From: Candidatus Sungiibacteriota bacterium
Lineage (GTDB): Bacteria; Patescibacteriota; Minisyncoccia; Sungbacterales; HO2-52-23
DNA length: 64,000 nt
Assembly: GCA_016432465.1 (NCBI GenBank)
Contig: CP066690.1
Coordinates: 250,702 to 314,701 of the forward strand
Direction: 5' to 3'
In this document: positions 1-64,000 of the stretch, in pieces
Layout: each line of letters opens with the position of its first letter
Position numbering within the stretch: the first letter of the stretch is position 1
The notes under the pieces: generated by a model
The model's input: the letters and a program-made list of their open reading frames with translations, nothing else
Told to the model about the DNA's origin: nothing
Databases searched by the model: none
Translations under genes and position numbers: made by a program

Positions 1-5
1 ATGCG

Positions 6-296
6 GTGGACAGCGTCTTTGCTTATCTTGAAAAAATGGGAGAGCTTGCCAAAAATCTTTTCTGGTGGGGAATAAGTATTGCTGCCGCCATAGTCCCGGT
101 AATTTCTCTTCACCTTTTTCTTGAAATACGAGGTTGGGAACGGGAGTGGATAACTTACGTCCTGGTAGCGCTGGCGCTTGCTACAGGATATTTTACCGGA
201 AAGTACTTGGCAGTACGTCTCTGGCAATGCACTTGTATCTGTCACAGTTTCGGATTTAATCGTTTCTCCTGTGCCCACTGCAAGGCAGAGGTCTAA
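6..296 (+). CDS. hypothetical small membrane protein
   Basis: 96-aa ORF with two hydrophobic segments; no recognisable motif; followed by terminator hairpin at 553-598. Confidence 0.3.
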   Translation: MDSVFAYLEKMGELAKNLFWWGISIAAAIVPVISLHLFLEIRGWEREWITYVLVALALATGYFTGKYLAVRLWQCTCICHSFGFNRFSCAHCKAEV

Positions 297-552
297 GATA
301 TGAACTACTCGGCAGCAAGCTGCCGAGATTATATTTGTAGAACCCCGTCACCAATTTTGCGGGATGACGGATGGCGAAGCGCTTCGCCCGTCAAGGGATG
401 TGCCTATTCGGCACGCGCGCTTCGCGGTCAACATCCATGGCCGTCTATTTCCGGCCCTTTTCAGTATACAGAGGCAAAATTGGTGAGGGGTTATCTTTCG
501 TTTCCGCCATTCATCGCGGCAGCTTGCTAGCGCGTTTTCTGGCGGACGAAAG

Positions 553-598
553 ATAAAAAAACAGCTCTGGAAATTTCCGAGCTGCTTTTGTTTTAACG
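553..598. terminator. bidirectional rho-independent terminator-like hairpin
   Basis: CAGCTC..GAGCTG stem flanked by A-run upstream and T-run downstream; sits between the 3' end of the + ORF and the 3' end of serA (-). Confidence 0.45.
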
Positions 599-611
599 CA
601 ATCCTGTTTCC

Positions 612-2174
612 CTAGGGAAGGGAAATTTTTCTTACTAATTTTATCTCCGGAAGTGAGCCAATTTGGGCAATAACTTCGGGACTTAGCTCACCACGATTTA
701 TACTCACCACGGCACAGGCCTGATTAGTCGTCGGATTGTTTCCGCTCTGCATCCGGGAGATATTTAAATTCTGCCCCGCCAAAACCCCAAGGACTTTGGC
801 AAAAACTCCGGGGACATCTTCATTTATAAAAACCAGGAGCTGACCACCAAGAGGCGTACCGCCGACAACATAACCATTTACGCTGACCAAAAGCGGCACC
901 CCTTCGTCAACTCGTCCCACAGCTTCAACCGCATGGGAACCCCGAATAAACCGAAGACCTATTTTCTTTTGCTTCTCTTCTTTTACAAAACTGTGGCAAA
1001 AAAATCCTCGCTCTTCGGCCGCCAAGGCCGCATTCACATAGCCTACTTCAAGAGTGTCCCTAAGAACTATACGCTCCAGCACTCCCCGTTCTTCAGCCGT
1101 AAAATCTCCTTCAAAATAATTCTCAATCCCATCGCCCACTCCACAAAATTGTCTAAGAAATCCGGTCAGGCGCTTGGCGAGCAACCGGTATGGGTCAAGG
1201 TGTCTGAAACGTTCGGTTTCAACATACGGAGCATTGACGGCATCACGGATAATACCCTCTTTAAGATAAAGAATAAGGGTCTGGACGATATTTTCTCCAA
1301 TTCGTTCTTCCGCCTCCTCGGTCTGACCGGCAACATGGGGCGTAACAATAATGTTGACCCCGCGATCTTGTAAGATCTTAATTGTGTCGCATCTTGTCTT
1401 ACACAATGGTTCTTCTTCAAAAACATCCAGTGCCGCACCCGCCAACCTTCCATCGGCAAGATGGCGCAACAGCGCCTCTTCGTCCACCACGCCGCCACGA
1501 GAAGTGTTTATCAAAAAGGCCGATGGCCGCATTTTCTGGATCGTCTCGGCATTGATCAATCTGGCGGTTACGGCCGTAAGCGAAACATGAACGGTTATAA
1601 CGTCGCTTTCCTGAAAAAGGGTGTCAAGATCAACCCGACGTATTCCACCCTCAAGCACCGGCACCACGTCATAACCCAAAAGGTCAACCCCAAAATTTTT
1701 CAGCCTTTGCGCCACCAAACGGCCAATTCTTCCGCAACCAATAATACCAACCTTTTTTCCGCAAAGTTCTCTCCCGACAAGTGAGCTTTTTAGCCAGTGC
1801 CCATTTTTCAGTTTACTGTCAGCAAACGGAATACGCCGCAGGAGAGCAAACATTAGTCCGATGGTGTGCTCGGCAACCGCATTTTCGTTCCCGCGGGGAG
1901 CGTTGCAGACCAGAATATTTTTCTTGGTTGCAGCTTCAACGTCAATATTATCTACCCCAACCCCCGCGCGTCCGATAATCTTTAAACGCTCGGCTAATTT
2001 CAGCACCATGGCGTCAATCTTGGTCCGACTCCGGATAATCATCCCGTCGTATCTGGAAATTTTTTGACAAAGATCATTTGGGGAAATTGTCGGCAACTCA
2101 TCCACTTCCAATCCTGCTTCGCGTAAAACGGCTGCGGCATTGGCCGAAACCGCATCAGCAATGAGAATACGCAC
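612..2174 (-). CDS. serA: D-3-phosphoglycerate dehydrogenase with C-terminal ACT domain
   Basis: 520 aa; 2-hydroxyacid dehydrogenase fold with NAD-binding GxGxxG (GIIGCGRIGRLVAQRL), catalytic R/H region, C-terminal ACT-like regulatory domain. Confidence 0.88.
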   Translation of the reverse strand: MRILIADAVSANAAAVLREAGLEVDELPTISPNDLCQKISRYDGMIIRSRTKIDAMVLKLAERLKIIGRAGVGVDNIDVEAATKKNILVCNAPRGNENAVAEHTIGLMFALLRRIPFADSKLKNGHWLKSSLVGRELCGKKVGIIGCGRIGRLVAQRLKNFGVDLLGYDVVPVLEGGIRRVDLDTLFQESDVITVHVSLTAVTARLINAETIQKMRPSAFLINTSRGGVVDEEALLRHLADGRLAGAALDVFEEEPLCKTRCDTIKILQDRGVNIIVTPHVAGQTEEAEERIGENIVQTLILYLKEGIIRDAVNAPYVETERFRHLDPYRLLAKRLTGFLRQFCGVGDGIENYFEGDFTAEERGVLERIVLRDTLEVGYVNAALAAEERGFFCHSFVKEEKQKKIGLRFIRGSHAVEAVGRVDEGVPLLVSVNGYVVGGTPLGGQLLVFINEDVPGVFAKVLGVLAGQNLNISRMQSGNNPTTNQACAVVSINRGELSPEVIAQIGSLPEIKLVRKISLP

Positions 2175-2304
2175 GTTGCCTTACCCCTACTTGTCAAGAA
2201 TTTTATTTAGCATAGCGGACTGCGGACTGCCGCGCAAGGGAACGATTGACACCCCCTTCCTTATATAGTAAGCTCCCCCACAGCACGATTAAACTACAGG
2301 TACA

Positions 2305-3219
2305 TTGGTGGAAGAGGTCCCGAAATTCATACAACAAGGGTTTCCGGTCCAGTTTGCGCGAAGCCGTGGGCGTAAAAAAGAGTGGTCTCCTTTTCCCTTT
2401 AGGCTTGAGTGGCAAACCGGGCTTTGGTTTGAACTTTTTGAAAAACATATTGAATTTATTGTGGGCGACATAGAACGCGCGAAGGCCGCAGAAAAACTAG
2501 TTGTTTATCTAAGTTGTCCCATTTCCAGCCGCGGCGGAGGATGGAGCCGGACCAACATAGAAGTTGCACACCATACCGCCCAACGCCTGACTCAACAGTG
2601 GGGCAACAGATTCTGGATTTTGAACCCTACGCTTTATCAGCTGGAGTCACGTGAAGGCCGGGGCCTTTTGAAAAGGCATGCCCATCTTCTTTCTTTGGAA
2701 AAAGGACTGAAGCACGAAATAGACATAGACTCGTTAAATAAGCTCTCGCCCCCGCGCGGTGGTGACTATCTCCGAATGTGGCTCCGCATACTTACGGAAG
2801 ACGGAGAAAGTAATTTAGGCGGCCGCTTTGACGCTTTTTACTTCCTAGGATCATCCGATGTCTGGAATTTTTTTACTCATTCTGGAAAAGTAAATGTTAC
2901 TGACGGTGTAGAGGACTACTTTGCGCGACAATTTGCGCGCGATCCAGAATTTCGCGAACGCTTTGGCGAGTCTCCGCATGCTCCAACTTTAGCAACGGAT
3001 TTCTTCCGTTACTATACAATAAAGGCAAGCTCACATTTTAGTCTCGGCTCACACGACGAGTACAACATTTGGCGAATCTTAAACGAACTTCGCTGTGAGG
3101 AACTGGGCCTCGCCGCTCAAATTCCTGGGTATTTTGACGGAAGACAACTTGGTCTGGGCGCCGCAGAAGTTCCGGTAACCCGCGGTTATGAAAAAACAAA
3201 ATCGGAAAAACTCGCTTAA
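2305..3219 (+). CDS. hypothetical protein
   Basis: 304-aa ORF, non-repetitive composition; TTGACA-N17-TAAGCT promoter-like sequence about 60 bp upstream; no recognisable family. Confidence 0.45.
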   Translation: MVEEVPKFIQQGFPVQFARSRGRKKEWSPFPFRLEWQTGLWFELFEKHIEFIVGDIERAKAAEKLVVYLSCPISSRGGGWSRTNIEVAHHTAQRLTQQWGNRFWILNPTLYQLESREGRGLLKRHAHLLSLEKGLKHEIDIDSLNKLSPPRGGDYLRMWLRILTEDGESNLGGRFDAFYFLGSSDVWNFFTHSGKVNVTDGVEDYFARQFARDPEFRERFGESPHAPTLATDFFRYYTIKASSHFSLGSHDEYNIWRILNELRCEELGLAAQIPGYFDGRQLGLGAAEVPVTRGYEKTKSEKLA

Positions 3220-3286
3220 AGCGAGTTTTAAATTGCAACTGATAAATTTTCATGATACGTTATTAATACTCGCAGAAGGCGCAGGG

Positions 3287-3333
3287 GGGCGTTTAGCCCC
3301 GACGCCTCGACTTTACGTCGGGGGTCGGGGCCT
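3287..3333. repeat. REP-like palindromic element (family GCCCCGACGCC..CGACTTTAC..CGGGGGTCGGGGC), copy 1
   Basis: near-identical copies at 4650-4725 and 28941-29000; two adjacent GC hairpins. Confidence 0.6.
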
Positions 3334-3394
3334 GCCTTCCCATCTTTGGACATACACCCACCCCCCCAAGTTAAAACAAATTCGTTTGATACAG

Positions 3395-3465
3395 GGGCGT
3401 ATAGCTCAATGGCAGAGCGTCTCTTTGACGTAGAGAAGGTTCAAGGTTCAAATCCTTGTACGCCC
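3395..3465 (+). tRNA. tRNA-Val (anticodon GAC)
   Basis: cloverleaf read by hand: acceptor GGGCGTA/TACGCCC, D-arm TAGCTCAATGGCAGAGC, anticodon stem TCTCT/AGAGA with loop TTGACGT, T-arm CAAGG-TTCAAAT-CCTTG. Confidence 0.75.
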
Positions 3466-3487
3466 ATTTCAAAGGTAGGAGGGTGAA

Positions 3488-3542
3488 GCAGAGCGTTACA
3501 TTGACATTGTAAGGGTCGCAGGTTCAATCCTTGCAACGCCCA
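3488..3542 (+). pseudogene. tRNA-Val(GAC) 3' fragment (half D-arm, anticodon arm, T-arm, 3' acceptor; no 5' acceptor strand)
   Basis: GCAGAGCG-TTACA-TTGACAT-TGTAA-GGGTCGCAGGTTCAATCCTTGCAACGCCCA parallels the adjacent tRNA-Val, but no complementary 5' acceptor strand exists upstream. Confidence 0.5.
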
Positions 3543-3583
3543 CTACGCAGTGCTTAATCGAACAAAAAGAAAATCACAATTAT

Positions 3584-4156
3584 TCATCGTGATTTTTGTT
3601 TTCTTTTTTTGAATAAAAATTCTTTTCTCAAAATCCACCGCCCATCTCTTCTTTGAACACAAAGATTAACCCCGTCAACAGTAAAAGTTCTTGTATATCG
3701 AAAACCTTTTAATTCTTTTTTATATCGTTGGATGTTTCGTTCCGTATCTTTGGAGAGGGTTATGTGCGGGTTGTATTTTGAAAAAGCCCAATATGTGCTT
3801 CGAGCCCCCATCCGATGTTTTTTCTGGACAAGCTTTTTAAGTAAGCTGTGAAGCCTTTGTAATTTTGCGGGACAACTTGATTTTGCGAAAAGAACTCTGT
3901 TATCAAACCAGCCCAGTCCATCAATTCGCATTCGAAATGGTCCGAACTCCTCAAGGCAGAGCGTGATATCTTTTATCAGCGGTATCAAGCCTGCTCGTAA
4001 AACAAATGGCGGAACAAGAGTAATATGTGCGGATGAATGCGAAATTCCACTCGGATTATATTTTTTGCGGTAACCATCAAGTTCAAGAACTATGTTTTTG
4101 GGGATTCTCACGGTAATTAGTAAACGCATTTTGTTTTCCTTTTTTAGCCTTTTCAA
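3584..4156 (-). CDS. 2H phosphoesterase superfamily protein (LigT/ThpR-like RNA 2',3'-cyclic phosphodiesterase)
   Basis: two H-x-T-x motifs (HITLVPPF and HITLSKD) spaced as in the LigT family; about 180 aa. Confidence 0.7.
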   Translation of the reverse strand: MKRLKKENKMRLLITVRIPKNIVLELDGYRKKYNPSGISHSSAHITLVPPFVLRAGLIPLIKDITLCLEEFGPFRMRIDGLGWFDNRVLFAKSSCPAKLQRLHSLLKKLVQKKHRMGARSTYWAFSKYNPHITLSKDTERNIQRYKKELKGFRYTRTFTVDGVNLCVQRRDGRWILRKEFLFKKRKQKSR

Positions 4157-4301
4157 ATAAGATATGTTAATATAAACATATTAATACAGCGGTGGCAAGT
4201 TTAATACATGGGAGGATTTATAGCAATTTCCCCACATAATTATTTGGTAATTTTTGTGACAAGGTGCGTATATATTCGGTTAATGACCCATTAAGTCCAC
4301 T

Positions 4302-4658
4302 ATGCAAAAATCCGAACATGTACCATCTGAAGAAAACAGAGAAGAACCGACGCTCGAGAAACTTGATCGCGCGCTGGAAGAAGAAGAAGAACATCTTAAA
4401 GAATTCCCAAACCACGGAATCCATTTGGGAACTATGGAATTGCTGCATATCTCCAAACACTCCCCCGAACTTAGTAAATTTTTTGCCGATGCCGAAGAGA
4501 TATTAGAGCTTGACACTACGACAGCAGCACGGCTTAGAGATCTTGAAGAAAAATATTTAGCCTGTGTCATTACAGGGAAAGAAATTAAGGAGCTGGAAGA
4601 AAGATTTTTACATCCCTACTATCAAAAACTACAAAGGGAGAAAAGTGGGGGTGTTTAG
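4302..4658 (+). CDS. hypothetical acidic protein
   Basis: 118-aa ORF rich in E/K (LEEEEEHLKEF); the 3' end and stop codon lie inside REP-like copy 2. Confidence 0.35.
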   Translation: MQKSEHVPSEENREEPTLEKLDRALEEEEEHLKEFPNHGIHLGTMELLHISKHSPELSKFFADAEEILELDTTTAARLRDLEEKYLACVITGKEIKELEERFLHPYYQKLQREKSGGV

Positions 4659-4725
4659 CCCCGACGCCCCGACTTTACTCGGGGGTCGGGGCCCCGACCG
4701 CAAGGCGCGTCGGGGTTTAACCCTC
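4650..4725. repeat. REP-like palindromic element, copy 2
   Basis: GTTTAGCCCCGACGCCCCGACTTTACTCGGGGGTCGGGGCCCCGACC; same family as 3287 and 28941. Confidence 0.6.
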
Positions 4726-4809
4726 CCATCAATGAACAGGTTCGCTACGAAACAGAGTTTTTAGACGACCTCTTGGTAAAACGTCATTTATTCACTCCGT
4801 TAGATTTAT

Positions 4810-4839
4810 GGGTGCTTAGCTCAGTGGTAGAGTGTCTCG
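4810..4839 (+). pseudogene. tRNA 5' fragment (acceptor 5' strand, D-arm and 5' half of anticodon stem only)
   Basis: GGGTGCTTAGCTCAGTGGTAGAGTGTCTCG has no matching 3' half; flanked by direct repeats of CGT(CA)TTTATTCAC(C/T)CCGTTAGA. Confidence 0.45.
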
Positions 4840-4866
4840 TTTATTCACCCCGTTAGAAATCAAGCT

Positions 4867-4938
4867 GGGCAGTTAGTTCAATGGCAGAACGTCTGTTTTA
4901 CACACAGAAGGTTGTAGGTTCGATTCCTACACTGCCCA
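4867..4938 (+). tRNA. tRNA-Val (anticodon TAC)
   Basis: acceptor GGGCAGT/ACTGCCC, anticodon stem TCTGT/ACAGA with loop TTTACAC, T-arm GTAGG-TTCGATT-CCTAC; flanked by complementary CCCCGTTAGAAAT / ATTTCTAACGGGG. Confidence 0.75.
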
Positions 4939-4984
4939 AATTTCTAACGGGGCAGGCCGAGAAGAGCGGGGGTTCGAATCCCAT

Positions 4985-5040
4985 CATCTTCTTAGACAGA
5001 ACAAAATTCTCCCTTGCGGGGAATTTTGTTCTGTCTTAAA
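4985..5040. repeat. long perfect hairpin (16-bp stem AGACAGAACAAAATTC / GAATTTTGTTCTGTCT)
   Basis: read directly; lies in the 700-bp non-coding tRNA/repeat region. Confidence 0.5.
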
Positions 5041-5235
5041 TGCGTGGGGAATCGAACGGGGAGCAAAGAGTGAATGTCTTCACTCTTTGCGAACCCAGGA
5101 TTTTGCCGAGGGTAAAAAGCAAAAGATTTTGCTTTTTACGGGCTCGCTACATTCACAGCGCGAGTTTACGAGCGTATTGTGAAAGCGAACCCCGGGTTTG
5201 CTGAAGAAGCAAACAAAATCGATTCCCTCAACGCC
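5040..5235 (+). ncRNA. conserved structured element, copy D (family also at 12100-12310, 41905-42115, 43455-43590)
   Basis: shares the 5' motif GTGGGGAATCGAACGGGG, the GTGAATGTCTTCAC hairpin, a GTTTGCT-GAAGAA-GCAAAC hairpin and a 3' CGATTCCC that pairs with the 5' GGGAATCG; helices covary between copies. Confidence 0.4.
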
Positions 5236-5274
5236 CATCCCTGATTGTCGGCGCGAATTTTTCCGAAGCGAGGG

Positions 5275-5366
5275 CGGCGGCGGGCATTCCGCCCCCCAAC
5301 CCCCTCCTGCCGCGCCGTCCTCGCTCTGTCTCTTGACTCAATCGCTTTAGTTTGCTAAAGTGGCGG
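5275..5366. repeat. left copy of a ~90-bp inverted repeat carrying a promoter-like TTGACT-N17-TAAAGT
   Basis: reverse complement of 7311-7400 with 1-2 mismatches over about 85 bp; the inner edge abuts the GTG start at 5368. Confidence 0.7.
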
Positions 5367-5367
5367 T

Positions 5368-5682
5368 GTGGACTGGAAAAGCAAAGAAAACAAGAGGTTA
5401 ATTCAAGCAGTCCTGGCTCTCAAAACAGACGACGAGGCCAGACGATTTTTGCGTGATTTGATGACCGAAAAAGAAATTGAGGAGTTTGCTAAACGATTGA
5501 AAGCCGCCGAAATGCTGACGGAAAAAGTACCATATTCGGTAATCGAAAGTGAAACCGGCTTGAGTTCTACTACCGTTGCTCGTGTTGCAAAGTGGTTGAA
5601 CGGAAAAGAAGGCGGCTACAGAACAATTATCAGCAAACTTCATCATCACAACTCTATCCAAACACGGAGAGGGTTGTCTTAA
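5368..5682 (+). CDS. TrpR-related YerC/YecD-family DNA-binding protein
   Basis: 104 aa; LKTxDEAxxFxxDLxTxxEIExxAxRL...GLSxTTxxRVxxxLxxGxGGY pattern typical of the YerC/YecD family. Confidence 0.7.
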   Translation: MDWKSKENKRLIQAVLALKTDDEARRFLRDLMTEKEIEEFAKRLKAAEMLTEKVPYSVIESETGLSSTTVARVAKWLNGKEGGYRTIISKLHHHNSIQTRRGLS

Positions 5683-5791
5683 TGTATTTTTTTTTTCGCA
5701 TGAAGCTAACCCCCTCCGTAATTGGAGGGGGTTTACGTTTGCCTACCCATGACAAAACGGCAAACATAGTTCCTTAAAAAAGGAGGAAGCA

Positions 5792-6460
5792 ATGGAAAAC
5801 ATCTCGCTGGTTCGGTACTCACCTAATGGTGGCGAGCACGAACTCACGGCACAACTCGTGGAGTGCTACCGTGATGTGTTCGCAGATGGGCCGTGGCACG
5901 AATGGCTCAAGTGTCCGCAGTGTCAAAAATATTGGGGTACGAGAGATAGAAGTTTTCTTGCCTCAAACAGGTTTCGCCACTGCAATACGCCACTCGTGGA
6001 CTTCTGGCCACGCGAACAAGTAGTTTGCGATCTTCATCACGAGATTACACTAGAAGCTTCATGTTGGCTTGCCATAAGCAATCTCTCGGTCATCGGTTTT
6101 TGTTGGGGTTACCCAATAACCATCATCGACCTAGAAGCAAAGCTTGGCGTTTCTTTCGGCGCCGAACTTGCATACGAACCCACGGAGCTGGTCGCATATC
6201 AGGATGAAGTAGGCGTCCTTTCTGCCTATCGTGGGCGCAAAATAGCAAAAGCGATGGTCACGCGCCGTCTCGAGGACTTTCTTGCACAAGACTTGAAAGT
6301 TGGAATAGTCAGAACGAGGCAGAGCCCGGAGTCTTCCGAAACCTTCTTGTGGTACACCAACAAGTTGGGCTATCGTATTCTTGCAAACTATCCTGGCGAA
6401 GACGGTAGAGTAGTTCTGGGTCGCAACCTCGATGGCCTCAAAGAATTGCTCGCTCCCTAA
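5792..6460 (+). CDS. putative GNAT-family acetyltransferase with N-terminal Cys4 zinc-ribbon
   Basis: CPQC...HC cluster near the N-terminus; VGVLSAYRGRKIAKAMV resembles GNAT motif A (Q/RxxGxG/A). Confidence 0.45.
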   Translation: MENISLVRYSPNGGEHELTAQLVECYRDVFADGPWHEWLKCPQCQKYWGTRDRSFLASNRFRHCNTPLVDFWPREQVVCDLHHEITLEASCWLAISNLSVIGFCWGYPITIIDLEAKLGVSFGAELAYEPTELVAYQDEVGVLSAYRGRKIAKAMVTRRLEDFLAQDLKVGIVRTRQSPESSETFLWYTNKLGYRILANYPGEDGRVVLGRNLDGLKELLAP

Positions 6461-6480
6461 CGCAACAGCCTTGCGTGATT

Positions 6481-7317
6481 TCACGCAAGGCTGTTTTTCT
6501 TTTCTCCAAACAAAAAGGCTTCTTCACCAACTTTTTCTCGGTTTCGGGCAAAAAGAATAACGGCGGCTTTCTCGGCTCTTATTTCTTGGGTTCCATCTAC
6601 TCCGATAACTTGTCCTTTCGACATTTCTTCAAAATCATCAAACGATTTTGTAAGAATAAATTTGTTGGTTTTTGTTTTGTACAAATCGTACATTCGTATA
6701 TACGATTGTTTTTGTGGCATTAGATCATTTGCAATGTGGTCACGAGCCTTAAGAAATGCGAAAATACTTTTTTCTGCAATCTGTTCTGATTGAGGATTGC
6801 CGAGAAAGCCGCACTCAATGCAAATCCCTATTTTGCCGATACTATTCATGTAGTAGTCGGTGCCGCCAGGCTCTATTTGATCAAAGCCGGACGCAATGCG
6901 TTCAACTGGCAAATACTTAATAATCCCTGTTGCATTTGCTTCGCAAATAACAAAAGGTTTGCTCGTCGACGTGCGACTCGCGTGTATATCCAAAAGTGCT
7001 TCGGCTTTATTCAAATAGGTTTTTAGAAATTGAGCGCGACTATATTCATAACTCTCTTTTTCCTTTTCTGAAAATTGTTCATTGCGATTGAACATTCTAT
7101 TTAGATTGGCCCCTACATATCGCTTATTAGCTTCAACCGCTCGTGGGTTTCCATAGCCAAATAAAACTACCCCGCGCTCAATTTCGAGGGTTGGTAAAAT
7201 TTTTTCCAATGCTTCCAGTCCACATTTTTCATCACCATGCACGCCAACCAGAACGATACTTGTCGTTCCTTTTTCTCGGCCAGTGATTTTAATAATTTCT
7301 TCAAACATTACCGCCAC
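6481..7317 (-). CDS. succinylglutamate desuccinylase / aspartoacylase (AstE/AspA) family zinc hydrolase
   Basis: VHGDEKCG (HGxE zinc-binding motif) near the N-terminus; 278 aa. Confidence 0.7.
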   Translation of the reverse strand: MAVMFEEIIKITGREKGTTSIVLVGVHGDEKCGLEALEKILPTLEIERGVVLFGYGNPRAVEANKRYVGANLNRMFNRNEQFSEKEKESYEYSRAQFLKTYLNKAEALLDIHASRTSTSKPFVICEANATGIIKYLPVERIASGFDQIEPGGTDYYMNSIGKIGICIECGFLGNPQSEQIAEKSIFAFLKARDHIANDLMPQKQSYIRMYDLYKTKTNKFILTKSFDDFEEMSKGQVIGVDGTQEIRAEKAAVILFARNREKVGEEAFLFGEKKNSLA

Positions 7318-7400
7318 TTTAGCAAACTAAAGCGATTGAGTCAAGAGGCAGAGCGAGGACGGCGCGGCAGGAGGGGGTTGGGGGGCGGAATGCCGCGCCG
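7311..7400. repeat. right copy of the ~90-bp inverted repeat (same promoter-like sequence, reading leftwards into the AstE-like gene)
   Basis: ACCGCCACTTTAGCAAACTAAAGCGATTGAGTCAAGAGGCAGAGCGAGGACGGCGCGGCAGGAGGGGGTTGGGGGGCGGAATGCC is the reverse complement of 5275-5366. Confidence 0.7.
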
Positions 7401-7639
7401 TCCGAGCAGGACATTGGCACGAGCCTCCGCCTGCCCGTTAGGGCAGAACGCCGAAACAAAATTTTCTTTCTCTTTTAGAAGAAAAAAATCTGGCGCGCGC
7501 GAAAAATCAAAAATGTAAAGAAAATTTTGTTGGGGCGTAGCCCCGCCTTTGGCGGGACGCGGAGGCGTTGAGTAGCTAGAATTTTTTAGGAATTTTTGAC
7601 AAAGTAGGTTCGAGCGGACTCATAAAGATACATTCCCAT

Positions 7640-7678
7640 AAAAACCATCCCTCTGCCATTGGCAGAGGGATGGTTTTT
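7640..7678. terminator. bidirectional terminator-like hairpin
   Basis: AAAAACCATCCCTCTGCCA-TTGG-CAGAGGGATGGTTTTTAT: 15-bp stem with A-run and T-run on either side. Confidence 0.45.
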
Positions 7679-7718
7679 ATATTAGTCTTCAAGCAGTAGT
7701 CTTTGAAAAAGGTTATTC

Positions 7719-8324
7719 ATGGAACCCGTGGAGTCGGATGAACGCACGCCCAACCTAAAACGCTATCTTGAAAAATTAGGAATCGCGCTTGGGGAGCTAT
7801 ACGGAAAAAGGATTTTAGACATCGGCGCCGGTGGTCTTTATTTTGCCAAAGAAGCATGGTTGGCGCATGAAATAAAAGTATTCTCTGTTGAGCCGGACTT
7901 AACCGAGTCTATTTCACGCTATTACGGACTATTCGCTTATGCTACGGCCTGTTGTCAAACCAGTCCCGAACTTGAGGCCTTTCAAATAACCCTAAGACGC
8001 ACCGTAAGGGCCTTCGGACAGGCGCTTCCGTTTAAAGATGAATCATTTGATTATGTGGTTTCTATTTTTGGAGTTCCTTTTATGATTAAGAACTACTTTG
8101 AAGGGTTACTTGCTATCAATGAAGGATTGCGGGTGCTTAGACACAAAGGAACACTTATTTTTTATCCCCTGGAGTCACAGTTTTTTGACATTAAAGAAAA
8201 TACGGCCCTGAAGGCAGAGATGCTTGTCTTGCGAAAATTCCCTGATTTTAGGATAGTGCTCTCGCCCTATGATGATCCCGAAGCCATGAGAACCCTAACT
8301 CGGGTTATTATCAAAAAAGGATAA
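7719..8324 (+). CDS. class I SAM-dependent methyltransferase
   Basis: motif I ILDIGAGGL followed by an acidic residue at the end of beta-2 (FSVEPD); 201 aa. Confidence 0.65.
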   Translation: MEPVESDERTPNLKRYLEKLGIALGELYGKRILDIGAGGLYFAKEAWLAHEIKVFSVEPDLTESISRYYGLFAYATACCQTSPELEAFQITLRRTVRAFGQALPFKDESFDYVVSIFGVPFMIKNYFEGLLAINEGLRVLRHKGTLIFYPLESQFFDIKENTALKAEMLVLRKFPDFRIVLSPYDDPEAMRTLTRVIIKKG

Positions 8325-8457
8325 ATCACGCCCTTTGACCCCGCTCTTGCACGCAAGGGCGGGGTAAACGTGCTCAAACTGCCATCCGACAACCTCTTAG
8401 CTTGCGCTAAAGATAGTTTACTGCTACAATTCTTGAAACTCTGTTAAGGGGCATGAC

Positions 8458-9357
8458 GTGATAAAACGCATTCTAGCCCTTGTTCTTTTACTTTTTGCGG
8501 CCGGAGCCGGTCCCAGCTTCGCACTTCCGGATATTTTATATACCTATGCCGCTGGTCAGGGTGATAAGTCTGAAAAAAATCCTTCTCTAGCCGGCTTTGG
8601 CGGGCGAGCGTTAACGCTTTGTGTGGAAAAAACGGATCAGAAACTTAATGACATGTCGGTGCGAGATATATCTGACTTGTATAATGAGCGGAGAGTAACC
8701 CTGCCTGACCAGAAAATGCCCGGTTTTGTACGAAACGCCTGCCAACGGGGTCTTCAAGATTTTTTTGGTGAGCTTGAATTTGTAAAAGATATTGCCCGGT
8801 GGCTTGATAGAAACCTTAAATATCTTGTACGAGACCAGCTGGTTATCAGAAAAGATGACGGGAGAACAGATGTGCTTCTGGCGCCGAGCTCTAAAGAACT
8901 TCGGCAACCAACCAGATTTCAGGCAAGATTTAAATTCGGCGTTGACACTGACGGACACAAAATACAAGAGAATAGTTTGGACGGAATAATCACCCCGTCC
9001 TTCAAGTTGAATCTGAACTATGAGAAAGTGGAGTTTAAGCTTCGGCTAAATCCCGTACGACAAACGCTAAACGCCACCTTCGGCCTTGACCATTATCTCT
9101 TTGGGGCTTTGCGTCCTAACCTTGAATACAAAATACGACCCCATGAAGATAATCGCCAAATTTTTGAGATTGGATTTCTGGTTAAACCTGTCCTACCGGA
9201 AGTTGATGTCAGAATGATTACCCAAATTGTTCCCGAAAGACCATCGCATAATCACTTCTCCGGAGTTGGTTTGGTTTGGAAGCTTGACCACTGGGAGTGT
9301 TGGATTGCTCCCTCCTCCTGTCCAAATAAATCCCCCCACCTTCCCACGGGGTTTTGA
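8458..9357 (+). CDS. secreted hypothetical protein (signal peptide); C-terminal ~10 codons and stop supplied by a MITE copy
   Basis: N-terminal MIKRILALVLLLFAAGAGPSFA signal-like segment; the ORF reads into the repeat at 9327. Confidence 0.5.
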   Translation: MIKRILALVLLLFAAGAGPSFALPDILYTYAAGQGDKSEKNPSLAGFGGRALTLCVEKTDQKLNDMSVRDISDLYNERRVTLPDQKMPGFVRNACQRGLQDFFGELEFVKDIARWLDRNLKYLVRDQLVIRKDDGRTDVLLAPSSKELRQPTRFQARFKFGVDTDGHKIQENSLDGIITPSFKLNLNYEKVEFKLRLNPVRQTLNATFGLDHYLFGALRPNLEYKIRPHEDNRQIFEIGFLVKPVLPEVDVRMITQIVPERPSHNHFSGVGLVWKLDHWECWIAPSSCPNKSPHLPTGF

Positions 9358-9436
9358 ACCCTGCGGGAAGGATTTATACGGCACCCATTCATCCCCGCAG
9401 CAAACTGCGGGGTCTTCTAGGAGGGTGGGGGGATAA
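9327..9436. mobile_element. MITE-like palindromic element with TIR ATCCCCCCACCTTCCCA, copy 1
   Basis: terminal inverted repeats AAATCCCCCCACCTTCCC ... GGAGGGTGGGGGGAT; homologous to 38199-38326, 49238-49366, 51536-51643 and 62838-62892. Confidence 0.7.
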
Positions 9437-9525
9437 ATAGTCATCATGATAACATCCGTGCCTCTGGCGCGGATTTAAGTTGAAATAAATTAAAAATCAT
9501 GATATTCTGTCAGACATAACCTTGG

Positions 9526-9616
9526 GGTGGGATGCCAGAGTCCGGTTGAATGGGCCGCACTCGAAATGCGGTATCCCGCTTTAGCGGGATCGGGGGTTCA
9601 AATCCCTCTCCCACCG
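9526..9616 (+). tRNA. tRNA-Ser (anticodon CGA), type II
   Basis: acceptor GGTGGGA/TCCCACC, anticodon stem CCGCA/TGCGG with loop CTCGAAA, long variable arm TATCCCGCTTTAGCGGGATC, T-arm GGGGG-TTCAAAT-CCCTC; terminator-like hairpin follows at 9622-9660. Confidence 0.75.
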
Positions 9617-9672
9617 ACTGTGGAAACTTTGAGACAGTTTTTTGAACTTGTCTCAAGGTTTTCACTAAACCT

Positions 9673-10125
9673 ATGAATATATTTTTTGTTATAGCTATTT
9701 TTGCGCTTACCGGAGTGATTGTACTGGGCTGGTTTTTTTACGACTTAAGAAAAAAGGTGCTGTTGCTTTTTGGGGGTAAAGAAACCAAGAGCGGGACGGA
9801 AACACTACAGGAGCTTGTGCGACGGGTAACCAAAACCGAGATAAAAATAGAAGAGCTTGAACCGCGACTAAAATTGACAGAAGAAATCTCGCAAATCAGC
9901 GTGCAGAAAGTCGGATTTTTGCGATTTAATCCCTTTCAGGATACGGGCGGAGATAACAGTTTTGTGGTGGTTATGCTTGATCGTGAAAATAACGGCATCG
10001 TAATCTCCTCACTTTATATGCGCGAAGGGGTACGGATTTATGCCAAAAAAGTTGAGAGAGGAAAAACCCAACAACCCTTGTCGGGAGAGGAGAAAAGGGT
10101 TCTCGAGGAAGCGATCAAAAAATAA
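9673..10125 (+). CDS. membrane-anchored hypothetical protein (resembles DUF4446 family)
   Basis: N-terminal TM helix; central RFNPFQDTGGDNSF motif that I recall from DUF4446; sits immediately upstream of infB. Confidence 0.45.
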   Translation: MNIFFVIAIFALTGVIVLGWFFYDLRKKVLLLFGGKETKSGTETLQELVRRVTKTEIKIEELEPRLKLTEEISQISVQKVGFLRFNPFQDTGGDNSFVVVMLDRENNGIVISSLYMREGVRIYAKKVERGKTQQPLSGEEKRVLEEAIKK

Positions 10126-10127
10126 CC

Positions 10128-11636
10128 ATGAAGAAAAACGAAACCGAAAACCAAAATAGACGACCGCCCGTGGTCGTAGTAATGGGTCATATTGATCATG
10201 GAAAAACAAAGATTCTGGATTGGTACCGACAAACAAAAGTAGTTGAGGAGGAATCCGGCGGAATAACCCAGCATATCGGCGCCTATGAAGTTGAGCACAA
10301 CGGCAAAAGGGTCACCTTTATTGACACGCCAGGACACGAGGCATTTTCCAAAATGCGCTCGCGTGGCGCCCGGGTCGCTGATCTTGCAATTCTGGTCGTG
10401 GCGGCGGAGGAAGGAGTGAAACCGCAAACCAAAGAAGCCATAGAAATCATAAAAGAAAATAAACTTCCTTTTGTTGTTGCCCTAAACAAAATTGATAGGC
10501 CGGAAGCAAATCCTGAACGGGTAAAACAGGACCTTGCCAAAGAAGAAGTATTGGTTGAGTCTTACGGCGGTAAGATTCCTGCGGTTGAGGTGAGCGCCAA
10601 AACCGGACAGGGCATGGAGGAGCTTCTGGAGGTTTTACTTCTTGCTTCGGAACTTGAAGAGTTATCAGCCAATCCGGAAAAATTAGCCGAGGGAGTTGTA
10701 ATTGAAGCGCACCGCGACCCCAAACGAGGCGTCACCTCCACCCTTCTTGTACGGGACGGAACCTTAAAAAAACAAAACGTGCTTGTTGTCGGACGGTCAG
10801 TGGAAACAATTAAAATTCTGGAAGATTTTCGCGGTCAACCCGCCAGCGAAGTTTTACCCTCCTCACCGGTTTTAGTTTCCGGACTTTCCCAAATGCCTGC
10901 CGTGGGTGATTCTTTCCGGGCATTTGGAAACCGGGGCGCAGCAGAGAAATACGTCCAAGCGCTGCCCGAAGAAGAAATAAAAGCAAAACCAATTTACTTA
11001 CACGTGGAAGGCGAGGAAAAACCCATCTTTAACATTATCCTTAAGGCTGATGTAGCAGGGTCAAAAGAAGTGCTGGAGGAAGAACTTAAAAAAATTCAAT
11101 CCGATGCGGTGGGAATCAATATTATCCGGAGTGAAGTCGGCGACGTAAACGAGTCGGATGCCAAGCTGGCGATCGCCACCAAACTTGTAACCATCATAGG
11201 ATTTAAGGTTAAAATTGACGCCTCCGCCCGGGATCTTATCAAAGACGCCAATATTCACACGGTGATGGGCGAAATAATTTATGAGGTTTTGGACGAGGTG
11301 AAAAAACGGATTACAGAAATAATACCGCCCGAAATAAAACGCGTGGATATTGGACGAGCCAAGATTTTGAAATTATTCAAGAAAGATGGAAATAAACAGA
11401 TCGTGGGCGGACGGATTGAAGAGGGCGCTATACGCAAGGAAACACCGGTTGAAATTCAAAGAGACAAAAACATTGTTGGCGGGGGCCGTATACTTCAGCT
11501 GCAGCATAACAAAGTAGACGTGGCCGAGGTGGAAAAAGGGTCGGAGTTCGGCGCGCTTATTGACTCCCCTCTTACTATTCAGGAAGGAGACGTACTAATT
11601 ATTTATACCGAGGAAACAACGCAACGTGCCGTCTGA
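10128..11636 (+). CDS. infB: translation initiation factor IF-2 (short form lacking the long N-terminal region)
   Basis: GTPase motifs VVVVMGHIDHGKT, DTPGHEAF and NKID; C-terminal beta-barrel domains; followed by rbfA. Confidence 0.95.
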   Translation: MKKNETENQNRRPPVVVVMGHIDHGKTKILDWYRQTKVVEEESGGITQHIGAYEVEHNGKRVTFIDTPGHEAFSKMRSRGARVADLAILVVAAEEGVKPQTKEAIEIIKENKLPFVVALNKIDRPEANPERVKQDLAKEEVLVESYGGKIPAVEVSAKTGQGMEELLEVLLLASELEELSANPEKLAEGVVIEAHRDPKRGVTSTLLVRDGTLKKQNVLVVGRSVETIKILEDFRGQPASEVLPSSPVLVSGLSQMPAVGDSFRAFGNRGAAEKYVQALPEEEIKAKPIYLHVEGEEKPIFNIILKADVAGSKEVLEEELKKIQSDAVGINIIRSEVGDVNESDAKLAIATKLVTIIGFKVKIDASARDLIKDANIHTVMGEIIYEVLDEVKKRITEIIPPEIKRVDIGRAKILKLFKKDGNKQIVGGRIEEGAIRKETPVEIQRDKNIVGGGRILQLQHNKVDVAEVEKGSEFGALIDSPLTIQEGDVLIIYTEETTQRAV

Positions 11637-11976
11637 AAGAAAGGTAGAAAAACTAAATGACCTTCTGCAGGAAGAACTTTCCCAAATTTTGGAACGCGAA
11701 GTTGAGTTTCCGGAAAATACTTTTGTGACAATTACGCGCGTGGCGGTATCTCCGGACCGCCAGTACGCAACAATATTTATTTCTGTATATGGCGGCGCTG
11801 AACAAAGCATACTCGAAATTTTAGCTAAAAACATTTATAATATACAACAGAGAATAAACCGGACTCTACGTCAGCGGCCAATTCCAAAAATCAATTTTGA
11901 AATTGATAGGGAAGAAATACGGCGCGAGATAGTAGAAAAATCGCTGGCGGAACTGAAGCGGAAAAAAGAACTATAA
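11626..11976 (+). CDS. rbfA: ribosome-binding factor A
   Basis: 116 aa, KH-like RbfA pattern (RVxxLLQEELSxIL...VTITRVxxSxD); conserved infB-rbfA gene order. Confidence 0.8.
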   Translation: MPSERKVEKLNDLLQEELSQILEREVEFPENTFVTITRVAVSPDRQYATIFISVYGGAEQSILEILAKNIYNIQQRINRTLRQRPIPKINFEIDREEIRREIVEKSLAELKRKKEL

Positions 11977-12020
11977 CGGCGTTGTGGCTGACACGGGAGT
12001 CTGTCCCGCTGGTAGACGGC

Positions 12021-12093
12021 GGCGCGATGGCGAAGTAGCTAACGCAGCGGTCTGCAAAACCGCTATTCAGGGGTGCAAATCCCCTTCGCGCCT
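12021..12093 (+). tRNA. tRNA-Cys (anticodon GCA)
   Basis: acceptor GGCGCGA/TCGCGCC, anticodon stem GCGGT/ACCGC with loop CTGCAAA, T-arm AGGGG-TGCAAAT-CCCCT; flanked by complementary GGTAGACGGC / GCCGCCGTCTACC. Confidence 0.7.
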
Positions 12094-12099
12094 TTAGCC

Positions 12100-12310
12100 G
12101 CCGTCTACCTACGGGATTGCGATTTGTTGCCAAAATTTCTTCTCCCGACTGGTCGGGATCGAAATTTTGGACAAATCGGGAACAAAACTCCTATACGCGG
12201 GCTGACGCCAATTGCTTGGCGTCAGCGGGAAATTTAGCGAGCCGGGCGGGCCAGTGCGAGCGTTAAGAATTTCCCAGGGGTTTCGCTGACGAAAGCGAAA
12301 CCAATTCCCG
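12100..12310 (+). ncRNA. conserved structured element, copy A
   Basis: GGGAAATTTAGCGAGCCGGGCGGGCCAGTGCGAGCGTTAAGAATTTCCC hairpin followed by GTTTCGCT-GACGAA-AGCGAAAC hairpin; same architecture as copies B, C and D. Confidence 0.4.
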
Positions 12311-12361
12311 CCCATGCCTCAAAATTTTAGCTGTACCAATCTAAGACAGATACAGAACCTT

Positions 12362-12446
12362 GCCCGGGTGGTGGAATCGGTAGACACTAGGGACTTAAAA
12401 TCCCTTGGAGGCAAACTCCGTGCGAGTTCGAGTCTCGCCCCGGGCA
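12362..12446 (+). tRNA. tRNA-Leu (anticodon TAA), type II
   Basis: acceptor GCCCGGG/CCCGGGC, anticodon stem AGGGA/TCCCT with loop CTTAAAA, variable arm TGGAGGCAAACTCCG, T-arm GCGAG-TTCGAGT-CTCGC. Confidence 0.8.
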
Positions 12447-12509
12447 TAACGAGACTTACCCTGCACCACGTAGGGTGCAGGGTACCCAGCACTCAACGTA
12501 GTGCTGGGT

Positions 12510-12559
12510 AAAATCCCTTGGAGGCAAACTCCGTGCGAGTTCGAGTCTCGCCCCGGGCA
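12510..12559 (+). pseudogene. partial duplicate of the tRNA-Leu(TAA) 3' 50 nt, preceded by two 9-bp-stem hairpins
   Basis: AAAATCCCTTGGAGGCAAACTCCGTGCGAGTTCGAGTCTCGCCCCGGGCA is identical to the 3' portion of the upstream tRNA; no 5' half. Confidence 0.65.
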
Positions 12560-12707
12560 AAACCGCAAAAGAACCCAGAGAAAAACATCCGCCTTCGTTC
12601 CGCCGTCGCTAAAGCTGTGACGGACAAGAAAAACGAATTGGCGATTTCGAAAGAAGAAAAGAAAAAACTTAGATAACAAAAAGCCAACGGGAGTTGGCGA
12701 TAAAAAA

Positions 12708-13151
12708 TTATGCCCTAGCGACACTTGCAAGAGATTCGGTTACACCATACTTACGACATGTTTCTTGAATAGATACGGTATAATCGTTGATCTCTTTTTC
12801 TACGAATTCAACAGAAAAAGATGTGCCCCTAAAAGTTACATTGAAACCAGAAGCCAATAATCTCTTGTATGTTTCGAGGGCTTCTTTCACTGCTTCTCTT
12901 TCAGCTTTTGCTTTACCTACAACGGTCGTGTAAAGGTCTCCAGATCTAGCGTGGACAAATTCTGCTAATTTTAGTTTCATCTCACCCGCCTCAATAAAAA
13001 CCATGGCATGGTAGTTTGGAAGCCCAAACATATTGTCGTCGTCATATGATTCATAGCAAATTTGGACATCTTTCAGTCCTTGTTTTTGACATTTTGAGAT
13101 AAACTCACCCAACGTAGTAGGTCTGCCAAGTAGCTTGTCAAATAGCGACAT
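12708..13151 (-). CDS. hypothetical protein (147 aa) inside a tRNA-Leu-bounded mini-island
   Basis: clean ORF between tRNA-Leu 3'-end direct repeats at 12510-12559 and 13301-13326. Confidence 0.45.
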   Translation of the reverse strand: MSLFDKLLGRPTTLGEFISKCQKQGLKDVQICYESYDDDNMFGLPNYHAMVFIEAGEMKLKLAEFVHARSGDLYTTVVGKAKAEREAVKEALETYKRLLASGFNVTFRGTSFSVEFVEKEINDYTVSIQETCRKYGVTESLASVARA

Positions 13152-13300
13152 TTTCCGCCTCCTTTGTTAAACTGCACAGTCCTTGAGACTGCTCTGCTAT
13201 TATATTAGTTTATTAAAAGTCTGTCAAGTTTTGCAAAAATTTGCCAAAAGATTTAAGAGAAGAGGATACTTAAGAAAAACACCAGAAACAAAACAGACTT

Positions 13301-13326
13301 CCGTGCGAGTTCGGGTCTCGCCCCGG
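13301..13326 (+). pseudogene. second degenerate copy of the tRNA-Leu 3' end (att-like direct repeat)
   Basis: CCGTGCGAGTTCGGGTCTCGCCCCGG, one mismatch against the tRNA-Leu T-arm/acceptor. Confidence 0.5.
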
Positions 13327-13468
13327 ACACCAACATCGACTCGAAGCATATTTTAATTTTTGGGGGGAAGAAAATTTTTTCATAAAGATTTTTCGACGAT
13401 GATGGTTGTTTTATTCTCAATAGTTTGTAATACTCTTTTTTAGAACACTCAAAACGAGGAAGTGAACC

Positions 13469-13936
13469 ATGAAATTATCTACACTTTGCTTTTGCTTACG
13501 CGATGATTCAGTTCTTCTGGCCATGAAGAAGCGGGGCTTCGGAGCAGGAAAGTGGAATGGCTATGGTGGTAAAGTTGCCGAAAAGGAATCACCGCGAACC
13601 GCCGCTGTAAGAGAGCTGAGAGAAGAATCGGGTTTATCAGTCGTTGAGGACGCTCTCGAGCAGGTAGCTTTAGTGAGATTCTACTTCGACAGCAGTCAGC
13701 TCTTTGAATGCCATGTCTTCTTGGCAAGAAATTGGGAAGGTGAACCTTGTGAATCAGAAGAAATGAAGCCGAGCTGGTTTTCAGTTTCGCGACTTCCGTT
13801 TGAAGGAATGTGGGTCGCGGACAGTAAGTGGATTCCTCTGGTTCTTGCGGGGAAGAAACTGGAAGCTGAAGTGAACTTCAACACCGATGGTAGCGAGGTG
13901 AAAAACTTCTCCTACCAAGAAAGACAATTTGTCTAA
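13469..13936 (+). CDS. NUDIX hydrolase (MutT-like)
   Basis: Nudix box GKVAEKESPRTAAVRELREESGL (GX5EX7REUXEEXGU); 155 aa. Confidence 0.8.
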   Translation: MKLSTLCFCLRDDSVLLAMKKRGFGAGKWNGYGGKVAEKESPRTAAVRELREESGLSVVEDALEQVALVRFYFDSSQLFECHVFLARNWEGEPCESEEMKPSWFSVSRLPFEGMWVADSKWIPLVLAGKKLEAEVNFNTDGSEVKNFSYQERQFV

Positions 13937-13989
13937 ATCGGGTCTCGTAATAAACTTTCATTGGGACCCGATTTCTTTTTTAAAAGAGC

Positions 13990-14335
13990 TGGAATTTAAC
14001 CATCAAAGAAAAACTTGCTTGTCCGTCGTAGCTCGTGAGAGCGGAGGCGGAAAATTGTCATCCCCCTTCGCTCCTCCTCCGTCTACGACTTCGGCAGGAC
14101 ACAGTAAAACTTCGGACGGACAAGTCGGTGCGGCTCCCCGCCTGCGCCGAGGCTTCCACCGACGCTGAAGCTTTGACGGACAGGTCGGCGGGCAGACGCC
14201 GCCTTTCCGAATTTTCGCGGGCCTCCGCCTCGCCGAAGTGGCTTCGGCCACGCAGGCGGGGGGACTTCCTCGCCGCCGCAGGCGGCTCGCCTCATCCCCG
14301 ACGAGTCGGAGCGGGCGAAAGCGGTTAGGACTAAT
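13990..14335. repeat. GC-rich structured non-coding insert containing a 60-bp repeat (also at 15147-15207) and the shared 17-mer GCCGCAGGCGGCTCGC
   Basis: visibly far GC-richer than its surroundings; AAAGAAAAACTTGCTTGTCCG(T/C)CGTAGCTCGTGAGAGCGG(A/G)GGCGGAAAATTGTCAT is repeated at 15147; the six-frame ORFs here are low-complexity R/A/G/P strings. Confidence 0.5.
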
Positions 14336-14392
14336 TCAAGAATACTGCACCACAATCTGACTTTTGGGAATTTGACCGACCGATATTACTAA

Positions 14393-14436
14393 ACCACTTA
14401 CGATCGTAAGTGGTTTAGTAATATCTGGTGTGGCGG
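14393..14436. repeat. perfect 44-bp palindrome GATATTACTAAACCACTTACGATCGTAAGTGGTTTAGTAATATC
   Basis: read directly; exact dyad symmetry. Confidence 0.7.
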
Positions 14437-14704
14437 GACAAAAATGAGTGGCTCCGCCACGCCGATAAAAACTACCAAAAAATCTATTAAAAACATCGGC
14501 TCGAACTGCATTTTAATTTGGGGAAAAGAAACTTTTTAATCATACGAATTAGGAAACAACTAGCACCGGAAACGTTAATTTTTTGTTAAGATTGACATAG
14601 CGTGCCATATATGCTATCCTTGTGTATATGCTATCCTTGTGATAGCATGGTAATCGAGCCATGTCGGCTTGATAGCACATTCCAAACAGAAAGGAGCGGA
14701 GTTT

Positions 14705-15004
14705 ATGCAGATGAGAAAGTTTCACCTCGGAGATGTTCTGAGCGTAATCACGCGAATCAACGTTTCTCCTCGCCTCATGAAGGGTGTTTTTGACATCACA
14801 AGCTTCATGGTGGGACACGAAATTGAACCCGCCGAGAACATTGTGCTCTATGCTGATCAGTGTAGGGCCAGTTTGCTCGAACAACACCCGAATCTCAAAA
14901 AGGTGAGCGTCGCTGGTGTAAACACGAAAAATTGGAAACAATGGCTCTCCACACAAGTGAAAAAGTATGGAGAGAAACTCTCGGTAAAGCCAATTTCCGC
15001 GTGA
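14705..15004 (+). CDS. hypothetical protein (about 99 aa)
   Basis: GAAAGGAGCGG ribosome-binding site 8 nt upstream of the ATG at 14705; tandem 17-bp direct repeats and TTGACA upstream; the fully overlapping 182-aa minus-strand ORF is judged an antisense artefact. Confidence 0.4.
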   Translation: MQMRKFHLGDVLSVITRINVSPRLMKGVFDITSFMVGHEIEPAENIVLYADQCRASLLEQHPNLKKVSVAGVNTKNWKQWLSTQVKKYGEKLSVKPISA

Positions 15005-15331
15005 TTTTTCATCAACCTCGCACATGGGCCCCTTGCGAAACACGTTTCTGCTAGGGGCTCTTTCTTTTTCTAAAATTGAAATTTTTGTCATACTCATTTA
15101 TTCCCTAGGTATTCGCCCCGCGAATTCTTGGATTGAATGCCGCCAAAGAAAAACTTGCTTGTCCGCCGTAGCTCGTGAGAGCGGGGGCGGAAAATTGTCA
15201 TTCGTGCGGCTCCGTTGGCTTGACTTTTTGCTGTGATTATGTTAGGATTAAGTATTGGCGAAAGTGGTGGTAGAAAACCCCTACCACGAGGGAATCGTGG
15301 AAACTTGAACATTGAAAGGGGGGTTGAGAAC

Positions 15332-15587
15332 TATGACGCAAAAAACCTGCCACGATTGCGGTGTTGAGGTCGGTAAATTTCATGAGCCTGGATGCGACAC
15401 GGAAGAGTGCCCGTTCTGCCACGGCCAACTCATCTCTTGCGACTGCTGTTACGAGCACCTCCATCTCGACCCGGAACAGGAACCAACCTATTCCGAGGGG
15501 CTGAACGAAGAGCAGCAGGAGAAGTGGAATAAAATCCTCCTAGAAAAGGGATTGATCCCTTATGGCAGGGAGACTCATTTCGGATGA
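15332..15587 (+). CDS. small Cys-rich (zinc-ribbon-like) protein
   Basis: CHDCG..CPFCHG..CDCC pattern; GAAAGGGGGG ribosome-binding site before the ATG. Confidence 0.45.
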
Positions 15588-15842
15588 AAAACCGAAACAA
15601 ATCCATTCAGGCGCACGACCTTCGGGTACGGCGCCTTTCTTTTTTTCTAAATTTTGATAATGGATTTTCATAAAAGAATTTGCCGCCAACTTTCGACAAG
15701 CTCAAGTCAAGAAGAAAAACTTGAAATTGTCCGGTTCGCGGCGAAGCCGCTCCAAATAAAAAAGCGCCATAAACAAAGTGATGACGCAAACATTGAAAAT
15801 AAAAAGCGGGTTGATATTATCTCACCGCACCTTACAATTACT

Positions 15843-16118
15843 TTAGTATATGCTCCAATAATCCGTGCCGTCTTGCACATAAATAGCTGGTCCTGCAGGC
15901 ATTTTTAGCGCCCACCCGGGACCGTACGAGACTTTATAGTTTGGATTTATTTGGGTTACTGTTTCCTGTAATAGTTTTCTAAATTTTGGGGTTAAAACCT
16001 TCTTTCTATCGCTCGAATTAAAAAAGTCTCTGCAGGGAAAACCGTAATTACCACCATTCTTACTAACAGTCTTTACCACATTCAATAGTCTTTTCTGCAT
16101 TTTGTTAAGCCTGGGCAT
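15843..16118 (-). CDS. hypothetical protein
   Basis: 91-aa ORF, basic N-terminus; no motif recognised. Confidence 0.35.
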   Translation of the reverse strand: MPRLNKMQKRLLNVVKTVSKNGGNYGFPCRDFFNSSDRKKVLTPKFRKLLQETVTQINPNYKVSYGPGWALKMPAGPAIYVQDGTDYWSIY

Positions 16119-16256
16119 TGGTTCTCACCCCCATTTGTACCCTATTAAAGTATAACTCCTTTATACATTGTTGTCAATAGCCCGTAATAGGGTATTGACT
16201 TACGGTATTTTTATACTTAAGATGGGTAAAATCCGGCTTACGAAGGTGAAGACTAG

Positions 16257-16811
16257 GTGTGGTTCTTTGAAATATTTATTGTTGGCATATTGGTCTACAT
16301 CTTTGTTGTTTTTGGACTTGCCCAGTTTGTAGTTCCAAACTTGCGAAGAGTGAAAACACCAAAAGAGGTGGGTGAGGAACTCAAACAAATCATTGAAGAA
16401 ACAAATCGTACAGCAGCCAGTGATCTGGAATTTGTTAAAACCGTACTCTTTCTCCTACGGCAGCGGTTTTTTGTAAAACCCGGGCAGATATTCATCACTC
16501 CGTGGATCTTGTTTCGTAAAGATGTGGATAGAATTTGGACGATGACGGACACAAATCAATGCTGTACAGTACTTAATCTCCTGTTAAGAACTTTTTTAGT
16601 AAAAAGCGGAAGATTTAAGGAGGAAGACCTTGAAGATCGCAGATGTATTCTGGGGGTTTGCATCCATCAGTATCTATTAGTGCGTATGAAAAGCGGGGCT
16701 AGTATGCCGCTTGACCCTTGGGGTTATCTTGCAAAGAGGATACCTCCGGGAGAGCATGCACACGGCTTTTTCCTGCCGTTTTTTAAAAGACCAAAAAACC
16801 ACCCATACTAA
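16257..16811 (+). CDS. hypothetical membrane protein
   Basis: N-terminal TM helix; followed by terminator CCACCC-ATACTAA-GCGGGTGG-TTTTTT at 16793-16828. Confidence 0.45.
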   Translation: MWFFEIFIVGILVYIFVVFGLAQFVVPNLRRVKTPKEVGEELKQIIEETNRTAASDLEFVKTVLFLLRQRFFVKPGQIFITPWILFRKDVDRIWTMTDTNQCCTVLNLLLRTFLVKSGRFKEEDLEDRRCILGVCIHQYLLVRMKSGASMPLDPWGYLAKRIPPGEHAHGFFLPFFKRPKNHPY

Positions 16812-16828
16812 GCGGGTGGTTTTTTACG
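16793..16828 (+). terminator. rho-independent terminator
   Basis: GC stem of 7 bp plus a T6 run directly after the stop codon. Confidence 0.6.
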
Positions 16829-16927
16829 AACGACGCTCCACGCAGCAGAGCTGCCGCGGAACTATCAAGTGAACATAGCTTAAATAAATTTAAAGCCGCA
16901 GAACAAGTCATGCGGCTATAGTGATGG

Positions 16928-17389
16928 TTATCTTCTTCTTTTATATTCTTTTCTTGCTTCTAGCCAATCTGTAGCAACCGTGTCAGTATCCGGCATGCGT
17001 GCACCTAAAGGAGCCAAAAAAGTTGCTACTGTCGTTACAAACCCTGGAAGATTCAGCATCCAAGCAAGTTGTCCTGCAAATCTACATTTTTGGTCCGGGG
17101 TAAGAAAAGTGATGCCTCCCGAAAGGGACGGAACAAGCAGATAATGTAAGAACTTACGCAATAGGTTGATATCTATATGTTCTCTGAAATATTCACAAGC
17201 AATTTCTACTAATCTGATGTAGCTCCATTTTACTGTTGGTTGTCTATTCCACTGCCCATTGCAAGGACCAACACCAGACATGGCCTCAAATATGCAATCC
17301 AGCAAATCTTCTCCACTAGTCCATCTACCATCTACCTTGAGTCGTCTTAACCTCCATTCGTTAATTTGCTCAACAGTCATTCCCATCAA
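16928..17389 (-). CDS. hypothetical protein
   Basis: 153-aa ORF; no motif recognised. Confidence 0.4.
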   Translation of the reverse strand: MMGMTVEQINEWRLRRLKVDGRWTSGEDLLDCIFEAMSGVGPCNGQWNRQPTVKWSYIRLVEIACEYFREHIDINLLRKFLHYLLVPSLSGGITFLTPDQKCRFAGQLAWMLNLPGFVTTVATFLAPLGARMPDTDTVATDWLEARKEYKRRR

Positions 17390-17652
17390 AGACTCCTTAG
17401 CGTGTGAAGCGAACCCAAAGTTAATTCAACAAGTCCACAATTAATCCAGCTATAGTTACCGGGATAAGGAGTACCAGCCACCAGCCCCCAAAAAACCAAC
17501 AAGCTATTAATCCAAGGATAAACCGCGGAAGGAAAAACCCGAAAATGCCAAGGAAACAATATCCCAAAAACTCAAGCATGACTTCCCCTCCCAAAACGAA
17601 CCAAAACAAGGATAGCACAAACGTGCTATTTTGTAAACCTCAAGGGGTTGGA

Positions 17653-19131
17653 TTATTGAAGCTCGTTTAGTTTTGCGCGTGTTTTCGGACCTACTGTTCC
17701 GTATCCTGTAGTAACCGGAGTGCCGCTGCTGACAATGCCGTATTTTTTCTGGAACCGCTGTACAGCTCGCTCCGTAGCTGGACCGAAAAAACCGGTCACA
17801 AGTCCTTCCGGATACAAAACCGGGTCTTTTTTCAAAAATTCCTGAAGCGCGCTAACCCGCGGCCCACGCGAGCCCCTCCGCAGAACTTGCGTAAAAATAA
17901 CCTTGGCTGCCGCACCGGAAGAGAGGGGCGCTGGCGTGGATACGCCCACCGTTGGGGTCGGCGCCGGAGGAGGTACGGATAGTGCCGTAGAAATCACAGT
18001 GCCTTCGGGAAGCACTGTCAAAGCAACACTTTTTGCGAGTATGGAGTAATACTCACCCGGTTTTTTAGCAGGAATCAGAGTAAGTATTACATTCTGTGAA
18101 GTCTTATTTTGGTTCCGGAAAAATAGTTTTAGCGTGCCCGAAGAGTTTAAATCGTTCGTGAAAACATAAAAGTCGCCGCAGAGAAGAAAGAGTGCGCTGG
18201 TCTGACTACTAGTCGCAGTAATATTGTTTACGCAGGATATTTTAAGATTCGCGCCCTTAGCATTAACAGTGGACCAGCTGATATTTAACGGCTTGTAAGA
18301 TTCAACAACCGTGGTTGATGCCAAAAAATAATCAATTGAAGGATCGGGAATAACATCAGAGGCTATGGTTAAAGTAAGATCAAGCGCATGGAGAGCATCA
18401 TAAGTGGGGGTGGGAGTCAGGGTAATAGCCGGAAGCAGGGTTAATTTATAAGACAGGGGGACTTTAGAGGAATTGGTAAAATTAAGACTTAAGGACGACG
18501 AGGGCCCGAGTGGTGTTGTAAAAATAGGGGTGTTGCAAGGAATATTGTAAGCGGCGGTGTAGCTTGGAGAGTTGACTTTGATATCGGATTGGCACTCAAT
18601 CTGAAGGTTGACTCCTTCAATCTCCTGCGAGGTCCAATTAATAGTTACCGGGACTACGGGCAGGGTTGTGGTGGCCGAAGCCCAAAAACTGGTAAGGGTT
18701 TGGGGAGCCGTAGAAACGTTTATACTAATATCCCGCGCCAAAGCATCACGATCATCTCCTGACGCATTTTTAGGAATCAGCCGCGCAGTTATGGTTTTAG
18801 TGCCTCCGCTTACGTTCGAAATTATTACCCGTATGAGATCGTTTACAACAAGAGTAGTAGAAACCTTGGTATCGCAAGGAAAAACACTGCCATTTATATA
18901 TTTTAGTTTAATTCCGGCTTGACATGTAATTAAAAAGGAATAGCCGCCCGCATTCTGCATGGTCCAGGAGAAATCAACCAAGCCTCCGGAAAGAGTGGTA
19001 GTGGGGCTGGCCACAAAAGCGGAGATGGATGGTTCAACCGGTACCAAGGCGGCATACTCCTGAGCAAATACAGCTGGCGCAGAAACAAGGAGGATGCTGG
19101 GAAATAGTAACCCAAGAAATAGTGGTCTCAT
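17653..19131 (-). CDS. secreted cell-surface protein with C-terminal putative peptidoglycan-binding domain
   Basis: signal peptide MRPLFLGLLFPSILLVSAPAVFA; S/T-rich repetitive body; C-terminal segment RVSALQEFLKK...GFFGPATERAVQRFQKKYGI matches the PG_binding_1 pattern. Confidence 0.6.
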   Translation of the reverse strand: MRPLFLGLLFPSILLVSAPAVFAQEYAALVPVEPSISAFVASPTTTLSGGLVDFSWTMQNAGGYSFLITCQAGIKLKYINGSVFPCDTKVSTTLVVNDLIRVIISNVSGGTKTITARLIPKNASGDDRDALARDISINVSTAPQTLTSFWASATTTLPVVPVTINWTSQEIEGVNLQIECQSDIKVNSPSYTAAYNIPCNTPIFTTPLGPSSSLSLNFTNSSKVPLSYKLTLLPAITLTPTPTYDALHALDLTLTIASDVIPDPSIDYFLASTTVVESYKPLNISWSTVNAKGANLKISCVNNITATSSQTSALFLLCGDFYVFTNDLNSSGTLKLFFRNQNKTSQNVILTLIPAKKPGEYYSILAKSVALTVLPEGTVISTALSVPPPAPTPTVGVSTPAPLSSGAAAKVIFTQVLRRGSRGPRVSALQEFLKKDPVLYPEGLVTGFFGPATERAVQRFQKKYGIVSSGTPVTTGYGTVGPKTRAKLNELQ

Positions 19132-19269
19132 GGCATGAAGTATACCACGACCATAGCCACCTCAAAATCCACAGGCCCGGAGCCTGTGGATTTAAAGTGC
19201 ACTTTTATAGACGATGTGAGAACCTGTCTTGCATGAAAAAAGAGCCCTCAGGTGGGGCTCTGTATTTAT

Positions 19270-19749
19270 TTAATACTTGCTGATTTCTATCCCTAAGTCT
19301 ATTGGCCCAAATGCCAAGGGAAGCAGTTCTCCGATCGTGGCAACGACTATTTTATCTTTTTTCGTTGTCGAAAGAACTACTTGCAAGTCGTATCCAGAGA
19401 TTTGCGAGATTTCATATAGGACCTGCCGGCAACTACCACACGGCCCCGTAACTTCTGTCGTCTCAAAATTTTCACCTCGGGTAATGATGGCAATACTGCG
19501 GAATCGTCTTACTCCCATTGCATTCGCACGCAACACGGCAGATCGTTCAGCGCAGATCGTTGAACCGTAGGCGGCGTTTTCAAAATTTGCCCCAGAAATC
19601 AGTTGTCCGTCTGCAGAAACAAGACAAGCTCCAACATAGAAATGCGAATACGGATTATAGGCATTTTTCGAGACCTGGTCAGCTTCATCCAGCGCTCTTC
19701 GTTGTAAGTCGGTCAAATGCTCATATTTAACGTTCTGCATTTTTTTCAT
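19270..19749 (-). CDS. cdd: cytidine deaminase
   Basis: zinc-binding CAERSAV and PCGSCRQVL motifs; 159 aa. Confidence 0.8.
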   Translation of the reverse strand: MKKMQNVKYEHLTDLQRRALDEADQVSKNAYNPYSHFYVGACLVSADGQLISGANFENAAYGSTICAERSAVLRANAMGVRRFRSIAIITRGENFETTEVTGPCGSCRQVLYEISQISGYDLQVVLSTTKKDKIVVATIGELLPLAFGPIDLGIEISKY

Positions 19750-20127
19750 CCTCCTGTGGACTATATTTGATCTAAAAACATCCTACCACAATAAGCCGCA
19801 ATAAGTAAACGGACGTTGGAACCTCCGCCGAATCACCAAAAAACCGTTTCTTTTTCAGAAGATTTTATTTCTCTGCACTAAAAAGCTCCACTTCCCTATA
19901 CCCGCCTTCGCATAAAGCTACGGCAGGGCAAGCGGGGAATAGAACGATGTTACTGTGTCCTTCCGAAGTCCCGCCATTGACGGGACGAAGGAGGAGAACC
20001 CGCAACCCGCCTCCGCTAAAGCTACGGATGGGCAGGGATTTCTGAAATAGAAACGGCGATTGATGCGCGAAGGTGTAAAAAGTCTAATATTGTACGGGTT
20101 AGTTAATGGTGTTTGTAACCTGGTTTC

Positions 20128-20505
20128 TTAACGCTTCCTTTCCATCTCTCCCCAGGGATGGGGACGTTCCTTCGCATCAATGAGTTCTCTAAAGTGTTCG
20201 TGTCCTAGGCCAAAGTAATGCTCTAAACTTTTTCTCCCTTCAGGATTGGCAGAATGCACTCGTAACTCTGGATTTTCAGCAAATATTTCAGGGTGTGTTT
20301 CTGTTAACCATTTTGCTATCTCCCATCCTTCCATTTCTCCTTCGCCTAAGTCATTATCAAAACTCAAACCCTCAATTTTTTCTCCCTCTGCCAATGCCTT
20401 TTCTAGTACCCCCTGAAACTCTGTGAAATTCTTAACGCCAACCCAACCTTCGGGTTTCCAGTCTTTCCTTTCGGTTTCAACAAGATCATCTAAAAATATT
20501 TTCAT
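20128..20505 (-). CDS. hypothetical acidic protein
   Basis: most plausible start is MKIFLDD (ATG at 20505); the upstream extension of the ORF overlaps a tRNA-Phe fragment. Confidence 0.4.
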   Translation of the reverse strand: MKIFLDDLVETERKDWKPEGWVGVKNFTEFQGVLEKALAEGEKIEGLSFDNDLGEGEMEGWEIAKWLTETHPEIFAENPELRVHSANPEGRKSLEHYFGLGHEHFRELIDAKERPHPWGEMERKR

Positions 20506-20737
20506 AGTTAAAATGCTTAACGAAGTTAAAGAGTTGCGGCCAGCGGTAATCGAAACCGCGTCTGTTCCTTGGCAAGGAACCGTTCTACCACTAAACCATG
20601 GCCGCAAATAATAATGTATGCCGGAGGTCGGAATCGTCCCGCACAAATTGCTGCGCAATTTAACGGGGTTGCTGTTTGTTGCCAAAATTTTATCGCAGGT
20701 GCTCAAAATTTTGGACAAACAGGGAAAACTCCCGACG

Positions 20738-20775
20738 CCAGCCTCTTCGGGGCAGCACTCTACTTCACCCCGCCA
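20738..20775 (-). pseudogene. partial duplicate of the tRNA-Phe anticodon-arm/D-arm region
   Basis: GCCTCTTCGGGGCAGCACTCTAC versus GCCTCTTCAGGGCAGCGCTCTAC in the adjacent gene. Confidence 0.5.
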
Positions 20776-20787
20776 AAATTTTTCTTG

Positions 20788-20859
20788 TGCCGGGTCCCAG
20801 AGTCGAACTGGGCACGCCTGCCTCTTCAGGGCAGCGCTCTACCGCTGAGCTAACCCGGC
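20788..20859 (-). tRNA. tRNA-Phe (anticodon GAA)
   Basis: reverse complement gives acceptor GCCGGGT/ACCCGGC, D-arm TAGCTCAGCGGTAGAGC, anticodon stem CTGCC/GGCAG with loop CTGAAGA, T-arm CCCAG-TTCGACT-CTGGG. Confidence 0.8.
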
Positions 20860-20973
20860 AAACAAAAACAACTTTAGTCTATACTAATTTTTTAATTACT
20901 TCAAACTTATGAAATAGTCTTGTATTAGCTACGGATACCTAAAAGAACATCCCATATTTACAAGAGTTAACTG

Positions 20974-21840
20974 TTGTGGTATATTATAATCAGCCGGACG
21001 GCACCAAGGAGGTGTTCTTTGAATAAGTTTTCTAGTCTTTCGCCGAACATAATATGGGTTGGAGAAGAGGTAGGAGATAGGGAAAAATGGAAAATGCCAG
21101 CAGATTGTTTTGAGAAAGAGCTTGGACCGCTCTTTACTCAAATCTATCCCCAACAACCAATTGGTTTTCTACGAGATAGCGGGTATGACCCAATTATCAT
21201 TGGCTACGTTCATGAAGACGCTAAGGCCCTAAACCTTGTCAAAAAGACCCTTGAGAAATTAAAAGCAGATCAGCCGCAGGGTACTGCAGCTGTAGAGATA
21301 CTTCCCGTGGAAGGGTTGGACTGTATCATGGCTTTTCATGGTGCCGCTAAAGAGTTCAGAGAGCGCGGAACAATTGAGGGGAAAATACCCAAAGAAGAAG
21401 TGATAGCGAGGTTAGAAACCTTCAGAGACCAGCTACTTCAAACCTGGGGCGCAGTGACGCTATGGCTTTTGGAAAACGGATTTCGGGTAATAAATATTGA
21501 GCACCCAAATGCGCTGGAATGGGTGCTTAAAAACAAAAATAATCCAAGATTGGTTACCAAAGAATTTGTAGGAATACCTTGGAGCGAGTTCCATCAGTTC
21601 TATACCACCATTCGGAGAGATATCTTCGGTTTGAGTATACTAAGAAGAGAAAGACCAGAAATTATATTTGTAGGTTTATCTCACGCCATTAAATACGATC
21701 TGCTGCTGGGGAGAAACGGCGAGAGAAGTTACTATTTTCTTGATTACCAATTCCTCCAACACTTACTACCCTCGGGAATGGAAACAATTCTTTTGTGGTT
21801 GAAGGCAGCCCATGAACTATATCTCAGAGAAGGTTGGTAA
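20974..21840 (+). CDS. hypothetical protein
   Basis: 288-aa ORF; the true start may be the internal MPADCFEK; no motif recognised. Confidence 0.45.
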   Translation: MWYIIISRTAPRRCSLNKFSSLSPNIIWVGEEVGDREKWKMPADCFEKELGPLFTQIYPQQPIGFLRDSGYDPIIIGYVHEDAKALNLVKKTLEKLKADQPQGTAAVEILPVEGLDCIMAFHGAAKEFRERGTIEGKIPKEEVIARLETFRDQLLQTWGAVTLWLLENGFRVINIEHPNALEWVLKNKNNPRLVTKEFVGIPWSEFHQFYTTIRRDIFGLSILRRERPEIIFVGLSHAIKYDLLLGRNGERSYYFLDYQFLQHLLPSGMETILLWLKAAHELYLREGW

Positions 21841-22080
21841 TTCAAAAATTAACCGCGTGGTTCGCCACTGCGGTTTTTTGATTTAGTGATTTTTGGGATG
21901 ATTGTTTCTCCGAGTTCTTTGGCGGTATTCAATCCAAAAATCCAAAAAACTAATATCTAAAGAATAACTAATTTTTATGAAAATTGCAACGATTTCATTT
22001 ATATAAAAAGTACGAGCCCCGTGCAGAAACGTGTTCCGCAAAGGGCTCGTGATGGTGAAATGACGGGAACGCAGTCCCTA

Positions 22081-22383
22081 TCACATGAATAGATGGACAA
22101 CCCATCCGACAGCGATGGCGAGCACGGGCTTGATGACTTCGTAAATGAGAAGTTCCTTTGCTTCATCCTTGTCCCGGGGAATGTGCTGTTGCGTCAGGAA
22201 ACTGATGACGATCCCGACGCCAATGGCCTGCACCAATGAGATCACTGGAAGGCCGAGTGTAGGAACCATGAACCATCCCCACAACAGCTTCAGCGCCACA
22301 CCGCTCAGCAGGTACGCCACGATGGCGTTAAGGGCAATCACCATCTTGCACCTCCTCAAGGTACTGTATTCTCTACGGCACAA
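22081..22383 (-). CDS. small membrane protein (two TM helices)
   Basis: 100-aa hydrophobic ORF. Confidence 0.35.
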   Translation of the reverse strand: MCRREYSTLRRCKMVIALNAIVAYLLSGVALKLLWGWFMVPTLGLPVISLVQAIGVGIVISFLTQQHIPRDKDEAKELLIYEVIKPVLAIAVGWVVHLFM

Positions 22384-22602
22384 TTACCGCAGAGATTACC
22401 GGTTTTTCAGGAGTCCGATAATGCTTTTAGTATAGCATATTAGGAGCTATAAGTCAAGCAAACAAAAAAATCAGCATTTCTGCTGTTTCTTGGCCTAAAT
22501 CTTATAAATTCTATGATTAAAAGTTTTTCTTTTCTTCTTTCAAAATCGCCAATTCGTTTTTCTTGTCCGCCAAAGGCGGATCTGCCTTTGGCATGAGGCG
22601 GC

Positions 22603-23574
22603 TTAATTAGTTCTTTGCCAACTTTCGCCAGCGTTTGAACTTCGATAGATTATACCATCTTCACTAGAAACAGTAAGTTCTTCAGAATTTTTAGAATTGA
22701 TGGCAATAGCAGTAATCTTGATACCATTAAGACCGTCGAGTTTTTTCCAGTTTTGTCCAGCATCAGTTGTTTTCCAAGCCCCAGCTTGCGTGCCCGCATA
22801 CATAATAGTTAAATCTTTATGAAGAGTGGCGAGCGTATAAACTGTTGTGTTGTCAAAAACATTCGTTGTTTTTGTCCAGCCGCAAAAACAACTAAAAGAT
22901 TGGGAAACGCCGTCAGCCGTTCCCGCCAAGAGGAGACCCCAATTATCCCAGCCCATAGATTTATCCATCGAAGTTTGTACCGCCATGTATACAAACGACC
23001 TTACCCCGGGATTCTCTGGTCCGTCATCCATACGCTTCCACGAAACGCCGCCGTCTTTACTTTTGAACACCCCATTATCAACAGAGTAGGCAAAAAGTAA
23101 ATCGGGATTACGTTGATTAACCGTCAAGCCATGAATATCCGTACCCTTTATTCCCTCATCAGAACGCATCCAGGTAATACCATCGTCAATACTTTTTATG
23201 ACACCTAAATCATGCCCACCGGCAAAAATTGTTTTCTGGTTTCGGGGGTCAACCACAATACTCATCCAATCATCAGCGTTGATACTTCCTTTTACCGAAA
23301 CCTTTTGCCAAGTTTTGCCGTCATTGTTGCTCTTGAATAGTCCGCCATGTGTTCCTAAAAGTAGATTTCCCCTTGAGTCATAGGTAATGGCATGGATATG
23401 TTGAGCCACGGGTATTACAGAATTACTAGAACCACTTTTATCACTATGAGACATTACGGTTTTCTTGGCCGAAATATCCCCTAGAGTATTGGTAGACTTA
23501 TTACTTATTCCCAAAAAATAACCAACGGCTATGGCACCAATAATAAAAACCGGAATTAATAGTTTATTATTCAT
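22603..23574 (-). CDS. BNR/Asp-box repeat protein (sialidase-fold, Ycf48-like), membrane-anchored
   Basis: five S-x-D-x-G-x-T/S-W motifs (SNNDGKTWQ, SIDDGITWM, SKDGGVSWK, TTDAGQNWK, SSNAGESWQ); start taken at MNNKLLIPVF, ATG at 23574. Confidence 0.65.
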   Translation of the reverse strand: MNNKLLIPVFIIGAIAVGYFLGISNKSTNTLGDISAKKTVMSHSDKSGSSNSVIPVAQHIHAITYDSRGNLLLGTHGGLFKSNNDGKTWQKVSVKGSINADDWMSIVVDPRNQKTIFAGGHDLGVIKSIDDGITWMRSDEGIKGTDIHGLTVNQRNPDLLFAYSVDNGVFKSKDGGVSWKRMDDGPENPGVRSFVYMAVQTSMDKSMGWDNWGLLLAGTADGVSQSFSCFCGWTKTTNVFDNTTVYTLATLHKDLTIMYAGTQAGAWKTTDAGQNWKKLDGLNGIKITAIAINSKNSEELTVSSEDGIIYRSSNAGESWQRTN

Positions 23575-23589
23575 AAAATTGCGATTAGG

Positions 23590-23880
23590 GGTTTTTCTTT
23601 TATTCTTTCCGTACTGGTGCGCGGGAGAGGACTTGCCTACAATTCTCGCCGGCTTCCGCCGGCTCGGTCGCAGGCCGCCCCTCGCGGTTTTGCTCGCCAA
23701 CTGCTCGCAAAACATCCCTGCGGTCTTCAAATTCTCACGCAACGCACGCAGGTGCGTTGCTTCCCTGCTCATTCGCTTCGCTCATTGCGCGGGAGAGGAT
23801 TTGAACCCCGCACTAAAATTTGCACCGGCTCCACCGAAAACAAAAGTGCAAATTTAGTGGCGGGGCATACCTCCACGCCT
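23590..23880. repeat. GC-rich region with two direct copies of a tRNA 3'-end-like sequence (GCGCGGGAGAGGA(C/T)TTG..)
   Basis: minus-strand GGTTCAAATCCTCTCCCGCGCA and GGCAAGTCCTCTCCCGCGCA; no complete cloverleaf could be built. Confidence 0.4.
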
Positions 23881-23883
23881 TAA

Positions 23884-23968
23884 TGCCCAGGGCGGGATTT
23901 GAACCCGCACGGCCTTACGGCCACTAGGCCCTCAACCTAGATCGTCTACCAAGTTCCGACACCTGGGC
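23884..23968 (-). tRNA. tRNA-Leu (anticodon GAG), type II
   Basis: acceptor GCCCAGG/CCTGGGC, anticodon stem CTAGG/CCTAG with loop TTGAGGG, variable arm TGGCCGTAAGGCCGT, T-arm GCGGG-TTCAAAT-CCCGC. Confidence 0.8.
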
Positions 23969-23972
23969 AAAA

Positions 23973-24389
23973 TTATTGAGGCCCAACCTCCGTGGACGAT
24001 GCCGCTTCTTCCGGGGTCGCCACGGCCTCTGTTTCTTTTTCCTTCCAAATCTGGCCCATTTTCCTGCGCACCTCGCGCGCTGCTTTCTCGCGGATATAAT
24101 ATAGTTTTGCCCGCCGCACTTTGGAACGACGCAAAACTTCAATCTTAGAGATGGTTGGCGCATGAACCGGGAAAACCCTCTCCACGCCAATGCCGTCCAC
24201 CACCTTGCGGACGGTAAAAGTTGCCGTAATTCCGCGGCCATGTTTTTTAGCGATCACCAAACCCTCAAAAGACGTCAGACGCTCTTTATCTCCTTCTTTG
24301 ATTTTTTGAACCACACGCACGGTATCGCCCGAGCGGATTTCGGGAAGATCAGAACGAAGATAAGTTTTTTCAATTGCAGTCGTGCTCAT
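23973..24389 (-). CDS. rplS: 50S ribosomal protein L19 with basic C-terminal extension
   Basis: MSTTAIEK...GDTVRV...[27 protein letters not shown] matches L19; start ATG at 24389. Confidence 0.9.
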
Positions 24390-24402
24390 ACGGCACATGA
24401 TA

Positions 24403-25140
24403 TCAAAAAACCCGGCGCAACGCAACGGTAAAATCTTGCGGTACGTCTGCTTCAAAATGTAATCTTCGCCCTTCGGGAAAACTAAAGGAGAGAGATCGCG
24501 CATGCAGCATCTGGCGATCCGCCCCATCCGGACAACAAACATTTTTACCCCCGTAAATTTTATCGCAGACCACAGGATGACCAATGGCTTTTAAATGCAC
24601 TCGCAACTGGTGCATACGGCCGGTCTTGGGACTCAACTCCACTAACGAATAATGCTTTCCAAATTTTAAAACCTTATACTCTGTAACCGCCTCTCGCGCC
24701 CCACGTATTTTTCTTTTATTCTCCTCTACTCCACGCTTCAGGGGATTTTTTATTACACGGCCAATAGGCAAAGAAATTACTCCCCGTCTTTCTTTGGGTC
24801 GTCCGCAAACAATGGCCCAATAAAGCTTTTCAACCAGTCGCTTCTGAAAAAGTTCCTTAAGTTTTTCAAAACTTTTCTGATTTCGCGAAACGACCATAAC
24901 GCCGGAAGTATCCTTATCCAAACGGTGCACGATACCGGGACGCATTTTGGGATCGTCGCCTACTGCTTTAACTTCGGGGAATTTCTCCAACAAAAAATCG
25001 ACCACCGTAGGGCCGGATACAGAACTACCGGGGTGAACTGAAATTCCCGGTGGCTTATTTAAGACGATGACGTCCTTATCCAAATAAATTGTCTGTATCT
25101 GCACATTACTTAGTCCTGCTGAAGTAATTTTCTTTGACAA
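24403..25140 (-). CDS. RluA-family pseudouridine synthase
   Basis: catalytic motif [13 protein letters not shown]; 245 aa. Confidence 0.85.
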
Positions 25141-25477
25141 GGATAAACCGAAGTACTCCTTGGGTTAACTGACGTATAACAAGCGCCAATAATACAACCA
25201 CCCCAACACCCAAAACTTTGGCCGCCACTGTTGCATGCGTAAAGGCGGAGGTTAAAAAGACGAAGATCTCAGTGGGATTGGTAAAAAATACCCTAAGTGC
25301 GTTCTCTAAAATTCTCTGTACAAAGACAAACCGGCCCAGATAGTAAAGCAGGAGGGAAAAGACGACAATCTCAGCGACGAGCACTGGTAAAAACTTTCGC
25401 AGCAGCCAGACGCGATAAATTTTTTGTACGACCTGTCCCCGAAAATTAGGCGGGGCCGCAAATGGTGTTCCGTTCAT
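25106..25477 (-). CDS. hypothetical membrane protein
   Basis: three predicted TM segments; 123 aa. Confidence 0.4.
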   Translation of the reverse strand: MNGTPFAAPPNFRGQVVQKIYRVWLLRKFLPVLVAEIVVFSLLLYYLGRFVFVQRILENALRVFFTNPTEIFVFLTSAFTHATVAAKVLGVGVVVLLALVIRQLTQGVLRFILVKENYFSRTK

Positions 25478-25480
25478 GGT

Positions 25481-26074
25481 TTAGTTTGGATTATCTTTTA
25501 ATCTTTTAAAAAGTTTTTTGGCCCTGAAAAGCCGCATTTTCAAGGTTGGTATAGAAATCTTTTCCTCTTGGGCTATGGTTTTATAAGATTTATCCTGCAG
25601 ATAGTAACTTGCCAGAACCGTGCGAAGGTGCTCGGGCATTTTATTTAGAACGCTCGCAACCACGGCCTTGGCATCAACGGCAAAAGATAATCGCGTATCA
25701 GCCGGTTCCGTATCTCCAATATCCTGAAAAAGAGCCGGATCTTCAACCAAAAATTCTCCCCGTTTAAGCTTCCGATAATGGGTAATGGCGGTATTGATCG
25801 TCACCTTGTAAGCCCAGGACTTAAACTCAATTCCCTCCAGTTTCTCAAATTTATCCGCGTTTTTATACATTTTTACAAATGCCTCCTGCACGATATCTTC
25901 AGCCTCTTCCCGGCCCCTTACCACACGCCAAGCCGCTCGCATCAACGGCTCCTGATATTTCTCTACAAGTATTTCAAAAACAGCCGGCTCTTTCTGCGCC
26001 ATCCGCAAAATTTCTTCATCCTTCAGCTCCTCAATCCCCTCGCCGGAATCTTCTTGGAGATACGATTTTGCCAT
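25481..26074 (-). CDS. ECF-type RNA polymerase sigma factor (sigma-70 family)
   Basis: region-2 residues (DIVQEAFVKMYKNADKF) and a region-4 HTH (SYKTIAQEEKISIPTLKMRLFRAKKLFK). Confidence 0.8.
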   Translation of the reverse strand: MAKSYLQEDSGEGIEELKDEEILRMAQKEPAVFEILVEKYQEPLMRAAWRVVRGREEAEDIVQEAFVKMYKNADKFEKLEGIEFKSWAYKVTINTAITHYRKLKRGEFLVEDPALFQDIGDTEPADTRLSFAVDAKAVVASVLNKMPEHLRTVLASYYLQDKSYKTIAQEEKISIPTLKMRLFRAKKLFKRLKDNPN

Positions 26075-26216
26075 GCACTAAAAAAGACCTCCTACATATA
26101 TTAATAACCCCTGTCATAACATAGAAAGTCTCATCAGCCACCGTACAACATACAAAAAAAATACGCAATATTGACAAAATCTAATTAAATTGCGGAACAA
26201 AACACTTCCTATTCTT

Positions 26217-27395
26217 TTAACTGTATCTCTTAGCGACAATATTGTAGGCCTCCCTAAAGGGGACCCCTTTTCTGACTAACCCATACACTTCTTTTGTGGC
26301 AAAAACATCTTGCGTCAAAGCTTTTTCACAATTTTCTCTGCTAACTTTCAGCTCTTTAAATAACAAAGCCATTACGCTTAAGCTTTCAGTTACCGCTTCT
26401 AACCCCTCCATTACCGGCTTTTTGGTTAGCTGCAAATCTCGGTGGTAACCCGAAATTAAATTTCCTATTATGCTTTTAACCTGAAACTCATAGGACGTCA
26501 CAACATGATATTTGGCCCGCAAAAGCTCCAAAAGGTCAGGATTTTTCTTCTGCGGCATAATGGAGCTGCCGGTACAAAATTCTTTCGGCAGTTCAAAATA
26601 ACCAAACTCGGGCATACTAAAGATTATCAGGTCGGAAGCGATTTTATTAAGGTCAAGCATAACTTGGCCAAGCGCGTGAAGAAATGTTGCCTCAAATTTC
26701 CCCCTACTGTTCTGGGTATAAATAGGGTTTTTCTGGACTGTTTCAAAACCCAAAAGTTCCGCAGAATATTTTCTGTCAATTCTTAACGGCACGCCATAGC
26801 CCGCGCCCGTCCCAAGCGGCGACTGATCAATCAACCGTAACGCCAAATCAACTAACTTGATATTGTCTCCCATGGAATCAATAAAGGCATTTCCCCAAAG
26901 ACTTATGGAAGACGGCATGGCTTTTCTGGTATGCGTATACCCCGGCAATTTTATTTTGCCGTACTTTTTAGTAAATTTTTTTACGGCAGTAACTAATTCG
27001 TTCGTTAACCCCTTACAATTATTTAACCTGTCTTTGTAATATAACCGCAGAGTAGTAAGTATCTGGTCATTTCTTGAACGAGCGGTGTGGATTTTCTTTC
27101 CCAAGTCGCCCAATTTATGAACTAAGCGGTTTTCAATCGCGGTATGACAGTCCTCCTGTTCTTTCAAAATTTTAAACCTTCCTCTTTGGTCTAACTTTAT
27201 AATACTCTTTAGTTCCTCAACCAACTTCTGCACTTCTTTGGTTTTTAAAAGACCGACTTTCCCAAGCATTTTTGCGTGAGCAATAGAAACCAAACAGTCG
27301 TAGTAAACTAATTTTTGGTCCAGCAGATAATCGTCGCCAACGGTAAAATTTTCTATTTGCTTGTTCAATTTGTATCCCTTTTCCCAAAGTTTCAT
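26217..27395 (-). CDS. argH: argininosuccinate lyase (fumarate-lyase family), short form
   Basis: signature GSSIMPQKKNPD; N-terminal W..GY..TVGDD..LD pattern; 392 aa, about 60 aa shorter than typical ArgH. Confidence 0.75.
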   Translation of the reverse strand: MKLWEKGYKLNKQIENFTVGDDYLLDQKLVYYDCLVSIAHAKMLGKVGLLKTKEVQKLVEELKSIIKLDQRGRFKILKEQEDCHTAIENRLVHKLGDLGKKIHTARSRNDQILTTLRLYYKDRLNNCKGLTNELVTAVKKFTKKYGKIKLPGYTHTRKAMPSSISLWGNAFIDSMGDNIKLVDLALRLIDQSPLGTGAGYGVPLRIDRKYSAELLGFETVQKNPIYTQNSRGKFEATFLHALGQVMLDLNKIASDLIIFSMPEFGYFELPKEFCTGSSIMPQKKNPDLLELLRAKYHVVTSYEFQVKSIIGNLISGYHRDLQLTKKPVMEGLEAVTESLSVMALLFKELKVSRENCEKALTQDVFATKEVYGLVRKGVPFREAYNIVAKRYS

Positions 27396-27534
27396 AAATT
27401 TATGATATTAAGCCGTGGGGCAATACAGTTACTTTGACTCGATGGAGAATGTCTGGACAGGTGGCAAACTTTTATGAGGGGGTTGTATGAAGTGATGTTG
27501 ATTCTTAATCTTTCTTCAGCAGAAACCTTCTTCT

Positions 27535-28716
27535 CTAGATCAACCATTCCCACTGGATTCTCCAATCCTTTCTAGGAAACATATTGAGATTGGAGGCTAT
27601 TTTGGTATCCCTTGGGGAATCAAATTTGATACTCATTGAGAACCGATTGGCTTTCTTATACTTCTGATTTTTTCCGAGAGATAGTCTCATAATGAATGCA
27701 AATGCAATGTCTTCGAGCAAGGGCAATTTATTTCGAATCTGGTGTAACTCGTCACGATCAATAAGATTGAAGTTTCCATGTGCCAAATCATTTCGGAGAC
27801 GATAAATTGACTTTCCCTCACTACTGTCGAAAAAGCCTTTGGTAAATTCATGATCTTCACCAAAGACTTTCGCTAACGCCAGCTCCGTTTTAGCCCGTAG
27901 ACTTCTAATGCATTGAGAATAGGAGCCAGTTACAAAACCAGATGGATCAGCTTGATATAGCGCATCGTGCAACCTTCGAATGCATTCAGCGGTACATTGT
28001 TTTCTCTCACTTGCACTCGGAACCTCAATACCGAATTCCTTGCTAGCGTCCAACATTCCGTCAACGAAGACAATGGCGAGGCTCTCAACCGCAATGTAGT
28101 AATTCATGAATTGCGTAGATTCATTCGTAGCGCTTCTTCCTGTTGTGTACCAGCTTATTGCTGTATCAATAAAAGCAGCGTCAGCAGTTTTGAGCCCAAG
28201 CATGTATTGTCTAAGCTCTTCAAAGTCTTCATCAGATAAATCGCTTTTTCCGTGTCCAGCACCATACACGTCATATTTCTGAAACCAAATAGCTTTTGCC
28301 CTTATGCGAAAGGCCATTCGATTCACCAGTACACCAATCACATCCAGAGCATCTCTTATTGTTTCAATCTCATGGTCTAGCAGGTATGCAGTACCATCAT
28401 ATACTACAGTATTGTAACCATGACTATTTGGTGGAACGGGCATCGCGATCTTGTGAAGTTCGATTTTCAGCTTTCCGACGGTTGTAGTGATGAAGTCGTT
28501 TGGGATTTCAAAATTAGTTACGACGACAAATTCTATAACTTGATGAGATGTAATGGCTATATAAAAGAGGCATCCATCAATACGCTTATCCTTTTCGTTC
28601 TTACATAGCTCTCTTACCTCTCTTTGTATGGGACTTGAATCCCCAACGTAAATAAGCGGCTTCCATTCACCAATGGTATTATACCTGCCGTCTATCGGCT
28701 TAAAATTAAGTAACAT
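27535..28716 (-). CDS. hypothetical protein with C-terminal HEPN-like R-x4-H motif (possible defence/abortive-infection RNase)
   Basis: YRLRNDLAHGNF fits the HEPN Rx4-6H catalytic motif; otherwise no recognisable family; adjacent to the tRNA-Ala/tRNA-Arg pair. Confidence 0.45.
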   Translation of the reverse strand: MLLNFKPIDGRYNTIGEWKPLIYVGDSSPIQREVRELCKNEKDKRIDGCLFYIAITSHQVIEFVVVTNFEIPNDFITTTVGKLKIELHKIAMPVPPNSHGYNTVVYDGTAYLLDHEIETIRDALDVIGVLVNRMAFRIRAKAIWFQKYDVYGAGHGKSDLSDEDFEELRQYMLGLKTADAAFIDTAISWYTTGRSATNESTQFMNYYIAVESLAIVFVDGMLDASKEFGIEVPSASERKQCTAECIRRLHDALYQADPSGFVTGSYSQCIRSLRAKTELALAKVFGEDHEFTKGFFDSSEGKSIYRLRNDLAHGNFNLIDRDELHQIRNKLPLLEDIAFAFIMRLSLGKNQKYKKANRFSMSIKFDSPRDTKIASNLNMFPRKDWRIQWEWLI

Positions 28717-28762
28717 AGCTAAAAACGAAACAAGTTAATATACGATGGCACAAGTTGATATA

Positions 28763-28833
28763 TGGACCTAGCGAGAATCGAACTCGCGACTAGTCGATGC
28801 CATCGACTTATTTTACCACTAAACTATAGGCCC
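28763..28833 (-). tRNA. tRNA-Ala (anticodon GGC)
   Basis: acceptor GGGCCTA/TAGGTCC with G3:U70 identity pair, anticodon stem AGTCG/CGACT with loop ATGGCAT, T-arm GCGAG-TTCGATT-CTCGC. Confidence 0.8.
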
Positions 28834-28862
28834 TTTAATTTTTTGATTATATTTTTAATTTT

Positions 28863-28934
28863 TGCCCCCACCAGGAATCGGACCTGGATCTAGAGCTTAG
28901 GAGTCTCTCGTTCTTTCCATTGAACTATGGGGGC
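28863..28934 (-). tRNA. tRNA-Arg (anticodon CCT)
   Basis: acceptor GCCCCCA/TGGGGGC, D-arm TAGTTCAATGGAAAGAAC, anticodon loop CTCCTAA with a 4/5 stem, T-arm CCAGG-TCCGATT-CCTGG. Confidence 0.65.
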
Positions 28935-28940
28935 ATGTTC

Positions 28941-29009
28941 TGTCCGCTCCGACGCCCTGCGGGGTCGGAGCCCCGACCTCCGACGTAAAACCGGAGCGTC
29001 GGGGTTGAA
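28941..29009. repeat. REP-like element copy 3 plus a 13-nt duplicate of the tRNA-Arg 5' end (GAACTATGGGGGC)
   Basis: GCTCCGACGCCCTGCGGGGTCGGAGCCCCGACCTCCGACGTAAAACCGGAGCGTCGGGG, then TTGAACTATGGGGGC repeated from 28920. Confidence 0.55.
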
Positions 29010-29021
29010 CTATGGGGGCTC

Positions 29022-30131
29022 TTGCTTATACTTTCTCAAGCATGTTACCATAATTTTATGGCTTCCTCAAACTACGAAGAACAAATTATAGGAACAACTA
29101 AAAAAGTAATGCCGGCGGTGGTGAGTATTATGGTGGGAAAGGATTACGAAGAACTGCTAAAAGAGCATCCGTATGAACTTATGGTGCCGCACGGCGACCA
29201 CCTTGACCTTCCTCCTCCCGAGGAAGAACTGCCCCACACCCAAGGCGGCAAAATACGGATAGGCGGAGGTTCAGGATTTCTTGTTGACTCTTCCGGCCTT
29301 ATTGTTACCAACAAACACGTTGTTCAGGACAAAAACGCGGAATATCTCATAACTGTTGACCGTGAAGGAGACGAGGATGAAACATTCACGGCCAAGGTTC
29401 TCGCGCGCGACCCCTTAAATGATGTTGCCATTTTAAAAATTGAAGGCAAGAATCTTCCAACTATTCCCTTGGGGGATTCCGGAAAAATCCAACTGGGACA
29501 GACAGTACTCGCGGTGGGAACTGCCTTGGGAGAATTCCAAAACACAGTTTCGGCGGGGATTGTTTCCGGTCTTTCGCGATTTATCACTGCCATCACAGAC
29601 ATGGAAGGACACTCACAGCGTCTCGGCGGTCTAATACAGACCGATGCGGCCATTAACCCCGGAAACTCGGGAGGGCCGCTCGTAAATCTTCAGAGCGAAG
29701 CAATAGGTATTAACGCCGCCGTAGTTTTTGGCGCGCAAAATATCGGCTTTGCAATACCTATAAACAAGGCCCGACGCGACTTAGAAGAATTAAAAAAATA
29801 CGGCAGGATACGCCGACCGTTTCTTGGTATACGTTATATCTTATTAAACCCTGCTATACAAAAACGCTTCCGCCTTCCGGTAGCGCAGGGCGCGCTGGTT
29901 CTGCGGGAAGGTATGCCGGGTAAACCGGCTGTTGTCCTCGGCTCCTCGGCCCACAAAGCCGGCATTCAGGAAAAAGACGTTTTATTGGAAATAAACGAAA
30001 CCGCTATAGGAGAAAAGAAGGGGGTGGAAGAAATACTGGAAAATCTTGAGCTTGGTAAAAAAATTCCCGTAAAAATACTGCGGGATGGGAAAGAAGAACT
30101 ACTTACGCTTGTTACGGAAGAAAATCTTTAA
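29022..30131 (+). CDS. htrA: HtrA/DegP-family trypsin-like serine protease with C-terminal PDZ domain
   Basis: catalytic triad context VTNKHVV (His), ..NDVAILKI (Asp), GNSGGPLVN (Ser); PDZ-like C-terminus. Confidence 0.85.
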   Translation: MLILSQACYHNFMASSNYEEQIIGTTKKVMPAVVSIMVGKDYEELLKEHPYELMVPHGDHLDLPPPEEELPHTQGGKIRIGGGSGFLVDSSGLIVTNKHVVQDKNAEYLITVDREGDEDETFTAKVLARDPLNDVAILKIEGKNLPTIPLGDSGKIQLGQTVLAVGTALGEFQNTVSAGIVSGLSRFITAITDMEGHSQRLGGLIQTDAAINPGNSGGPLVNLQSEAIGINAAVVFGAQNIGFAIPINKARRDLEELKKYGRIRRPFLGIRYILLNPAIQKRFRLPVAQGALVLREGMPGKPAVVLGSSAHKAGIQEKDVLLEINETAIGEKKGVEEILENLELGKKIPVKILRDGKEELLTLVTEENL

Positions 30132-30137
30132 TACCGG

Positions 30138-30515
30138 CTATCTGCCAAGAGCGCTCTGTATTTTTTCTACAATCTCTTCAAGCGAAAAGTTGGTCTTCAC
30201 GAGATAATCAAGAGCTCCGAGGCGTTTTGCCTCTTCAACATCTGACCATTCCGCCAAGTTGGAAAGCACAATAACTTTTGTTCCCGGCCCACCCGGCTGG
30301 CGGCGAATAGTCCGCAGGGTATCAAAACCGTTTTGATCAGGAAGGAGAATATCCAAAAGTATCAAATCCGGTTTCACCTCCGGAAATTTTTTAATTCCTT
30401 CAACTCCTGTCTTGGCCGTAACAACCTCAAAACCGGCTTCCTGCAATTCATGAACCAAAAGACCCACCATAAAGACATCATCTTCTATTAATAGGATTTT
30501 TTTATTTTCAGTCAT
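30138..30515 (-). CDS. stand-alone response-regulator receiver (CheY-like) domain protein
   Basis: KILLIEDD...D..ILLDILLPDQNG...KVIVLSNL...LGALDYLVK covers the conserved D-D-T/S-K receiver positions; 125 aa. Confidence 0.8.
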   Translation of the reverse strand: MTENKKILLIEDDVFMVGLLVHELQEAGFEVVTAKTGVEGIKKFPEVKPDLILLDILLPDQNGFDTLRTIRRQPGGPGTKVIVLSNLAEWSDVEEAKRLGALDYLVKTNFSLEEIVEKIQSALGR

Positions 30516-30577
30516 AACCTGATAATACCAGTAAAAATAGTTGACGGTCTATAGTCTACAAAGATTTTCTATAGCTG

Positions 30578-30649
30578 GGTGTCCAGAGGGAATCGAACCC
30601 TCGTAGCCGCCTCCACAGGGCGGAGCTCTACCACTAAGCTATGGACACC
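30578..30649 (-). tRNA. tRNA-His (anticodon GTG) with encoded G-1
   Basis: G-1 followed by acceptor GTGTCCA/TGGACAC and C73, anticodon stem CCGCC/GGCGG with loop CTGTGGA, T-arm GAGGG-TTCGATT-CCCTC. Confidence 0.8.
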
Positions 30650-31128
30650 GTAAGTCTTTCCTTCTCCGTATTGTAATGATGAACCAGAAAATGGCAATTG
30701 TGGCACAACCAACACAAGTTTTTCAGCTTATTATTTTTACGGTTTTGGTCAAAGTGATGAACTACTAGGACCTGTAAATCTCTTTGACAACATAATCTAC
30801 AAACCGGCGGAATCCTACTGCGCAGCAGCATATTTTTATACGCATTTTCTCCGTGCCGCCAGTTGGCATGACTTGATCCGGTAAAAGTTGAGTGTCTCCA
30901 CTTCAGTTGACAAGCCCTACTGCAAAAATACTTTTTACTTTTAGACCTATTAAGAAATCTCTTTTGCCTATAAATCTTTTTTCGGCACAGAAAACAGGCC
31001 ACAATTCTTCCATTCTTTCTGCTCCGACGCTCGCATACCAATGAGCAGTATTTACCCCATCCCTTCTTAAGCCAGTGCGGTTTGGCATAAAAAGGCTTTT
31101 TACACAGCCTACAATTTACTTGCGGCAC
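30634..31128 (-). CDS. HNH endonuclease with N-terminal zinc-ribbons (paralog 1)
   Basis: HNH motif LVVHHFDQNRKNNKLKNLCWLCHNCH; CxxC pairs N-terminal. Confidence 0.7.
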   Translation of the reverse strand: MPQVNCRLCKKPFYAKPHWLKKGWGKYCSLVCERRSRKNGRIVACFLCRKKIYRQKRFLNRSKSKKYFCSRACQLKWRHSTFTGSSHANWRHGENAYKNMLLRSRIPPVCRLCCQRDLQVLVVHHFDQNRKNNKLKNLCWLCHNCHFLVHHYNTEKERLTVSIA

Positions 31129-31693
31129 GATTGATTACGTTTAGTATTGTATTACGATGAAGCACAGTGTGACAATTATGGCAGAGCCACATTAAATTAC
31201 TTATCCTATTATTCAGGTGATTACGGTCTTTATGGTGCACGACCAGTACACGTTTGTCAGTAATCTTGCAGAAACTGCATACTTCTTCTTTTGATGCTCG
31301 TCTCAAAAAGGCGCGGTAGGAGCCGCTAGAAAAACCGCCCCTCCAGTTTAAATGCCTTGGTCCGATGTACTGCAGCGTATTACGCCAGATTGTTTGACAC
31401 GATTTGTTACAAAAATATTTCTTGCTTTTTGATTTTTGTAAATCCGCCCTTGATCTATAAATTGATTTTCCGCACAAAAAGCACGCAAGTATTTTTCCTG
31501 TTTTCTGCCCCTCGTTTTTACACTTCAGTGAACAGTACTTGCCCCAGCCGGCCCTTCTAAAGGAGGGTCGCACATAGAATCTGGATTTACAAACCCTACA
31601 CCGAGTAGCCTGCATGTAACTATAGTATAGACGCAAAGAATGAAAATGGCAAACAGGGGGCTTCAGGTTATCCACAACCTCTCGTGATAACAA
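31109..31693 (-). CDS. HNH endonuclease with N-terminal zinc-ribbons (paralog 2)
   Basis: HNH motif LVVHHKDRNHLNNRISNLMWLCHNCH; same architecture as 30634-31128; the start is probably the internal MQATRC. Confidence 0.7.
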   Translation of the reverse strand: MLSREVVDNLKPPVCHFHSLRLYYSYMQATRCRVCKSRFYVRPSFRRAGWGKYCSLKCKNEGQKTGKILACFLCGKSIYRSRADLQKSKSKKYFCNKSCQTIWRNTLQYIGPRHLNWRGGFSSGSYRAFLRRASKEEVCSFCKITDKRVLVVHHKDRNHLNNRISNLMWLCHNCHTVLHRNTILNVINRAASKL

Positions 31694-31724
31694 AGGGGAT
31701 TACGGGAATTTGTAAAATATAGCT

Positions 31725-33098
31725 TTGGGTGGTATCATCTCCTATATGGCAAAACCAAAAACTGATAAAAATAAAGAGGCGTCAAAAGCGAAAAAAATCA
31801 AACCGGAACTGCCGGGCGGATTTCGCGACTTCGGACCGGCCGAGGCCATAATCAAACAGCGGTTGATTGAGCGTCTGCGAAAAACTTTTGAGGACTTTGG
31901 TTTTGACCCCATAGAAACTCCGGCGGTGGAACGAACAGAAATACTTACCGGCGGCGAAAAAGAATCGCAGAAAATTATCTTTAACGTAAAAGGGTCAAAG
32001 GAGAAAAAATCGGATATGTCGCTTCGGTTTGACCTTACTGTTCCTTTGGCGCGCTTTTTGGCGGCCAATCCGGAAACCCCCAAACCCTTTCGCCGTTACC
32101 AAATTGGTCGCGCGTGGCGCGGCGAATCGCCCCAAGCCGGCCGTTACCGCGAATTTACCCAAGCCGATATTGATATTGTCGGCTCCTCTTCTATGGAAGC
32201 GGATTCAGAAATTACTGCCCTTGTTTATCAGATTTTTAAAAATCTTGGTATTAAACGATTCGTTATCAAAATCAACAACCGCAAAATTTTAAACGGCCTT
32301 CCGCAACTTGCCGGCTTTCCCGAAAAAAAACTCCTGGAGACCCTGCGTATTATAGACAAAAAAGATAAAATCGGCGAGGCGGCGGTCAAAAAAGAACTGA
32401 CAAAACTATTAAAAAAGAAAGCCGCCGAAAAAGTGGAAGAGTTCATCGGGCTTTCCGGCGACACCAAAAATAAACTTATGCGCGCTCGCGAACTTTTTCG
32501 TGAAAATAAAGAAGCTGCGGAGGGGGTGGACGAACTCGTGGAGATAGCAAGAAATCTTAATGCTTCCGGCGTTGACCCCAACAACTGGAAAATTGATTTT
32601 TCCACTGTCCGGGGACTGGATTATTACACCGGCCCTGTTTTTGAGACAGTGCTTCTTGCGACTCCGGAATACGGAAGCGTAGCCTCGGGCGGACGATATG
32701 ACAACCTTATGATCCCTTTCACTGGTCAGAAAATTCCAGCCGTAGGGATTTCTATAGGAGTAGATCGCTTTCTTGCGGCCTTGGATAAATTGGGGCTCCT
32801 GAAAAAGAGGCCAACCAGGGTGAAAATATTGATCCTGAATCTTGGCCCTGAATTTAGACCCGAATACTTCTCGTTTGCCAAAAATCTGCGTGGAGCAAAC
32901 TTAAATACGGAACTTTATGTGGGAGACGACCGCTCTTTTCAAGCCCAACTGGCTTACGCTGTAAAAAAAGAAATCCCGTATGTTTTGATCTACGGAGATC
33001 AGGACAGAAAAAAAGGCGTGGTGACCATCAGGAATCTCGTTACGCGCGAGCAAAAAGAAATCCCCAAAGGAAATATCCTGCTGTATTTCAAAAAATAA
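31725..33098 (+). CDS. hisS: histidyl-tRNA synthetase
   Basis: class II motif 2 FRRYQIGRAWRGESPQAGRYREFTQADIDIVG; C-terminal anticodon-binding domain. Confidence 0.9.
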   Translation: MGGIISYMAKPKTDKNKEASKAKKIKPELPGGFRDFGPAEAIIKQRLIERLRKTFEDFGFDPIETPAVERTEILTGGEKESQKIIFNVKGSKEKKSDMSLRFDLTVPLARFLAANPETPKPFRRYQIGRAWRGESPQAGRYREFTQADIDIVGSSSMEADSEITALVYQIFKNLGIKRFVIKINNRKILNGLPQLAGFPEKKLLETLRIIDKKDKIGEAAVKKELTKLLKKKAAEKVEEFIGLSGDTKNKLMRARELFRENKEAAEGVDELVEIARNLNASGVDPNNWKIDFSTVRGLDYYTGPVFETVLLATPEYGSVASGGRYDNLMIPFTGQKIPAVGISIGVDRFLAALDKLGLLKKRPTRVKILILNLGPEFRPEYFSFAKNLRGANLNTELYVGDDRSFQAQLAYAVKKEIPYVLIYGDQDRKKGVVTIRNLVTREQKEIPKGNILLYFKK

Positions 33099-33396
33099 CC
33101 GCTTCCCGCAAATTCTCAGCCAGAGGCTGATTCGCCTTTGACGGAAAATAGGGTTCGAGTCCCGATGGCAAGCCACCGAGGATCCTCGACAAAGTCGGGA
33201 TCGGTGTTTTTCTCTGGGTTTTTCTATTGTTCCTATACTTTAACTTCTGCGGCGATAGTCGCCTCTTTCCTTTTTCATAAAAATATCGGCGATCTCGGAC
33301 GCAACGAGATACGTCTCATGGGAGACGAAACATCTTTTTAACTCGCGATATGGACAGTAATTTTTGATTCTTCGGGTCAGCCAGCGCTTCGGCCAA

Positions 33397-33675
33397 TCAT
33401 GCCGTATCTTTTAGGTACTCATCCATTTCCTCTGCCGTGGAAAAAGCCGGGGAGATATTTTTCCAATTACGAAAGTCTTTACTGGCCCGACGGAGAAGCT
33501 CTGCGGTTTTTTTATTGGGTCGCAGCGGTACGAAAAAATTTACCCGCGGTTCGCGGCCTAACTGTTTGAGGTACACGTTAACTATGGTGCTAAGCGGTAT
33601 ACCGAGCTCTTTGGCCACTTTCTGCGCCCGCTTCTTCACGTCTACGTCGGCCTTTATACTGATTAGGGTTTTCAT
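33397..33675 (-). CDS. RelB/DinJ-like ribbon-helix-helix antitoxin (orphan; no toxin ORF detected)
   Basis: N-terminal ISIKADVDVKKRAQKVAKELGIPLSTIVNVYLKQL resembles the DinJ/RelB RHH fold; 92 aa. Confidence 0.45.
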   Translation of the reverse strand: MKTLISIKADVDVKKRAQKVAKELGIPLSTIVNVYLKQLGREPRVNFFVPLRPNKKTAELLRRASKDFRNWKNISPAFSTAEEMDEYLKDTA

Positions 33676-33743
33676 ACATCTATAGTATATACAACGGTCG
33701 TTATGTGTTAAGCCGCAAGCGGCCGCATTGTTTTTCTAAAACT

Positions 33744-33816
33744 TCCGCCCAGAGGGACTTGGACCCCCAACCTTCTCCTTAGAACGGAGTTGCTCTGTCC
33801 ATTGAGCTATGGGCGG
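33744..33816 (-). tRNA. tRNA-Arg (anticodon TCT), with non-canonical T-loop (TCCAAGT) and an A:A mismatch in the anticodon stem
   Basis: acceptor CCGCCCA/TGGGCGG, D-arm TAGCTCAATGGACAGAGC, anticodon loop GTTCTAA; the deviations may indicate a weakly functional gene or pseudogene. Confidence 0.5.
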
Positions 33817-33833
33817 ACTTTCAAAATTATAAT

Positions 33834-34127
33834 CTATTTTTTAGTATTTGTCACCTTTAAAAGCTCATTAAATTTTTTATCGCGCTCATCCAGAATATTA
33901 ATAACTTCTTCCAGCCCGTCCTTGGTCAATATTTGAGTGGCCGCGGTAACTTCTTCCGGTACCTGCGGAACAAAAACCGTGCGATAAAAAATATAGCCGT
34001 CCAAAAGTACTAAAATCAAAGAGAGAGCCATAAGTATCAAAACCCACGCAAAAATAACGTTGTCTTCGCTTAAATTACGTGGTCCCAACAAGGGTATTTT
34101 ATTTTTAAAACTTGGGAGAACTCTCAT
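33834..34127 (-). CDS. small membrane protein at the end of the pilus-assembly operon
   Basis: 97 aa, one TM helix; contiguous with the pilMNO-like genes. Confidence 0.35.
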   Translation of the reverse strand: MRVLPSFKNKIPLLGPRNLSEDNVIFAWVLILMALSLILVLLDGYIFYRTVFVPQVPEEVTAATQILTKDGLEEVINILDERDKKFNELLKVTNTKK

Positions 34128-34131
34128 AAAT

Positions 34132-34737
34132 CTATAGCGCCCTTACGCTTATTAACAAAATAATACGGCTTGCGGGTCCAATCGTTTTACTTGATGCTGT
34201 TGTTTCGCGGCCCAGTTTTTGAAATATAAGTTCCTCTGGACGAATTTCAAACGGCGCAAGCTCAAGCAGTCTCAAGTATTGACGCGTGCTACTTTCGCTC
34301 CCATCAATAGTAACGCGGAAAAATAGAGCTTTCCCCTTGCTTTTTATCTCATCAAAATCAAGGGCCATGAGATTATTGGTCTTTTTGGCCATGCCCTCCA
34401 GAAATTCTATAAAAGCAACCGGCCGTTCGCGATCAACCGTAAAAGCTTCAATCCGGGAAAAATCTTTGACGCGGTCCTCAAGGAATTTTGTGGAAACACG
34501 GGCCGACTTTCGTTCTTCCTCCAGTAAAACAATGCCCGCTTTTGTTTTTTTAATATTTTCTGACGCCTCGCGCACCGAATTCCCCAACCACAAGAAAAAC
34601 AGCAAAAAACCAACCGCAAGAAATACAACAACCGAGGTGTAAATTATTATTTTTTTGTATTCGTGGGAATTCATAAAATCACAGGGAGTGAAGAACTTTA
34701 AGTTTTCCTTGCAGAGTAAAATCAATGTTTTCTTCAC
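34132..34737 (-). CDS. PilO-like type IV pilus assembly protein
   Basis: bitopic membrane protein of about 200 aa directly downstream of pilN; coiled-coil then periplasmic domain. Confidence 0.5.
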   Translation of the reverse strand: MKKTLILLCKENLKFFTPCDFMNSHEYKKIIIYTSVVVFLAVGFLLFFLWLGNSVREASENIKKTKAGIVLLEEERKSARVSTKFLEDRVKDFSRIEAFTVDRERPVAFIEFLEGMAKKTNNLMALDFDEIKSKGKALFFRVTIDGSESSTRQYLRLLELAPFEIRPEELIFQKLGRETTASSKTIGPASRIILLISVRAL

Positions 34738-35227
34738 GTAGAATGTCGCTCAGACGAAGAGTAATCTCCTGAAACCGGCCCGAGTCGCGCAGGCGTTTCT
34801 CATAACTCAACAGGTCGCTTCTGGTTCTGGACCTTCCTACTAATGCCACTAAACCATCTTTTTTAACGGTAACGGCTTCCAGCTTAATCCCGCCCCCGGC
34901 TTCTCCAAATAAAAAATCCAAAAAGGACGAGGCGCGAGGCGGAGTTTGGGTAAAACTTTTAATAGCGTCTGCGCTCGTACGCATCTTATGAATACGCGCT
35001 AAGGTTATATCAATTCCTAGTTTGCGCGAGGCCTGTTCTTCCAAAATAAGAGACCTCTCAACCTCTTTTTGCTCCAAATACAAAGGCAAAAAAGAAGGTA
35101 TAAGAAGCACCGAACCAACGCCAAAAGCCGCTGCAGCGCCCAACGCGAAAAGCCGCAGGAGACGTCCTTTTTCTTCCAGCCTTACAGCTCTCTTTTTTTC
35201 AGGTGGTAAAAGATTTATAGTAAGCAT
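34679..35227 (-). CDS. pilN: type IV pilus assembly protein PilN
   Basis: N-terminal INLLPPEKK motif, single TM helix; follows pilM. Confidence 0.65.
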   Translation of the reverse strand: MLTINLLPPEKKRAVRLEEKGRLLRLFALGAAAAFGVGSVLLIPSFLPLYLEQKEVERSLILEEQASRKLGIDITLARIHKMRTSADAIKSFTQTPPRASSFLDFLFGEAGGGIKLEAVTVKKDGLVALVGRSRTRSDLLSYEKRLRDSGRFQEITLRLSDILREENIDFTLQGKLKVLHSL

Positions 35228-36313
35228 TTATCTTGCGCCTCGCAGGGCCAAACCAATAGCCGTGGCGTAGGCGAGTGATTGATTTTTGGGTATAGGCGGG
35301 ACAACAGGACCGCCCATTTTTCTAAGTACGATAAAAGGGTCCGTATGGTGCACCGGAATTTTAAGGGCACTCGCAAGATATGTATCAAGCCCGTAAAGAT
35401 TGGCGTCGCCGCCGGAAAGAAGAATAGAAGCGACGCCGGGACTTGCGCCATGCAAATGCGCCGCGTGACTTTCGTAGTAAGCAACCGCGTGTTTCAGCTC
35501 TTCGGCAAGCGTGGAGACCAGCGGCGAAAGGGCCGTAAAAATTTTTCCCTCAAAAGCTTTTTTGTTAAGCCCAAACTCTTTCTTCAGCGCCGTAGCTTTT
35601 TCTTCGCTCACGGCAAGGGCCTTCACAATATTTTCTTCAATAACGCGCCCCCCTAAATCAACCGTGCGCGTAAATACGATGGCGCCCCCAGAAACTATAA
35701 TAAAACTTGTGCGGTTGCGCCCCATATCTACTATTATTTTAGCCTCGTGCGTCCTGACTTCAGGGACCACGGCGCGAATAACCGCCTGTAGCTCCAGCTC
35801 AAGCGCAACTGGCCTAAATCCCACTCGGGAAAGCACTCGCACATAAGAATCTACGGTGGTTTTGGGATAAGCCGTAATCACTACGTCAAAATGGTCCAAG
35901 TGATCTTCCAACGGCTCAACTATTTCGTAATCAAAAACCAAGTCCTCAACCGGCATAGGAACATTGGCCTCAATCTCCCAACGGACAGCTCCGGCGACTT
36001 CATCCCTTTTCACGCGGGGAAGCTGTATAAGACGAAGGAAACTTTTTTCTTCCGGCAGAGAAGCAACCACAAATGACGAGCGAAGCTCGCGCCCCTCCTT
36101 ACCAAGCCATGAGGATAAAATTTTAACCAGCGCTTCTTCGTCTTTCACTTCCCCACCAACAATCAGGTTTGCTGGAATCGTAAATTCCCCGAATAAACTA
36201 AGAAGGCCCCCCGAGCGCAGTTTTATATATTTTATAGAGGTGTCGGAAATATCCAGCCCAACCACGGGAAACTTTATGAGCGAGCGCACCAGATTTACAA
36301 TTTTTTCCTTCAT
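35228..36313 (-). CDS. pilM: type IV pilus assembly ATPase-fold protein PilM
   Basis: actin-like fold: VVGLDISDTSIKYIKL N-terminus; 361 aa. Confidence 0.8.
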   Translation of the reverse strand: MKEKIVNLVRSLIKFPVVGLDISDTSIKYIKLRSGGLLSLFGEFTIPANLIVGGEVKDEEALVKILSSWLGKEGRELRSSFVVASLPEEKSFLRLIQLPRVKRDEVAGAVRWEIEANVPMPVEDLVFDYEIVEPLEDHLDHFDVVITAYPKTTVDSYVRVLSRVGFRPVALELELQAVIRAVVPEVRTHEAKIIVDMGRNRTSFIIVSGGAIVFTRTVDLGGRVIEENIVKALAVSEEKATALKKEFGLNKKAFEGKIFTALSPLVSTLAEELKHAVAYYESHAAHLHGASPGVASILLSGGDANLYGLDTYLASALKIPVHHTDPFIVLRKMGGPVVPPIPKNQSLAYATAIGLALRGAR

Positions 36314-36327
36314 AAGTATATTATACC

Positions 36328-37707
36328 CTACTCTACCTCTTTCCAGTATTTTAAGTCGGCACCGCCTACGGAACCGGAAGAAAACTTGGTATTAACAAGG
36401 TTGCCGTTATATTCAACCGTGGCGCCGTTTTCAAGATGAACCTTGTACCCGACAAGGCTCGTGGCCGTCACGTTATTGTGAAGATAAATCATACCGGAAG
36501 AAGCATAAAATATGGCGCCGGTTGCGTTATTATGAAGATCAATCACAGAGTCGTGATGGCCTCCGCCGGAAGCGGTGGTAAGAAGCATAAGAAAACTGCC
36601 TGCCGTGCCCGATCCTTGAAAAAGTCCATTATTTTTAATATGCATCCAGCCGTCAGACATAAGCACGCCGGACTTATCTCCAAAAGAGGAATCAAGACGC
36701 ACGGTTGATCCATTATCAATAGTCACGTTGCATTTTACCCATACTATCCCTTTGAGAACCAGCACTTGGTTGTTGTCTAAAAGAAGATTGGTTTCTATTA
36801 CTCCGCCGTTCAGGGTATAGGGATTAGTTGGAGGACTCCAGTCCTGACTGCAGGAGCCTGAAGCAACCGTACCAATGACTTGTGCCTCCTGTTTCCACTG
36901 AGTAACCGTAGCGTCAGACACAGAAAGAGGAACCGGGGCGGGATTGGAAGGGGGTGGTGTATTTGGAAATTGCTGGCCAAGAATCAAGGTATCGGGATCA
37001 ATTATTTGGTAATAGCCGTCTCCGTTAATTAACGAGGCTTTTAATTCGTTGGCGTGCGCTCCCAACCCAATTACCGAAGCGTCTATCAGGGTGGTGGAAG
37101 AGGCATAACCATCTACTACGCTTGCCGTTATTAAGTTGGCCTGTGCGTTTCCATTTACAACCCCTTTATCAATTTTGGAAGTTCCTGCGGCCACGGCATT
37201 GCCGGTAATGGTGGAGTTCGTTGTTCCAATAATATGTCCGTTGGAATAAACACTTCCTTTAACAGTGGAGTTAGACATCATCTCCAATCCTCCTGCTCCA
37301 ACCTGCGCTCCATAAAGAAGTGGAACATCGGCAGACGAGGCAATTTCAATAAGGGCTTCCAGATTTTTCTGTGATCTGCCAAGTTTTCCTTCGGAGCGTA
37401 TAGTGCGCTGACTGCCCAGCGTAGTAACTGTCGTTGTGCTTGTGCCATTGCCTACGATAAGGGTTTCGCTTCCGCCAACTTGTTTTCCACTCACCAAACG
37501 ATAGATCACGTCCTCAAGGCCGCCCTCGGCAATGTACTTCGCCCCAAGAGAGCGGTTGAAAACACGACTGGTATTTACTTCCTGAAAAGAAAAAAAGGCA
37601 AACCCGCCTATTATGGTGAGTGAGACAATCACCGTGATCATGGTTACAGTGAGGGCCGCCCAACCGCGTTGTGATCTTAAAATAAACATAAAATCAATAA
37701 TTACCAC
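36328..37707 (-). CDS. large pilus-associated protein (PilX/minor-pilin-like) with beta-helical repeat region
   Basis: N-terminal hydrophobic helix after a basic stretch; G/N/A/V-rich repeats (GNAVAAGTSKIDKGVVNGNAQANL...). Confidence 0.45.
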   Translation of the reverse strand: MVIIDFMFILRSQRGWAALTVTMITVIVSLTIIGGFAFFSFQEVNTSRVFNRSLGAKYIAEGGLEDVIYRLVSGKQVGGSETLIVGNGTSTTTVTTLGSQRTIRSEGKLGRSQKNLEALIEIASSADVPLLYGAQVGAGGLEMMSNSTVKGSVYSNGHIIGTTNSTITGNAVAAGTSKIDKGVVNGNAQANLITASVVDGYASSTTLIDASVIGLGAHANELKASLINGDGYYQIIDPDTLILGQQFPNTPPPSNPAPVPLSVSDATVTQWKQEAQVIGTVASGSCSQDWSPPTNPYTLNGGVIETNLLLDNNQVLVLKGIVWVKCNVTIDNGSTVRLDSSFGDKSGVLMSDGWMHIKNNGLFQGSGTAGSFLMLLTTASGGGHHDSVIDLHNNATGAIFYASSGMIYLHNNVTATSLVGYKVHLENGATVEYNGNLVNTKFSSGSVGGADLKYWKEVE

Positions 37708-38422
37708 GAAGCGCCGTAGTTGAGGTTAAACTAATAGAGCTTGTAAATTTGGGGCGGGCATAACTTACTTCAACGGTCATACGGACTGCTTCCCGCCCCA
37801 ACCCCTGCGACAAACGTTCCAACCGGAATTTATTAATTTTTACGGAGGCGGCAGAAATGGGAATGGCGGACTGCCCCTCTTGACGCAGCCAAAGCCTGCC
37901 GTTATCAACATAATAATCAACGTAGGCCGCGGCGTGCCCAGCCTGAACCCCAACAACCGTTATCAAAGAAAGCTGGCCGGAATCAATGTTAAAACGGCTC
38001 GTGGGAGAATAAATCTCTCCTGATTGGGCCAGTGACTTGGTTATCGTTTCCAGTAGCAGGCGGCCGTTGGAAAGAACTTCCCGTTCGGCCCGCGCCCGAT
38101 AATAAGCGTTAACCGTATTTATGAAAGAATTCACCACAAAAACAAGAAGCAGGCCCAAAAGCGCCACATAGATTATTATCTCAATAAGGGTAAGCCCTTT
38201 ATCCCCCCACCTTCCCAGAATACCCGCAGCTTGGGAAGTCAGACTTCCCTTGCTGCGGGGATGAATGGGCGCCGTAGAAATCCTTCCCGCGGGGTCCAAT
38301 ACCCCGCTGGGAAGGTGGGGGGATTTATTTTGGCGGTTAATCCTGATCATAGATTTTAAATCCAAAGTCATATTGATCCAGAAGCTGTCCGGAATCACTG
38401 GGGTTAGAAAGCCGACCAACAT
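37694..38422 (-). CDS. type IV pseudopilin (prepilin-type N-terminus KG|LTLIEIIIYVALLGLL) with MITE-derived 5' extension
   Basis: class III signal motif G-LTLIE with E at +5; the roughly 55 codons upstream of the motif lie within MITE copy 2. Confidence 0.6.
   Translation of the reverse strand: MLVGFLTPVIPDSFWINMTLDLKSMIRINRQNKSPHLPSGVLDPAGRISTAPIHPRSKGSLTSQAAGILGRWGDKGLTLIEIIIYVALLGLLLVFVVNSFINTVNAYYRARAEREVLSNGRLLLETITKSLAQSGEIYSPTSRFNIDSGQLSLITVVGVQAGHAAAYVDYYVDNGRLWLRQEGQSAIPISAASVKINKFRLERLSQGLGREAVRMTVEVSYARPKFTSSISLTSTTALRGNY
38199..38326. mobile_element. MITE-like palindromic element, copy 2 (full length, about 128 bp)
   Basis: ATCCCCCCACCTTCCCAGAATACCCGCAGC...GCTGGGAAGGTGGGGGGAT. 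Confidence 0.7.
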
Positions 38423-39368
38423 ATCTACGAGCTACTCCGCCCGGATAGGGACTTGACGCTGTTTGCTTGTAACCCCAGTAAATCGTTCCTGTTGATCCGG
38501 AAAGCGCATCGGTTGAAGATGGAATGCTGCGCAGCCTTATAAAATAGGTGGTTGAGGGGTTAAGAGAAACCAGATCCGGAAAACGGAAAGGCACCCAAGA
38601 CAAGGTACTACTGGCAATCGTTGGTGAAGTTACGATATTGGAAGTTCCGAGCACCACACCAGTAGGACTTGGCCGCAGTTCCGCATAAATATCGGACGGG
38701 GACGCAGTTACCCTCCGTAAAAAAAGCTCAACTTTGGTTACCTGCAGAGATGAACTCAAGGTGGTAAAAGATTGCGCCGGATCTCCGTTGCCTGAATTAC
38801 CCGACGGAAAATTTGGCAGATCCCCATCCGTAGTCGCATCCTCAAAAGACATCACCTTGCTCTCCTGCGGCGGAGACAAAGATGCCTGAAAATTGGCAAT
38901 ATAGGTTACGAGTTCCACCGTAGATGTGGCCGATGCTTTTTTCCACTCCACGCGCGCAATTGCCTTACGCGTGGACGCGTCAGAAGTTCCGGACGAAGAT
39001 ATACGATCTTGCGCATCACGAAATACTTCTGACAATACTACATACCGATAGTACCTATTGTTAATAAGGGCAGCGGGCGGAGTGGAGCTAAACGTCCACT
39101 TGCCGTTGGTAATTGAGGGATAATAAGACGTGGAGTTGGCCAGTACGGCGATGTTGGAACTCCACGACTCATCACGCACGGAACGAACCGCTTCCAGCGC
39201 CTCTTCGGCAAGCAATGTTGCTTCCAGATTTTCTTTTTCATTGCGCAATAAACGCACGGCCATAATCCCGACCTGTGCAAATCCAAAAAGCGCTACCGTG
39301 ATTACCGCGGTTACAACTATAATCTCAATCACGCCAAATCCTTGTTTTAAACGGCGAACATATTTCAT
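38337..39368 (-). CDS. type IV pseudopilin (MKYVRRLKQGFGVIEIIVV)
   Basis: prepilin motif G-FGVIE followed by a hydrophobic helix; start taken at MKYV. Confidence 0.6.
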   Translation of the reverse strand: MKYVRRLKQGFGVIEIIVVTAVITVALFGFAQVGIMAVRLLRNEKENLEATLLAEEALEAVRSVRDESWSSNIAVLANSTSYYPSITNGKWTFSSTPPAALINNRYYRYVVLSEVFRDAQDRISSSGTSDASTRKAIARVEWKKASATSTVELVTYIANFQASLSPPQESKVMSFEDATTDGDLPNFPSGNSGNGDPAQSFTTLSSSLQVTKVELFLRRVTASPSDIYAELRPSPTGVVLGTSNIVTSPTIASSTLSWVPFRFPDLVSLNPSTTYFIRLRSIPSSTDALSGSTGTIYWGYKQTASSPYPGGVARRYVGRLSNPSDSGQLLDQYDFGFKIYDQD

Positions 39369-40210
39369 GGTTCGCTCATCACGCCTCCAAAAGCGCCGAC
39401 CGTGACTGTTTGACAATCCGCCCCATAGGTCGCGATCTCGCGCGTGTCAATTGATAACTTTAGTTTTTTATTGTTTTTGCGGCAGTCCCTATCAATATGA
39501 AGAGTCGTATTGGTGTCGCTAATTGAAACTGCATGTATACGTAGCGTCTGATTTTGTCCGCCAACCACAATCGTACCTGTCCAATCAAAAATAGTGCGGG
39601 GCGGTGCGGGAGTCATAGTTATGGTAGAAACCGTATCTGGATTGGGCGGATCAAAAAACACAAGAGTCGCCGCCACTGAATTCTTAATGCTCCACCCGAG
39701 CCCAAAAGAACGATGCCGCGCATCCGCAATACGACTTCCCAGCGCCGCCGGAACACTGCCTGTCTGGTAGGTCTTGCCCGACCCCTCAACAGTAACTGAA
39801 AAAGTATTGGCAGAAACAGATGCTGTACGCAAGTCAAAACCGCCGCTCTGGTCGGTAGCTCCGCTTATTTTTTTAAAAACAATTTCCTGTCCGCCTCCGG
39901 CAAGGACAATGTTGGCAACTTCAATGCCAGAAGGCAGAGCGTGAACTTCGGTCAAGGTTGATCCGGAAAAAGATGCCCCGCGAAAAAGAGTAAATTGATT
40001 TTGTTCTAGTTTAACTCCCCATGGCGAATTATCCTCGCCGCCCAAGGCCCTTGCTTGAGCAAAACGAAGTATGGATAAAACATTTCCTCCGGCAGTGGTA
40101 AGGTCGCGCACTCGGCGCGAGTTTGTAAAAGACACCAAACTCACCGCGCCTAAAAGAGCGAGGATGGCAACGGATACAACAACTTCCAATAAGGTAATGC
40201 CGCGGCGCAT
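39365..40210 (-). CDS. type IV pseudopilin (MRRGITLLEVVVSVAILALL)
   Basis: canonical prepilin N-terminus G-ITLLE. Confidence 0.7.
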   Translation of the reverse strand: MRRGITLLEVVVSVAILALLGAVSLVSFTNSRRVRDLTTAGGNVLSILRFAQARALGGEDNSPWGVKLEQNQFTLFRGASFSGSTLTEVHALPSGIEVANIVLAGGGQEIVFKKISGATDQSGGFDLRTASVSANTFSVTVEGSGKTYQTGSVPAALGSRIADARHRSFGLGWSIKNSVAATLVFFDPPNPDTVSTITMTPAPPRTIFDWTGTIVVGGQNQTLRIHAVSISDTNTTLHIDRDCRKNNKKLKLSIDTREIATYGADCQTVTVGAFGGVMSEP

Positions 40211-40511
40211 GACTAAATATTACCAAGTGAAGAATAAATCGGCTGCAGCATGGAAATTGCGAAAAAGCCAACTGCTCGTAGCTCGCTCGCCGCAGGCGGC
40301 TCGCTCGTACTCTTCAGAAACCCACGGTTTCCGACGCTCCGCTTCAACAAGCTCAGCGTCGCTGCTTTCCTACTCGGGGAAAACCTTCCGCTTTTCCCCG
40401 ACCCCTTTTTGTGCAGTTGGCTTTTGATCGTCTCTCGCAACATGTTTTAATTAAATATTACCAAGTGAAGAATAAATCGGCTGCAGCATGGAAATTGCGA
40501 AAAAGCCAACT
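40206..40511. repeat. 62-bp direct duplication of the pilC 3' end flanking a 182-bp GC-rich insert
   Basis: AAATATTACCAAGTGAAGAATAAATCGGCTGCAGCATGGAAATTGCGAAAAAGCCAACTGC occurs at 40206-40267 and 40450-40511; the insert contains GCCGCAGGCGGCTCGC. Confidence 0.65.
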
Positions 40512-41686
40512 GCCGCCCCAATGACAATCATAAGAATCGGTTCAATAATTGTAGAGAGATTTTTGGTGGTATTGGTTACGTCCTCCTCAAAAAAAAGGGC
40601 AAGACGCAGCAGCATCTCGGAGACTTTTCCCGTTTCCTCCCCCACTTGTATCATCTGCAGTACAACTGGCTGAAAAATAAGCGGGTGAGCAGCCAGTATC
40701 TTGTTTAGTTGTTTCCCTTTTTGAATTTCCGAAGATGCCTCTCGCACCGCATCTTTATAAATAGTGTTCCCCAAGACCGAAGACGTAATCTCAAGCGACC
40801 TGACGACGGGAACTCCGGAGGTAAGTAAGTAGGCCAGCGTCCGGCAGAAACGCGCAATGTTGAATTTTTTAATAAGCGCTCCGAAAATGGGAAGCTTTAG
40901 ACTTATACGATCAAAGATTTCCTTACCTTTTTGGGTTTTCAATATACGTATAAAAATAAAGACCAGCGCCGCCAAGGCGATTAAAAACCAAATAGCATAG
41001 TTGAGAATCAGGTCGCTAACAGTAACAATGATTTTGGTGGTAAAAGGAAGTTCCACCCCCAACTCTTTGATGGTTGAAGTCAGCGTCGGCACCACATAAA
41101 TCATCATAAGAGTTCCCACGCCGAGCAGAACCATAATAATTATGGCCGGATAAAACATTGCGCCCTTCACCCGTTTTTTAAGGTTGTAATCTTTTTTCAT
41201 CTGGTTGGCAATGAGTTTCAGGACTAATGTAAGTTTTCCTGTTGTTTCGCCCACTTCAACCATGTTTATAAAAAGCGGGCCAAAAACTTTCTCATGCAGA
41301 CGAAGAGAGTCGGCAAAAGATTTGCCTTTTATAACTGAATTGTTTACCTCGGTTAGTATTTTTTTAAACTTGGGGTTGGCTGACTCTTGGGCCAAAGCGT
41401 CTAGAGCGCGTGTCAAAGAAAGTCCGGCCGCGACCATAACCGCAAGATTCCGGGCAAAAAACATTTTGTCCACCACCCCCACGGGCCTAAGACGAGAGAG
41501 AAGATCTGAAATATTAATACTAATATTCCACGAAGCCAGCCCAGTTTTTCCTTTTTCTTTGGCTTCCAGCAGAAAAAGCCCTTCGGTTTTGAGGGTCTGC
41601 GCAAGGACTTTTTGGTTTTCCGCCTCGCGTTCCCCTTTTACTATTTTCCCATCTTTTGCCGCGGCGGAATATACATAAATAGGCAT
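40451..41686 (-). CDS. pilC: type IV pilus assembly platform protein PilC (GspF family)
   Basis: 411 aa, two GspF-like repeats with 3 TM segments; N-terminal MPIYVYSAAAKDGKIVKGE typical. Confidence 0.85.
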   Translation of the reverse strand: MPIYVYSAAAKDGKIVKGEREAENQKVLAQTLKTEGLFLLEAKEKGKTGLASWNISINISDLLSRLRPVGVVDKMFFARNLAVMVAAGLSLTRALDALAQESANPKFKKILTEVNNSVIKGKSFADSLRLHEKVFGPLFINMVEVGETTGKLTLVLKLIANQMKKDYNLKKRVKGAMFYPAIIIMVLLGVGTLMMIYVVPTLTSTIKELGVELPFTTKIIVTVSDLILNYAIWFLIALAALVFIFIRILKTQKGKEIFDRISLKLPIFGALIKKFNIARFCRTLAYLLTSGVPVVRSLEITSSVLGNTIYKDAVREASSEIQKGKQLNKILAAHPLIFQPVVLQMIQVGEETGKVSEMLLRLALFFEEDVTNTTKNLSTIIEPILMIVIGAAVGFFAISMLQPIYSSLGNI

Positions 41687-41748
41687 GAAGTAATTATATC
41701 ACTTTTCCTTGAGTTTGGCCGAAAAAGATGTTAACATAAGGCGACATG

Positions 41749-41835
41749 GGTGGGGTCGCATAGTGGTCTAGTGCGGCACGGTGCTAACGTGCTGACCCTT
41801 CACGGGGTCCGTGGGTTCGAATCCCACCCCCACCG
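41749..41835 (+). tRNA. tRNA-Ser (anticodon GCT), type II
   Basis: acceptor GGTGGGG/CCCCACC, anticodon stem GCACG/CGTGC with loop GTGCTAA, variable arm TGACCCTTCACGGGGTC, T-arm GTGGG-TTCGAAT-CCCAC. Confidence 0.8.
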
Positions 41836-41849
41836 ATTTTGTGGAAATT

Positions 41850-41896
41850 TTGAGGTGGTTCTTTAGAATTATCTCAAAATTTCCACTGATTAGATG
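41850..41896 (+). terminator. terminator-like perfect hairpin (14-bp stem GTGGAAATTTTGAG..CTCAAAATTTCCAC)
   Basis: read directly downstream of tRNA-Ser. Confidence 0.5.
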
Positions 41897-41904
41897 ATGG
41901 TGGG

Positions 41905-42115
41905 ATTCGAAGGGGCGAAAGCTAAAGGCTTTCGCGGGAAATTTAGCGAGCCAGTGAAACTGTGCGAGCGTTAAAAATTTCCCGGGGTTTGCCGAGGAGG
42001 CAAACTGAAAAACGTGAATGTCTTCACGTTTTGAAAACCCGGGCTCCGAAGGAGCGTGTAGCCGTGCGAAGCACGTGCGCAACGCGGGTGAGGAGGAATC
42101 CCACCCCCACCGCCA
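41905..42115 (+). ncRNA. conserved structured element, copy B; its 3' end duplicates the last 16 nt of tRNA-Ser(GCT)
   Basis: 5' GGTGGGATTCGAAGGGG; GGGAAATTT...AAATTTCCC hairpin; GTTTGCC-GAGGAG-GGCAAAC hairpin; CGTGAATGTCTTCACG hairpin; 3' GGAATCCCACCCCCACCGCCA. Confidence 0.45.
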
Positions 42116-42243
42116 GTTGTTTTATCCATATTTTATGAGGATACTTTAAGCCCGACAGGTGAGACATTCGAACCTATCGCTATTGACACACTAAATCAAA
42201 AATGCTATCTTGTGGGATAGAACCAGCGTAGGGAGGTAAGATA

Positions 42244-42438
42244 ATGTGGATGACCGACTACATCAGAGAAATCAAGCGTCAGTTCGTTGAAGTTTATGGG
42301 TTTAAGCCCCTGCCAAACAGCACAAAACACGAATACAATGTTGAAGTTCCAGATGGCGAATATCCGATGACCATCGATGGCAAGCTCGACAAAGTGCGCA
42401 TCGAGAATGGTGGAATCTCTTGTTGTAACTTTGAGTAA
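42244..42438 (+). CDS. small hypothetical protein
   Basis: GGGAGGTAAGATA ribosome-binding site directly before the ATG; 64 aa. Confidence 0.45.
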   Translation: MWMTDYIREIKRQFVEVYGFKPLPNSTKHEYNVEVPDGEYPMTIDGKLDKVRIENGGISCCNFE

Positions 42439-42628
42439 GCGGGGATACGTAGCGGTGCGATAACATCAAACCGCTTTTTCATTTGATAATAGCGGCCTTA
42501 AGTGATAACTTTGGAATAAAGAAACATTCAGTAGTGGTCTGCCATGCGAACATCGTCCACTACCCTCCGCAGGATTGAGCGCCCGTTCGAGAGACTGGGC
42601 GGCCTAAAATTTTTAGTATAATAAGTTT

Positions 42629-43009
42629 ATGTTCAAAGGTTTTATTTTATCCGAATCACTCAAAAACCCTGAAGTTCTCAATCGGCTTGACCACATCTAT
42701 GTGAAAGTTGAGCATCATCCAGAATTTCTAGAAGAACCGAAAATTTGGCATGATTTTAAGGTACGGGTAGCCGATAAAGATATTAAGAAAGTCTCTAATT
42801 TGCTTGCAAAACAGATGAAGCAGACTTGGTATGCTCACTTTTGGGATAAAAAGTCGGTTTATGTAATACTACCCAAAAAGGTTTTTAAAATTCCACTTGA
42901 GAAGAAATGGACATCGAAAGAATATCTCAGACTTAAAAGATATGCAGTGCGAAACGGTGTTGAAGAACAATATCTTAATTTCTGGATTCAGAAAGAGGAT
43001 AAAATTTAA
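42629..43009 (+). CDS. hypothetical protein
   Basis: 126-aa ORF, basic/aromatic-rich; no motif recognised. Confidence 0.4.
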   Translation: MFKGFILSESLKNPEVLNRLDHIYVKVEHHPEFLEEPKIWHDFKVRVADKDIKKVSNLLAKQMKQTWYAHFWDKKSVYVILPKKVFKIPLEKKWTSKEYLRLKRYAVRNGVEEQYLNFWIQKEDKI

Positions 43010-43094
43010 GCGACCGATTCCCCTCAAATCGCCAGTTTTCAAAAACATTGCAATTGCTTGCTGGGACTTGGTTCTAGACCGACTCACACCGCCA

Positions 43095-43454
43095 ATGAAA
43101 CCAACTATTAATTATTCCTGGAAACAGTTTGACAGCGACGTGAAGAAAATCGCTAAATTATTGCGGGCAAGAAAAAAAGTATTTAATGGTGTGTGGGGGC
43201 CGATACGCGGGGGCTTACCTCTTGCTGTATGTCTTTCTCACGCTTTAGGCATACCTTTTCTCCAAAAACCCAACGGAAAGAAAACCCTGATTGTGGATGA
43301 TATTGCCGACACCGGAAAAACTCTTAAAAAATTTGCCGACAAAAATTATTTTATCGTAACGCTTTTTTACCGTCGGGGATCTGTGTTTAAACCAAATATC
43401 TGGCTCCGGGAGAAAAAAGATAAATGGGTAAAGTTCCCTTGGGAGAAAAAATAA
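43095..43454 (+). CDS. small type-I phosphoribosyltransferase-domain protein
   Basis: PRPP-binding motif KKTLIVDDIADTGKTL; start taken at MKPTINY, ATG at 43095. Confidence 0.6.
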   Translation: MKPTINYSWKQFDSDVKKIAKLLRARKKVFNGVWGPIRGGLPLAVCLSHALGIPFLQKPNGKKTLIVDDIADTGKTLKKFADKNYFIVTLFYRRGSVFKPNIWLREKKDKWVKFPWEKK

Positions 43455-43590
43455 GGTGGGTTCGCCTAATGGGTTGAAGCCAACTGCTTGGCTTCAACGG
43501 GCGATTTAGGCGAGCGTCCTCGCGAGCCGTTAAAAATCGCCCCGGGTTTCGCCGAGGAGGCGAAACGACACCAGTCTTCCCCGCACTACA
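43455..43590 (+). ncRNA. conserved structured element, copy C
   Basis: GGGCGATTT...AAATCGCCC hairpin (compensatory changes relative to GGGAAATTT/AAATTTCCC in copies A and B) and GTTTCGCC-GAGGAG-GGCGAAAC hairpin. Confidence 0.45.
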
Positions 43591-43596
43591 ATTTTG

Positions 43597-43671
43597 GAAG
43601 CGTGGCCGAGCGGTTTATGGCGCTGGTCTTGCCCGCCAGAGGCGGGTCCGCCTTTGGCGGAAAAACTACTT
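43597..43671 (+). pseudogene. tRNA-Ser-like 5' half fused to the 40-nt double-hairpin repeat (copy 1)
   Basis: GGAAGCGTGGCCGAGCGGTTTATGGCGCTGGTCTTGCCCGCCAGAGGCGGGTCCGCCTTTGGCGGAAAAACT has no T-arm or 3' acceptor. Confidence 0.5.
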
Positions 43672-43929
43672 ATGGCTATAACATACATTTTATTTAGTTC
43701 CAGTTGCGGTAAATTTTATGTTGGTTCTTCACGAAATGATAATATACGGGTTCGCCTTTCTGCCCACAATGCCGGACGAGTAAAATCTACTAAATCCTAT
43801 AGACCGTGGACTATTGTTACAACAGAAAAACTTCAGAGCTATTCTGATGCCAGAAAAAGAGAACTGTTTCTCAAGTCAGGTGTTGGGCGAAAATTGATAG
43901 CAGAGAAATTTGGATTTTTGAAAAGTTAA
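43672..43929 (+). CDS. GIY-YIG nuclease-domain protein (UPF0213/YhbQ-like), copy 1
   Basis: YILFSS..GKFYVGSSRN...RLSAHNAG....T....PW.IV..E......A..RE..LKS..GR pattern; real start at MAITYIL. Confidence 0.65.
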   Translation: MAITYILFSSSCGKFYVGSSRNDNIRVRLSAHNAGRVKSTKSYRPWTIVTTEKLQSYSDARKRELFLKSGVGRKLIAEKFGFLKS

Positions 43930-43950
43930 TATGTGTGGCGGGCTTGGTAG

Positions 43951-44023
43951 GGTGGCCGAGTGGTTTAAGGCGGCGGTCTTGCCCGCCAGAGGCGGGTCCG
44001 CCTTTGGCGGAAAAACTCAATAG
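43951..44023 (+). pseudogene. tRNA-Ser-like 5' half fused to the 40-nt double-hairpin repeat (copy 2)
   Basis: GGTAGGGTGGCCGAGTGGTTTAAGGCGGCGGTCTTGCCCGCCAGAGGCGGGTCCGCCTTTGGCGGAAAAACT. Confidence 0.5.
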
Positions 44024-44024
44024 T

Positions 44025-44315
44025 ATGCCCTGTATTTATATCTTATATAGCAGAAGTAAAAATAGGTTTTATGTCGGATCAACTAGAGACGATAGGCCTT
44101 TTGTGCGTTTAGACTCACACAACCATGGAAAGGTTCGCTCTACAAAAGCCGGACGGCCGTGGGCACTGACATACCAAGAGTACTACTCCAATTACCATCA
44201 AGCGAGGAAAAGAGAAATCTTCTTAAAATCCGGTGTTGGTAGGACTTGGATTAAAGAAAAATTTCCAAATCTAAAGAACGACGGCGCCGGAGCGGAGACG
44301 TGGGTGAGTGGCTGA
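44025..44315 (+). CDS. GIY-YIG nuclease-domain protein (UPF0213/YhbQ-like), copy 2
   Basis: MPCIYILYSRSKNRFYVGSTRDD...RLDSHNHGKVRSTKAGRPWALTYQEYY..YHQARKREIFLKSGVGR; its 3' end overlaps tRNA-Ser(TGA). Confidence 0.6.
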   Translation: MPCIYILYSRSKNRFYVGSTRDDRPFVRLDSHNHGKVRSTKAGRPWALTYQEYYSNYHQARKREIFLKSGVGRTWIKEKFPNLKNDGAGAETWVSG

Positions 44316-44380
44316 AACCGGCAGTCTTGAAAACTGCTATACCTGTAAGGGTATCGGAGGTTCGAATCCTCCCGTCTCCG
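44294..44380 (+). tRNA. tRNA-Ser (anticodon TGA), type II
   Basis: acceptor GGAGACG/CGTCTCC, anticodon stem GCAGT/ACTGC with loop CTTGAAA, variable arm ATACCTGTAAGGGTATC, T-arm GGAGG-TTCGAAT-CCTCC; flanked by complementary GCCGGAGC / GCTCCGGC. Confidence 0.8.
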
Positions 44381-44390
44381 CTCCGGCTCT

Positions 44391-44470
44391 GTCTTGCCCG
44401 CCAGAGGCGGGTCCGCCTTTGGCGGAAAAACTGGCGGGAGAAATCCCTTGCAGGTTCGACTCCTGCACCC
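44391..44470 (+). repeat. 40-nt double-hairpin repeat (copy 3) followed by a tRNA T-arm/acceptor 3' fragment
   Basis: TCTTGCCCGCCAGAGGCGGGTCCGCCTTTGGCGGAAAAACT then CTTGCAGGTTCGACTCCTGCACCCACCG. Confidence 0.5.
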
Positions 44471-44518
44471 ACCGTCGGTTAGGAAAAGGTCGATTTTTCA
44501 TAAATTTCATTTTATATT

Positions 44519-45158
44519 TATGCCCAAGAAAAACGTCGCACAAATTAAAAAAGAACTTCTACGGGGCCTCAAGGTTTCTCGACGCAGGACAAAAAAGCCA
44601 GAGATTTTGGCTCTCGTGGGGATTACCGGTGCCGGCAATAGCACCATTGCACGAGAATTTAGTCGGATGCTCGGATGGACAGTGATTGAAAAAAACAAGA
44701 TACGCGTAAAACTTCGCGAAGAGGGTCCAGGATTTACGGTGGCCAATACCAACGCTCTACATGAAGCGATGGTAAAAGAAGTTATCATGCGGCTCGGAAA
44801 CGTAATCCTTGATTCTGACATGGTTGAGAAACCAAAAAGAAAGCGGCTCGAGCGACTGGCGAGAAAATACGGAGCGCGGGTAGCGTATCTGCACTTAACC
44901 TGTAACCGTGATGTCATGCTTGAACGAATGATACGAGCAAAATATAATCCCAAAACAAACATTTTTAAGAGCGCCGCGATTGCCGTCAGGGAACATTGCC
45001 GACGCTACCCATGGCACTATCGCTGGTCTCCTGCCAACGGCGGACAATATGTTTTGCGAAAACTGCCCATAAAATTCTTTGCCGAGATAGATACCACCGA
45101 TCCTGCCAAGTGGCGCAAGAAATTACGAAACATTGTAAAGCGCCTCAAAAAGTTATAA
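44519..45158 (+). CDS. P-loop NTPase / small-molecule kinase-like protein (AAA_33/zeta-toxin-like fold)
   Basis: Walker A GITGAGNST at the N-terminus of a roughly 213-aa protein; start taken at MPKKNVAQ. Confidence 0.55.
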
Positions 45159-45276
45159 ATTGCCTTGATTTTACGCAACATTTTTTACCCCCGACAGGTG
45201 GGACGTTAGAACCTTTACATAAAATATCGAAGCTGATACTCTGATATTAGAACCTTCGACAAGGAGGAAGAAACAA

Positions 45277-45543
45277 ATGAGTCTTGCGTTTCAGGAAGTA
45301 GAACGGATTAAGAAGCAATTTGAACAAGAATACTTCTTTGCGCAGCCATATTCGGAATACGTGAATATGTGTGGCATCGCCAAGATTGGGGTAAGAGACA
45401 AAATTGTTCCGATTGATGTAGCTGGTGATTTCTGTATTTTGGTTGGGCTTCGCAAACCGCTACCGCAAAATCTTTCTTTACCCACTGAATACCAAGGAGT
45501 AAAAGTAGTTGTTGGGGTCATCGGAGAAATCCGTCCTCTCTAG
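45277..45543 (+). CDS. hypothetical protein
   Basis: strong ribosome-binding site ACAAGGAGGAAGAAACAA immediately before the ATG; 88 aa. Confidence 0.5.
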   Translation: MSLAFQEVERIKKQFEQEYFFAQPYSEYVNMCGIAKIGVRDKIVPIDVAGDFCILVGLRKPLPQNLSLPTEYQGVKVVVGVIGEIRPL

Positions 45544-45688
45544 CCGACCAAGTCGGCTATTTATTTACAATCGCATTTTCAAGTGGTGGTTTGGGTATAT
45601 AAAAACGTTTAGCGTTAATCATCCAAGGGGTTCAAACATCATCCACTACCCTCCGCCAAAAAAAGAAACCCCGAGTGGGGTTTTGTGG

Positions 45689-46198
45689 TTACTCATATAT
45701 TGGTTCAAAAAGTAGTAGCAGCGGATAAACAACGCCGTCACGATCATACACCCCCTGCCAATTACCACGGAATGCCGGATGAACGCAAAGAATTTTTACA
45801 GTGGCATAAACCCTTATGACAAAGGGCTGTTTGGGCGGAGACTGATCATCGGGGTCGTGGAAAGGAATAAGATATCTTTCATACACGAGTTCGTTCTGCA
45901 GATAAAAAAGCTCATCTCTCAAATCGGCGCTTAACTCTTTTTCAAGGAAAATGAGCGTTGCTTTTTCCGCAATCACCATAAAAGTCCCCGTACCCGCATC
46001 GTAGCGAATCTCTCTTACCGGACTTTCTATGCTGCAGTTATAAACTCCCTGTTTTTCGTTTTCTGACAGTGGAAAATCGCCCGAAGAGATCTCCTTGCGA
46101 ACCCAATGATGATCTTCGTGAAAAGCAGCATAACCAAAAGATACTGTAACAAAAAGGAGAACCAGAATCGGCAAACCAAAAATCTTTTGCCTAACCAA
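45689..46198 (-). CDS. hypothetical secreted/membrane-anchored protein
   Basis: N-terminal hydrophobic segment; 169 aa. Confidence 0.4.
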   Translation of the reverse strand: MVRQKIFGLPILVLLFVTVSFGYAAFHEDHHWVRKEISSGDFPLSENEKQGVYNCSIESPVREIRYDAGTGTFMVIAEKATLIFLEKELSADLRDELFYLQNELVYERYLIPFHDPDDQSPPKQPFVIRVYATVKILCVHPAFRGNWQGVYDRDGVVYPLLLLFEPIYE

Positions 46199-46295
46199 TT
46201 TCCTACCCTCTGGACTTTTAATCTAAAACTACCACAAATATGTTGTAAATGCAAACTAATTTGCTGGCTATACAAATTTTTGCTATACTTAATCC

Positions 46296-46832
46296 ATGCC
46301 CAACCAAATTATTGACCTTAGACAATCCACCCGCGTAAAAGCCGCCGAATCAGACTACCACCCGCGAGAAATAGTGCCAACCTCCATAGAGTGGACTGCA
46401 TACGAGTATAGACCCAAAGAACATGGTCAGGTTTGGTTTTTGACGCTTGGCGCTGTAACTCTTTTTTTAGTCATATTGGGTTTCGTCATACGCAATTATT
46501 TTTTTGTGGTTTTTATTGTGCTCGCCTACGCCGTTATTATACTTTACACCAAACGCGGCCCCCAAAAATTTTCTGCGGCTCTGGCTAAAGAGGGCGTACG
46601 GTTTGGTAAAATGCTGTATAAATTCTCTGACTTAAAATCGTTTTGGATATTTAATTACGGGGATCAAGCGGAGTTATCGCTCGAAACAACTAAAACCATC
46701 TCTCAATTTATCCGTCTGCCCCTTGGTAGTATCAGGGCCGAAACAGTGAGAAACTTTATGATAAAATATCTTCCCGAAGAGGAACACCAAGAGTTAATTA
46801 CAGACAAGATTACCCGAGGTTTGGGGTTTTAG
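46296..46832 (+). CDS. hypothetical membrane protein
   Basis: two adjacent TM helices after a roughly 40-aa N-terminus; 178 aa. Confidence 0.4.
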   Translation: MPNQIIDLRQSTRVKAAESDYHPREIVPTSIEWTAYEYRPKEHGQVWFLTLGAVTLFLVILGFVIRNYFFVVFIVLAYAVIILYTKRGPQKFSAALAKEGVRFGKMLYKFSDLKSFWIFNYGDQAELSLETTKTISQFIRLPLGSIRAETVRNFMIKYLPEEEHQELITDKITRGLGF

Positions 46833-46912
46833 TTTTAAACTTGCGCTCGTCGTTCAACGGACAGGACAGAAGCTTGCGGAGCTTCAGATAGGGGCCCGCC
46901 CCCCACCTATGT

Positions 46913-46985
46913 GTCCCCGTAGTTCAGCGGATAGAATGCCAGCTTGCGGAGCTGGAGGTCGCAGGTTCGAATCCTGCCGGGGACG
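46913..46985 (+). tRNA. tRNA-Arg (anticodon GCG)
   Basis: acceptor GTCCCCG/CGGGGAC, anticodon stem CCAGC/GCTGG with loop TTGCGGA, T-arm GCAGG-TTCGAAT-CCTGC; flanked by complementary CCCCCACCTAT / ATAGGTGGGGGG; a duplicate of the anticodon arm lies at 46868-46886. Confidence 0.7.
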
Positions 46986-47025
46986 TATAGGTGGGGGGTG
47001 AAATTCCTCTCGAGCACGTCACATA

Positions 47026-47766
47026 ATGGAACTGGAGACAGAATTAAAAAAAATTGGACTTTCCGAAAAAGAAGCCAAGGTCTATTTGGCGGCTTTACGC
47101 TTGGGCCCGGCAACGGCGGCGGACCTAGCAAGACACGCCGGCGTAAACCGCGCCACGACCTACGTGGTCATTGAAAAACTGAAAAAAGAAGGCCTCGCGA
47201 GCTCTTACGGCCGTGGGAAGAAAACATACTTTTCACCCGAACCACCGGAACAACTTAAAAATCTATTCGCTCTGCAGGAACAGCGCCTTAGGGCGGGATT
47301 TAAAGATGTACAAAAAATCTTCCCGGAACTGAAAAAAATTTACGAGTCTGCCGGGGAGAGGCCGCTGGTACGATTCTTTGAGGGAAAGGAGGGGTCAGCG
47401 GCCGTACGCGCTGATATTCTTAGATCCAAACCAAAAGTGCTGGATGAAATTATACCGCTGATAGAAGAGGTAAAACTTTCAGAAAAAGATAAAACGGCCC
47501 TAAAAAAACTTAGGGTCCCCAGACGCGCTATTTATACCAGCCGTAAAAGTAGCCCCGCTTTGCCGCCCGAAGAAAAATTTTTTAAACGCAAGTTAATAAA
47601 CCACGGGGATTTTCCGGTGGAAACGGAAATAGTGCTTTATGGCAACAAGGCAGCGCTGCTGGCCCTAAAGAAACGGTTTACGGGCATTATTATTGAAGAC
47701 GAGGTAATCGTAAAAACGCTCAAGCTTATATTTGAAATGCTGTGGAATCACCCCAAACTAAAATAG
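47026..47766 (+). CDS. TrmB-family transcriptional regulator
   Basis: N-terminal winged-HTH LSEKEAKVYLAALRLGPATAADLARHAGVNRATTYVVIEKL plus a C-terminal sensing domain; 246 aa. Confidence 0.7.
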   Translation: MELETELKKIGLSEKEAKVYLAALRLGPATAADLARHAGVNRATTYVVIEKLKKEGLASSYGRGKKTYFSPEPPEQLKNLFALQEQRLRAGFKDVQKIFPELKKIYESAGERPLVRFFEGKEGSAAVRADILRSKPKVLDEIIPLIEEVKLSEKDKTALKKLRVPRRAIYTSRKSSPALPPEEKFFKRKLINHGDFPVETEIVLYGNKAALLALKKRFTGIIIEDEVIVKTLKLIFEMLWNHPKLK

Positions 47767-48074
47767 GCACGCCGGAAAATCCCGGATGCCCATGTGATGG
47801 AGAGGTTGTGGGTGATGGGTGATGACGCGGTTTTTTGTTTTTGTGGTGGTCTTAACGTCCGCCGCCGCAGTGGGCCACCGGCCTTAGAAAGTACAATTTT
47901 CTTCGGGGATCCGGTGGAAACAGCTCCATACCAGAATAGCCTCCTTTCTGGCCCCCTGACCTCTATTTGGGGGGTCATCTTAATTATACACCGAGATGTC
48001 ATTTTTTGTCAAGTATTGACCCGTACTAATTTATATGGTAAGTTATACTAAACCGCACGTGGAGGACACACCTA

Positions 48075-48710
48075 ATGGCGCTCTTCGGGGCTTCACAGGA
48101 CACAATAGAAAAAGAAAGAAAAGAATCTTTTCGTAAAGGATTTAATGAGGGCATTTATGCCCTATTCTACCAACTTGGGTACGTAAACAAGGGATCCGGG
48201 AAGGCTGTAGAAGATGCCGTATCTCAATTTGGTATAGCTGACGGGGATTTAGAAGAAAACCTTGTCCCTTTTCTTACGGCAGCGTACGTGGACGGCTGCA
48301 AGGATGCGGAAGATGAGATGCCCAGTAGAGCAGAACTCAAATTAGGGTTAAACTTTCTGGTGAGAAGGGTAATTGAGCCCGAACCCAAAAAAGATCAAAA
48401 AAGCAAGAAAGAAGAGCTGGAAGAAAAAAGAGCAACAGTAAAACGAGAGTTGCTAAAACGTCTTGAACCGCATGGTTTTATAGAGTACACACTTCCTTAT
48501 ATCGGTGATTCAAGCCAAGAGGGGTATTTAAGCAGTATCCCTGTACACGCAACGGTCCACCAATTGATTAGTCATGCTGGAACGGTTGCCCAAGAGCTTA
48601 ACGTGAAGATTACATGCCGGTTTTGCTGCTATACGAACATAAAAACCGTTTGTCTTGTGTTTGAGTTTCTTGATACGAGGTTCGCCGTGGGGCCAAAAGT
48701 GCCAGAATAG
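48075..48710 (+). CDS. hypothetical protein
   Basis: 211-aa ORF; TTGACC-N17-TAAGTT promoter-like sequence upstream. Confidence 0.4.
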   Translation: MALFGASQDTIEKERKESFRKGFNEGIYALFYQLGYVNKGSGKAVEDAVSQFGIADGDLEENLVPFLTAAYVDGCKDAEDEMPSRAELKLGLNFLVRRVIEPEPKKDQKSKKEELEEKRATVKRELLKRLEPHGFIEYTLPYIGDSSQEGYLSSIPVHATVHQLISHAGTVAQELNVKITCRFCCYTNIKTVCLVFEFLDTRFAVGPKVPE

Positions 48711-48854
48711 TTGTTAAGGTAAAATCCGTCCCGACTAGTCGGGACTGATTTTGATTTCCAAAAAAGTTAGACAAAAATAACAAATTTTAAATGGATAAAA
48801 ATGGCTTATATAAAGAGAGAAACTGCTAAACGCTGTTCGGTATTGTTAATGGCT

Positions 48855-48890
48855 CTTGACAAATTTTCTGGGATCGTGTATACTCCTATC
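48855..48890 (+). promoter_or_regulatory. near-consensus sigma-70 promoter TTGACA-N17-TATACT with no ORF for about 540 bp downstream
   Basis: TTGACAAATTTTCTGGGATCGTGTATACT read directly. Confidence 0.5.
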
Positions 48891-49165
48891 TAGACACGTT
48901 GGTGTACGGTTTGGGAACACAGAGCACTTTCCTATCAAGAACTGTGTAAATAAAGGGTTGCCGGGGGAATCTAATATAGATTTACGGCAATAAATAACAT
49001 TTTGTGCCCCGGAAGGAACAGGGGTTGGTGCCGTAGTCTTTTTCCATGTGATCCTTTATTTGCACCACTCTTGATAGGAAATCAAGAAGTTTAAGGGGGT
49101 GACGACTTAAGGCTCTTGCATAATAATTTTCGTTACGATTCGTTACGAAAGGTTACTGTGCAAGA

Positions 49166-49225
49166 GATCTTAAGTCGCCCTCCTGCCAAAGTTTGCTTTA
49201 AGTTGGGTTAACTTTGGCAGGAGGG
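49166..49225 (+). repeat. 18-bp-stem hairpin (CGCCCTCCTGCCAAAGTT..AACTTTGGCAGGAGGGGA)
   Basis: read directly; adjacent to MITE copy 3. Confidence 0.5.
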
Positions 49226-49237
49226 GATTATCCGTAT

Positions 49238-49366
49238 TTATCCCCCCACCTTCCCAGAATACCCTACAGCTTGGGAAGTCAGACTTCCCTTGCTGCGGGG
49301 ATGAATGGGTGCCGTAGAAATCCTTCCCGAGGGGTCCAACACCCGCTGGGAAGGTGGGGGGATTTA
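49238..49366. mobile_element. MITE-like palindromic element, copy 3
   Basis: about 95% identical to copy 2, same orientation. Confidence 0.7.
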
Positions 49367-49370
49367 TTTT

Positions 49371-49412
49371 AATAAAGAAAAACAGCGCTTGCGCTGTTTT
49401 TCTTTTTCTTAA
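49371..49412. terminator. bidirectional terminator-like hairpin AAAAACAGCGC-TTGC-GCGCTGTTTTT
   Basis: palindrome with flanking A-run and T-run. Confidence 0.5.
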
Positions 49413-49431
49413 AAAATTATAAAGTAACCAC

Positions 49432-51537
49432 ATGGCTGACATCCGTATCCACACCCCCATAGAGCAAGTCCCGGCCATCAGGAAAAGGATCATTCCGTCC
49501 CTGAAGCGTCTGGGTATAAAAACCATACGCGATCTTTTGTTTCATTTTCCTTCGCGCTACGAAGATTTTTCAAATTTAAAAACAGTCCAAACCCTTGAGG
49601 CCGGCGAAACGGTCACTATCCAAGGATACGTGAAAAGAGTAACCAATCGCCGGACTCCCCGAAAAAGAATGTTTTTAACCGAAGCCGTAATAAATGACGG
49701 AACGGGAAATATAAAAGCCCTGTGGTTCAACCAGCCCTTTCTCGTAAGAAACATAAAATCCGGAAACATAGTGAGTTTGTCGGGCAAAGTAGCGTGGGGG
49801 CAGGGCGGATTGTATCTTCAGAATCCTGCCTACGAGAGAATTCATAATTCAGAGTTTAAAACAACTAGTTCACAAGGAACACATACCGGAGGACTGGTGG
49901 CTATGTATCCGGAAACGGAAGGTATTTCTTCCCGCTGGTTAAGATATCTTATAAAGTCGTTCCTGAGCTTTAGGAAGGAACTTGCTGATCCCCTTCCTTC
50001 GGAGACTAGAAAAAGACACATGCTGTCCGATATTTATACGGCCTTGCAAAACATTCATTTCCCCCAAAACACACAAGAGGCGGAGGGGGCACGCCGCAGG
50101 TTTAGTTTTGAACAGATGCTTTTTATACAGCTTCGGGCCCTGAAAGAACGTATGCGCCTCAAAAAATTCAGCGCACCAGCTATTTCCTTGAATCTCCCGC
50201 TCCTGAAAAAATTTGTAAACTCTCTTCCCTATGAGCTAACCGACGCCCAACGCCGTTCCGTCTGGGAAATTGTGCAGGATATTTCCAAACCCCGCCCTAT
50301 GAACCGCCTGCTGGAAGGAGACGTAGGGTCCGGCAAAACAGTAGTTGCGGCTGCGGCTTCACTCCTTGCTATTCAGGAGGGGTACGAAGTCGCCTTTATG
50401 GCGCCGACAGAGATTCTTGCCAAGCAGCACTACTCAACGCTTGAAAAAATATTACACCCTTTTGGGGTTCGGGTTGGACTTCTTACCGGATCCGAAAAAA
50501 ACAAACGTAGTAACACCCTGCTCTGTGTAGGAACTCACGCCTTAATACAAAAAAACGCCCACTTTAAAAATCTGGGGTTGGTGATTGTTGATGAACAGCA
50601 TCGTTTTGGCGTGGAGCAACGCGCCCAGCTTGCCAAAAACAGTTCCGGTTCCCTTCCCCATTTCTTGTCTATGAGCGCCACACCCATCCCCCGGACATTG
50701 GCTCTCACCGTATATGGAGATCTTGACCTTTCTATACTGGACGAGCTGCCTAAAAACCGCAGGGAAATTATTACTAAAATTATCGGGCCCGGGAAACGGG
50801 AAGAAACATATCAATTCATCCGGGAAGGGGTGAAGCGGGGGGGACAGGCGTTTGTGATTTGCCCGAGAATAGAAGTCGGGGGTCAGGGATTGAAAATCGG
50901 AAAAATATCCCAACAGAAACTGCTTCTGGCCGACACCAAGACCGTGAAAGAGGAATATAAAAAACTATCCGAGAAAATTTTCCCGGATTTAAATGTGGGC
51001 ATACTCCACGGAAAGATGCCCGCCAAAGGCGGGTCCGCCTCCGGCGGAAAATCAAAAGAGCAAACTATGAAAGAATTCAAAGAAGGTAAGATAGATATTC
51101 TCGTCTCCACGTCGGTGGTGGAAGTAGGGGTGGACATACCCAACGCCACCATCATGGTGATTGAGGGAGCGGAAAAGTTTGGGCTGGCCCAACTTCATCA
51201 ATTTCGCGGTCGTGTGGGCAGAGGCGAACATCAATCTTACTGCTTCCTTTTTCCCACCGAGAATGGACTTGTAACCAAGCGGCTTAGGGCAGTGGTGGAG
51301 GCCAAGAACGGGTTTGAACTGGCAGAAAAAGATCTGGAAATCCGGGGGCCGGGAGACTTATTTGGCATACGCCAATGGGGAGTTCCGGACGTTGTATTGG
51401 CTGACATAAACAATGCCCGCCTGGTACGGGAAGTACGCGTTGCGGCCTTGGAGCTTATTAAAAAAGACCCTTCTTTGACCGGCTACCCCTTACTTTTGGA
51501 AGAACTCAAGCGCAGCCACACCCTTCATCTTGAATAA
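49432..51537 (+). CDS. recG: ATP-dependent DNA helicase RecG (carries an in-frame 12-aa repeat-derived insertion)
   Basis: wedge domain N-terminus; helicase motif I GDVGSGKT, motif II DEQHRFG; 701 aa; residues PAKGGSASGGKS are encoded by the double-hairpin repeat at 51017-51056. Confidence 0.9.
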   Translation: MADIRIHTPIEQVPAIRKRIIPSLKRLGIKTIRDLLFHFPSRYEDFSNLKTVQTLEAGETVTIQGYVKRVTNRRTPRKRMFLTEAVINDGTGNIKALWFNQPFLVRNIKSGNIVSLSGKVAWGQGGLYLQNPAYERIHNSEFKTTSSQGTHTGGLVAMYPETEGISSRWLRYLIKSFLSFRKELADPLPSETRKRHMLSDIYTALQNIHFPQNTQEAEGARRRFSFEQMLFIQLRALKERMRLKKFSAPAISLNLPLLKKFVNSLPYELTDAQRRSVWEIVQDISKPRPMNRLLEGDVGSGKTVVAAAASLLAIQEGYEVAFMAPTEILAKQHYSTLEKILHPFGVRVGLLTGSEKNKRSNTLLCVGTHALIQKNAHFKNLGLVIVDEQHRFGVEQRAQLAKNSSGSLPHFLSMSATPIPRTLALTVYGDLDLSILDELPKNRREIITKIIGPGKREETYQFIREGVKRGGQAFVICPRIEVGGQGLKIGKISQQKLLLADTKTVKEEYKKLSEKIFPDLNVGILHGKMPAKGGSASGGKSKEQTMKEFKEGKIDILVSTSVVEVGVDIPNATIMVIEGAEKFGLAQLHQFRGRVGRGEHQSYCFLFPTENGLVTKRLRAVVEAKNGFELAEKDLEIRGPGDLFGIRQWGVPDVVLADINNARLVREVRVAALELIKKDPSLTGYPLLLEELKRSHTLHLE
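51017..51056 (+). repeat. 40-nt double-hairpin repeat, copy 4, inserted in frame inside recG
   Basis: GATGCCCGCCAAAGGCGGGTCCGCCTCCGGCGGAAAATC versus the consensus CTTGCCCGCCAGAGGCGGGTCCGCCTTTGGCGGAAAAACT. Confidence 0.65.
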
Positions 51538-51643
51538 ATCCCCCCACCTTCCCAGCGGGGTATTGGACCCCGCGGGAAGGATTTCTACGGCGCCCATTCA
51601 CCCCCACAGCTTGCTGCGGGGTATTCTGGGAAGGTGAGGGGAT
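51536..51643. mobile_element. MITE-like palindromic element, copy 4 (opposite orientation, internal deletion)
   Basis: AAATCCCCCCACCTTCCCAGCGGGGTATTGGACCCCGCGGGAAGG...GGGAAGGTGAGGGGAT directly after the recG stop. Confidence 0.7.
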
Positions 51644-51684
51644 AAAATTAAAACACGGCTCTGTGACAGCCGTGCTTCGGAAAC

Positions 51685-52920
51685 TCAAAGTGTCCTAAAC
51701 ACTTTAGCAATACGGATAAGTGCCAGTTTAAGCACGTCTTTTTCAATGATAAGGGGCGGTGAAAAACGAATTACGTTCTCGTGCGCATCCTTGCAGAGAA
51801 TCCGCTCCCCGCGCAAGGCGTCAACAAATCTGGCAGCTCCTCCTGCCTCGGGCCGCAATTCAATTCCCACCAAAAGACCCCTTCCACGCACCTCTTTTAT
51901 GTAAGGACTATAGATATTTTTAAGCTCGGATATAAAAAATTCTCCAAGTTCGGCAGCGCGCTGCGGCAGGTTTTCCCGCACAAGCAAATGCATCTCTTCA
52001 CGCGCCACGGCACAAGCCAGCGGATTTCCGCCAAAAGTGCTTCCGTGATCTCCGGGTTCAAAAACATCCATAAGTTCATTTATCCCTACTACTGCAGAAA
52101 TTCCCAAGCCGCCACCCAAGCCCTTACCCAGAAGCATTGCGTCCGGAAAAGACCCGTCATGCATATAAGCAAACATCTTACCTGTTCTGCCCAAACCAGT
52201 TTGAACCTCGTCCAGAATCATCAAAACGTGGTGAGCATCGCATATTTGACGAACATCGTTTAAGTAGCCGTCCGGAGGAACCAAAATTCCACCCTCGCCC
52301 TGAATAGGCTCAACAATAATGGCTGCGGTGTTGGGGTTGATCGCTTCTTCAAAAGCTCTGGCATCACCAAATGGTATTTTTTTAAACCCGGGAACCGGCG
52401 GACCAAAAAGATCATAGTACTGGGGAACGGTTGAAGCGCTTATAGCCCCGATGGTCCGGCCATGGAAATTGTTTTTACAAACAACGATCTCGGCCTGATC
52501 TTTGGGAACTACTTTTTCTGTATAAACATCTTTTCTGGTGTAAGCCCATTTGCGCGCGAGCTTGACGGCGCTATCAAAGACCTCTGCCCCGCTGGTCATA
52601 AAAAGAACCTTGTCCATGCCCGTAAACTCGGCCAGTTCCTTAGCACAAAGAATTTTCTGCTCTTCCCAAAGACAATTCGCATTGGCCGTAAGTTTACCCG
52701 CCTGACGAATGATGGCTTTTAGGATTTGGGGATGAACATGCCCGGGTGCAAGAGCGGAGTAACAAGAAAGCAGATCAACAAAAACCCGATCTTCAACATC
52801 ATAAAGCAGTACGCCTTGCCCCCGACTGACTACTAAGTCATCGGGCGGATCATAATTTCTGGGCAAATATTTATACGCTAACTCCACCAACTCTCTGATG
52901 GTTAAAGTGCGTTCACTCAT
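51685..52920 (-). CDS. class-III PLP-dependent aminotransferase (ornithine/acetylornithine aminotransferase-like)
   Basis: about 410 aa; GxGxxG-rich PLP fold; ILDEVQTGLGRTGKMFA carries the PLP-lysine context. Confidence 0.8.
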   Translation of the reverse strand: MSERTLTIRELVELAYKYLPRNYDPPDDLVVSRGQGVLLYDVEDRVFVDLLSCYSALAPGHVHPQILKAIIRQAGKLTANANCLWEEQKILCAKELAEFTGMDKVLFMTSGAEVFDSAVKLARKWAYTRKDVYTEKVVPKDQAEIVVCKNNFHGRTIGAISASTVPQYYDLFGPPVPGFKKIPFGDARAFEEAINPNTAAIIVEPIQGEGGILVPPDGYLNDVRQICDAHHVLMILDEVQTGLGRTGKMFAYMHDGSFPDAMLLGKGLGGGLGISAVVGINELMDVFEPGDHGSTFGGNPLACAVAREEMHLLVRENLPQRAAELGEFFISELKNIYSPYIKEVRGRGLLVGIELRPEAGGAARFVDALRGERILCKDAHENVIRFSPPLIIEKDVLKLALIRIAKVFRTL

Positions 52921-53015
52921 GGGCCCGTACCATTGTTGTCAACAAACCGTAAAAAGCGTATCACAGGCTACAAAAAATTACAAATTTAAAAGGCGGTTGG
53001 ACCGCCTTTTATGAA

Positions 53016-54566
53016 CTAAACAATGAGCCGTTCCTTAAGAATTTTTTTAATTAGTTCTTCGGCCCTACGAAGCGCTTGTGTATTACTCCTGCCCGTGGGA
53101 TCGTTATTAACTGCGGCAGGATCAAACGACATCAGTATTATGTGTGACCACGAATGTCCAAGGGGCGCAAGCAGACGATTGCGGCGCGCCTGCCTTAATA
53201 CTTCCACCCGCCAAGCAGCACGAGTGGCCGGAGGATGTTTACGTGCTTCTGCAACTTCCTCGTCGGAAAAAAGCGTTTCCACGCGGCCCGAACGTACAAG
53301 CTGCGGCCAAATTCCCCAGTCGTCCAAAGCGGTTAATTGATGGTGCAGCATTAGTAAATACTCACTAAGTGAAATTTGCTTGCCGTGATGTTCTATCCTT
53401 ACTTCATGGCAAGCATCCCACGAAGTGTTGTACTGGGCGAGCTTTTTTTCAAAAAGCAAGTATTTAAACCAGCATTCGGAAACACCGGCAAGGAGGGTTG
53501 GGTCCTGCCCCAAAAGCCGGAGAATTTCTTCAAACCGATACAGCACGTCCTGGTCTTCAGCAGTAAGAGAGAGTTTATCTGCGTTTTCCCAAATTAATTC
53601 CAGATACCGCCTTTGAACTTCAAGGGCCGTGAGGGTTATGGCCGAAGCAAAATGTATGGGGGTTTTAAGTGTCGGATCACACGCTAAAATATGAAAGTCG
53701 TTAAGAATTTCTCTGTACTGATATGTCTCAAACCTAGGAAAACAGCGCGGAAAGCAGTTGTTGGCTAGGAGCCGTAGAACCAAGCTGGTCATGCCAGCTT
53801 CTACGTAAGTAATGGTGTCAGAAAGCAAGGGATCGCCCTCAATAAGCTGCAGACGCTTCCATTGGGGTAAATCGTATGATTTGTAATCTGAAAAACGGCC
53901 TGTACAGATAAGTGGACGGCGAACCGTGGTTTCACTTGAAATAGTCCCCTGAATTGCCAGCGCCCGCGGAGAAAGAGTAAAAATAATTTCCTTATCGGAG
54001 TTTGGCCAAGAGTCCAAATTTTTAGGTCCGTACAAACGAGGAGCAATGCCGCCCTGTCCTGCCCAAACAACCTTGGTCACCAGAAACGGGCCAAGATAAC
54101 TAAGCAAAAATTCGTTGGGAATACGTTGCGGTATGCGGAAATTACGGTGCAAACCCCACCAATTACCACGCCAATCGGTGCTAGCCTTTAAAAGGTGGTA
54201 CGAACCCTGCGGCAGGGAAAATCGTTTGGGGTTTTGGCAAACTCTTAAAAATCGGCCTAGAATTTCAGCATCAGCGGCGCGGCTGTAAAGTGCGGCCTCA
54301 CGCGCCCCACGGCATTCCGGCGTAGCTGCCTCCAAATGGTGATAAAAACCACGCCTCAACTCTTGAGATACACGCAGCGGATGATCAATATAAATGCGGC
54401 CGCCCATGGAATTTTCATAATCAAGAACGCGATGGTCTATTAAACATTCAGTGGCTTGTTTTAAAACAGTGCGGTAAGTCAGTTCGGGTAAGGACGTGCC
54501 GTCTTCGGGGGTAAAACTTATAGCAAATTCCTGCTCAAAACCAATAATAACGTCTTCGGGCAACAT
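53016..54566 (-). CDS. Pup-ligase/deamidase (PafA/Dop) family protein, paralog 3
   Basis: N-terminal IIGFEQEFAI (compare PafA IMGIETEFG), ATPECRG (compare PafA ATAECDS), C-terminal SDEEVAEARKHPPATRAAWR (compare PafA [22 protein letters not shown]). Confidence 0.7.
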   Translation of the reverse strand: MLPEDVIIGFEQEFAISFTPEDGTSLPELTYRTVLKQATECLIDHRVLDYENSMGGRIYIDHPLRVSQELRRGFYHHLEAATPECRGAREAALYSRAADAEILGRFLRVCQNPKRFSLPQGSYHLLKASTDWRGNWWGLHRNFRIPQRIPNEFLLSYLGPFLVTKVVWAGQGGIAPRLYGPKNLDSWPNSDKEIIFTLSPRALAIQGTISSETTVRRPLICTGRFSDYKSYDLPQWKRLQLIEGDPLLSDTITYVEAGMTSLVLRLLANNCFPRCFPRFETYQYREILNDFHILACDPTLKTPIHFASAITLTALEVQRRYLELIWENADKLSLTAEDQDVLYRFEEILRLLGQDPTLLAGVSECWFKYLLFEKKLAQYNTSWDACHEVRIEHHGKQISLSEYLLMLHHQLTALDDWGIWPQLVRSGRVETLFSDEEVAEARKHPPATRAAWRVEVLRQARRNRLLAPLGHSWSHIILMSFDPAAVNNDPTGRSNTQALRRAEELIKKILKERLIV

Positions 54567-54618
54567 AAAACCACCCGGTTTTCAGGAACTAGTTATAGCA
54601 TAGGAGTGTTTAGAAATT

Positions 54619-56268
54619 TTACAAGCTTTGGTGCTGATTACTCCGGGGATTGCGTAATTTTGGCGTCACCCAAAAACTCATGTATTTCCCCAGCATTAAA
54701 CGAGTTTGCGCGTCAATCCCCGGAACAGAACCAAAAGTAATAATAGTCAGGGGAAGAAACGCCCACTGCAATATCATAGAAAGCCAAAGATACTTTTTTT
54801 TATGGGGCGGGCGGGGCGGAAGAAGAGAAGAAGAAATAATAGCAGAGGTTATAATACCAGCCATGGAAAGCGTCATTAAAAGTCTGGTAATACGCGGGAG
54901 ATTATAAGAAAGAACTGTCACGTTAAATTTGGCGCCGCCAAGAATCAGGGGCAGCCAACCCAGAAGAAAAATAATCAGGGCGTTGGTCGCCCAAGACCAA
55001 AAACCCTCAAGTTGTACAAAAGACCAGTAAAGCTTTGGACGAAAAGAGATTTTTTTATTTTTTAGAAAACCAAACACAAGATACGGAAAATTTTCCACTC
55101 CCCAGCCCCAACGCCGCTGTTGTTTATATACATTTTTAACGGTCTCCCCCAATGTACGTCCGACGTTGGCATCCATGGAAACCGGATAAAAAAGCGGGAC
55201 CGTCCTCCAGTCTCCGTCATAAAAAAGAAGCGACTGCCAAAAAATACGGGAGTCTTCGGATACAATGTTGGTTTGCCAATAGTTCATTTCAACCAAGGGC
55301 TTGAGCGGTATGGAATGCGAAGAAAACGTGGAAAGACGCTCGGCTCGCGCCTGCTGCATCATCTGCCAAAAAGTGCCGGAGGAGGCCACCACTCGCGAAA
55401 AAAAAGGCGCATCCCAAATGTTGTTATTATAAATAGGAATCGGCTGATAAGAGGAGCGAAGCGGATGCGCGGTTGTCAGATAATGATATGTTATTACCCC
55501 GAAATAATGCGGATAAATGCGTGTATCAATGTCAAAAGATGAAACTAAAACCTGCTCGTATTGAATTCCCAGACTATCAATAATTTTTTCTTTGGCCTCT
55601 CTTGCGGCCCATGTTTCGTTGGCCCCCTTCCCCGGAATTTCGCCCGCAATATCAGTCGGGTGCTCGCTTATTATAAATTTAAAAAAGGACCTGCTAAATT
55701 CCTGTCCAAGGCGACTGGCTATGAATCTTGCTTCCTCTCCGGCCCGCTCCTCTACGCCCAAGACTAAAATAATTTTATCTTTAGGGTAATGCGCCTGTTG
55801 GATCGCTTCCAGAGATCCGCGCACCACCCCATACGGCTCTTTATAAAAGGGTAAAATAACCAGATGGTAGATATCGCGCCAGTTTTCTACTTTAAGTTGC
55901 GGGTTGTAAGCCCTAATCTCCTCAAGTTTCGCCAACCAGTCCAATTTTAAATGCTGCTTCATCTTTTTGTAGCTGGCGCGGAGATGCCAAGATAGAAATA
56001 TGGTTTTGAGAAGCCAGTAAGCGTCAAAAATAACAATAAAAAGGCTCGCCGCAGCCGGTGCGCGCCAGGAAATAAAAATAATACCGGCCAGGGTGGCCCA
56101 GAGCATTATGCCGGGAACTGTTTCCAAAAATCTAAAAAGGTAGTATCCGCGTGCTAACGAAACATCAGCGGCCCGTCCCAATCTAAAGTAATTTTTTTTC
56201 TCCATGGTACGTTTAGCGTTACATATTGAGTTATAAAAATCAAAAATGTCGGGAGTAAAACCCGACAA
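54619..56268 (-). CDS. membrane-integrated family-2 glycosyltransferase (processive, cellulose-synthase-like)
   Basis: QxxRW motif (YKQQRRWGWG); D,D-type GT-A core between N- and C-terminal TM bundles; 549 aa. Confidence 0.65.
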   Translation of the reverse strand: MSGFTPDIFDFYNSICNAKRTMEKKNYFRLGRAADVSLARGYYLFRFLETVPGIMLWATLAGIIFISWRAPAAASLFIVIFDAYWLLKTIFLSWHLRASYKKMKQHLKLDWLAKLEEIRAYNPQLKVENWRDIYHLVILPFYKEPYGVVRGSLEAIQQAHYPKDKIILVLGVEERAGEEARFIASRLGQEFSRSFFKFIISEHPTDIAGEIPGKGANETWAAREAKEKIIDSLGIQYEQVLVSSFDIDTRIYPHYFGVITYHYLTTAHPLRSSYQPIPIYNNNIWDAPFFSRVVASSGTFWQMMQQARAERLSTFSSHSIPLKPLVEMNYWQTNIVSEDSRIFWQSLLFYDGDWRTVPLFYPVSMDANVGRTLGETVKNVYKQQRRWGWGVENFPYLVFGFLKNKKISFRPKLYWSFVQLEGFWSWATNALIIFLLGWLPLILGGAKFNVTVLSYNLPRITRLLMTLSMAGIITSAIISSSLLPPRPPHKKKYLWLSMILQWAFLPLTIITFGSVPGIDAQTRLMLGKYMSFWVTPKLRNPRSNQHQSL

Positions 56269-56293
56269 GATTGCGATTAAACGGCGGATAAAC

Positions 56294-57985
56294 TCACCAA
56301 GCAGATCCTATCTCTCTCAAAAGGTCCTGCGGCCTTCCTTTTTCCAGCTCCCGTACCCGAAAAAGATAGGGGTTGGGATTTTGAATCGTCCTGAAAATCT
56401 TATAAGAGCCCGGCAATGAGACTTCGGCCTGACGAATAGTTATACCTTCCCAGCCGCACCCCTGCAGTGCTAAATTCTGTTTAACCCCCTCTGTCTCTAT
56501 CCAGCGGAAAATTTTTTCACGCCAGGCGGCTCTGGTATAGGGCGGAGGGTTATCAGCAGCGCGCTCTATTTCCTCCTTTTTAAACAACCGCTTAACTTTT
56601 TCCTGCTCCAGCAAAATACCGTAAGAACTTTTGTCAGTCTCTACATTGGCATACTCCACTAAAAGGTGTAAAAGATAATCTATAAGTTTAGCGCGGCCCC
56701 TACGGGTTTCCAAAGGAATATCGCGGGGTATATTTTTTTCTCCGGCGTTACGATAATAAGACGGCAGAGGGGCAATAAGTTGCTCAACTTCAAGGCCGAG
56801 TCGGGCCAAAAGCGGAGTTATACAATAGTAAAGTATGGCTGCCCAATCAAGGATCTGGGCAAGATAGGCAAGATCCCAACGGTCTAGAGCGTCAATCACT
56901 TTTTCCCAAAGCTCAAGCGCCATGCGTCGCTCCGGAGTAAGTTCCCCCCGTCCCTCATCTATATAGCGGTGCACCTCACCTATATAGAAGCGCTGAAAAT
57001 CAAGGGCGTTCCATTTTTCCCCACCAGCCAAAAAAACGACTTTTTTTGACTTTATGTCAGCGTTGAAAAAGGTCGCCCTTTCTGCAACACTATTCAATCT
57101 TCCATCTCTAATTAAAGGGAGAATCGGCAGAAATTCGTTCTCTTCAAGCAGCATAAGCATTAGATCAAAGGTGCCATATTTTAAAAAGAGCTGCCATTCA
57201 GACATATTGGAGTTTCCGGAAATGTCATGGAGTCTCCGCCAGCAGTCTTTATCCGCATGGGGCTCGTCTCTGGTATTAATAAAAGCCCTGTCTATCCCGG
57301 TAGTATCCGGGCCGTCATATTTAGTCATTAGGTTAGCGCGCTGCGAAAGGTAAAACCGTACCCATCCTCCGGCAAGTGGTTCAACCCACCCATTGCCAAT
57401 AATACAGGGGCGGGTCATAAGAAACGGTACGAGGTGTCTTCGTAAAACTTCGTAGCCAATACGCCGCGGGATCAAATAATTAGCGTGGTGACCCCATGTT
57501 TCCAGAAACCCAGACGCATTGAAGTACTCACAGTTGCGGTTACCCTTGTAAAAATGCACTTTCGGATATTGCGGTTTAAGCGTGCGGAAAAGACGCACGC
57601 CGTCAGCCACCATCTCCATGCCGGCAACTTCGTGCAGAACCGCTTCTCTGGTGCCTCTACACTCCGGGCTTGCATACTCAAGGTGGTTATTACGTTCACT
57701 ATAGCATTGTCCCTGATTGGGAAGCACAAAACGACCGCAGGTAAAACTGCGAACCGATTCAATATCCAGGGCTCCTCTTATGATACAGGCATGGATTATA
57801 CGCGATAGAACTTCACGAAGAAAAGCATTGGTGTAATATCCCGATGGCCCGATGACGCGTGTCCCGAGTTCCAGCTCCAGGCCGATGATACGGTGCTTTA
57901 TACGTTTGGGTCCGCCTCTATTGTTGACCTGACCCATAGGACCGCACTCCGCCTTGCTTATCAAAGTACATAACCATAGTAACAA
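56294..57985 (-). CDS. Pup-ligase/deamidase (PafA/Dop) family protein, paralog 2
   Basis: [12 protein letters not shown] N-terminus, [15 protein letters not shown], and [26 protein letters not shown] (compare PafA [26 protein letters not shown]); C-terminal [19 protein letters not shown]. Confidence 0.75.
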   Translation of the reverse strand: [563 protein letters not shown]

Positions 57986-58084
57986 AATATAAATAAAGCG
58001 CCAGAGCTCTGCTCTGGCTTTTGGGGCTTACTAAGACCTCTTGTACAATAACCCTTCGTAACGAAAGTTATTATGCAAAAGTCT

Positions 58085-58321
58085 TTACTCGCCACCTCTT
58101 TGTACGTAACTTCTTACAAACTCCTCCGCGTTTCCTTCCAACGTTGCATCAATATCTTCCAGAAGTTTATCCATATCTTCTTTTAGCTTCTTGCTTTTTT
58201 TCTCAGCGGCCTGACTGACTTTTTCTTCTTCGCTTTCTGGCTTGTCCTTTACTTTTTCTGCGTTCTTTTGCTCTTCCGCCACTTCTGCCTCCCTTTGGTG
58301 GCCCTTATTGAAGTTTAACAC
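58085..58321 (-). CDS. pup: Pup-like prokaryotic ubiquitin-like protein ending in GGE
   Basis: 78 aa, disordered acidic/lysine-rich body; C-terminus MDKLLEDIDATLEGNAEEFVRSYVQRGGE parallels the Pup consensus ...DDLLDEIDGVLE.NAEEFVRAYVQKGGQ/E. Confidence 0.75.
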   Translation of the reverse strand: MLNFNKGHQREAEVAEEQKNAEKVKDKPESEEEKVSQAAEKKSKKLKEDMDKLLEDIDATLEGNAEEFVRSYVQRGGE

Positions 58322-58357
58322 AGCGCCGTAAATAATGCAATCCGATATCCAATAGAT

Positions 58358-60220
58358 TTAGGACCCAAACCAATCATCATCTTCGTCAAATGGCTGCTGC
58401 GGGACAAAATCGCCGGAGTATACTGGTTGTTCCGGTGGACGAGGAGGATGACGAACCAGCTTCTCGTAGAGAGCCTTGCTCCATTTTTTATGGGTGTCCT
58501 CCCTCTCCTCATCGGTCTCAACCCTAAGACCGTGGTCCGGATACGGCTTGACGTCTTCACCCTTACCAAGAGTTTTTCTTGTACTCCACATGTCCTCGCA
58601 ACGCACCACCTCAACAAAGGGGTGGACTCTTACGACATCAACAAATTCCACAAAAGGCAGGGAAAGAGATCTAGTCCAAAATTCTTCGTTCCAGAGCTCG
58701 GTTGGGTCGCCCAGAGACAGGGAATAAATTTTCTTCTCATGCCTAAACGTAATCCTATGCCAGAAGTCCGAAGAAATGACTAACTCCGGATACCCTTTAA
58801 TAATTTCCAAAACAATCTTGGAGCGGGTGGGCGGAGGTCCGTCCATGGCCTGCTTAATCTCTTCGTCCGTAGTGATACGATAACTGTTTGGGTAAATTTT
58901 GGTGTAAAAAATTCCGCTTTCGTGATTGTTATCGTGGTATTCACAATCCAGCCTCATGGCCAAATCGTCCTGCCACGTTTTTCCTTTTTTCACCAGAGCA
59001 GCTTCAATAAAATTCAGCTTGGTTACCCAGTCCAGCTTACCGTGAAGGCTAACCCGCCAATCTGACCTACCAAAGGCGTCCAAAACAGAGGCAAATTCTG
59101 CCACCACCCGCTTTAATATCTGATTTTCGGGGTGATATGCCTCTACGTAGTTGCCAAAAAGGTCGCAGTAGTCACGCAAACAGTCCAGCGCCAGACGCGA
59201 ACCCTTATGGTTAATAAGCCAGACACGTTTTTTAAGGCTGGTATCCCAGGAGATTTCGTGGAAGGCACCAACCGGATGGCCGATTTCAAAACGATGGTCC
59301 AAAACTCCGTCCTCCATCATCATGTAAAGAATGGCTGTCAGTCCTGCTTTCATGAATTCCGGAAGCTCCAACATATTGGAGTCGCCCGGGATTACGTGTC
59401 CACGTCGGAAGTTTTTTTCTTCGCCGTAAACAACGTTGCGGGTGTTATGAATAGGCCGGTTGTAGGAGGTTTCTATGTTGGCAACTGCGCTGAAAAAATC
59501 GGCCCGCTGGGAAATCTGAAAATCCACATCTACAATATCACTTCCCCGATGGGACCCGGCCCCTAAACAGTCGCCTCCCACCTTTCCGGCGCCTATTACA
59601 ATAGTCCGCATGACAAACCAAGGAACGTCCTTGCGTATTAAATCATCCTCGCTAACACGGCGCGAAATTGTATAATTTTCATGGCAGGCCCAAGAGCTTC
59701 TTGGAACCCTCTCCCCCCTTTTTCTACTTCTGGCACGATGCCAATCATCGTCTCCGGCGGTATTGTTTCTAAACACCCTGAAATTCCGCCCTGCCGCCTC
59801 ATGTAATTTGCGCAATCTGTCGATCCAGCGGTAACAGGCCCTGTTCCAAATAACCAGCATGCGCGGATCGCTACAGATAGCTGTAGAAATTTCAGTATGG
59901 GGACCGATGTCTACATAAAGACGCGCGCCATTGGGAAGCAGTATGTTCAAAAATTTCTGCCACATTTGTCTTTGAAAGAAGCTGTGGGGGTTGAGGGTCG
60001 AAACCTCTACTTTGCGCAATCTCTCAGTCGGATCCCAAGAAAATATTCCTTGGGCTCCCAAAACCCATTCCGGCTCAATGCTTTCTACAAAAGCAAAACC
60101 ACCCGAGTAGGCAGCGGGGGAACCAGCATGCATTACTCCAAGTTCTGTTTCTATCCCGCACATCTTGGGAGTGGCTCTAGATTCGGGCATCATCTTATCC
60201 TTTTCAAGGCGCTTTCCCAA
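58358..60220 (-). CDS. Pup-ligase/deamidase (PafA/Dop) family protein, paralog 1 (Dop-like by position), with acidic proline-rich C-terminal extension
   Basis: KMCGIETELGV N-terminus; TDEEIKQAMDGPPPTRSKIV near the C-terminus; lies between the mpa-like gene and pup as dop does in actinobacteria; 620 aa. Confidence 0.7.
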   Translation of the reverse strand: MGKRLEKDKMMPESRATPKMCGIETELGVMHAGSPAAYSGGFAFVESIEPEWVLGAQGIFSWDPTERLRKVEVSTLNPHSFFQRQMWQKFLNILLPNGARLYVDIGPHTEISTAICSDPRMLVIWNRACYRWIDRLRKLHEAAGRNFRVFRNNTAGDDDWHRARSRKRGERVPRSSWACHENYTISRRVSEDDLIRKDVPWFVMRTIVIGAGKVGGDCLGAGSHRGSDIVDVDFQISQRADFFSAVANIETSYNRPIHNTRNVVYGEEKNFRRGHVIPGDSNMLELPEFMKAGLTAILYMMMEDGVLDHRFEIGHPVGAFHEISWDTSLKKRVWLINHKGSRLALDCLRDYCDLFGNYVEAYHPENQILKRVVAEFASVLDAFGRSDWRVSLHGKLDWVTKLNFIEAALVKKGKTWQDDLAMRLDCEYHDNNHESGIFYTKIYPNSYRITTDEEIKQAMDGPPPTRSKIVLEIIKGYPELVISSDFWHRITFRHEKKIYSLSLGDPTELWNEEFWTRSLSLPFVEFVDVVRVHPFVEVVRCEDMWSTRKTLGKGEDVKPYPDHGLRVETDEEREDTHKKWSKALYEKLVRHPPRPPEQPVYSGDFVPQQPFDEDDDWFGS

Positions 60221-60272
60221 GTGTAACCACAGCCGAAAGAAAAATCCACCCTAGGGGGTGGATCAATTGATT

Positions 60273-62201
60273 TTACAGATACTGACCGCCGCTAATGGTT
60301 TCGGTCGTACGGCTCGCTTCTTTCTTTTTCTTCCGCCCAAGGTTGGGGGTGACCCCAACAATACGCTCCCGTCTACCCTGCATAGCAAGCCACATTTGGG
60401 CATCGTCCAGAGTATTGGGTAACTCTTCATTCTCATCCATTTCATCAGATACGGCCACGCAGAAATCTAAGGCCGTGAGACCAAACTCCCCGCCGCTGAC
60501 AGCACGCTTAACAACATGTTTCTTGGCGCGCTCCACTATACTTTTAATCATCGCGCCAGACACCAAGTCTTTAAGGTAAATAGGAAGCTTTGCCCCATCA
60601 TGCAAAACTACATCCATAAGTTTATTGTCTGCTTTAATTAGCGCTCCTGACGCATCCCGATATTGATAAGGCTCTTCGTTGGTGGCCCAGAGCCGCTTCA
60701 CGGCCTCGGTAATAATATGTTCAATTATCAACTCTGGCTTGCCGCCCCACTCCTGATAGCTGGGAGAAAACTTGGGGTGTTTGGGATTTTGATATTTAGG
60801 ATGAAGAGGAAGATTTTTTGTGACGTAAATGGAAAAAATTTCCTTGGCGCCATCCTGATCCGGGCGATCAATCCTTATCTTGATGTCAACGCGTCCCGGA
60901 CGAAGCACGGCTGGGTCAATCAAGTCATGACGGTTGGAGGCAAGAATAATAATAACATTAGCAAGCGTTTCTATACCGTCCAGCATCACTAAAAATTGCG
61001 GCACAATTGTAGTTTCAATGTCTGAAGAAATCCCCCTACCTCGGGTGCGCAGTACCGACTCTGCCTCATCCAAAAAAATAATAACCGGGTGGTCCTCGCT
61101 TGCCTTTTCTTTGGCCCGCTGGAAGATCTCACGAATTTTGCGCTCAGTCTCGCCAACGTACTTATTTAGAATTTCCGGGCCCTTGATGTTTATAAAATAT
61201 CCCTTGATGCTCTTTCCCAGTTTATTAGCAAGGCGGCTAGCCAGCCCATTGGCCACGGCCTTGGCAATTAGGGTTTTCCCGCAACCCGGAGGGCCATAAA
61301 GCATAATTCCCTTGGAAAGCTCCATTTCAAGTCTCCGGAAAAGGTCCGGGTAAAGATACGGAAGCTCAATAGCGTCGCGGATCTTACTAATCTGTGTTCC
61401 CAGTCCTCCGATCTTTTCATAAGTAACGCCCGGGACTTCTTCCAACAGCAGTTCGCTGATTTCATGCTTGGGCAGAGCCGCGATGCCGCCCAGAAACATA
61501 CCACTGCCCGCCTGCGGCAGAAGCCATTTATCCCCCACGCGCATACTCTGCATTATTTCTGCGGGCCAAGTCTTGGGAATCAGGGCAATGTGTTTTTCAT
61601 CAAGCCTGGTTACGAATCTAACCCGGTGCTCGTCCAAAATCTCATCAATAGTAACTTCTTCTCCGGCCATAGTCAGTACGTCCTGAAGCTCGTCAGAGGC
61701 AACGGCTACAATATTGGAATGCTCATTCATCATTACAAATCTGCCGCGCACCAGTTTTTCTTTTTCCTGATTAAAAACTTTGTCGGTTATATGCACCCGC
61801 AAAAGACGCGCACCCACATAAACCCAGAAGGTTTCTTTTTCTTCCCTGTGTAGATGTCCCTCATCGTCTCTTTGTTCGGACACCTCTTTACCGCCATAAA
61901 TTAGTACTGCGGCAATGCCATGAGGCGGAGAGGTCAGGGCATTTAATTCTCTGCTCATCTCTATAGCTTCCTGACGAAGCTCCGTCAGGGCCCGCACTAG
62001 ACCGCTATTCATCTCCCGCACTCGTTCCGCAAATGCCTCCAAATCATAAATTACGCTGTCCACGCGAGCCCTAAGCTCTTCAACCCTTGGACGACTCAGG
62101 ACAGTATTATCTTCAAGCACCCTACGAACTCCAAAAAGATTAGAGCGAGCTTTTTCAAAAAGGGATTCAAAATTGCGAGACGGATCGCGATCCTTGTTCA
62201 T
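60273..62201 (-). CDS. proteasome-associated ATPase-like AAA+ protein (Mpa/ARC family) with C-terminal GQYL
   Basis: N-terminal coiled coil, OB-like middle region, Walker A GPPGCGKT and Walker B DE; the protein ends ...ISGGQYL, the Mpa proteasome-docking motif. Confidence 0.8.
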   Translation of the reverse strand: MNKDRDPSRNFESLFEKARSNLFGVRRVLEDNTVLSRPRVEELRARVDSVIYDLEAFAERVREMNSGLVRALTELRQEAIEMSRELNALTSPPHGIAAVLIYGGKEVSEQRDDEGHLHREEKETFWVYVGARLLRVHITDKVFNQEKEKLVRGRFVMMNEHSNIVAVASDELQDVLTMAGEEVTIDEILDEHRVRFVTRLDEKHIALIPKTWPAEIMQSMRVGDKWLLPQAGSGMFLGGIAALPKHEISELLLEEVPGVTYEKIGGLGTQISKIRDAIELPYLYPDLFRRLEMELSKGIMLYGPPGCGKTLIAKAVANGLASRLANKLGKSIKGYFINIKGPEILNKYVGETERKIREIFQRAKEKASEDHPVIIFLDEAESVLRTRGRGISSDIETTIVPQFLVMLDGIETLANVIIILASNRHDLIDPAVLRPGRVDIKIRIDRPDQDGAKEIFSIYVTKNLPLHPKYQNPKHPKFSPSYQEWGGKPELIIEHIITEAVKRLWATNEEPYQYRDASGALIKADNKLMDVVLHDGAKLPIYLKDLVSGAMIKSIVERAKKHVVKRAVSGGEFGLTALDFCVAVSDEMDENEELPNTLDDAQMWLAMQGRRERIVGVTPNLGRKKKKEASRTTETISGGQYL

Positions 62202-62270
62202 ATAATCCCCTTTTCAAGGTACCTTATCTATCCTATACCACCCTGAAGAAATAGCGTCAAGCTAAAAAAC

Positions 62271-62747
62271 TTGACTTTGTTGCAGAAAAATGATATTATA
62301 ATAATATGCGACTTGCGTTTTGTCTTATCAAAAGGGGGGCGTTCGGTGGGGCGGACGTATCGAGGGCCCAATCGGGAGCTTAAACTTTCAAAAAAAGGAA
62401 GACGTCGGTGGCAACCACTGACGGGTGGAAGAAAACAAGTAGTAATCGGACGGGCGCTGGAAGCCGACGTAACTTCTGTACTTGAAACTCTTCGTGTTTC
62501 CGGGGCCATTGACTCGTATCTATACCACGAACCACACAGTGAAAAGGACCAACAGGGTATTGATTTTACGGTTGTTCGTGGACAAAGTACCATTGAGTTC
62601 AATGTAACCTGTTCTTACCGAGCTTGGCGGAAAAGAGTTGTTAAGACAGGATGCCCTACAATACTTTATTTCTCTGACGAAGTGACGGCTGACCAAATCG
62701 CCGAACGTATTCTGGAACTTTTTATTCCTCCGAACGTCTGTACATAA
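62271..62747 (+). CDS. hypothetical protein (coding uncertain)
   Basis: protein-like composition in the C-terminal 100 aa; a 9-bp-stem hairpin plus T-run follows at 62763-62812; it overlaps a 124-aa minus-strand ORF of equal plausibility. Confidence 0.3.
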   Translation: MTLLQKNDIIIICDLRFVLSKGGRSVGRTYRGPNRELKLSKKGRRRWQPLTGGRKQVVIGRALEADVTSVLETLRVSGAIDSYLYHEPHSEKDQQGIDFTVVRGQSTIEFNVTCSYRAWRKRVVKTGCPTILYFSDEVTADQIAERILELFIPPNVCT

Positions 62748-62837
62748 AACCAGCCGCATTCAAAAGCCCAGCGGGCTTTCCCATGTAGGAAAGCCCGCTC
62801 ACTATTTTAAACTATTTTGAGTCCTAACTCTTGCGAA

Positions 62838-62892
62838 TAAATCCCCCTCCTTCCCAGCAGGGTATTGGACCCCGCGGTAAGGTGGGGGGATA
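62838..62892. mobile_element. MITE-like element, copy 5 (55-bp deletion derivative retaining both TIRs)
   Basis: AAATCCCCCTCCTTCCCAGCAGGGTATTGGACCCCGCGGTAAGGTGGGGGGATAAA. Confidence 0.6.
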
Positions 62893-62895
62893 AAA

Positions 62896-62935
62896 ATGGG
62901 TGCGCTTGGATTTGAACCAAGGACCTACGGATTAT
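62896..62935 (-). pseudogene. tRNA 3' fragment (T-arm CTTGG-TTCAAAT-CCAAG plus acceptor 3' strand) without a detectable 5' half
   Basis: minus-strand ...GGTCCTTGGTTCAAATCCAAGCGCACCCA; no complementary acceptor 5' strand within 150 nt. Confidence 0.4.
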
Positions 62936-63065
62936 ATCTTCGCTTCGCTCGATATAAACGGTTCGCTCGGACAAAATGAAAGATTGCTTTCATTTTCTCC
63001 TCGCTGCCGTTTATAAGACGCAAGCTCTAACTTCATCCCCCACCTATTTTGGACAAGATAAAAAA

Positions 63066-63137
63066 TGCGTGTGCCAGGGATCGAACCTGGGACATCCACT
63101 TTATAAGAGTGGCGCTCTACCACTGAGCTACACACGC
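63066..63137 (-). tRNA. tRNA with anticodon TAT (Ile-type, AUA-decoding; unusual)
   Basis: acceptor GCGTGTG/CACACGC, D-arm TAGCTCAGTGGTAGAGC, anticodon stem CCACT/AGTGG with loop CTTATAA, T-arm CCAGG-TTCGATC-CCTGG; flanked by complementary CCCACCTATTTTGGAC / GTCCAAAATAGGTGGGG. Confidence 0.65.
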
Positions 63138-63243
63138 AAAGTCCAAAATAGGTGGGGGGACAAGCCGAGCTACGCACCCGAAATATTATCATTGATTACT
63201 TTTATACTCATCATAATTTTTTCGAACCAGCCGATATCTGCGG

Positions 63244-63996
63244 TTACCCTTTTATCAATTGCTCAAACTCTTCTCTTTCAATCGTTTCTTTCTCCATCAA
63301 AACCTTGGCAATTTCATCCAGCTTGTCCCGCCTGCTAGTCAAAATTTTCCCGGCAGAATCAAAAGCGCCATCCATCAACTTTTTAACTTCCCTATCAATC
63401 AATTGCGCTGTTTCTTCGGAATAATTTTTTTCGGTGGTAAGCTCGCGTCCCAAAAACACAAGTTCCTCCCGCTCGCCTAAAGCAATTGGTCCGATTTTCT
63501 CGGACATCCCAAAACGCGTAACCAAGTTTCTGGCCAAAGCCGTTGCTTTTTTTAAGTCATCCGCGGCGCCGGTGGTAATTTCGTTAAAAACAACTTTTTC
63601 CGAAGCATAACCCCCTAGAGACACGGCCAGCTCGTCCAGAAAGTGCGAGCGCGAAAAAATATGACGATCTTCTATGGGAAGTTTTAAGGTATAACCAGCA
63701 GCCCGACCCCGCGCCACAATGGAAACTTTGTGCACCGGATCGGCGTGCGGAAGCGAGGCTGCAACCAAAGCGTGTCCGGCCTCATGATAGGCCGAGATTT
63801 TTTTCTCCTCGGGTGTCAAGATGTGACTTTTTCGCTCCGGCCCAAGCATTACTTTTTCAATGGAATTTATTAAATCCGCCTGTATGACTTTTTTTCGGTT
63901 GTTGCGCGCAGCAAGTATTGCTCCCTCATTAACAAGATTGGCCAAGTCAGCGCCGGAAAACCCCGGAGTGCGCTCGGCAATTCTTCGCAGCGCCAC
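63244..63996 (-). CDS. ftsH: ATP-dependent zinc metalloprotease FtsH, C-terminal M41 peptidase domain (gene continues beyond the window)
   Basis: HEAGHALVA zinc-binding HEXXH plus GxSEK-type downstream context; the ORF is open at the window edge. Confidence 0.85.
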   Translation of the reverse strand: MALRRIAERTPGFSGADLANLVNEGAILAARNNRKKVIQADLINSIEKVMLGPERKSHILTPEEKKISAYHEAGHALVAASLPHADPVHKVSIVARGRAAGYTLKLPIEDRHIFSRSHFLDELAVSLGGYASEKVVFNEITTGAADDLKKATALARNLVTRFGMSEKIGPIALGEREELVFLGRELTTEKNYSEETAQLIDREVKKLMDGAFDSAGKILTSRRDKLDEIAKVLMEKETIEREEFEQLIKG

Positions 63997-64000
63997 ATCC

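What the first reader, a model, noticed from the sequence alone, without database searches (positions are those of the whole stretch)
5275..7400. 2.1-kb segment bounded by about 90-bp inverted repeats that each carry a promoter and abut a start codon
The left repeat (5275-5366) and right repeat (7311-7400) are reverse complements. Each contains TTGACT-N17-TAAAGT, and the start codon follows about 7-10 nt later. The left start is the GTG of the YerC-like gene at 5368. The right start is the ATG of the AstE-like gene at 7317, on the minus strand. Two unrelated genes are therefore transcribed convergently from identical, duplicated promoter and leader sequences. A GNAT gene lies between them. This could be a composite mobile or invertible cassette, or co-option of a MITE that carries a promoter.
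Basis: seen in the sequence. Interest (0 to 1): 0.55.

Follow-up and report, generated by a model that had tools for sequence, protein, structure and literature searches.

The report
Twin HisR-controlled promoters flanking a gene module
The two 85-base inverted repeats are copies of one repressor-controlled promoter, so a histidine-type regulator in this tiny-genome (CPR) bacterium probably switches off its own gene and a facing deacylase gene together; the segment is not a jumping or flipping DNA element.

Summary
Arms 5283-5367 and 7310-7394 are 85 nt with one mismatch. Each carries TTGACT-17-TAAAGT, ending 6-7 nt before a start codon.

The mobile, invertible or MITE reading is not supported. 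The inner 40 nt of each arm is the conserved promoter of the CPR YerC/HisR gene. It contains CGCTTTAGTTTGCTAAAGTG, a perfect fit to the published HisR operator (cacTTTA-N6-TAAAgtg).
- In metagenome and genome scans, 111 of 124 matches lie directly 5' of hisR genes and 5 lie 5' of AstE-like genes.
- In five loci fetched through the AstE-like protein alone, that gene faces hisR and carries the operator-promoter in all five; hisR carries it in four.
- One relative places the same promoter and hisR in front of hisG-hisD.

The outer 45 nt is a G+C-rich stem-loop supported by covariation.

Within-genome promoter copies are more alike than orthologues (2 of 720 permutations reach the observed value). 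Repeat length ranges from about 40 to about 325 nt between genomes. This points to gene conversion.

Best reading: twin leaderless promoters let one HisR-type repressor co-regulate itself and a zinc deacylase. Inversion is possible but unproven and would not change expression.

The gene between them sits in a precise slot, filled by either a GNAT or a glutamate-cysteine-ligase-fold enzyme.

Novelty: a new variant of a known regulon type.

The parts
5283..5367 (+). Left inverted-repeat arm (ungapped). With one indel it extends to 5276.
   Evidence: 85 nt, 99% complementary to 7310-7394; no other copy in the window.
7310..7394 (-). Right inverted-repeat arm (ungapped). With one indel it extends to 7402.
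5268..5324 (+). G+C-rich stem-loop forming the outer part of the left arm. Its right stem arm TGCCGCGCCGTCC is at 5308-5320.
   Evidence: -32.3 kcal/mol, z -3.0 on the sense strand and z -0.8 on the antisense strand; aligned with relatives.
7357..7403 (-). G+C-rich stem-loop forming the outer part of the right arm: a 13-bp stem GGACGGCGCGGCA/TGCCGCGCCGTCC with a 21-nt C-rich loop.
   Evidence: -30.2 kcal/mol, z -5.9; 95% of cells paired across 8 genomes, against 34-53% when the partners are slid. Two pairs have compensatory change (G-C, U-A, A-U, G-U at one position). 0 of 500 shuffles reach the covariation score.
5333..5361 (+). Promoter of hisR: -35 TTGACT 5333-5338, extended-10 TG 5353-5354, -10 TAAAGT 5356-5361.
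   Evidence: Conserved in 92 unique hisR promoters.
5343..5362 (.). HisR operator CGCTTTAGTTTGCTAAAGTG, overlapping the promoter spacer, the TG and the -10.
   Evidence: Sequence compared with the published consensus cacTTTAnnnnnnTAAAgtg (PMC9413887). These are the only two exact CTTTA-N6-TAAAG sites in the window.
5368..5682 (+). hisR: a YerC/YecD-family TrpR-like repressor of 104 aa, with a GTG start where relatives have ATG.
   Evidence: PDB 3FRW, 3G1C, 3KOR. ATG in relatives.
5683..5791 (+). Conserved leader between hisR and the middle gene. It holds a terminator-like hairpin at 5708-5733 with a U-rich tail, a second hairpin at 5737-5765, and SD AGGAGG at 5781-5786 that can pair with TTCCTT at 5770-5775.
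   Evidence: 18 unique loci, with 3 pairs of hairpin 2 showing compensatory change.
5792..6460 (+). Middle-slot gene: a GNAT-type acyltransferase of 222 aa with a Cys-rich insert. In relatives it is replaced exactly, ORF for ORF, by a 295-aa enzyme with a glutamate-cysteine-ligase fold.
6464..6495 (.). Terminator hairpin between the convergent genes. It overlaps the 3' end of the AstE-like gene.
   Evidence: (I9). Conserved in GNAT-type and ligase-type modules.
6481..7308 (-). AstE/AspA-family zinc deacylase-like gene, 275 aa, starting at ATG 7308.
   Evidence: P0001 is 100% identical and 275 aa.
7316..7344 (-). Promoter of the AstE-like gene: -35 at 7344-7339 and -10 at 7321-7316, identical to the hisR promoter.
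7315..7334 (.). Second HisR operator copy.

Best explanation
Each repeat arm is a compact regulatory unit: a G+C-rich stem-loop followed by a sigma-70-type promoter (TTGACT, 17 nt, TGc-TAAAGT). The spacer and -10 of that promoter are occupied by a 20-bp HisR operator, and the -10 ends 6-7 nt before the start codon. The transcripts should therefore be leaderless or nearly so. One copy drives hisR, a YerC/TrpR-family repressor. A duplicate drives the facing AstE/AspA-type zinc deacylase gene.

When the HisR dimer is loaded with its amino-acid co-repressor (most likely histidine), it should bind both operators, block RNA polymerase, and shut off its own gene and the deacylase together. When the effector is scarce, both genes are expressed.

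The near-identity of the arms beyond the operator is best explained by gene conversion between the two inverted copies. The deacylase, together with the amide-forming enzyme in the middle slot, probably handles an N-acylated amino acid, possibly a histidine conjugate.

Shown: the repeat, the promoter and operator sequences, their conservation and gene association, concerted evolution, and the histidine-operon link in a relative.

Inferred: the transcription start sites, HisR binding, the identity of the effector, and the enzyme substrates.
For: - Repeat and promoter.
- Operator: both arms contain CGCTTTAGTTTGCTAAAGTG. The published HisR consensus is cacTTTAnnnnnnTAAAgtg, with histidine-dependent binding shown in vitro for R. 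gnavus HisR and frequent autoregulation (PMC9413887).
- Regulator: it passes the YerC/YecD NCBIfam cutoff, and its nearest solved structures are HisR-type proteins including 3G1C.
- Gene association: 111 of 124 matches to the relaxed pattern lie 5' of hisR genes and 5 lie 5' of AstE-like genes.
- Promoter conservation: in 92 unique hisR promoters the ATG lies 6-7 nt after the -10 in 76, and the unconstrained centre TTTG is kept in 82.
- Loci chosen only through the AstE-like protein: all five put that gene convergent with hisR; the AstE-like gene carries the operator-promoter in all five and hisR in four of five.
- Specificity: 15 of 15 strict operator sites in 78 kb of relatives' DNA lie at these two genes.
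- Histidine link: L004 has the same promoter and hisR leading hisG and hisD.
- Leaderless reading: hisR and the AstE-like gene lack an SD, whereas the GNAT has AGGAGG.
- Concerted evolution: within-genome identity at variable positions is 0.68 against 0.47 between genomes, reached by 2 of 720 permutations. The window arms are 98% alike upstream of the -35, against 80-82% to the orthologous copies. Repeat length runs from about 40 nt to 192+82 nt in L133.
Against: - There is no transcription-start or binding data for any CPR organism.
- The acidic helix-2 residues that the HisR paper proposes for histidine recognition are only partly conserved in the window protein, so the effector could be another amino acid.
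- AstE/AspA enzymes have no documented link to histidine and are absent from published HisR regulons.
- The window's hisR starts with GTG, which is a weaker start for a leaderless mRNA, and no identical product is on record.
- Some close relatives have hisR without an AstE-like gene nearby (L114, L130).
- Selection on a shared regulatory unit, rather than gene conversion, could account for part of the arm identity.
Confidence: 0.78

Rival explanations
1. The arms are substrates for homologous recombination that physically inverts the 2-kb module, and that inversion is the point of the structure (an invertible cassette).
For: An 85-nt, 99% identical inverted repeat is long enough for RecA-type recombination. 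Arms show concerted evolution, which needs physical exchange between them. Non-coding sequence from the window's right flank adjoins hisR in L003, L053 and L131, but adjoins the AstE-like gene in the window and L067.
Against: L133 has that same flank on both sides as part of a 192+82-nt repeat, so the flank comparison does not demonstrate inversion. Both promoters lie inside the arms and face inward, so inversion leaves every gene on an identical promoter and has no regulatory consequence. No recombinase lies within about 5 kb. No pair of contigs with the same flanks and opposite module orientation was found.
Confidence: 0.12
2. The arm is a small mobile element (a MITE or similar) carrying an outward promoter that happened to land in front of two genes.
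For: The arm is compact, has internal dyad symmetry (stem-loop and palindrome), and carries a promoter.
Against: There are only two copies in 64 kb. Across public contigs the element is tied to hisR (111 of 124) and AstE-like genes (5 of 124) at a fixed distance from the start codon. It is conserved down to relatives with about 50% HisR identity. The arm has no terminal inverted repeats of its own and no target-site duplication is visible in the sequence.
Confidence: 0.03
3. The TTGACT-17-TAAAGT match is not the working promoter. Instead both genes are transcribed from further upstream through the structured flanks, and the palindrome acts as a roadblock or an RNA element in a long leader.
For: The upstream flanks are long (about 400 nt) and rich in conserved hairpins. 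G-U pairs in the stem-loop fit an RNA read in the sense direction. In this region the simple promoter scan finds no more hits than shuffled sequence does.
Against: Most CPR hisR genes lack these flanks yet keep the -35, the spacing, the -10 and the 6-7 nt distance to the ATG. There is no SD in front of either gene, although the organism uses SD elsewhere. An internal AUG in a long leader would therefore be poorly translated. Non-CPR relatives (L014, L033) keep the same promoter-operator but add a normal SD leader.
Confidence: 0.07

Closest known systems
HisR (B. subtilis YerC) histidine regulons of Firmicutes, Actinobacteria and Synergistetes (Ashniev et al. 2022, PMC9413887)
   Same: The regulator family is the same (YerC/YecD; nearest structures 3FRW, 3G1C, 3KOR). 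The 20-bp palindrome is the same (cTTTA-N6-TAAAg). The operator lies in the promoter of the target genes, and hisR is autoregulated. A relative (L004) has hisR in front of hisG-hisD.
   Different: CPR genomes are not covered by that work. The second target here is an AstE/AspA-type deacylase, not his biosynthesis or histidine transport genes. The promoters are leaderless. The two sites sit in long inverted repeats that evolve in concert. The histidine effector is not established for the CPR protein.
E. coli TrpR regulon with autoregulated trpR (established knowledge)
   Same: A small TrpR-fold dimer with an amino-acid co-repressor binds palindromic operators that overlap promoters of its own gene and of unlinked targets.
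   Different: The operator sequence is different (TGTACTnGTnnACnAGTACA, as quoted in PMC9413887). The window protein scores far below the TrpR equivalog cutoff (23 against 67 bits). Targets and effector differ.
Leaderless repressor genes such as lambda cI from PRM, and the leaderless transcriptomes of Mycobacterium and Streptomyces (established knowledge; the Cortes 2013 and Jeong 2016 papers are in the reference list of PMC12641261)
   Same: The -10 lies about 7 nt before the start codon, there is no Shine-Dalgarno, and the start codon would sit at the 5' end of the mRNA.
   Different: Transcription starts are not mapped here. The arrangement is conserved for one gene family across a radiation rather than being genome-wide. 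The middle gene in the same module uses a strong SD.
Invertible promoter switches (E. coli fimS, Bacteroides invertons; established knowledge)
   Same: Inverted repeats bound a DNA segment that is associated with promoters.
   Different: In those systems the promoter lies between short repeats and a site-specific recombinase flips it to turn genes on or off. Here the promoters are inside the repeats and face inward, no recombinase is nearby, and inversion would not change expression.
Concerted evolution of inverted duplicate genes by gene conversion, e.g. tufA/tufB in Salmonella (established knowledge)
   Same: Two inverted copies in one chromosome stay more alike than their orthologues do, and the same recombination can invert the interval between them.
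   Different: The copies here are regulatory DNA of 40-325 nt, not coding genes, and they lie only about 2 kb apart.

Membership tests
HisR (YerC/YecD) repressor and regulon | The regulator belongs to the YerC/YecD branch of the TrpR family. | tested here: met
   TIGR02531 scores 67.5 bits (cutoff 42.2), while the TrpR equivalog scores only 23 bits (cutoff 67). Best PDB matches are 3FRW, 3G1C and 3KOR.
HisR (YerC/YecD) repressor and regulon | A 20-bp palindromic operator, cacTTTA-N6-TAAAgtg, in the promoter region of the target genes. | tested here: met
   CGCTTTAGTTTGCTAAAGTG lies at 5343-5362 and 7315-7334. The consensus comes from PMC9413887.
HisR (YerC/YecD) repressor and regulon | HTH recognition residues typical of HisR (conserved Tyr, TG.S..T..R). 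| tested here: met
   The window has Y..I....TGLSSTTVARV aligned to E. eligens Y..I....TGASTATISRV. The residue description is from PMC9413887. One position is Thr instead of the usual Ala.
HisR (YerC/YecD) repressor and regulon | Histidine acts as the co-repressor. | not testable with these tools
   Indirect support only: relative L004 has hisR-hisG-hisD under the same promoter. The acidic helix-2 residues are only partly conserved.
HisR (YerC/YecD) repressor and regulon | Targets are histidine biosynthesis or histidine uptake genes. | tested here: not met
   The targets in the window are hisR itself and an AstE/AspA-type deacylase. No such target appears in the published regulons.
Leaderless mRNA | The transcript 5' end lies at, or within a few nt of, the start codon, and there is no SD. 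| tested here: inconclusive
   The geometry fits: the -10 ends 6 and 7 nt before GTG 5368 and ATG 7308, there is no SD, and 76 of 92 relatives have 6-7 nt spacing. Transcription starts were not measured.
Invertible promoter switch | The promoter lies between the inverted repeats, so inversion changes which gene it faces. | tested here: not met
   Both promoters are inside the arms and point inward towards fixed genes.
Invertible promoter switch | A dedicated site-specific recombinase is encoded nearby. | tested here: not met
   No recombinase family appears among ORFs within about 5 kb.
MITE / mobile promoter element | Many copies in a genome, next to unrelated genes. | tested here: not met
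   There are two copies in 64 kb. 116 of 124 public matches lie at hisR or AstE-like genes. The whole source genome could not be scanned.
Composite transposon | The arms are insertion sequences that encode a transposase. | tested here: not met
   The arms are 85 nt of non-coding regulatory DNA.

The most novel reading that the evidence does not exclude
The module is a histidine-responsive make-and-break system for an N-acylated or gamma-glutamylated amino acid, most likely a histidine conjugate, in a reduced-genome CPR bacterium. The twin HisR promoters gate the hydrolase (AstE-like) and the regulator. A fixed expression slot behind a conserved structured leader holds interchangeable amide-forming enzymes (GNAT or a glutamate-cysteine-ligase-fold enzyme). 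The inverted arms double as recombination handles that keep the promoters identical and may flip the module or help exchange it between strains.
Probability: 0.2. Interest if true: 0.65.

Novelty: new variant of a known kind. Interest (0 to 1): 0.45.

Why it matters
Almost nothing is known about transcriptional regulation in CPR/Patescibacteria, which cannot be grown alone. This finding gives a concrete, testable regulon for a widespread CPR regulator. It specifies a defined 20-bp operator, a predicted leaderless promoter architecture conserved in about a hundred environmental contigs, and a new target class (an AstE/AspA-type deacylase paired with swappable amide-forming enzymes). It extends the HisR family beyond the phyla where it was described. 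It suggests how an organism with minimal biosynthesis might tune release of an amino acid from a conjugate. It is also a clean small example of concerted evolution of regulatory DNA in inverted orientation.

Tried and rejected
- **Inversion inferred from flank swapping.** Sequence from the window's right flank adjoins hisR in L003, L053 and L131. I first read this as evidence for inversion. I withdrew that after L133 showed the same flank on both sides within a 192+82-nt repeat.
- **Exact-protein look-ups of the source contig.** These failed for HisR and for P0001, so I could not scan the whole 923-kb genome for further arm copies or operators.
- **Rfam scans.** Scans at gathering and at permissive thresholds found only tRNAs. 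Nothing credible turned up in the arms, the flanks or the hisR-GNAT leader.
- **Looser operator scans of the window.** CTTTA-N6-TAAAG with one mismatch, and the TTTA-N6-TAAA core, gave no more sites than chance beyond the two in the arms.
- **Sequence searches for the 295-aa alternative middle protein.** These gave nothing usable: Pfam gave one member at E 0.006, and the PDB profile search gave E near 1. Only structure prediction plus fold search placed it.
- **DnaA box as origin of replication.** I considered that the DnaA box seen at many CPR hisR promoters marks an origin. I rejected this because the box is solitary.
- **Shine-Dalgarno census of the window.** This was only semi-quantitative, because the start codons are uncertain.
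Full report
**1. The observation**

The inverted repeat is real. The repeat finder reports arms 5283-5367 and 7310-7394, 85 nt, 99% complementary, 1942 nt apart. The one mismatch is at 5329. Neither half of the arm occurs elsewhere in the 64-kb window, and shuffles give an expectation of 0.00.

Both arms contain TTGACT, 17 nt, TAAAGT with a TG just before the -10. The -10 ends 6 nt before GTG 5368 on the plus strand and 7 nt before ATG 7308 on the minus strand.

One correction is needed: the AstE-like gene starts at 7308, not 7317. The GTG at 7317 overlaps the -10 and is GTA in the relative L001. The 275-aa product from 7308 is the one on record.

The three genes are:
- a YerC/TrpR-family protein (Pfam 2e-19; NCBIfam TIGR02531 67.5 bits, above its 42.2 cutoff);
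- a weak GNAT, whose homologue in L027 passes the Pfam cutoff;
- an AstE/AspA-family zinc hydrolase (2e-20).

The 100%-identical AstE-like protein is named by NCBI as coming from a Candidatus Sungiibacteriota MAG with a 923-kb contig. The 16 scattered tRNA genes fit a CPR genome.

**2. What the arms are**

A 29-nt core of the arm was found exactly in three other CPR genomes. It lies upstream of an AstE-like gene in L001 and upstream of YerC-like genes in L002 and L003.

Of 124 matches in total:
- 108 lie directly 5' of YerC-like ORFs;
- 3 more lie 5' of more divergent YerC homologues that have a normal SD leader;
- 5 lie 5' of AstE-like genes;
- 8 lie elsewhere.

Among 92 unique YerC promoters, the ATG lies 6-7 nt after the -10 in 76. 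Positions the pattern did not fix are also conserved: the centre TTTG in 82, and an upstream half-site ACTTTA(C/G/T) in 68.

The literature explains the palindrome. B. subtilis YerC is HisR, a TrpR-family histidine repressor. Its operator consensus is cacTTTAnnnnnnTAAAgtg. Histidine-dependent binding has been shown in vitro for R. gnavus HisR, and autoregulation was reported in 183 genomes (PMC9413887).

Both window arms contain CGCTTTAGTTTGCTAAAGTG, at 5343-5362 and 7315-7334. These are the only exact CTTTA-N6-TAAAG sites in the window. The site overlaps the spacer, the extended-10 TG and the -10, which is the position expected of a repressor. The window protein's nearest solved structures are the HisR-type proteins 3FRW, 3G1C and 3KOR, and its HTH matches the HisR signature.

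A relative, L004, has 69% HisR identity and the same promoter geometry. There, hisR leads directly into hisG (4e-51), hisD (9e-141) and a glutamine amidotransferase, with a HisC-like aminotransferase upstream. This links the clade to histidine independently of the operator match.

**3. The twin-promoter module is conserved**

I fetched loci through the AstE-like protein alone (63-73% identity), so they were not selected by the DNA pattern. In all five distinct loci the AstE-like gene is convergent with a Trp_repressor gene. The AstE-like gene carries TTGAC., cTTTA-N6-TAAAg(T) and an ATG 6-7 nt after the -10 in all five. hisR does so in four; in L127 its left half-site has decayed.

In 78 kb of relatives' DNA, 15 of 15 strict operator sites lie 5' of these two genes.

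The association is not universal. L114 and L130 have hisR without an AstE-like gene nearby. L045 places a distant AstE-like gene directly behind hisR in the same direction.

hisR and the AstE-like gene have no SD, while the GNAT in the same module has AAAAAGGAGGAAGCA-ATG. This supports the leaderless reading for the two outer genes.

**4. Why the arms are 85 nt and nearly identical**

The outer 45 nt of each arm is a G+C-rich stem-loop. Its stem is GGACGGCGCGGCA/TGCCGCGCCGTCC and its loop is about 21 nt.
- It is stable on the sense strand in both arms (z -5.9 and -3.0). The left copy is not stable on the antisense strand (z -0.8).
- Across eight genomes, 95% of cells pair, against 34-53% for the slid controls.
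- One position shows G-C, U-A, A-U and G-U, and another shows C-G and G-C.
- No shuffle out of 500 reaches the covariation score. I built that alignment from the two stem arms joined by an artificial linker.

The function of the stem-loop is not established. An insulator or terminator for upstream transcription is a reasonable guess.

Concerted evolution is supported. Upstream of the -35, the two window arms are 98% identical, but only 80-82% identical to the orthologous copies in L003 and L053. Over six genomes with both copies, identity at the 22 variable promoter positions averages 0.68 within genomes and 0.47 between genomes. Only 2 of 720 pairings reach the observed value.

Repeat length varies widely: 11-22 nt exact runs in L124, L128 and L129, a 41-nt exact run in L126, 85 nt here, and 192 nt at 96% plus 82 nt at 85% in L133. 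Gene conversion between the inverted copies is the simplest explanation.

**5. Inversion and mobility**

I first took flank homology as evidence of inversion. Window right-flank sequence sits next to hisR in L003, L053 and L131, but next to the AstE-like gene in the window and L067. L133 carries that flank on both sides, so the argument fails and inversion remains unproven.

Inversion would also be silent for expression, because both promoters lie inside the arms and face inward. No recombinase or transposase lies within about 5 kb. The element's strict tie to two gene families rules out a MITE, as far as public contigs can show.

**6. The rest of the segment**

The gene between hisR and the AstE-like gene occupies a precise slot. 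In relatives it is one of the following:
- the GNAT with a Cys-rich insert;
- an unrelated 295-aa protein;
- absent.

The 295-aa protein has no useful sequence match. Its predicted structure (pLDDT 90.9, pTM 0.89) matches plant glutamate-cysteine ligase (TM 0.74, E 2e-10), YbdK-type carboxylate-amine ligases and glutamine synthetases.

Homology between GNAT-type and ligase-type modules runs through the leader and SD up to the ATG. It resumes at the stop codon with the terminator hairpin. Both fillers make amide bonds and the AstE-like enzyme breaks them. This suggests, but does not show, a make-and-break pair for an N-acylated amino acid.

The 110-nt leader (5683-5791) is conserved in 18 unique loci. 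It holds a near-invariant terminator-like hairpin and a second hairpin with three compensatory pairs.

**7. Comparison and verdict**

This works like a HisR/TrpR-type autoregulated regulon. It passes the family, operator and HTH tests. It fails the "targets are his biosynthesis or transport genes" test. The histidine effector could not be tested.

It is not an invertible switch, a MITE or a composite transposon.

I rate it a new variant of a known kind: HisR extended to CPR, leaderless twin promoters in concerted inverted repeats, and a new target module. Interest is moderate (0.45).

Noticed in passing
Related loci (e.g. L008, L010, L011, L015, L020; inverted form in L039, L047, L057, L097). 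Not present in the window arms; the window's only TTATCCACA is at 31668-31676.: About half of CPR hisR promoters (44 of 92 unique) carry an exact DnaA-box sequence TTATCCACA starting 26-29 nt upstream of the -35. It is a solitary box, not an origin-like cluster. 50 of the 77 exact boxes in 824 kb of fetched loci are these. This suggests DnaA input into hisR transcription in CPR. The window's clade has the G+C-rich stem-loop at that position instead.
   Followed up: partly
Most CPR hisR promoters in L004-L123, compared with window 5333-5362.: Most CPR hisR promoters have two abutting HisR sites (ACTTTA-cttgac-TAAAGT, then ACTTTA-gtttgc-TAAAGT), so the -35 sits inside the first site. The window's clade keeps only the second site.
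   Followed up: partly
window 5792-6460 and its equivalents in L067, L017, L133, L129, L131, L114: The middle gene is swapped exactly, ORF for ORF, between a GNAT and a 295-aa enzyme with a glutamate-cysteine-ligase fold. The leader, SD and terminator stay conserved. Many metagenome contigs break inside this slot (L003, L053, L131, L132, L134, L001, L005), which suggests strain-level variation.
   Followed up: yes
window 5683-5791: The hisR-to-middle-gene leader is conserved more strongly than the flanking proteins. It has two hairpins (5708-5733 and 5737-5765) and an SD that can pair with an upstream TTCCTT. It could be a terminator plus a translational control element. There is no Rfam match.
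   Followed up: partly
window 7357-7403 and 7448-7538; L041, L017, L131, L133, L053: Hairpin loops are flipped between genomes while the stems are kept. The stem-loop loop reads TTCCGCCCCCCAACCCCCTCC in the window, and L003 and L053 carry diverged loops in that same C-rich orientation. It is close to the reverse complement of that in L041, L017, L131, L133 and the L067 AstE side. The long A+T-rich hairpin at 7448-7538 is likewise flipped in L053.
   Followed up: partly
window 7395-7640: The right flank is a conserved non-coding region found next to this promoter in L003, L053, L131, L067 and on both sides in L133. It holds nested hairpins closed by GCCTCCGC/GCGGAGGC and a conserved 47-nt stretch at 7585-7631. 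Its function is unknown and there is no Rfam hit.
   Followed up: partly
window 5368: The window's hisR begins with GTG, where every relative examined has ATG at the homologous position. No database protein is identical to it (best 92%), although the AstE-like neighbour has a 100% match.
   Followed up: partly
window 23589-23765 and L003 1751-1867: A non-coding-looking stretch is 83% identical between the window and L003. It lies near tRNA-Leu and has no Rfam match. Its nature is unknown.
   Followed up: partly
window 4940-4990: Directly after tRNA-Val(tac) there is a sequence resembling a tRNA T-arm (GCGGGGGTTCGAATCCC) that ARAGORN and Rfam do not call as a tRNA. A similar stretch occurs upstream of hisR in L017.
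   Followed up: no
window 7598-7718: A perfect 21-bp hairpin with a T-run (7638-7680) lies between a conserved TTGACA-containing stretch and the methyltransferase start at 7719. It could be an attenuator-type leader or a terminator shared with the minus strand.
   Followed up: no

What the first reader, a model, noticed from the sequence alone, without database searches (positions are those of the whole stretch)
38199..38326. MITE-like 110-130-bp palindromic element family (five copies) with TIR ATCCCCCCACCTTCCCAG
Copies at 9327, 38199, 49238, 51536 and 62838 have terminal inverted repeats and internal sub-hairpins. Two are in each orientation, and one is a 55-bp deletion derivative. No transposase gene is present. 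The copies sit at gene boundaries: the C-terminus of 8458-9357, the 5' end of the pseudopilin gene 37694-38422, and both flanks of recG.
Basis: seen in the sequence. Interest (0 to 1): 0.55.

Follow-up and report, generated by a model that had tools for sequence, protein, structure and literature searches.

The report
In-frame palindromic selfish DNA repeats
A hairpin-forming selfish DNA repeat of about 105 bases, present five times in this Sungbacteria (candidate phyla radiation) window and in dozens of related groundwater genomes, always sits at TTTA in one orientation and adds a multiple of three bases when inside a gene, so it persists even inside essential genes (here in the leader peptide of a pilin), much like the palindromic elements of Rickettsia.

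Summary
Five copies carry the terminal inverted repeat (10 matches against 0.06 expected), and a covariance model finds no others in the window.

The family is neither local nor a segmental duplication. At least 46 distinct copies occur in metagenome contigs and Sungbacteria/Parcubacteria MAGs.

All 46 copies read TTTA|TCCCCCCACCTTCCC...GGGAAGGTGGGGGGA|TTTA(TT), with the flank orientation locked to the internal sequence.

The inserted length (core plus 4) is a multiple of three in 37 of 46 copies. It is so in 22 of 22 copies inside ORFs but only 15 of 24 outside.

Nearly half of the copies lie in frame inside real genes, including DnaE, LigA, MurB, MurD, Mfd, RecG, Fpg, a sortase and a prepilin peptidase. 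They are read in three different frames and are absent from the closest homologues.

The flagged copy (38202-38323) is a 42-codon in-frame insertion in a type IV pilin leader. Removing it restores MIRINRQNKG|LTLIE.

No transposase was found, there is no terminator-like orientation bias, and no Rfam family matches.

Best reading: a non-autonomous, Rickettsia-RPE-like coding palindrome. It is probably moved as single-stranded hairpin DNA by a strand-specific enzyme that was not seen. I found no published description of it.

In passing: cassettes with related termini carry whole tRNA genes and sit inside disrupted resident tRNA genes.

The parts
38198..38327 (+). Copy 2, the flagged copy. TTTA (38198-38201), 122-nt core (38202-38323), TTTA (38324-38327). 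It lies in frame in the leader-peptide region of the pilin gene on the minus strand. The insertion totals 126 nt, or 42 codons.
   Evidence: 98.8-105 bits. The Pfam N_methyl motif starts only at ORF residue 75. Homologous pilins have short leaders without this segment.
38233..38250 (+). Nested 18-nt hairpin extension (GGGAAGTCAGACTTCCC plus T) in the loop of hairpin A. It is present in copies 2 and 3 only; the equivalent in copy 3 is at about 49273-49290.
   Evidence: Alignment A1 and folds.
37694..38350 (-). Type IV pilin-like (pseudopilin) gene carrying copy 2. The start is taken as ATG 38350 (MIRINRQNK...); NCBI calls the start at 38371 (MTLDLKSM...). The predicted processing site is G|LTLIE, just downstream of the element.
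   Evidence: (P0124, annotated as a prepilin-type protein).
9327..9437 (-). Copy 1. TAAA, 103-nt core (9331-9433), TAAA. Its period is not a multiple of three. It sits at the 3' end of ORF 8458-9357, changing the C-terminus from ...PNK* (old stop TAG at 9438-9440) to ...PNKSPHLPTGF*.
   Evidence: 110 bits.
49237..49366 (+). Copy 3. TTTA, 122-nt core (49241-49362), TTTA. It is intergenic, between two terminator-like hairpins upstream of recG.
51535..51646 (-). Copy 4. TAAA, 104-nt core (51539-51642), TAAA. The recG stop codon TAA (51535-51537) lies in the left flank repeat. A convergent aminotransferase gene ends at 51685.
   Evidence: 108.6 bits. Logan contigs from the same organism all break inside this copy.
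62838..62894 (-). Copy 5. TAAA, 49-nt deletion derivative (62842-62890), TAAA. It abuts the 3' end of a disrupted tRNA-like gene.
   Evidence: (26 bits).

Best explanation
This is a family of non-autonomous selfish palindromic DNA elements. It is the counterpart, in candidate-phyla-radiation bacteria, of the Rickettsia palindromic elements.

Shown by the data:
- Each unit consists of a 15-18-bp perfect terminal stem (TCCCCCCACCTTCCC / GGGAAGGTGGGGGGA) that encloses two conserved hairpins.
- It lands at TTTA (extended preference TTTA^TT), always in the same orientation relative to that site.
- It adds core plus 4 nt. The canonical additions are 105 or 108 nt.
- This length is a multiple of three, and five of the six reading frames are often free of stop codons. 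Copies that land inside genes therefore become in-frame peptide insertions of 12 to 42 residues.
- These insertions are translated, not spliced out, and are tolerated where they fall in loops or dispensable segments.
- In this window, copy 2 lengthened a pilin leader peptide from about 10 residues to about 52. Copy 1 rewrote a C-terminus. Copy 4 used the TAA of recG as part of its target.

Inferred:
- Prepilin peptidase would remove the enlarged pilin leader, element-encoded part included.
- Mobilisation occurs in trans, on the folded TTTA-reading strand as single-stranded DNA. The enzyme would be strand-specific, of the IS200/IS605 TnpA or RAYT (HUH) type, and is not encoded in the window. 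The element would insert 3' of TTTA and carry its own terminal TTTA.

I put that last step at only about 35-40%. The identity of the family as a selfish coding palindrome is much firmer.
For: Multi-copy and widespread:
-.
- A second locus in the same 923-kb Sungiibacteriota genome carries it (P0122, locus tag HYW89_04705).
- Assemblies of the same organism break inside the copies.

Lineage-specific, as expected of a mobile element:
- There are no copies in 58.5 kb from three related Sungbacteria loci.
- Only 1 of 119 RecG homologues carries an insertion, and no LigA homologue other than the query's own protein does.

Insertions relative to homologues:
- LigA has a 36-aa insert absent from 8 close homologues. 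RecG (P0021) has a 35-aa insert absent from 7.
- Fpg residues 1-38 and 78-307 align to MutM 1-38 and 45-274.
- The flanking Ile codon is duplicated at the junctions, as expected if ATAAA is repeated.

Host genes are genuine: DnaE, MurB, MurD, LigA, Mfd and a histidine kinase.

Frame constraint: every copy inside an ORF has a period that is a multiple of three (22 of 22), against 15 of 24 outside ORFs (Fisher p = 0.0016). Three different frames are used, so no particular peptide is being selected.

Tolerance: in the AlphaFold2 model of LigA, only residues 171-199, which are the insert, have pLDDT below 50 within an otherwise confident fold.

Orientation lock and flank logo.

Structure is conserved: 14 of 28 base pairs show changes on both sides, and no shuffle out of 500 reaches the observed value. 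A decayed copy in L087 still has compensatory changes in its terminal stem.

Strand asymmetry: on the TTTA-reading strand there are 63 G:U pairs against 20 A:C pairs, and 46 against 14 in the structure-blind MAFFT alignment. Copies show no orientation bias relative to transcription. This argues that the folding matters in DNA rather than in RNA.
Against: - No transposase of any kind was found. None is in the window. A crude IS200-type motif screen found none in about 590 kb of fetched loci. No longer element bounded by the same termini was seen.
- IS200/IS605 elements typically lack long perfect terminal inverted repeats.
- The data cannot tell a true 4-bp target duplication from an element-borne terminal TTTA.
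- No filled/empty pair of orthologous sites was obtained at the nucleotide level. The closest relatives are only about 68% identical in protein.
- The G:U over A:C asymmetry counts alignment cells, not independent events, and could reflect a mutational bias.
- One orthologous copy is identical between two strains whose flanks are 86-95% identical. This could hint at selection for a host function.
- Translation of the inserts is inferred from open frames, not observed.
Confidence: 0.7

Rival explanations
1. It is a classical MITE. A deletion derivative of a DDE-type insertion sequence would be moved by cut-and-paste as double-stranded DNA. The transposase would bind the terminal inverted repeats, and staggered cuts would generate a true 4-bp target-site duplication of TTTA.
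For: - Perfect 15-18-bp terminal inverted repeats are by far the most conserved part of the element.
- There are 4-bp direct repeats on both sides.
- The inserted length equals core plus 4.
- Deletion derivatives keep both terminal repeats, down to a 32-nt minimal palindrome.
Against: - With symmetric ends and a non-palindromic target, both orientations relative to TTTA are expected. Only one is seen, in 46 of 46 copies.
- No parent element was found.
- The conserved internal hairpins with covariation and the strand-asymmetric wobble pairs have no role in this model.
Confidence: 0.2
2. It is a host-functional structural element comparable to REP/BIME sequences. It would act as a transcription terminator, an mRNA-stabilising hairpin or a protein-binding site, and be kept by selection for that role rather than by mobility.
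For: - Many copies lie just after genes. In one orientation the stem is followed by UUUAUU.
- The structure is conserved with compensatory changes.
- An orthologous copy is identical between strains whose flanks have diverged.
Against: - There is no orientation bias relative to the adjacent gene's 3' end: 10 forward against 13 reverse.
- About 45% of copies are inside coding sequence, including essential genes.
- The family is absent from 58.5 kb of three related genomes and from nearly all orthologues of the host genes.
- No Rfam family matches.
Confidence: 0.06
3. It is an intervening sequence. The long terminal stem would be recognised in the transcript and the element cut out, with the ends rejoined, in an intron-like or RNase III plus ligase pathway. 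The host proteins would then never contain the insert.
For: - The terminal stem brings the two junctions together.
- The window encodes a LigT-like RNA ligase/phosphoesterase and a cyclic-phosphate-processing receiver-domain protein.
- Related cassettes sit inside tRNA genes.
Against: - If the element were removed from the RNA, neither a length that is a multiple of three nor stop-free frames would be needed. Yet all 22 copies inside ORFs have such a length and an open frame, while 9 of 24 copies outside ORFs have drifted off it.
- Decayed copies such as the one in L087 recG have lost most of their structure but remain in frame.
Confidence: 0.03
4. It is a recombination site, comparable to an integron attC or a dif-like site, used as a folded hairpin by a tyrosine recombinase. 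The copies would mark the boundaries of mobile gene cassettes.
For: In locus L046, a 150-nt direct repeat containing the element flanks a 0.94-kb segment encoding a 287-aa protein, next to a tyrosine recombinase gene. attC sites are also structure-defined and strand-specific.
Against: - This is a single example.
- No recombinase is found in the window or near most copies.
- There is no GTTRRRY-type core.
- Copies inside housekeeping genes are not cassette boundaries.
Confidence: 0.03

Closest known systems
Rickettsia palindromic elements (RPE; Ogata et al. 2000, 2002, as summarised in PMC10969869 and PMC6649704)
   Same: Both are palindromic repeats of about 100-150 bp with no known transposase. 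They are scattered through small genomes. About half of the copies are inserted in frame into unrelated housekeeping genes and translated as extra peptide segments that the protein fold tolerates. Old copies decay.
   Different: - The host differs: Sungbacteria/Parcubacteria rather than Rickettsia.
- The termini and target are unrelated to those of RPEs. No sequence comparison with RPEs could be run here.
- This family has a near-invariant 15-nt terminal repeat shared across many genomes, an invariant orientation-locked TTTA flank, three reading frames in use, and size classes from 32 to 135 nt with nested hairpins.
Bacterial MITEs (Correia/NEMIS, ERIC, RUP, Coxiella QMITE; reviews PMC10969869, PMC3184786, PMC5896051)
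   Same: They share terminal inverted repeats, short flanking direct repeats, a size of 50-150 bp, hairpin folds, and occasional in-frame fusions with ORFs (ERIC, QMITE1).
   Different: Known MITEs use palindromic or variable targets (for example TA) and insert in either orientation. Many have an identified parent insertion sequence. Here the target is asymmetric, the orientation is fixed, and no parent is known.
IS200/IS605-derived miniature elements (PATEs) and REP/REPIN-RAYT systems (HUH Y1 enzymes acting on single-stranded hairpins). This comparison rests on my own knowledge of IS608 and REPIN biology.
   Same: They share strand-specific, orientation-locked placement next to a fixed tetranucleotide, subterminal hairpins about 20 nt from the left end and about 10 nt from the right end, and structure that matters on one strand only.
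   Different: - Those elements normally lack long perfect terminal inverted repeats.
- REPs are extragenic and carry GTAG or CGTC tags in inverted, not direct, arrangement (PMC3733652).
- No Y1 or RAYT gene was found in the sequence available.

Membership tests
Rickettsia palindromic elements (RPE-like coding palindromes) | Dispersed palindromic repeat of about 100-150 bp able to form a stable hairpin | tested here: met
   Five copies in the window and at least 46 distinct copies elsewhere. Fold z-scores are -5.7 to -8.8 for the four long copies. Covariation is shown.
Rickettsia palindromic elements (RPE-like coding palindromes) | A large fraction of copies inserted in frame in unrelated protein-coding genes, absent from orthologues | tested here: met
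   22 of 46 copies are inside ORFs. Hosts are confirmed by Pfam. Inserts are absent from homologues.
Rickettsia palindromic elements (RPE-like coding palindromes) | Sequence homology to one of the described RPE families, and occurrence in Rickettsia | tested here: not met
   The host is a Candidatus Sungiibacteriota MAG. No RPE sequences were available for direct comparison, and Rfam holds no matching family. This is therefore an analogue, not a member.
MITE (DDE transposon-derived) | Terminal inverted repeats and small size without coding capacity for a transposase | tested here: met
   15-18-bp perfect terminal repeats; core of 32-135 nt.
MITE (DDE transposon-derived) | Target-site duplication flanking each copy | tested here: inconclusive
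   TTTA is present on both sides in at least 45 of 46 copies, and the insertion size equals core plus 4. Because the repeat is always the same sequence and orientation, it could instead be the target plus an element-borne end.
MITE (DDE transposon-derived) | Insertion in either orientation with respect to the target; an autonomous parent with the same termini exists | tested here: not met
   Orientation is locked in 46 of 46 copies. No longer element with these termini appears in 590 kb of loci. There are no hits in the viral, plasmid or phage collections. The complete host genome could not be scanned.
IS200/IS605-type or REP/RAYT-type (HUH, single-strand) elements | Fixed tetranucleotide next to the left end, single orientation, subterminal hairpins, one active strand | tested here: met
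   Flank logo, hairpins A and B with covariation, and G:U 63 against A:C 20 on one strand.
IS200/IS605-type or REP/RAYT-type (HUH, single-strand) elements | A Y1 HUH transposase or RAYT encoded in the genome | tested here: inconclusive
   None was found among the Pfam hits in the window or by a crude motif screen of the fetched loci.
REP/BIME | Extragenic location and GTAG or CGTC head tag | tested here: not met
   About 45% of copies are inside ORFs. The ends are TTTA/TCCCCCC. The tag definition is taken from PMC3733652 (abstract).
Intrinsic transcription terminator | Located after genes, with the U-tract downstream in the direction of transcription | tested here: not met
   Orientation relative to the adjacent gene's 3' end is 10 forward against 13 reverse, and 22 copies are inside ORFs.

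The most novel reading that the evidence does not exclude
The terminal motif TCCCCCCACCT may mark a previously unrecognised hairpin-DNA mobility system in candidate-phyla-radiation bacteria, with two kinds of passenger.

1. The coding palindromes described here.

2. Cassettes of about 105-125 nt that carry a complete tRNA gene between related inverted repeats. These cassettes sit inside, and functionally replace, the resident tRNA gene of the same identity. Three cases are in this window:
- Arg-GCG at 46843-47018.
- Ile-UAU at 62897-63179.
- Val-UAC at 4810-4975, where the flanking repeat has a different sequence.

Such a cassette would be a selfish tRNA replacement cassette. It destroys an essential gene and supplies the substitute, so the cell cannot lose it.
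Probability: 0.2. Interest if true: 0.85.

Novelty: new variant of a known kind. Interest (0 to 1): 0.62.

Why it matters
Protein-coding palindromes have been treated as a peculiarity of Rickettsia; PMC6649704 lists only a few cases of stable structures inside coding sequence. An analogous and apparently undescribed family in the candidate phyla radiation shows that the phenomenon recurs in another lineage with a reduced genome. Here it sits in DnaE, LigA, Mur ligases, Mfd, RecG and a pilin leader.

The family also offers a much cleaner system for working out the mechanism. It has an invariant terminal repeat, an invariant orientation-locked TTTA, a clear selection signature for lengths that are multiples of three, and many size variants.

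There are practical consequences too:
- These repeats break metagenomic assemblies.
- They add 12-42-residue insertions to annotated CPR proteins.
- They can shift annotated start sites, as in this pilin.

Tried and rejected
- **Rfam.** Neither the gathering threshold over the whole window nor a permissive E-value search on the element gave anything beyond tRNAs and noise.
- **Origin from a tRNA.** Hairpin B resembles a T-arm, and the covariance model weakly hits tRNAs. Alignment scores against all 16 tRNAs in the window are no better than shuffles, so this was rejected or at best remains unproven.
- **Terminator function.** Rejected because orientation is unbiased.
- **Functional peptide module.** Rejected because three frames and both orientations are used.
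- **Search for an autonomous parent.** Unpaired terminal-repeat hits are chance matches or ends of contigs. A crude motif screen found no IS200-like enzyme and only two tyrosine recombinases. The viral, plasmid and phage collections are empty.
- **Reaching the rest of the source genome.** Exact-protein look-ups for recG, PilC and P0122 failed. Only Logan contigs that break at the repeats were found.
- **Peptide-based census.** A concatenated three-frame peptide query returned only 10 proteins. Indels between subfamilies scramble the internal peptide, so this is a lower bound.
- **Nucleotide-level empty sites.** None was obtainable. The nearest LigA and RecG relatives are 64-69% identical, and homologous contig pairs all carry the element.
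- **Splicing together the outer tRNA-Ile halves.** This gave no clean tRNA.
- **Literature.** Searches linking CPR, Parcubacteria or Patescibacteria with MITEs or palindromic elements found nothing relevant.
Full report
**1. The observation**

The 18-mer ATCCCCCCACCTTCCCAG, allowing up to 3 mismatches, occurs 10 times in the window as five inverted pairs. Shuffled sequence gives 0.06 on average. Reading the sequence and aligning the copies gives five units:

| Copy | Core | Length | Orientation |
|---|---|---|---|
| 1 | 9331-9433 | 103 nt | reverse |
| 2 | 38202-38323 | 122 nt | forward |
| 3 | 49241-49362 | 122 nt | forward |
| 4 | 51539-51642 | 104 nt | reverse |
| 5 | 62842-62890 | 49 nt | reverse |

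The 122-nt forms differ from the 104-nt form by a nested 18-nt hairpin in the loop of the first internal hairpin. The 49-nt form is a deletion between internal direct repeats.

All copies fold much better than shuffles. The z-score is -5.7 to -8.8 for the four long copies and -3.8 for the short one.

I built a covariance model from 28 full-length family members and ran it without filters. It finds these five copies and nothing else convincing in the window. The next hits are ordinary intergenic hairpins.

The orientations are 2 forward and 3 reverse. The copy flagged as lying at the 5' end of the pilin gene is in fact inside that gene.

**2. Where the window comes from and how widespread the family is**

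RecG from the window is 100% identical to a protein of a Candidatus Sungiibacteriota MAG on a 923,469-bp contig. This places the window in the Parcubacteria, part of the candidate phyla radiation (CPR).

An exact-pattern scan of one genome per species found one full copy, in a Parcubacteria MAG (L002). A scan of metagenome contigs found 74 stretches, of which about 46 are distinct, genuine copies. Most come from groundwater and aquifer samples.

A second locus of the same genome, HYW89_04705, also carries a copy. Logan contigs of the same organism begin and end inside copies, as expected of a repeat that breaks assemblies.

The family is patchy. Three related Sungbacteria loci that were not chosen for the element (58.5 kb) hold none. 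Viral contigs, plasmids and phages hold none. Rfam has no matching family.

**3. Anatomy across the family**

The outer 15 nt (TCCCCCCACCTTCCC and its complement) are almost invariant. The interior diverges but keeps two hairpins.

On the 41-sequence model alignment, 94.9% of cells are paired and 14 of 28 pairs show changes on both sides. No shuffle out of 500 reaches these values, and structures slid by 1-3 columns fall to about 50% paired. The structure-blind MAFFT alignment gives the same picture.

Size classes run from a 32-nt minimal palindrome through 41, 59, 62, 74, 101, 104 and 122 nt up to 135 nt. The larger forms carry further small hairpins nested in loops.

Every copy is flanked by TTTA on both sides, in direct orientation. 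Upstream of the left TTTA the sequence is random. Downstream of the right TTTA there is a preference for TT, seen in 40 and 33 of 46 copies at the two positions.

I defined orientation from the internal sequence alone. The flanks then read TTTA...TTTA in all 46 informative copies and never TAAA...TAAA. The two apparent exceptions were scoring ambiguities, resolved by eye.

**4. The key finding: in-frame residence in genes**

About 16 copies lie inside long open frames that extend 40 to more than 800 codons on both sides. With a simple gene model the figure is 22 of 46.

Pfam identifies the host ORFs as:
- DNA polymerase III alpha
- MurB
- a MurD-type ligase
- NAD-dependent DNA ligase
- Mfd
- a histidine kinase

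.

Database proteins carrying the element-encoded peptides include:
- Fpg
- a D-Ala-D-Ala carboxypeptidase or beta-lactamase family protein
- a class D sortase
- a phosphoribosyltransferase
- a prepilin peptidase
- a methyltransferase with two copies

.

Three reading frames are used:
- INPPTFP...EGGGI(K/N), reading the element in reverse orientation
- NKSPHLP...GRWGDK, also in reverse orientation
- FIPPPS...GKVGGFI, in forward orientation

These segments are insertions relative to homologues:
- LigA P0280 has 36 extra residues, absent from its 8 closest relatives.
- RecG P0021 has 35 extra residues, absent from 7 relatives.
- Fpg P0121 aligns to MutM 1-38 and 45-274 on either side of the segment.
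- At the junctions the Ile codon is duplicated (...PLNI[NPPT...GGGI]NEK). This is what repeating ATAAA, the complement of TTTAT, predicts.

An AlphaFold2 model of the LigA has mean pLDDT 84.8. The only long low-confidence stretch is residues 171-199, which is the insert. It is modelled as an unstructured excursion between well-predicted elements.

**5. Length constraint**

The distance from the left TTTA to the right TTTA is the amount of DNA added. It is a multiple of three in 37 of 46 copies (binomial p of about 7e-11, though the copies are not independent).

The split is sharper. All 22 in-ORF copies have such a length, including the eight length variants of 36 to 99 nt. Outside ORFs the figure is 15 of 24, and the nine exceptions are off by small indels (Fisher p = 0.0016).

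This is the signature of purifying selection on reading frame. It shows that the inserts are read through by the ribosome rather than removed from the RNA.

**6. The five window copies in this light**

*Copy 2.* It lies in the ORF 37694-38422 on the minus strand. The Pfam N-terminal methylation motif starts only at ORF residue 75. Removing the 122-nt core plus one TTTA (126 nt, 42 codons) turns

MIRINRQNK-SPHLPSGVLDPAGRISTAPIHPRSKGSLTSQAAGILGRWGDK-GLTLIE

into MIRINRQNKG|LTLIE, a canonical short basic prepilin leader.

A search of 1.84 billion representative proteins found 872 relatives of the mature part. The closest, at 44-60% identity, have plain leaders such as MKDKNKKLKDKSG|FSLIE. None of the 17 N-termini I read (the closest relatives and those with long leaders) has the insert.

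By inference, prepilin peptidase would remove the whole enlarged leader, so the mature pilin would be unchanged.

*Copy 1.* It is 103 nt, so its period is not a multiple of three. It sits at the very end of ORF 8458-9357. The pre-insertion reading ...CCA AAT AAA TAG (PNK*) became ...PNKSPHLPTGF*.

*Copy 4.* It uses the TAA stop codon of recG as the first three bases of its TAAA flank.

*Copies 3 and 5.* Both are intergenic.

The apparent preference for gene boundaries therefore has two causes. The target AATAAA/TTTATT is common at stop codons and in AT-rich spacers. Most insertions inside genes are also removed by selection.

**7. How it most likely works**

*Shown:* multi-copy, lineage-specific insertion at TTTA(TT); a fixed orientation; addition of core plus 4 nt; retention in genes only when the frame is preserved.

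*Not a terminator:* orientation relative to the adjacent gene's 3' end is 10 forward against 13 reverse.

*Not a selected peptide:* three frames are used.

*Not an intron:* see section 5.

The orientation lock is hard to reconcile with a symmetric cut-and-paste transposase acting on perfect terminal inverted repeats. It is what enzymes acting on one DNA strand produce. From my own knowledge, IS200/IS605 TnpA inserts the left end 3' of a fixed tetranucleotide, recognises subterminal hairpins on the top strand only, and makes no duplication. Here hairpin A starts about 21 nt from the left end. Hairpin B ends about 12 nt before the right TTTA.

A strand asymmetry fits this reading. On the TTTA-reading strand, one-sided changes give G:U (G:T) wobbles 63 times against A:C 20 times. 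The MAFFT alignment gives 46 against 14. Copies have no preferred orientation relative to transcription, so the selected fold would be in DNA rather than in mRNA.

I therefore favour mobilisation in trans as single-stranded hairpin DNA by an HUH-type or similarly strand-specific enzyme. I put only about 35-40% on that step, for these reasons:
- No such enzyme, nor any transposase, was found in the window.
- A crude motif screen of about 590 kb of related loci found none.
- IS200-type elements do not normally have long terminal inverted repeats.
- The wobble counts are not phylogenetically independent.

The two tandem small GIY-YIG nuclease genes at 43594-44315 are the only nuclease candidates nearby. 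Nothing links them to the element.

**8. Comparison with known systems**

The closest known phenomenon is the Rickettsia palindromic element. The reviews I read (PMC10969869; PMC6649704) describe it as palindromic repeats, inserted in frame in many unrelated genes, compatible with protein folding, with an unknown mechanism, and one of very few cases of stable structures inside coding sequence.

The present family behaves like an RPE but is not a member. The host phylum is different, and no sequence relationship could be tested.

It meets the descriptive criteria of a MITE. It fails the expectation of orientation-independent insertion, and no parent has been found.

It resembles IS200/IS605-derived miniature elements and REPINs in its strand and orientation logic. 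It differs from them in having terminal inverted repeats and in residing inside genes.

Five full-text searches that combined CPR, Parcubacteria or Patescibacteria with terms for MITEs or palindromic elements found no description.

**9. A related oddity seen in passing**

The first 11 nt of the terminal repeat (TCCCCCCACCT) recur in inverted repeats that bracket whole tRNA genes.

*tRNA-Ile(UAU), 63065-63138, minus strand.* It lies between TCCCCCCACCTATTTTGGAC and its complement. The whole 125-nt unit sits in the D-loop of a second tRNA-like gene, whose 5' part is at 63179-63161 and 3' part at 62936-62897.

*tRNA-Arg(GCG), 46912-46986.* It lies between CCCCCCACCTAT and ATAGGTGGGGGG, inside the T-arm of another tRNA-Arg(GCG)-like gene.

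Three observations bear on these nested genes:
- The outer Arg gene is the orthologue of the ordinary tRNA-Arg(GCG) that relatives carry upstream of recG.
- The inner Arg gene has a different sequence.
- Removing 104 nt in silico restores a sequence that ARAGORN calls tRNA-Arg(GCG).

*tRNA-Val(UAC), 4866-4939.* It is nested in the same way, between different repeats.

These look like cassettes that disrupt a resident tRNA gene and supply a replacement. I could not establish this, and I report it as a lead rather than a finding.

**10. Verdict**

The feature is real. It is a mobile-element family, not a regulatory RNA. Its notable property is in-frame colonisation of genes in a CPR lineage, including the pilin leader at the flagged coordinates. 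I rate it a new variant of a known kind, of moderate to high interest. Its mechanism is unresolved, but the data narrow it considerably.

Noticed in passing
window 62897-63179 (minus strand); inner tRNA 63065-63138; inverted repeats 63160-63141 and 63054-63036: An intact tRNA-Ile(UAU) lies between 18-20-bp inverted repeats that begin with the element's own terminal motif (TCCCCCCACCT). The whole unit sits in the D-loop of a second tRNA-like gene whose acceptor halves (GGGTGCG...CGCACCCA) are about 280 nt apart. That outer gene also carries a further palindromic insert of about 80 nt near its anticodon loop. Its layout matches the ordinary tRNA-Ile(UAU) of relatives.
   Followed up: partly
window 46843-47018; inner tRNA 46912-46986; inverted repeats 46899-46910 and 46987-46998: An intact tRNA-Arg(GCG) between CCCCCCACCTAT and ATAGGTGGGGGG is inserted in the T-arm of a resident tRNA-Arg(GCG). 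The resident gene is orthologous to the one relatives carry upstream of recG. Removing 104 nt in silico restores a sequence that is called as tRNA-Arg(GCG). The inner tRNA has a different sequence from the outer one. This may be a tRNA replacement cassette.
   Followed up: partly
window 4786-4975 and 11990-12120; locus L053:3440-3680: tRNA-Val(UAC) (4866-4939) is bracketed by a 13-bp inverted repeat (CCCCGTTAGAAAT) inside the anticodon region of another tRNA-like 5' half (4810-). tRNA-Cys (12021-12093) is bracketed by a 10-bp repeat. In another groundwater contig, tRNA-Ala(CGC) is bracketed by a 12-bp repeat next to fragments of tRNAs.
   Followed up: partly
whole window: Sixteen tRNA genes are scattered singly through 64 kb. 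They include tRNA-Ile with anticodon UAU, which is unusual in bacteria; relatives L084 and L085 have it too.
   Followed up: no
window 3584-4156 (minus) and 20128-20718 (minus): A LigT-like 2'-5' RNA ligase/2H phosphoesterase gene and a gene with a cyclic-phosphate-processing receiver domain (cREC_REC) both lie next to tRNA genes. They may be relevant to RNA repair or processing of the nested tRNAs.
   Followed up: no
window 43594-43929 and 43935-44315 (plus): Two tandem small GIY-YIG nuclease-domain genes lie immediately upstream of tRNA-Ser(UGA). A similar 85-aa GIY-YIG gene is in the related locus L085. These are the only nuclease candidates near the repeats, and no link to them has been shown.
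   Followed up: no
window 53016-62201 (minus): A cluster of three Pup-ligase family genes (PafA/Dop-like) plus a proteasomal-type AAA ATPase, conserved next to recG in related Sungbacteria loci (L079, L085, L086). This is a pupylation-like system in a CPR genome.
   Followed up: no
RecG homologues P0054, P0055, P0062, P0066, P0073, P0085: Several Sungbacteria RecG proteins are 842-907 aa long and carry an extra PF13366 (PD-(D/E)XK, GxxExxY) domain. This is a different, much larger insertion into the same gene family.
   Followed up: no
L046:3549-4789 and 4841-5674: A 150-nt direct repeat (97% identical) contains a 95-nt copy of the element plus the 5' end of its host gene. It flanks a 0.94-kb segment encoding a 287-aa protein, next to a tyrosine recombinase gene.
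   Followed up: partly
L018:2216-2350 and L056:815-1001: Small perfect hairpins with CCCCCACACC...GGTGTGGGGG arms, flanked by a TGAA direct repeat, are nested inside copies of the main element at its GATGAA site. The tRNA cassettes are also followed by TGAA. This may be a second, related hairpin family with a different 4-nt target.
   Followed up: no
L022:2402-2442 versus L036:487-527: An orthologous in-ORF 41-nt copy with its flanking repeats is 49/49 identical between two strains whose 300-nt flanks are 95% and 86% identical (P of about 0.008 under uniform divergence). This hints at conservation or homogenisation of the element.
   Followed up: partly

Follow-up and report, generated by a model that had tools for sequence, protein, structure and literature searches.

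Candidate selfish nuclease cassettes within tRNA genes: a nested tRNA-Ser locus in a Candidatus Sungiibacteriota bacterium

What brings a small nuclease gene and a broken tRNA gene together, twice in succession? The question is raised by a locus on contig CP066690.1 of a Candidatus Sungiibacteriota bacterium (GCA_016432465.1), of which we have analysed a stretch of 64,000 nucleotides, called the window below. The initial annotation of this DNA described two modules at 43597-44315, each made of a tRNA-Ser 5' half, a double hairpin and a GIY-YIG gene, and proposed a mobile GIY-YIG cassette that targets or mimics tRNA-Ser.

We compare the locus with related loci from other genomes, referred to by labels such as L146. 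We will argue that its probable origin, held with some reserve, is the repeated invasion of tRNA genes by a selfish Slx1/UPF0213-type nuclease cassette, the two modules being two generations of it. Cassettes of this kind look like an undescribed family of selfish DNA within tRNA genes.

Layout of the tRNA-Ser nest

The two modules are real, and they belong to a larger unit at 43455-44474, which has a tRNA 5' fragment at its left end and ends with a third copy of the double hairpin element (DHE) and a tRNA 3' piece. Its features, together with a fourth DHE elsewhere in the window, are as follows (window coordinates).

43455..43473, + strand: outermost tRNA-Ser relic, a 5' fragment of 19 nt (GGTGGGT TC GCC TAATGGG, acceptor 5' strand and start of the D-arm)
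43474..43548, + strand: hairpin-rich spacer in the D-loop of the outer relic, folding with several stable hairpins
43549..43595, + strand: conserved leader of the split tRNA-Ser(TGA) gene, matching the leader in L146
43596..43631, + strand: module 1 tRNA-Ser 5' half, positions 1-36, putative left remnant of the resident tRNA-Ser(TGA) gene
43632..43661, + strand: DHE copy 1, CCCGCCAGAGGCGGGTCCGCCTTTGGCGGA, inserted between tRNA positions 35 and 36
43662-43667, + strand: AAAACT after DHE copy 1, tRNA positions 36-41
43672..43929, + strand: GIY-YIG mini-gene 1, 85 aa, ATG at 43672, Pfam PF01541
43946..43981, + strand: module 2 tRNA-Ser 5' half, orphan, related to the tRNA-Ser(TGA) 5' half of L085
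43982..44011, + strand: DHE copy 2, identical repeat copy
44012-44017, + strand: AAAACT after DHE copy 2
44025..44315, + strand: GIY-YIG mini-gene 2, 96-aa ORF with an 85-aa domain, ATG at 44025, Pfam match
44280-44293 and 44380-44393: inverted repeat of 14 nt per side around the intact tRNA-Ser(TGA), whole unit 44280..44393
44294-44381, + strand: intact tRNA-Ser(TGA) (ARAGORN; Rfam tRNA, 59.7 bits)
44391..44426, + strand: GTCTTG and DHE copy 3 (44397-44426), right end of the insertion
44427..44474, + strand: tRNA-Ser 3' remnant, positions 36-73, with variable arm, T-arm, acceptor 3' strand ACCCACC and G73
51019-51048: DHE copy 4, in frame in a RecG-like ORF

The third DHE with its 3' piece, the upstream 5' fragment, the 14-nt inverted repeat and the DHE in the RecG-like ORF had escaped the initial annotation. 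Its description of the modules and of the intact tRNA gene downstream needs small coordinate corrections; its 40-nt double hairpin is indeed a hairpin, of 30 nt.

The two modules are co-oriented and follow each other with a start-to-start period of 350 nt. In each, tRNA-Ser positions 1-36 are followed by the 30-nt DHE, six tRNA bases and an intact 85-aa GIY-YIG gene, and the non-coding part amounts to only about 90 nt. The tRNA half and DHE (74 nt) are 92% identical between the modules, and the 42-nt core consisting of GTCTTG, the DHE and AAAACT occurs in three copies that are 100% identical, the third being formed by 44391..44426 and 44427-44432. The final 11 codons of the second ORF run into the intact tRNA, whose acceptor stem is lengthened by the inverted repeat to a 21-bp helix (21 nt, 90% complementary). 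Analogous flanking repeats of unrelated sequence are seen in L001, L126, L128, L129, L131 and L146.

The outer 5' fragment agrees with L146:3677-3695 at 18 of 19 bases, is similar to the 5' halves in L131 and L142, and is without most of the D and anticodon arms. Its GGTGGGT, a 7-mer with just two occurrences in the window, is exactly complementary to ACCCACC at 44467-44473. The region 43455-43672 folds with a z-score of -4.55; the spacer within it can partly be aligned with L001, including one hairpin with compensatory changes, and is poorly conserved relative to L146. The leader that follows contains a promoter-like site, ACGACA-16-TACAAT, at 43565-43592.

Neither module half has a complementary acceptor strand: the region contains no CGCTTCC to pair with GGAAGCG of module 1 and no CCCTACC to pair with GGTAGGG of module 2. 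Both halves stay below the threshold of the Rfam tRNA model, the module 1 half with 20.9 bits against 29. The idea that the cassette mimics tRNA-Ser thus finds no support here. The module 2 half is about 97% identical to its counterpart in L085, a Deltaproteobacteria MAG, and only 75% to the window's own intact tRNA.

Within 43455-44474, domain matches were obtained for the two GIY-YIG genes alone, and no recombinase gene of the tyrosine or serine type was found. A search of 43300-44700 against Rfam at gathering and permissive thresholds (E up to 10) returned tRNA only and no intron family, and a group I intron or another known RNA family was rejected on this basis. A tmRNA or tRNA-like outer scaffold was rejected as well, since ARAGORN reported none and the acceptor stem has no G3-U70 pair.

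The relative L146, in which a neighbouring kinase is 81% identical, is particularly informative. It carries an uninterrupted tRNA-Ser(TGA) gene matching the module 1 half: bases 8-36 of the half are identical to the 5' half of that gene, and the leader and 5' half together (window about 43548-43631 versus L146:3892-3976) are 90.6% identical over 85 nt. When 43632-44426 is deleted in silico, the result is a full-length sequence that aligns along the L146 tRNA-Ser(TGA), including the 3' remnant. This places the insertion between anticodon-loop positions 35 and 36, with the 42-nt direct repeat at its bounds, and by this comparison the module 1 half would be the left remnant of a split resident tRNA gene and not cassette cargo. 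With the entire 795-nt insert taken out, length and alignment are regained, but the acceptor pairing is not.

It should be kept in mind that the L146 nest lies downstream of the kinase and that of the window upstream, so the nests are not syntenic and the comparison of empty and occupied sites rests on about 130 nt of local homology. A syntenic empty site was also sought via the downstream kinase, and this approach was abandoned because three of the four relatives (L147-L149) have no tRNA nearby, leaving L146 as the informative one.

The 3' remnant is also 80% identical over 51 nt to the outer 3' relic of L146, and the variable arm and T-stem of the window's piece match the inner L146 tRNA. 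The remnant therefore resembles a chimera in which two relic 3' parts are joined in register. Four compensatory changes in it had been considered as favouring a functional outer tRNA; with the piece chimeric, one compensatory pair is left, and this option was rejected. In each of the six nests examined, the outermost acceptor strands pair perfectly, and the window and L146 differ there by that one compensatory pair; this could hint at selection on the outer helix and against a pure relic status. The outer anticodon stem of L146 is not maintained (2/5 pairs).

The mini-nuclease and the double hairpin element

Both ORFs, 85 and 96 aa long and thus close to the 85-95 aa first reported, match the Pfam GIY-YIG family PF01541 (E 4.7e-12 for gene 1 and 2.2e-11 for gene 2; 46.5 and 44.3 bits versus a curated cut-off of 22.6). 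TIGR01453 is not reached, with 17.9 bits versus a cut-off of 56. The two proteins are 55% identical to each other and 61-67% identical to genes of other genomes; gene 2 is closer to L086 (67%), L002 (61%) and L085 (60%) than to gene 1. A recent tandem duplication was rejected for these reasons, in line with the earlier remark that the modules are, at the protein level, no trivial duplication at over 99% identity.

Among 30 sequences, Y16, G18, N33 and E64 are invariant, and Y5, R28 and H32 are at least 90% conserved. We take these to be the catalytic positions, going by the known structures of I-TevI and UvrC. A sequence search against solved structures gave no match, and a fold search was used instead, with a predicted structure of the mini-gene 1 protein (pLDDT 96.6). 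The UPF0213 protein BH0048 (1zg2) ranked first. The Slx1 structures 7cq3, 6seh and 4xm5 were matched with probability 1.00 and TM 0.61-0.68 at E-values of only 5e-3 to 3e-2, the best being 7cq3 (TM 0.68, rmsd 1.8 A). The catalytic domain of I-TevI is also among the matches, the Slx1/UPF0213 fold being nearer. With its conserved catalytic-type residues and predicted fold, the mini-nuclease looks active. The protein is a single catalytic domain of 85 aa with nothing beyond it: both the C-terminal RING/zinc-finger domain of the Slx1 type and the linker and sequence-specific DNA-binding domain of the I-TevI type are absent.

We now consider the DHE itself, a 30-nt GC-rich double hairpin to which 100 shuffled windows gave no match. 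The copy in the RecG-like ORF adds PAKGGSASGG to the protein; once the 30 nt are removed, RecG reads straight through and no duplicated flank is left. This site is filled in 3-6 of 111 relatives. Among species-representative genomes, at least 120 stretches contain the element; going by record titles, they fall into about ten phylum-level groups. Its stems are identical and its loops variable, all 24 stem bases having been fixed by the search pattern; loop positions x1-y3 covary, with 54% Watson-Crick pairs versus 34% in shuffles. The insertions are precise, without target duplication, at TTG^AAA-like sites (flank consensus T at -2, AA at +1 and +2), and tRNA loops, like RecG, become continuous when the element is taken out.

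A GIY-YIG gene directly adjoins the element in about 14 of the roughly 120 loci, every one in a tRNA context. About 100 have no such gene nearby and are clean 30-nt insertions in ORFs or hairpin loops; those in ORFs are 30 nt long, with stems that give no stop in any frame. Within one locus, the DHE copies have loop sequences in common. No transposase was seen next to DHE copies, and neither target-site duplication nor a linked HUH (RAYT) or DDE transposase, the marks of MITE/REP elements, was found. Conserved stems, variable loops and sporadic site occupancy place the DHE with the palindromic GC clusters and double hairpins, as a functional class and not by homology. In-silico excision of about 126 instances gave no genuine restored tRNA, and the DHE was therefore rejected as a tRNA intron.

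Recurrence, proposed mechanism and rival explanations

The arrangement is not confined to the window. GIY-YIG genes at tRNA pieces, for which a search of other genomes had been proposed, recur across many phyla. Of the 42 non-redundant GIY-YIG genes in the loci retrieved, 31 lie no more than 200 nt from an intact tRNA, and in all 31 cases gene and tRNA share the strand. At least 20 are flanked on their opposite side by a partial copy of that tRNA, which is usually 88-100% identical to the adjoining intact one. The arrangement affects tRNAs for Ser, Leu, Val, Pro, Glu, Gln, Met and SeC, and the junction falls in the D, anticodon or T loop. In L018, L068, L116, L137 and L143 the DHE-bearing partial tRNA lies downstream of the gene. 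Related GIY-YIG subfamilies show the same nesting with different hairpins at the junction; the family as a whole counts 13,602 clusters. A pseudogenised copy with an in-frame stop in L131 and modules without a GIY gene in L045 fit the decay of selfish DNA. The literature search found no paper in which GIY-YIG genes are connected to tRNA halves of bacteria, and none with the core sequence of the DHE.

In the cassette mechanism that we favour, a resident tRNA-Ser(UGA) gene would have been split between anticodon-loop positions 35 and 36 by the 795-nt insertion (43632-44426). The insertion starts and ends with the same DHE and contains gene 1, a complete second module (orphan tRNA 5' half, DHE and nuclease gene 2) and an intact tRNA-Ser(UGA) that has presumably taken over the decoding. 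This split gene in turn appears to lie within the remains of an older tRNA-Ser gene, giving a "Russian doll" of invasions. The nuclease genes, always co-oriented and directly behind promoter and 5' half, are for this reason probably transcribed from the old tRNA promoter together with the downstream tRNA, the tRNA half and DHE forming the leader. The nuclease may nick or cut the hairpin element or the tRNA loop, and spread may occur via recombinational repair or Campbell-type recombination through tRNA/DHE homology, which would explain the 42-nt direct repeat at both ends. By keeping or delivering one intact tRNA copy, the cassette could render its invasion bearable for the host and difficult to undo. 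The tRNA halves are best read as relics or homology arms, not as working split tRNAs.

A mobile cassette targeting tRNA-Ser, as first suggested, is thus retained as the best explanation, given the empty site in a relative, the recurrence and the closer foreign relatives of the genes; we infer its mobility and the role of the nuclease from comparison of sequences. Several observations count against it. The protein has no DNA-binding domain, the part on which the specificity of known GIY-YIG homing endonucleases depends, and a nuclease cutting intact tRNA-Ser loops would also target the adjoining intact tRNA. A second DHE is missing from simple loci such as L085, and a single mechanism may therefore not cover every layout. 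Finally, phage, plasmid, viral and E. coli collections, PHROGs and PADLOC gave no match except one viral contig (a DHE in IMG/VR), which leaves the cassette with no known vector; an origin in a phage, plasmid or defence system was rejected from the same result.

A more ambitious version can be put forward only tentatively. Here the DHE and the mini GIY-YIG gene would together constitute a previously unrecognised bacterial mobile element, in which the Slx1-like, catalytic-domain-only nuclease recognises the DHE, drives its precise, duplication-free insertion at TTG^AAA-like sites (tRNA loops, hairpin loops and ORFs) and also brings about homing of its gene into tRNA genes. The element would ensure its persistence by breaking the host's tRNA gene while itself providing the sole functional copy, and would be common to CPR bacteria, Omnitrophota, Planctomycetota and other uncultured phyla.

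Other explanations have to be weighed against the cassette. The DHE could be the primary mobile or recombinogenic element, with the tRNA fragment duplications arising from recombination at its copies and the GIY-YIG genes being passengers, or host nucleases that act on DHE hairpins, e.g. by removing or resolving them. The many clean insertions without a nearby gene and the RecG site filled in only a few relatives agree with this, as do the loop sequences shared within a locus, which are expected of duplication by recombination, and the Slx1 fold match, Slx1-type nucleases being structure-specific. The DHE-adjoining genes are, however, found only in tRNA contexts, always co-oriented with the tRNA and immediately adjacent, and related subfamilies keep the nesting with other hairpins, so the gene too tracks the layout. 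We consider this scenario unlikely. Still less credence is given to an origin without any mobility, by local tandem duplication and unequal crossing-over in a tRNA-Ser cluster, the GIY-YIG genes being ordinary tRNA-linked host genes. The 350-nt period and the 42-nt identical repeats are indeed a substrate for unequal crossing-over, and the 3' piece resembles an in-register recombinant of two tRNA 3' parts. Against this stand the divergence of the two genes, each closer to genes of other genomes, the same layout at eight tRNA species in many phyla, the uninterrupted gene in L146 and the resemblance of the module 2 half to a foreign tRNA.

Two further possibilities assign a function to the RNA. 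The nuclease might act on RNA, the DHE being an intron-like insert cut out of transcripts, the GIY-YIG protein its processing enzyme and the tRNA pieces portions of split tRNA genes that are joined as RNA, as in Nanoarchaeum. That the DHE sits exactly in tRNA loops and that the outermost 5' and 3' acceptor strands pair perfectly in six nests speaks for this, but DHE removal never yields a complete tRNA, the acceptor strands of both modules are without partner, the outer anticodon stem of L146 is not kept, and an intact tRNA-Ser(TGA) always adjoins. Moreover, the length of the DHEs in ORFs and their stop-free stems are as expected if the element is tolerated unspliced, and we regard RNA-level joining as very unlikely. 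Alternatively, the tRNA half and DHE might have been retained as a leader that regulates a beneficial nuclease gene, by acting as a tRNA-like decoy or as a processing signal. They do lie 4-13 nt upstream of the start codon and are 92-100% conserved versus about 55-60% for the ORFs. Yet in many loci, among them the five named above, the DHE-bearing partial tRNA is downstream of the gene, and the half changes with whichever tRNA adjoins; a regulatory role appears highly improbable.

Relation to known systems and implications

One parallel to the nuclease is given by the free-standing GIY-YIG homing endonucleases (phage T4 seg genes, I-TevI family), which likewise are small selfish genes in or next to a conserved gene, with flanking homology that could support repair-based spread. 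Here, in contrast, there is no C-terminal DNA-binding domain, no group I intron and no PHROG or phage match. Structurally, the best matches are the Slx1/UPF0213 (URI-domain) nucleases BH0048 and Slx1, and a structure-specific nuclease would go well with a hairpin or cruciform element, although the cassette nuclease has neither the RING/zinc-finger domain nor the Slx4 partner of Slx1. The searched literature contained no genomic link of this family to tRNA genes or hairpin elements.

For the DHE, close analogues exist in mitochondria. According to the passages of PMC4478555 and PMC3787672 that deal with them, the yeast GC42 cluster and the Allomyces DHEs (Paquin et al. 2000, as cited there) are short GC-rich palindromes with conserved stems and variable loops, and such clusters occur sporadically at homologous sites and inside genes, merge as hairpin units and act as recombination hot spots. 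The present element shares the GC-rich palindromic units with fixed stems and variable loops, the sporadic sites and the in-gene copies. It differs in residing on bacterial chromosomes, in having no sequence relation to the mitochondrial ones, in stems (fixed by the search pattern) that recur in about ten phylum-level groups, in its precise insertion without target duplication and in its linkage to tRNA gene loops. In Allomyces, the elements reportedly lie on either side of a mobile endonuclease ORF, which introduced a replacement segment of atp6.

Integrative elements with attachment sites in tRNA genes likewise insert in such a gene, duplicate a tRNA segment and keep one functional copy. The cassette, unlike these, has no integrase or recombinase, sits in loops, often duplicates the 5' part and not the 3' end, and measures only 0.35-0.8 kb. 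The split and intron-containing tRNA genes of Archaea (Nanoarchaeum, Caldivirga) resemble it in that halves are encoded apart, with GC-rich sequence at the anticodon-loop break. In the present case the module halves have no matching acceptor strands, an intact gene with the same anticodon adjoins, the break is at 35/36 and not 37/38, and hairpin excision never restores a tRNA. Finally, Rickettsia palindromic elements and other in-frame palindromic repeats are tolerated in protein genes, as the DHE is in RecG. The Rickettsia elements are roughly 100-150 nt long, whereas the DHE is much shorter, occurs in many phyla and is tied to a nuclease gene and tRNA loops.

If the cassette explanation is true, a compact selfish system made of a nuclease of about 85 aa and a 30-nt hairpin resides in the tRNA genes of many uncultured bacterial phyla, and it has been overlooked because gene callers give just "GIY-YIG family protein" and tRNA finders skip fragments. 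It would explain why metagenome-assembled genomes contain orphan tRNA halves and nested tRNA genes, and why some predicted proteins have odd N-terminal extensions. The short in-frame Gly/Ser/Ala-rich inserts of conserved proteins, RecG among them, would likewise be accounted for. The system would be a bacterial counterpart to the mitochondrial GC clusters and would come with a testable candidate enzyme, a minimal hairpin-reading nuclease that is potentially useful as a tool.

Anatomy of the tRNA-Ser nest

The nest, in which a tRNA-Ser gene has been split and split again by insertions, extends beyond the span 43597-44315 flagged by the initial annotation and consists of the following parts:

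43455-43473: outermost tRNA 5' fragment GGTGGGTTCGCCTAATGGG, immediately 3' of the upstream gene's stop codon
43596-43631: module 1, tRNA-Ser-like 5' half, 36 nt
43632-43661: module 1, GC-rich double hairpin element (DHE), 30 nt, CCCGCCAGAGGCGGGTCCGCCTTTGGCGGA, followed by AAAACT
43672-43929: module 1, GIY-YIG ORF, 85 aa
43946-43981: module 2, tRNA half
43982-44011: module 2, DHE
44025-44315: module 2, GIY-YIG ORF
44294-44381: intact tRNA-Ser(TGA)
44397-44426: third DHE, 3' of the intact tRNA, preceded by GTCTTG only and abutting the tRNA 3' part
44427-44474: tRNA 3' part, continuous with the third DHE (AAAACTGG, variable arm, T-arm, ACCCACC, G73)

The two modules of about 350 bp described initially are borne out: module 2 repeats the order of half, DHE and ORF 350 nt further downstream, both ORFs have a Pfam GIY-YIG match, and ARAGORN and Rfam place the intact tRNA directly downstream, as had been noted. 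The 42-nt core (GTCTTG, DHE, AAAACT) forms a direct repeat of three identical copies, while shuffled versions of the window give zero matches to core or DHE. Since the DHE is flanked by the left and right sides of the tRNA-Ser(UGA) anticodon loop (CTTG^AAAAC), its insertion point lies between tRNA positions 35 and 36. The window holds 16 tRNA genes in 64 kb, three of them tRNA-Ser (CGA at 9526, GCT at 41749, TGA at 44294), and such a dense tRNA region is typical of small CPR genomes.

The outermost fragment comprises the acceptor 5' strand and the start of the D-arm, and ACCCACC exactly complements its first seven bases. In each of the six nests (window, L146, L001, L002, L128 and L131, the L numbers denoting loci from other genomes) the outermost acceptor strands are fully complementary across 0.4-1 kb of insertions (in the window, 43455-43461 with 44467-44473), and one compensatory pair differs between the window and L146 (T3-A70 vs A3-T70). 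The complementarity may be relic, or it may mark a processing helix under selection. In the window, L001, L146, L126, L128, L129 and L131 the inner intact tRNA lies between the arms of an inverted repeat of 9-17 nt, which lengthens the acceptor helix (tRNA and repeat together at window 44280-44393, L001:2368-2475 and L146:3925-4052); in the window the repeat measures 14 nt and extends the stem to 21 bp. The repeat sequences are unrelated from lineage to lineage, in the L126 group the nuclease gene's final codons form the 5' arm, and the repeat may be a processing stem. Hairpin-rich spacers (window 43500-43530; L001, L002, L109, L146) carry short GCGAGC / GAAGCGAG motifs that recur in unrelated lineages and may be another small repeat family.

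Comparison with an uninterrupted relative

The most telling comparison is with L146, from a close relative (81% identity in the neighbouring kinase), where the tRNA-Ser(TGA) is uninterrupted, with neither DHE nor GIY-YIG gene at the corresponding tRNA. Over its 45-nt leader and 5' half, this gene is 90.6% identical to window 43548-43631, and bases 8-36 of the half are identical to those of module 1. Because in silico removal of window 43632-44426 leaves a sequence that aligns along the L146 tRNA, the module-1 half and the 3' piece are the left and right sides of one resident tRNA-Ser gene. A 795-nt insertion with identical DHEs at both ends splits this gene.

L146 also preserves an older layer: upstream, the 19-nt 5' fragment recurs with a single base changed, and a separate 3' relic ending ACCCTCC lies downstream of the intact tRNA. 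The single 3' piece of the window combines the inner gene's variable arm and T-stem with the outer relic's acceptor strand, and resembles an in-register recombinant of these two sources. At L146:1249-2304, just upstream of tRNA-Ser(GCT), there is a 351-aa ORF with a faint LAGLIDADG_3 match, which may be another endonuclease-type gene adjoining a tRNA.

The nuclease, the hairpin element and their recurrence

Protein 1 has an identical counterpart in a Candidatus Sungiibacteriota MAG (923-kb contig), and the family is large, with 13,602 clusters at 50% identity for E <=1e-3 and 3,837 for E <=1e-10. In a 30-member alignment Y16, G18, N33 and E64 are invariant and Y5, R28 and H32 almost invariant, which by sequence is the expected GIY-YIG active site. 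The AlphaFold model is confident (pLDDT 96.6), and in the PDB it best matches BH0048, a UPF0213 protein, and the nuclease domains of Slx1 (TM 0.68, rmsd 1.8 A), with the I-TevI and UvrC catalytic domains ranked lower. The protein belongs to the GIY-YIG superfamily, and its predicted structure places it in the Slx1/UPF0213 clade. It has no DNA-binding domain, fails the group I intron endonuclease model, and finds no match in PHROG, PADLOC, phage, plasmid and E. coli collections. Homologues frequently have an N-terminal extension translated from a tRNA half plus DHE, or a C-terminus that enters a tRNA.

The joining of GIY-YIG genes to tRNA parts extends to other genomes. One plan recurs at the loci that surround homologues (L001-L003, L126-L144) and at those with DHE copies in GTDB genomes: a small GIY-YIG gene adjoins an intact tRNA and has on its other side a partial copy of the same tRNA, broken at a loop by the DHE or a related hairpin; past the hairpin, tRNA homology continues for just 4-11 nt. 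Two layouts occur: the tRNA 5' part precedes the gene, or the 3' part follows it. An intact tRNA lies within 200 nt of 31 of the 42 non-redundant genes, strictly co-oriented (31/31), and a partial copy can be detected for at least 20 of the 42. Among the tRNAs concerned are those for Ser, Leu, Val, Pro, Glu, Gln, Met and SeC. Tandem modules of tRNA 5' half and DHE without a nuclease gene, at tRNA-Leu(TAA) in L045:4390-4590 and, with reversed DHE orientation, at tRNA-Glu in L097, look like non-autonomous or decayed units. In L126 and L128, compared with their close relative L129, the two hairpins have exchanged their closing base pairs (TCCGCC...GGCGGA CCCGCC...GGTGGG) and the insertion lies two bases further 5' (GGTTT^CGAAAC, not GGTTTCG^AAAAC), which suggests independent insertions at almost one spot.

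A pattern with all 24 stem bases fixed finds the DHE in at least 120 stretches of species-representative genomes (ca 1.2e12 positions scanned), where by a rough estimate far below one match is expected by chance. Among the matches listed, it spans some ten phylum-level groups (by record title), with many CPR lineages, Omnitrophota, Planctomycetota, Kiritimatiellota, Chloroflexota, Acidobacteria and others as hosts. Most copies are clean 30-nt insertions without flanking duplication, with T at -2 and AA at +1 and +2 as flank consensus. The loops are variable, and positions x1/y3 covary (54% Watson-Crick vs 34% in shuffles), which fits an alternative 12-bp long hairpin present in folds. Another 30-nt double hairpin (L002:2935-2964), whose first stem differs (TCAGCCAAAGGCTGATCCGCCTTGGGCGGA), lies in the T-loop of the 3' tRNA relic there; it shows that related variants exist and that one relic was struck more than once. 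The window also has a degenerate double hairpin, TCCGCCAAAGGCGGATCTGCCTTTGGCA, within a minus-strand ORF (22563-22596). Single 15-nt hairpins of that type, e.g. CCCGCCTTTGGCGGG, occur elsewhere (compare window 7542-7556 and 14273-14285), and CCGCCNNNGGCGG is found 19 times with at most one mismatch, 1.8 being expected.

The stems are stop-free in every frame, and the length of 30 nt is divisible by three. The RecG-like helicase gene (ORF 49432..51537) contains an in-frame DHE at 51019-51048 with 3 mismatches, in loops only. The insert, HGKM[PAKGGSASGG]KSKEQ, falls exactly at an 8-residue gap in T. maritima RecG and is carried by just 3-6 of 111 RecG relatives, which makes it a sporadic occupant of one hot spot. 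The site is occupied in L021, L031 and L054.

Origin and mode of spread

A working split tRNA is unlikely, because the halves are without partners (the acceptor strands of modules 1 and 2 find none anywhere nearby), the anticodon stem of the L146 outer relic is not maintained, an intact gene adjoins in every case, and DHE excision restores nothing: in silico removal gave a complete tRNA in none of the instances, the DHE-bearing pieces being partial copies in every case examined. The wide occurrence of the pattern contradicts a purely local duplication, as do the nuclease genes, which are 55% identical to each other and each nearer to genes elsewhere (61-67%); they are not recent tandem duplicates. 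Most partial copies share 88-100% identity with the tRNA beside them; the module-2 half, by contrast, is ca 97% identical to the tRNA-Ser of a Deltaproteobacteria MAG (L085) and 75% to the window's own tRNA. Taken together, the tRNA-half and nuclease-gene relationships argue for separate acquisitions. The DHE might itself be the true mobile agent, with the nuclease as passenger or host response.

The initial reading of a mobile cassette targeting tRNA-Ser is largely upheld by the empty site in L146 and the recurrence, with the corrections that the unit is larger and that the module-1 half is the resident gene's side; we infer that the cassette is selfish and mobile. The nuclease would act at the hairpin or tRNA loop, spread would occur via recombination through tRNA/DHE homology, the nuclease genes may be expressed from the captured tRNA promoter, and the intact tRNA would be a working replacement copy. 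There is a promoter-like site at window 43565-43592, and a TGCTAGAT-like motif is conserved upstream of the tRNA halves in L126, L128, L129 and L142. On paper, a Campbell-type or repair-based exchange via the 42-nt segment or the tRNA half would yield both layouts.

Both the DNA-binding domain and the intron context that define I-TevI-type homing endonucleases are missing here. The likeness to tRNA-targeting integrative elements lies in restoring the gene they split. Functionally, the closest parallel is a free-standing homing-endonuclease gene joined with the palindromic GC clusters of fungal mitochondria. The comparison with the GC clusters draws on PMC4478555 and PMC3787672, which cite Paquin et al. 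2000. A literature search found no paper on this bacterial arrangement or on the DHE core sequence, and the system is best classed with the known kinds of selfish DNA, as a variant of these.
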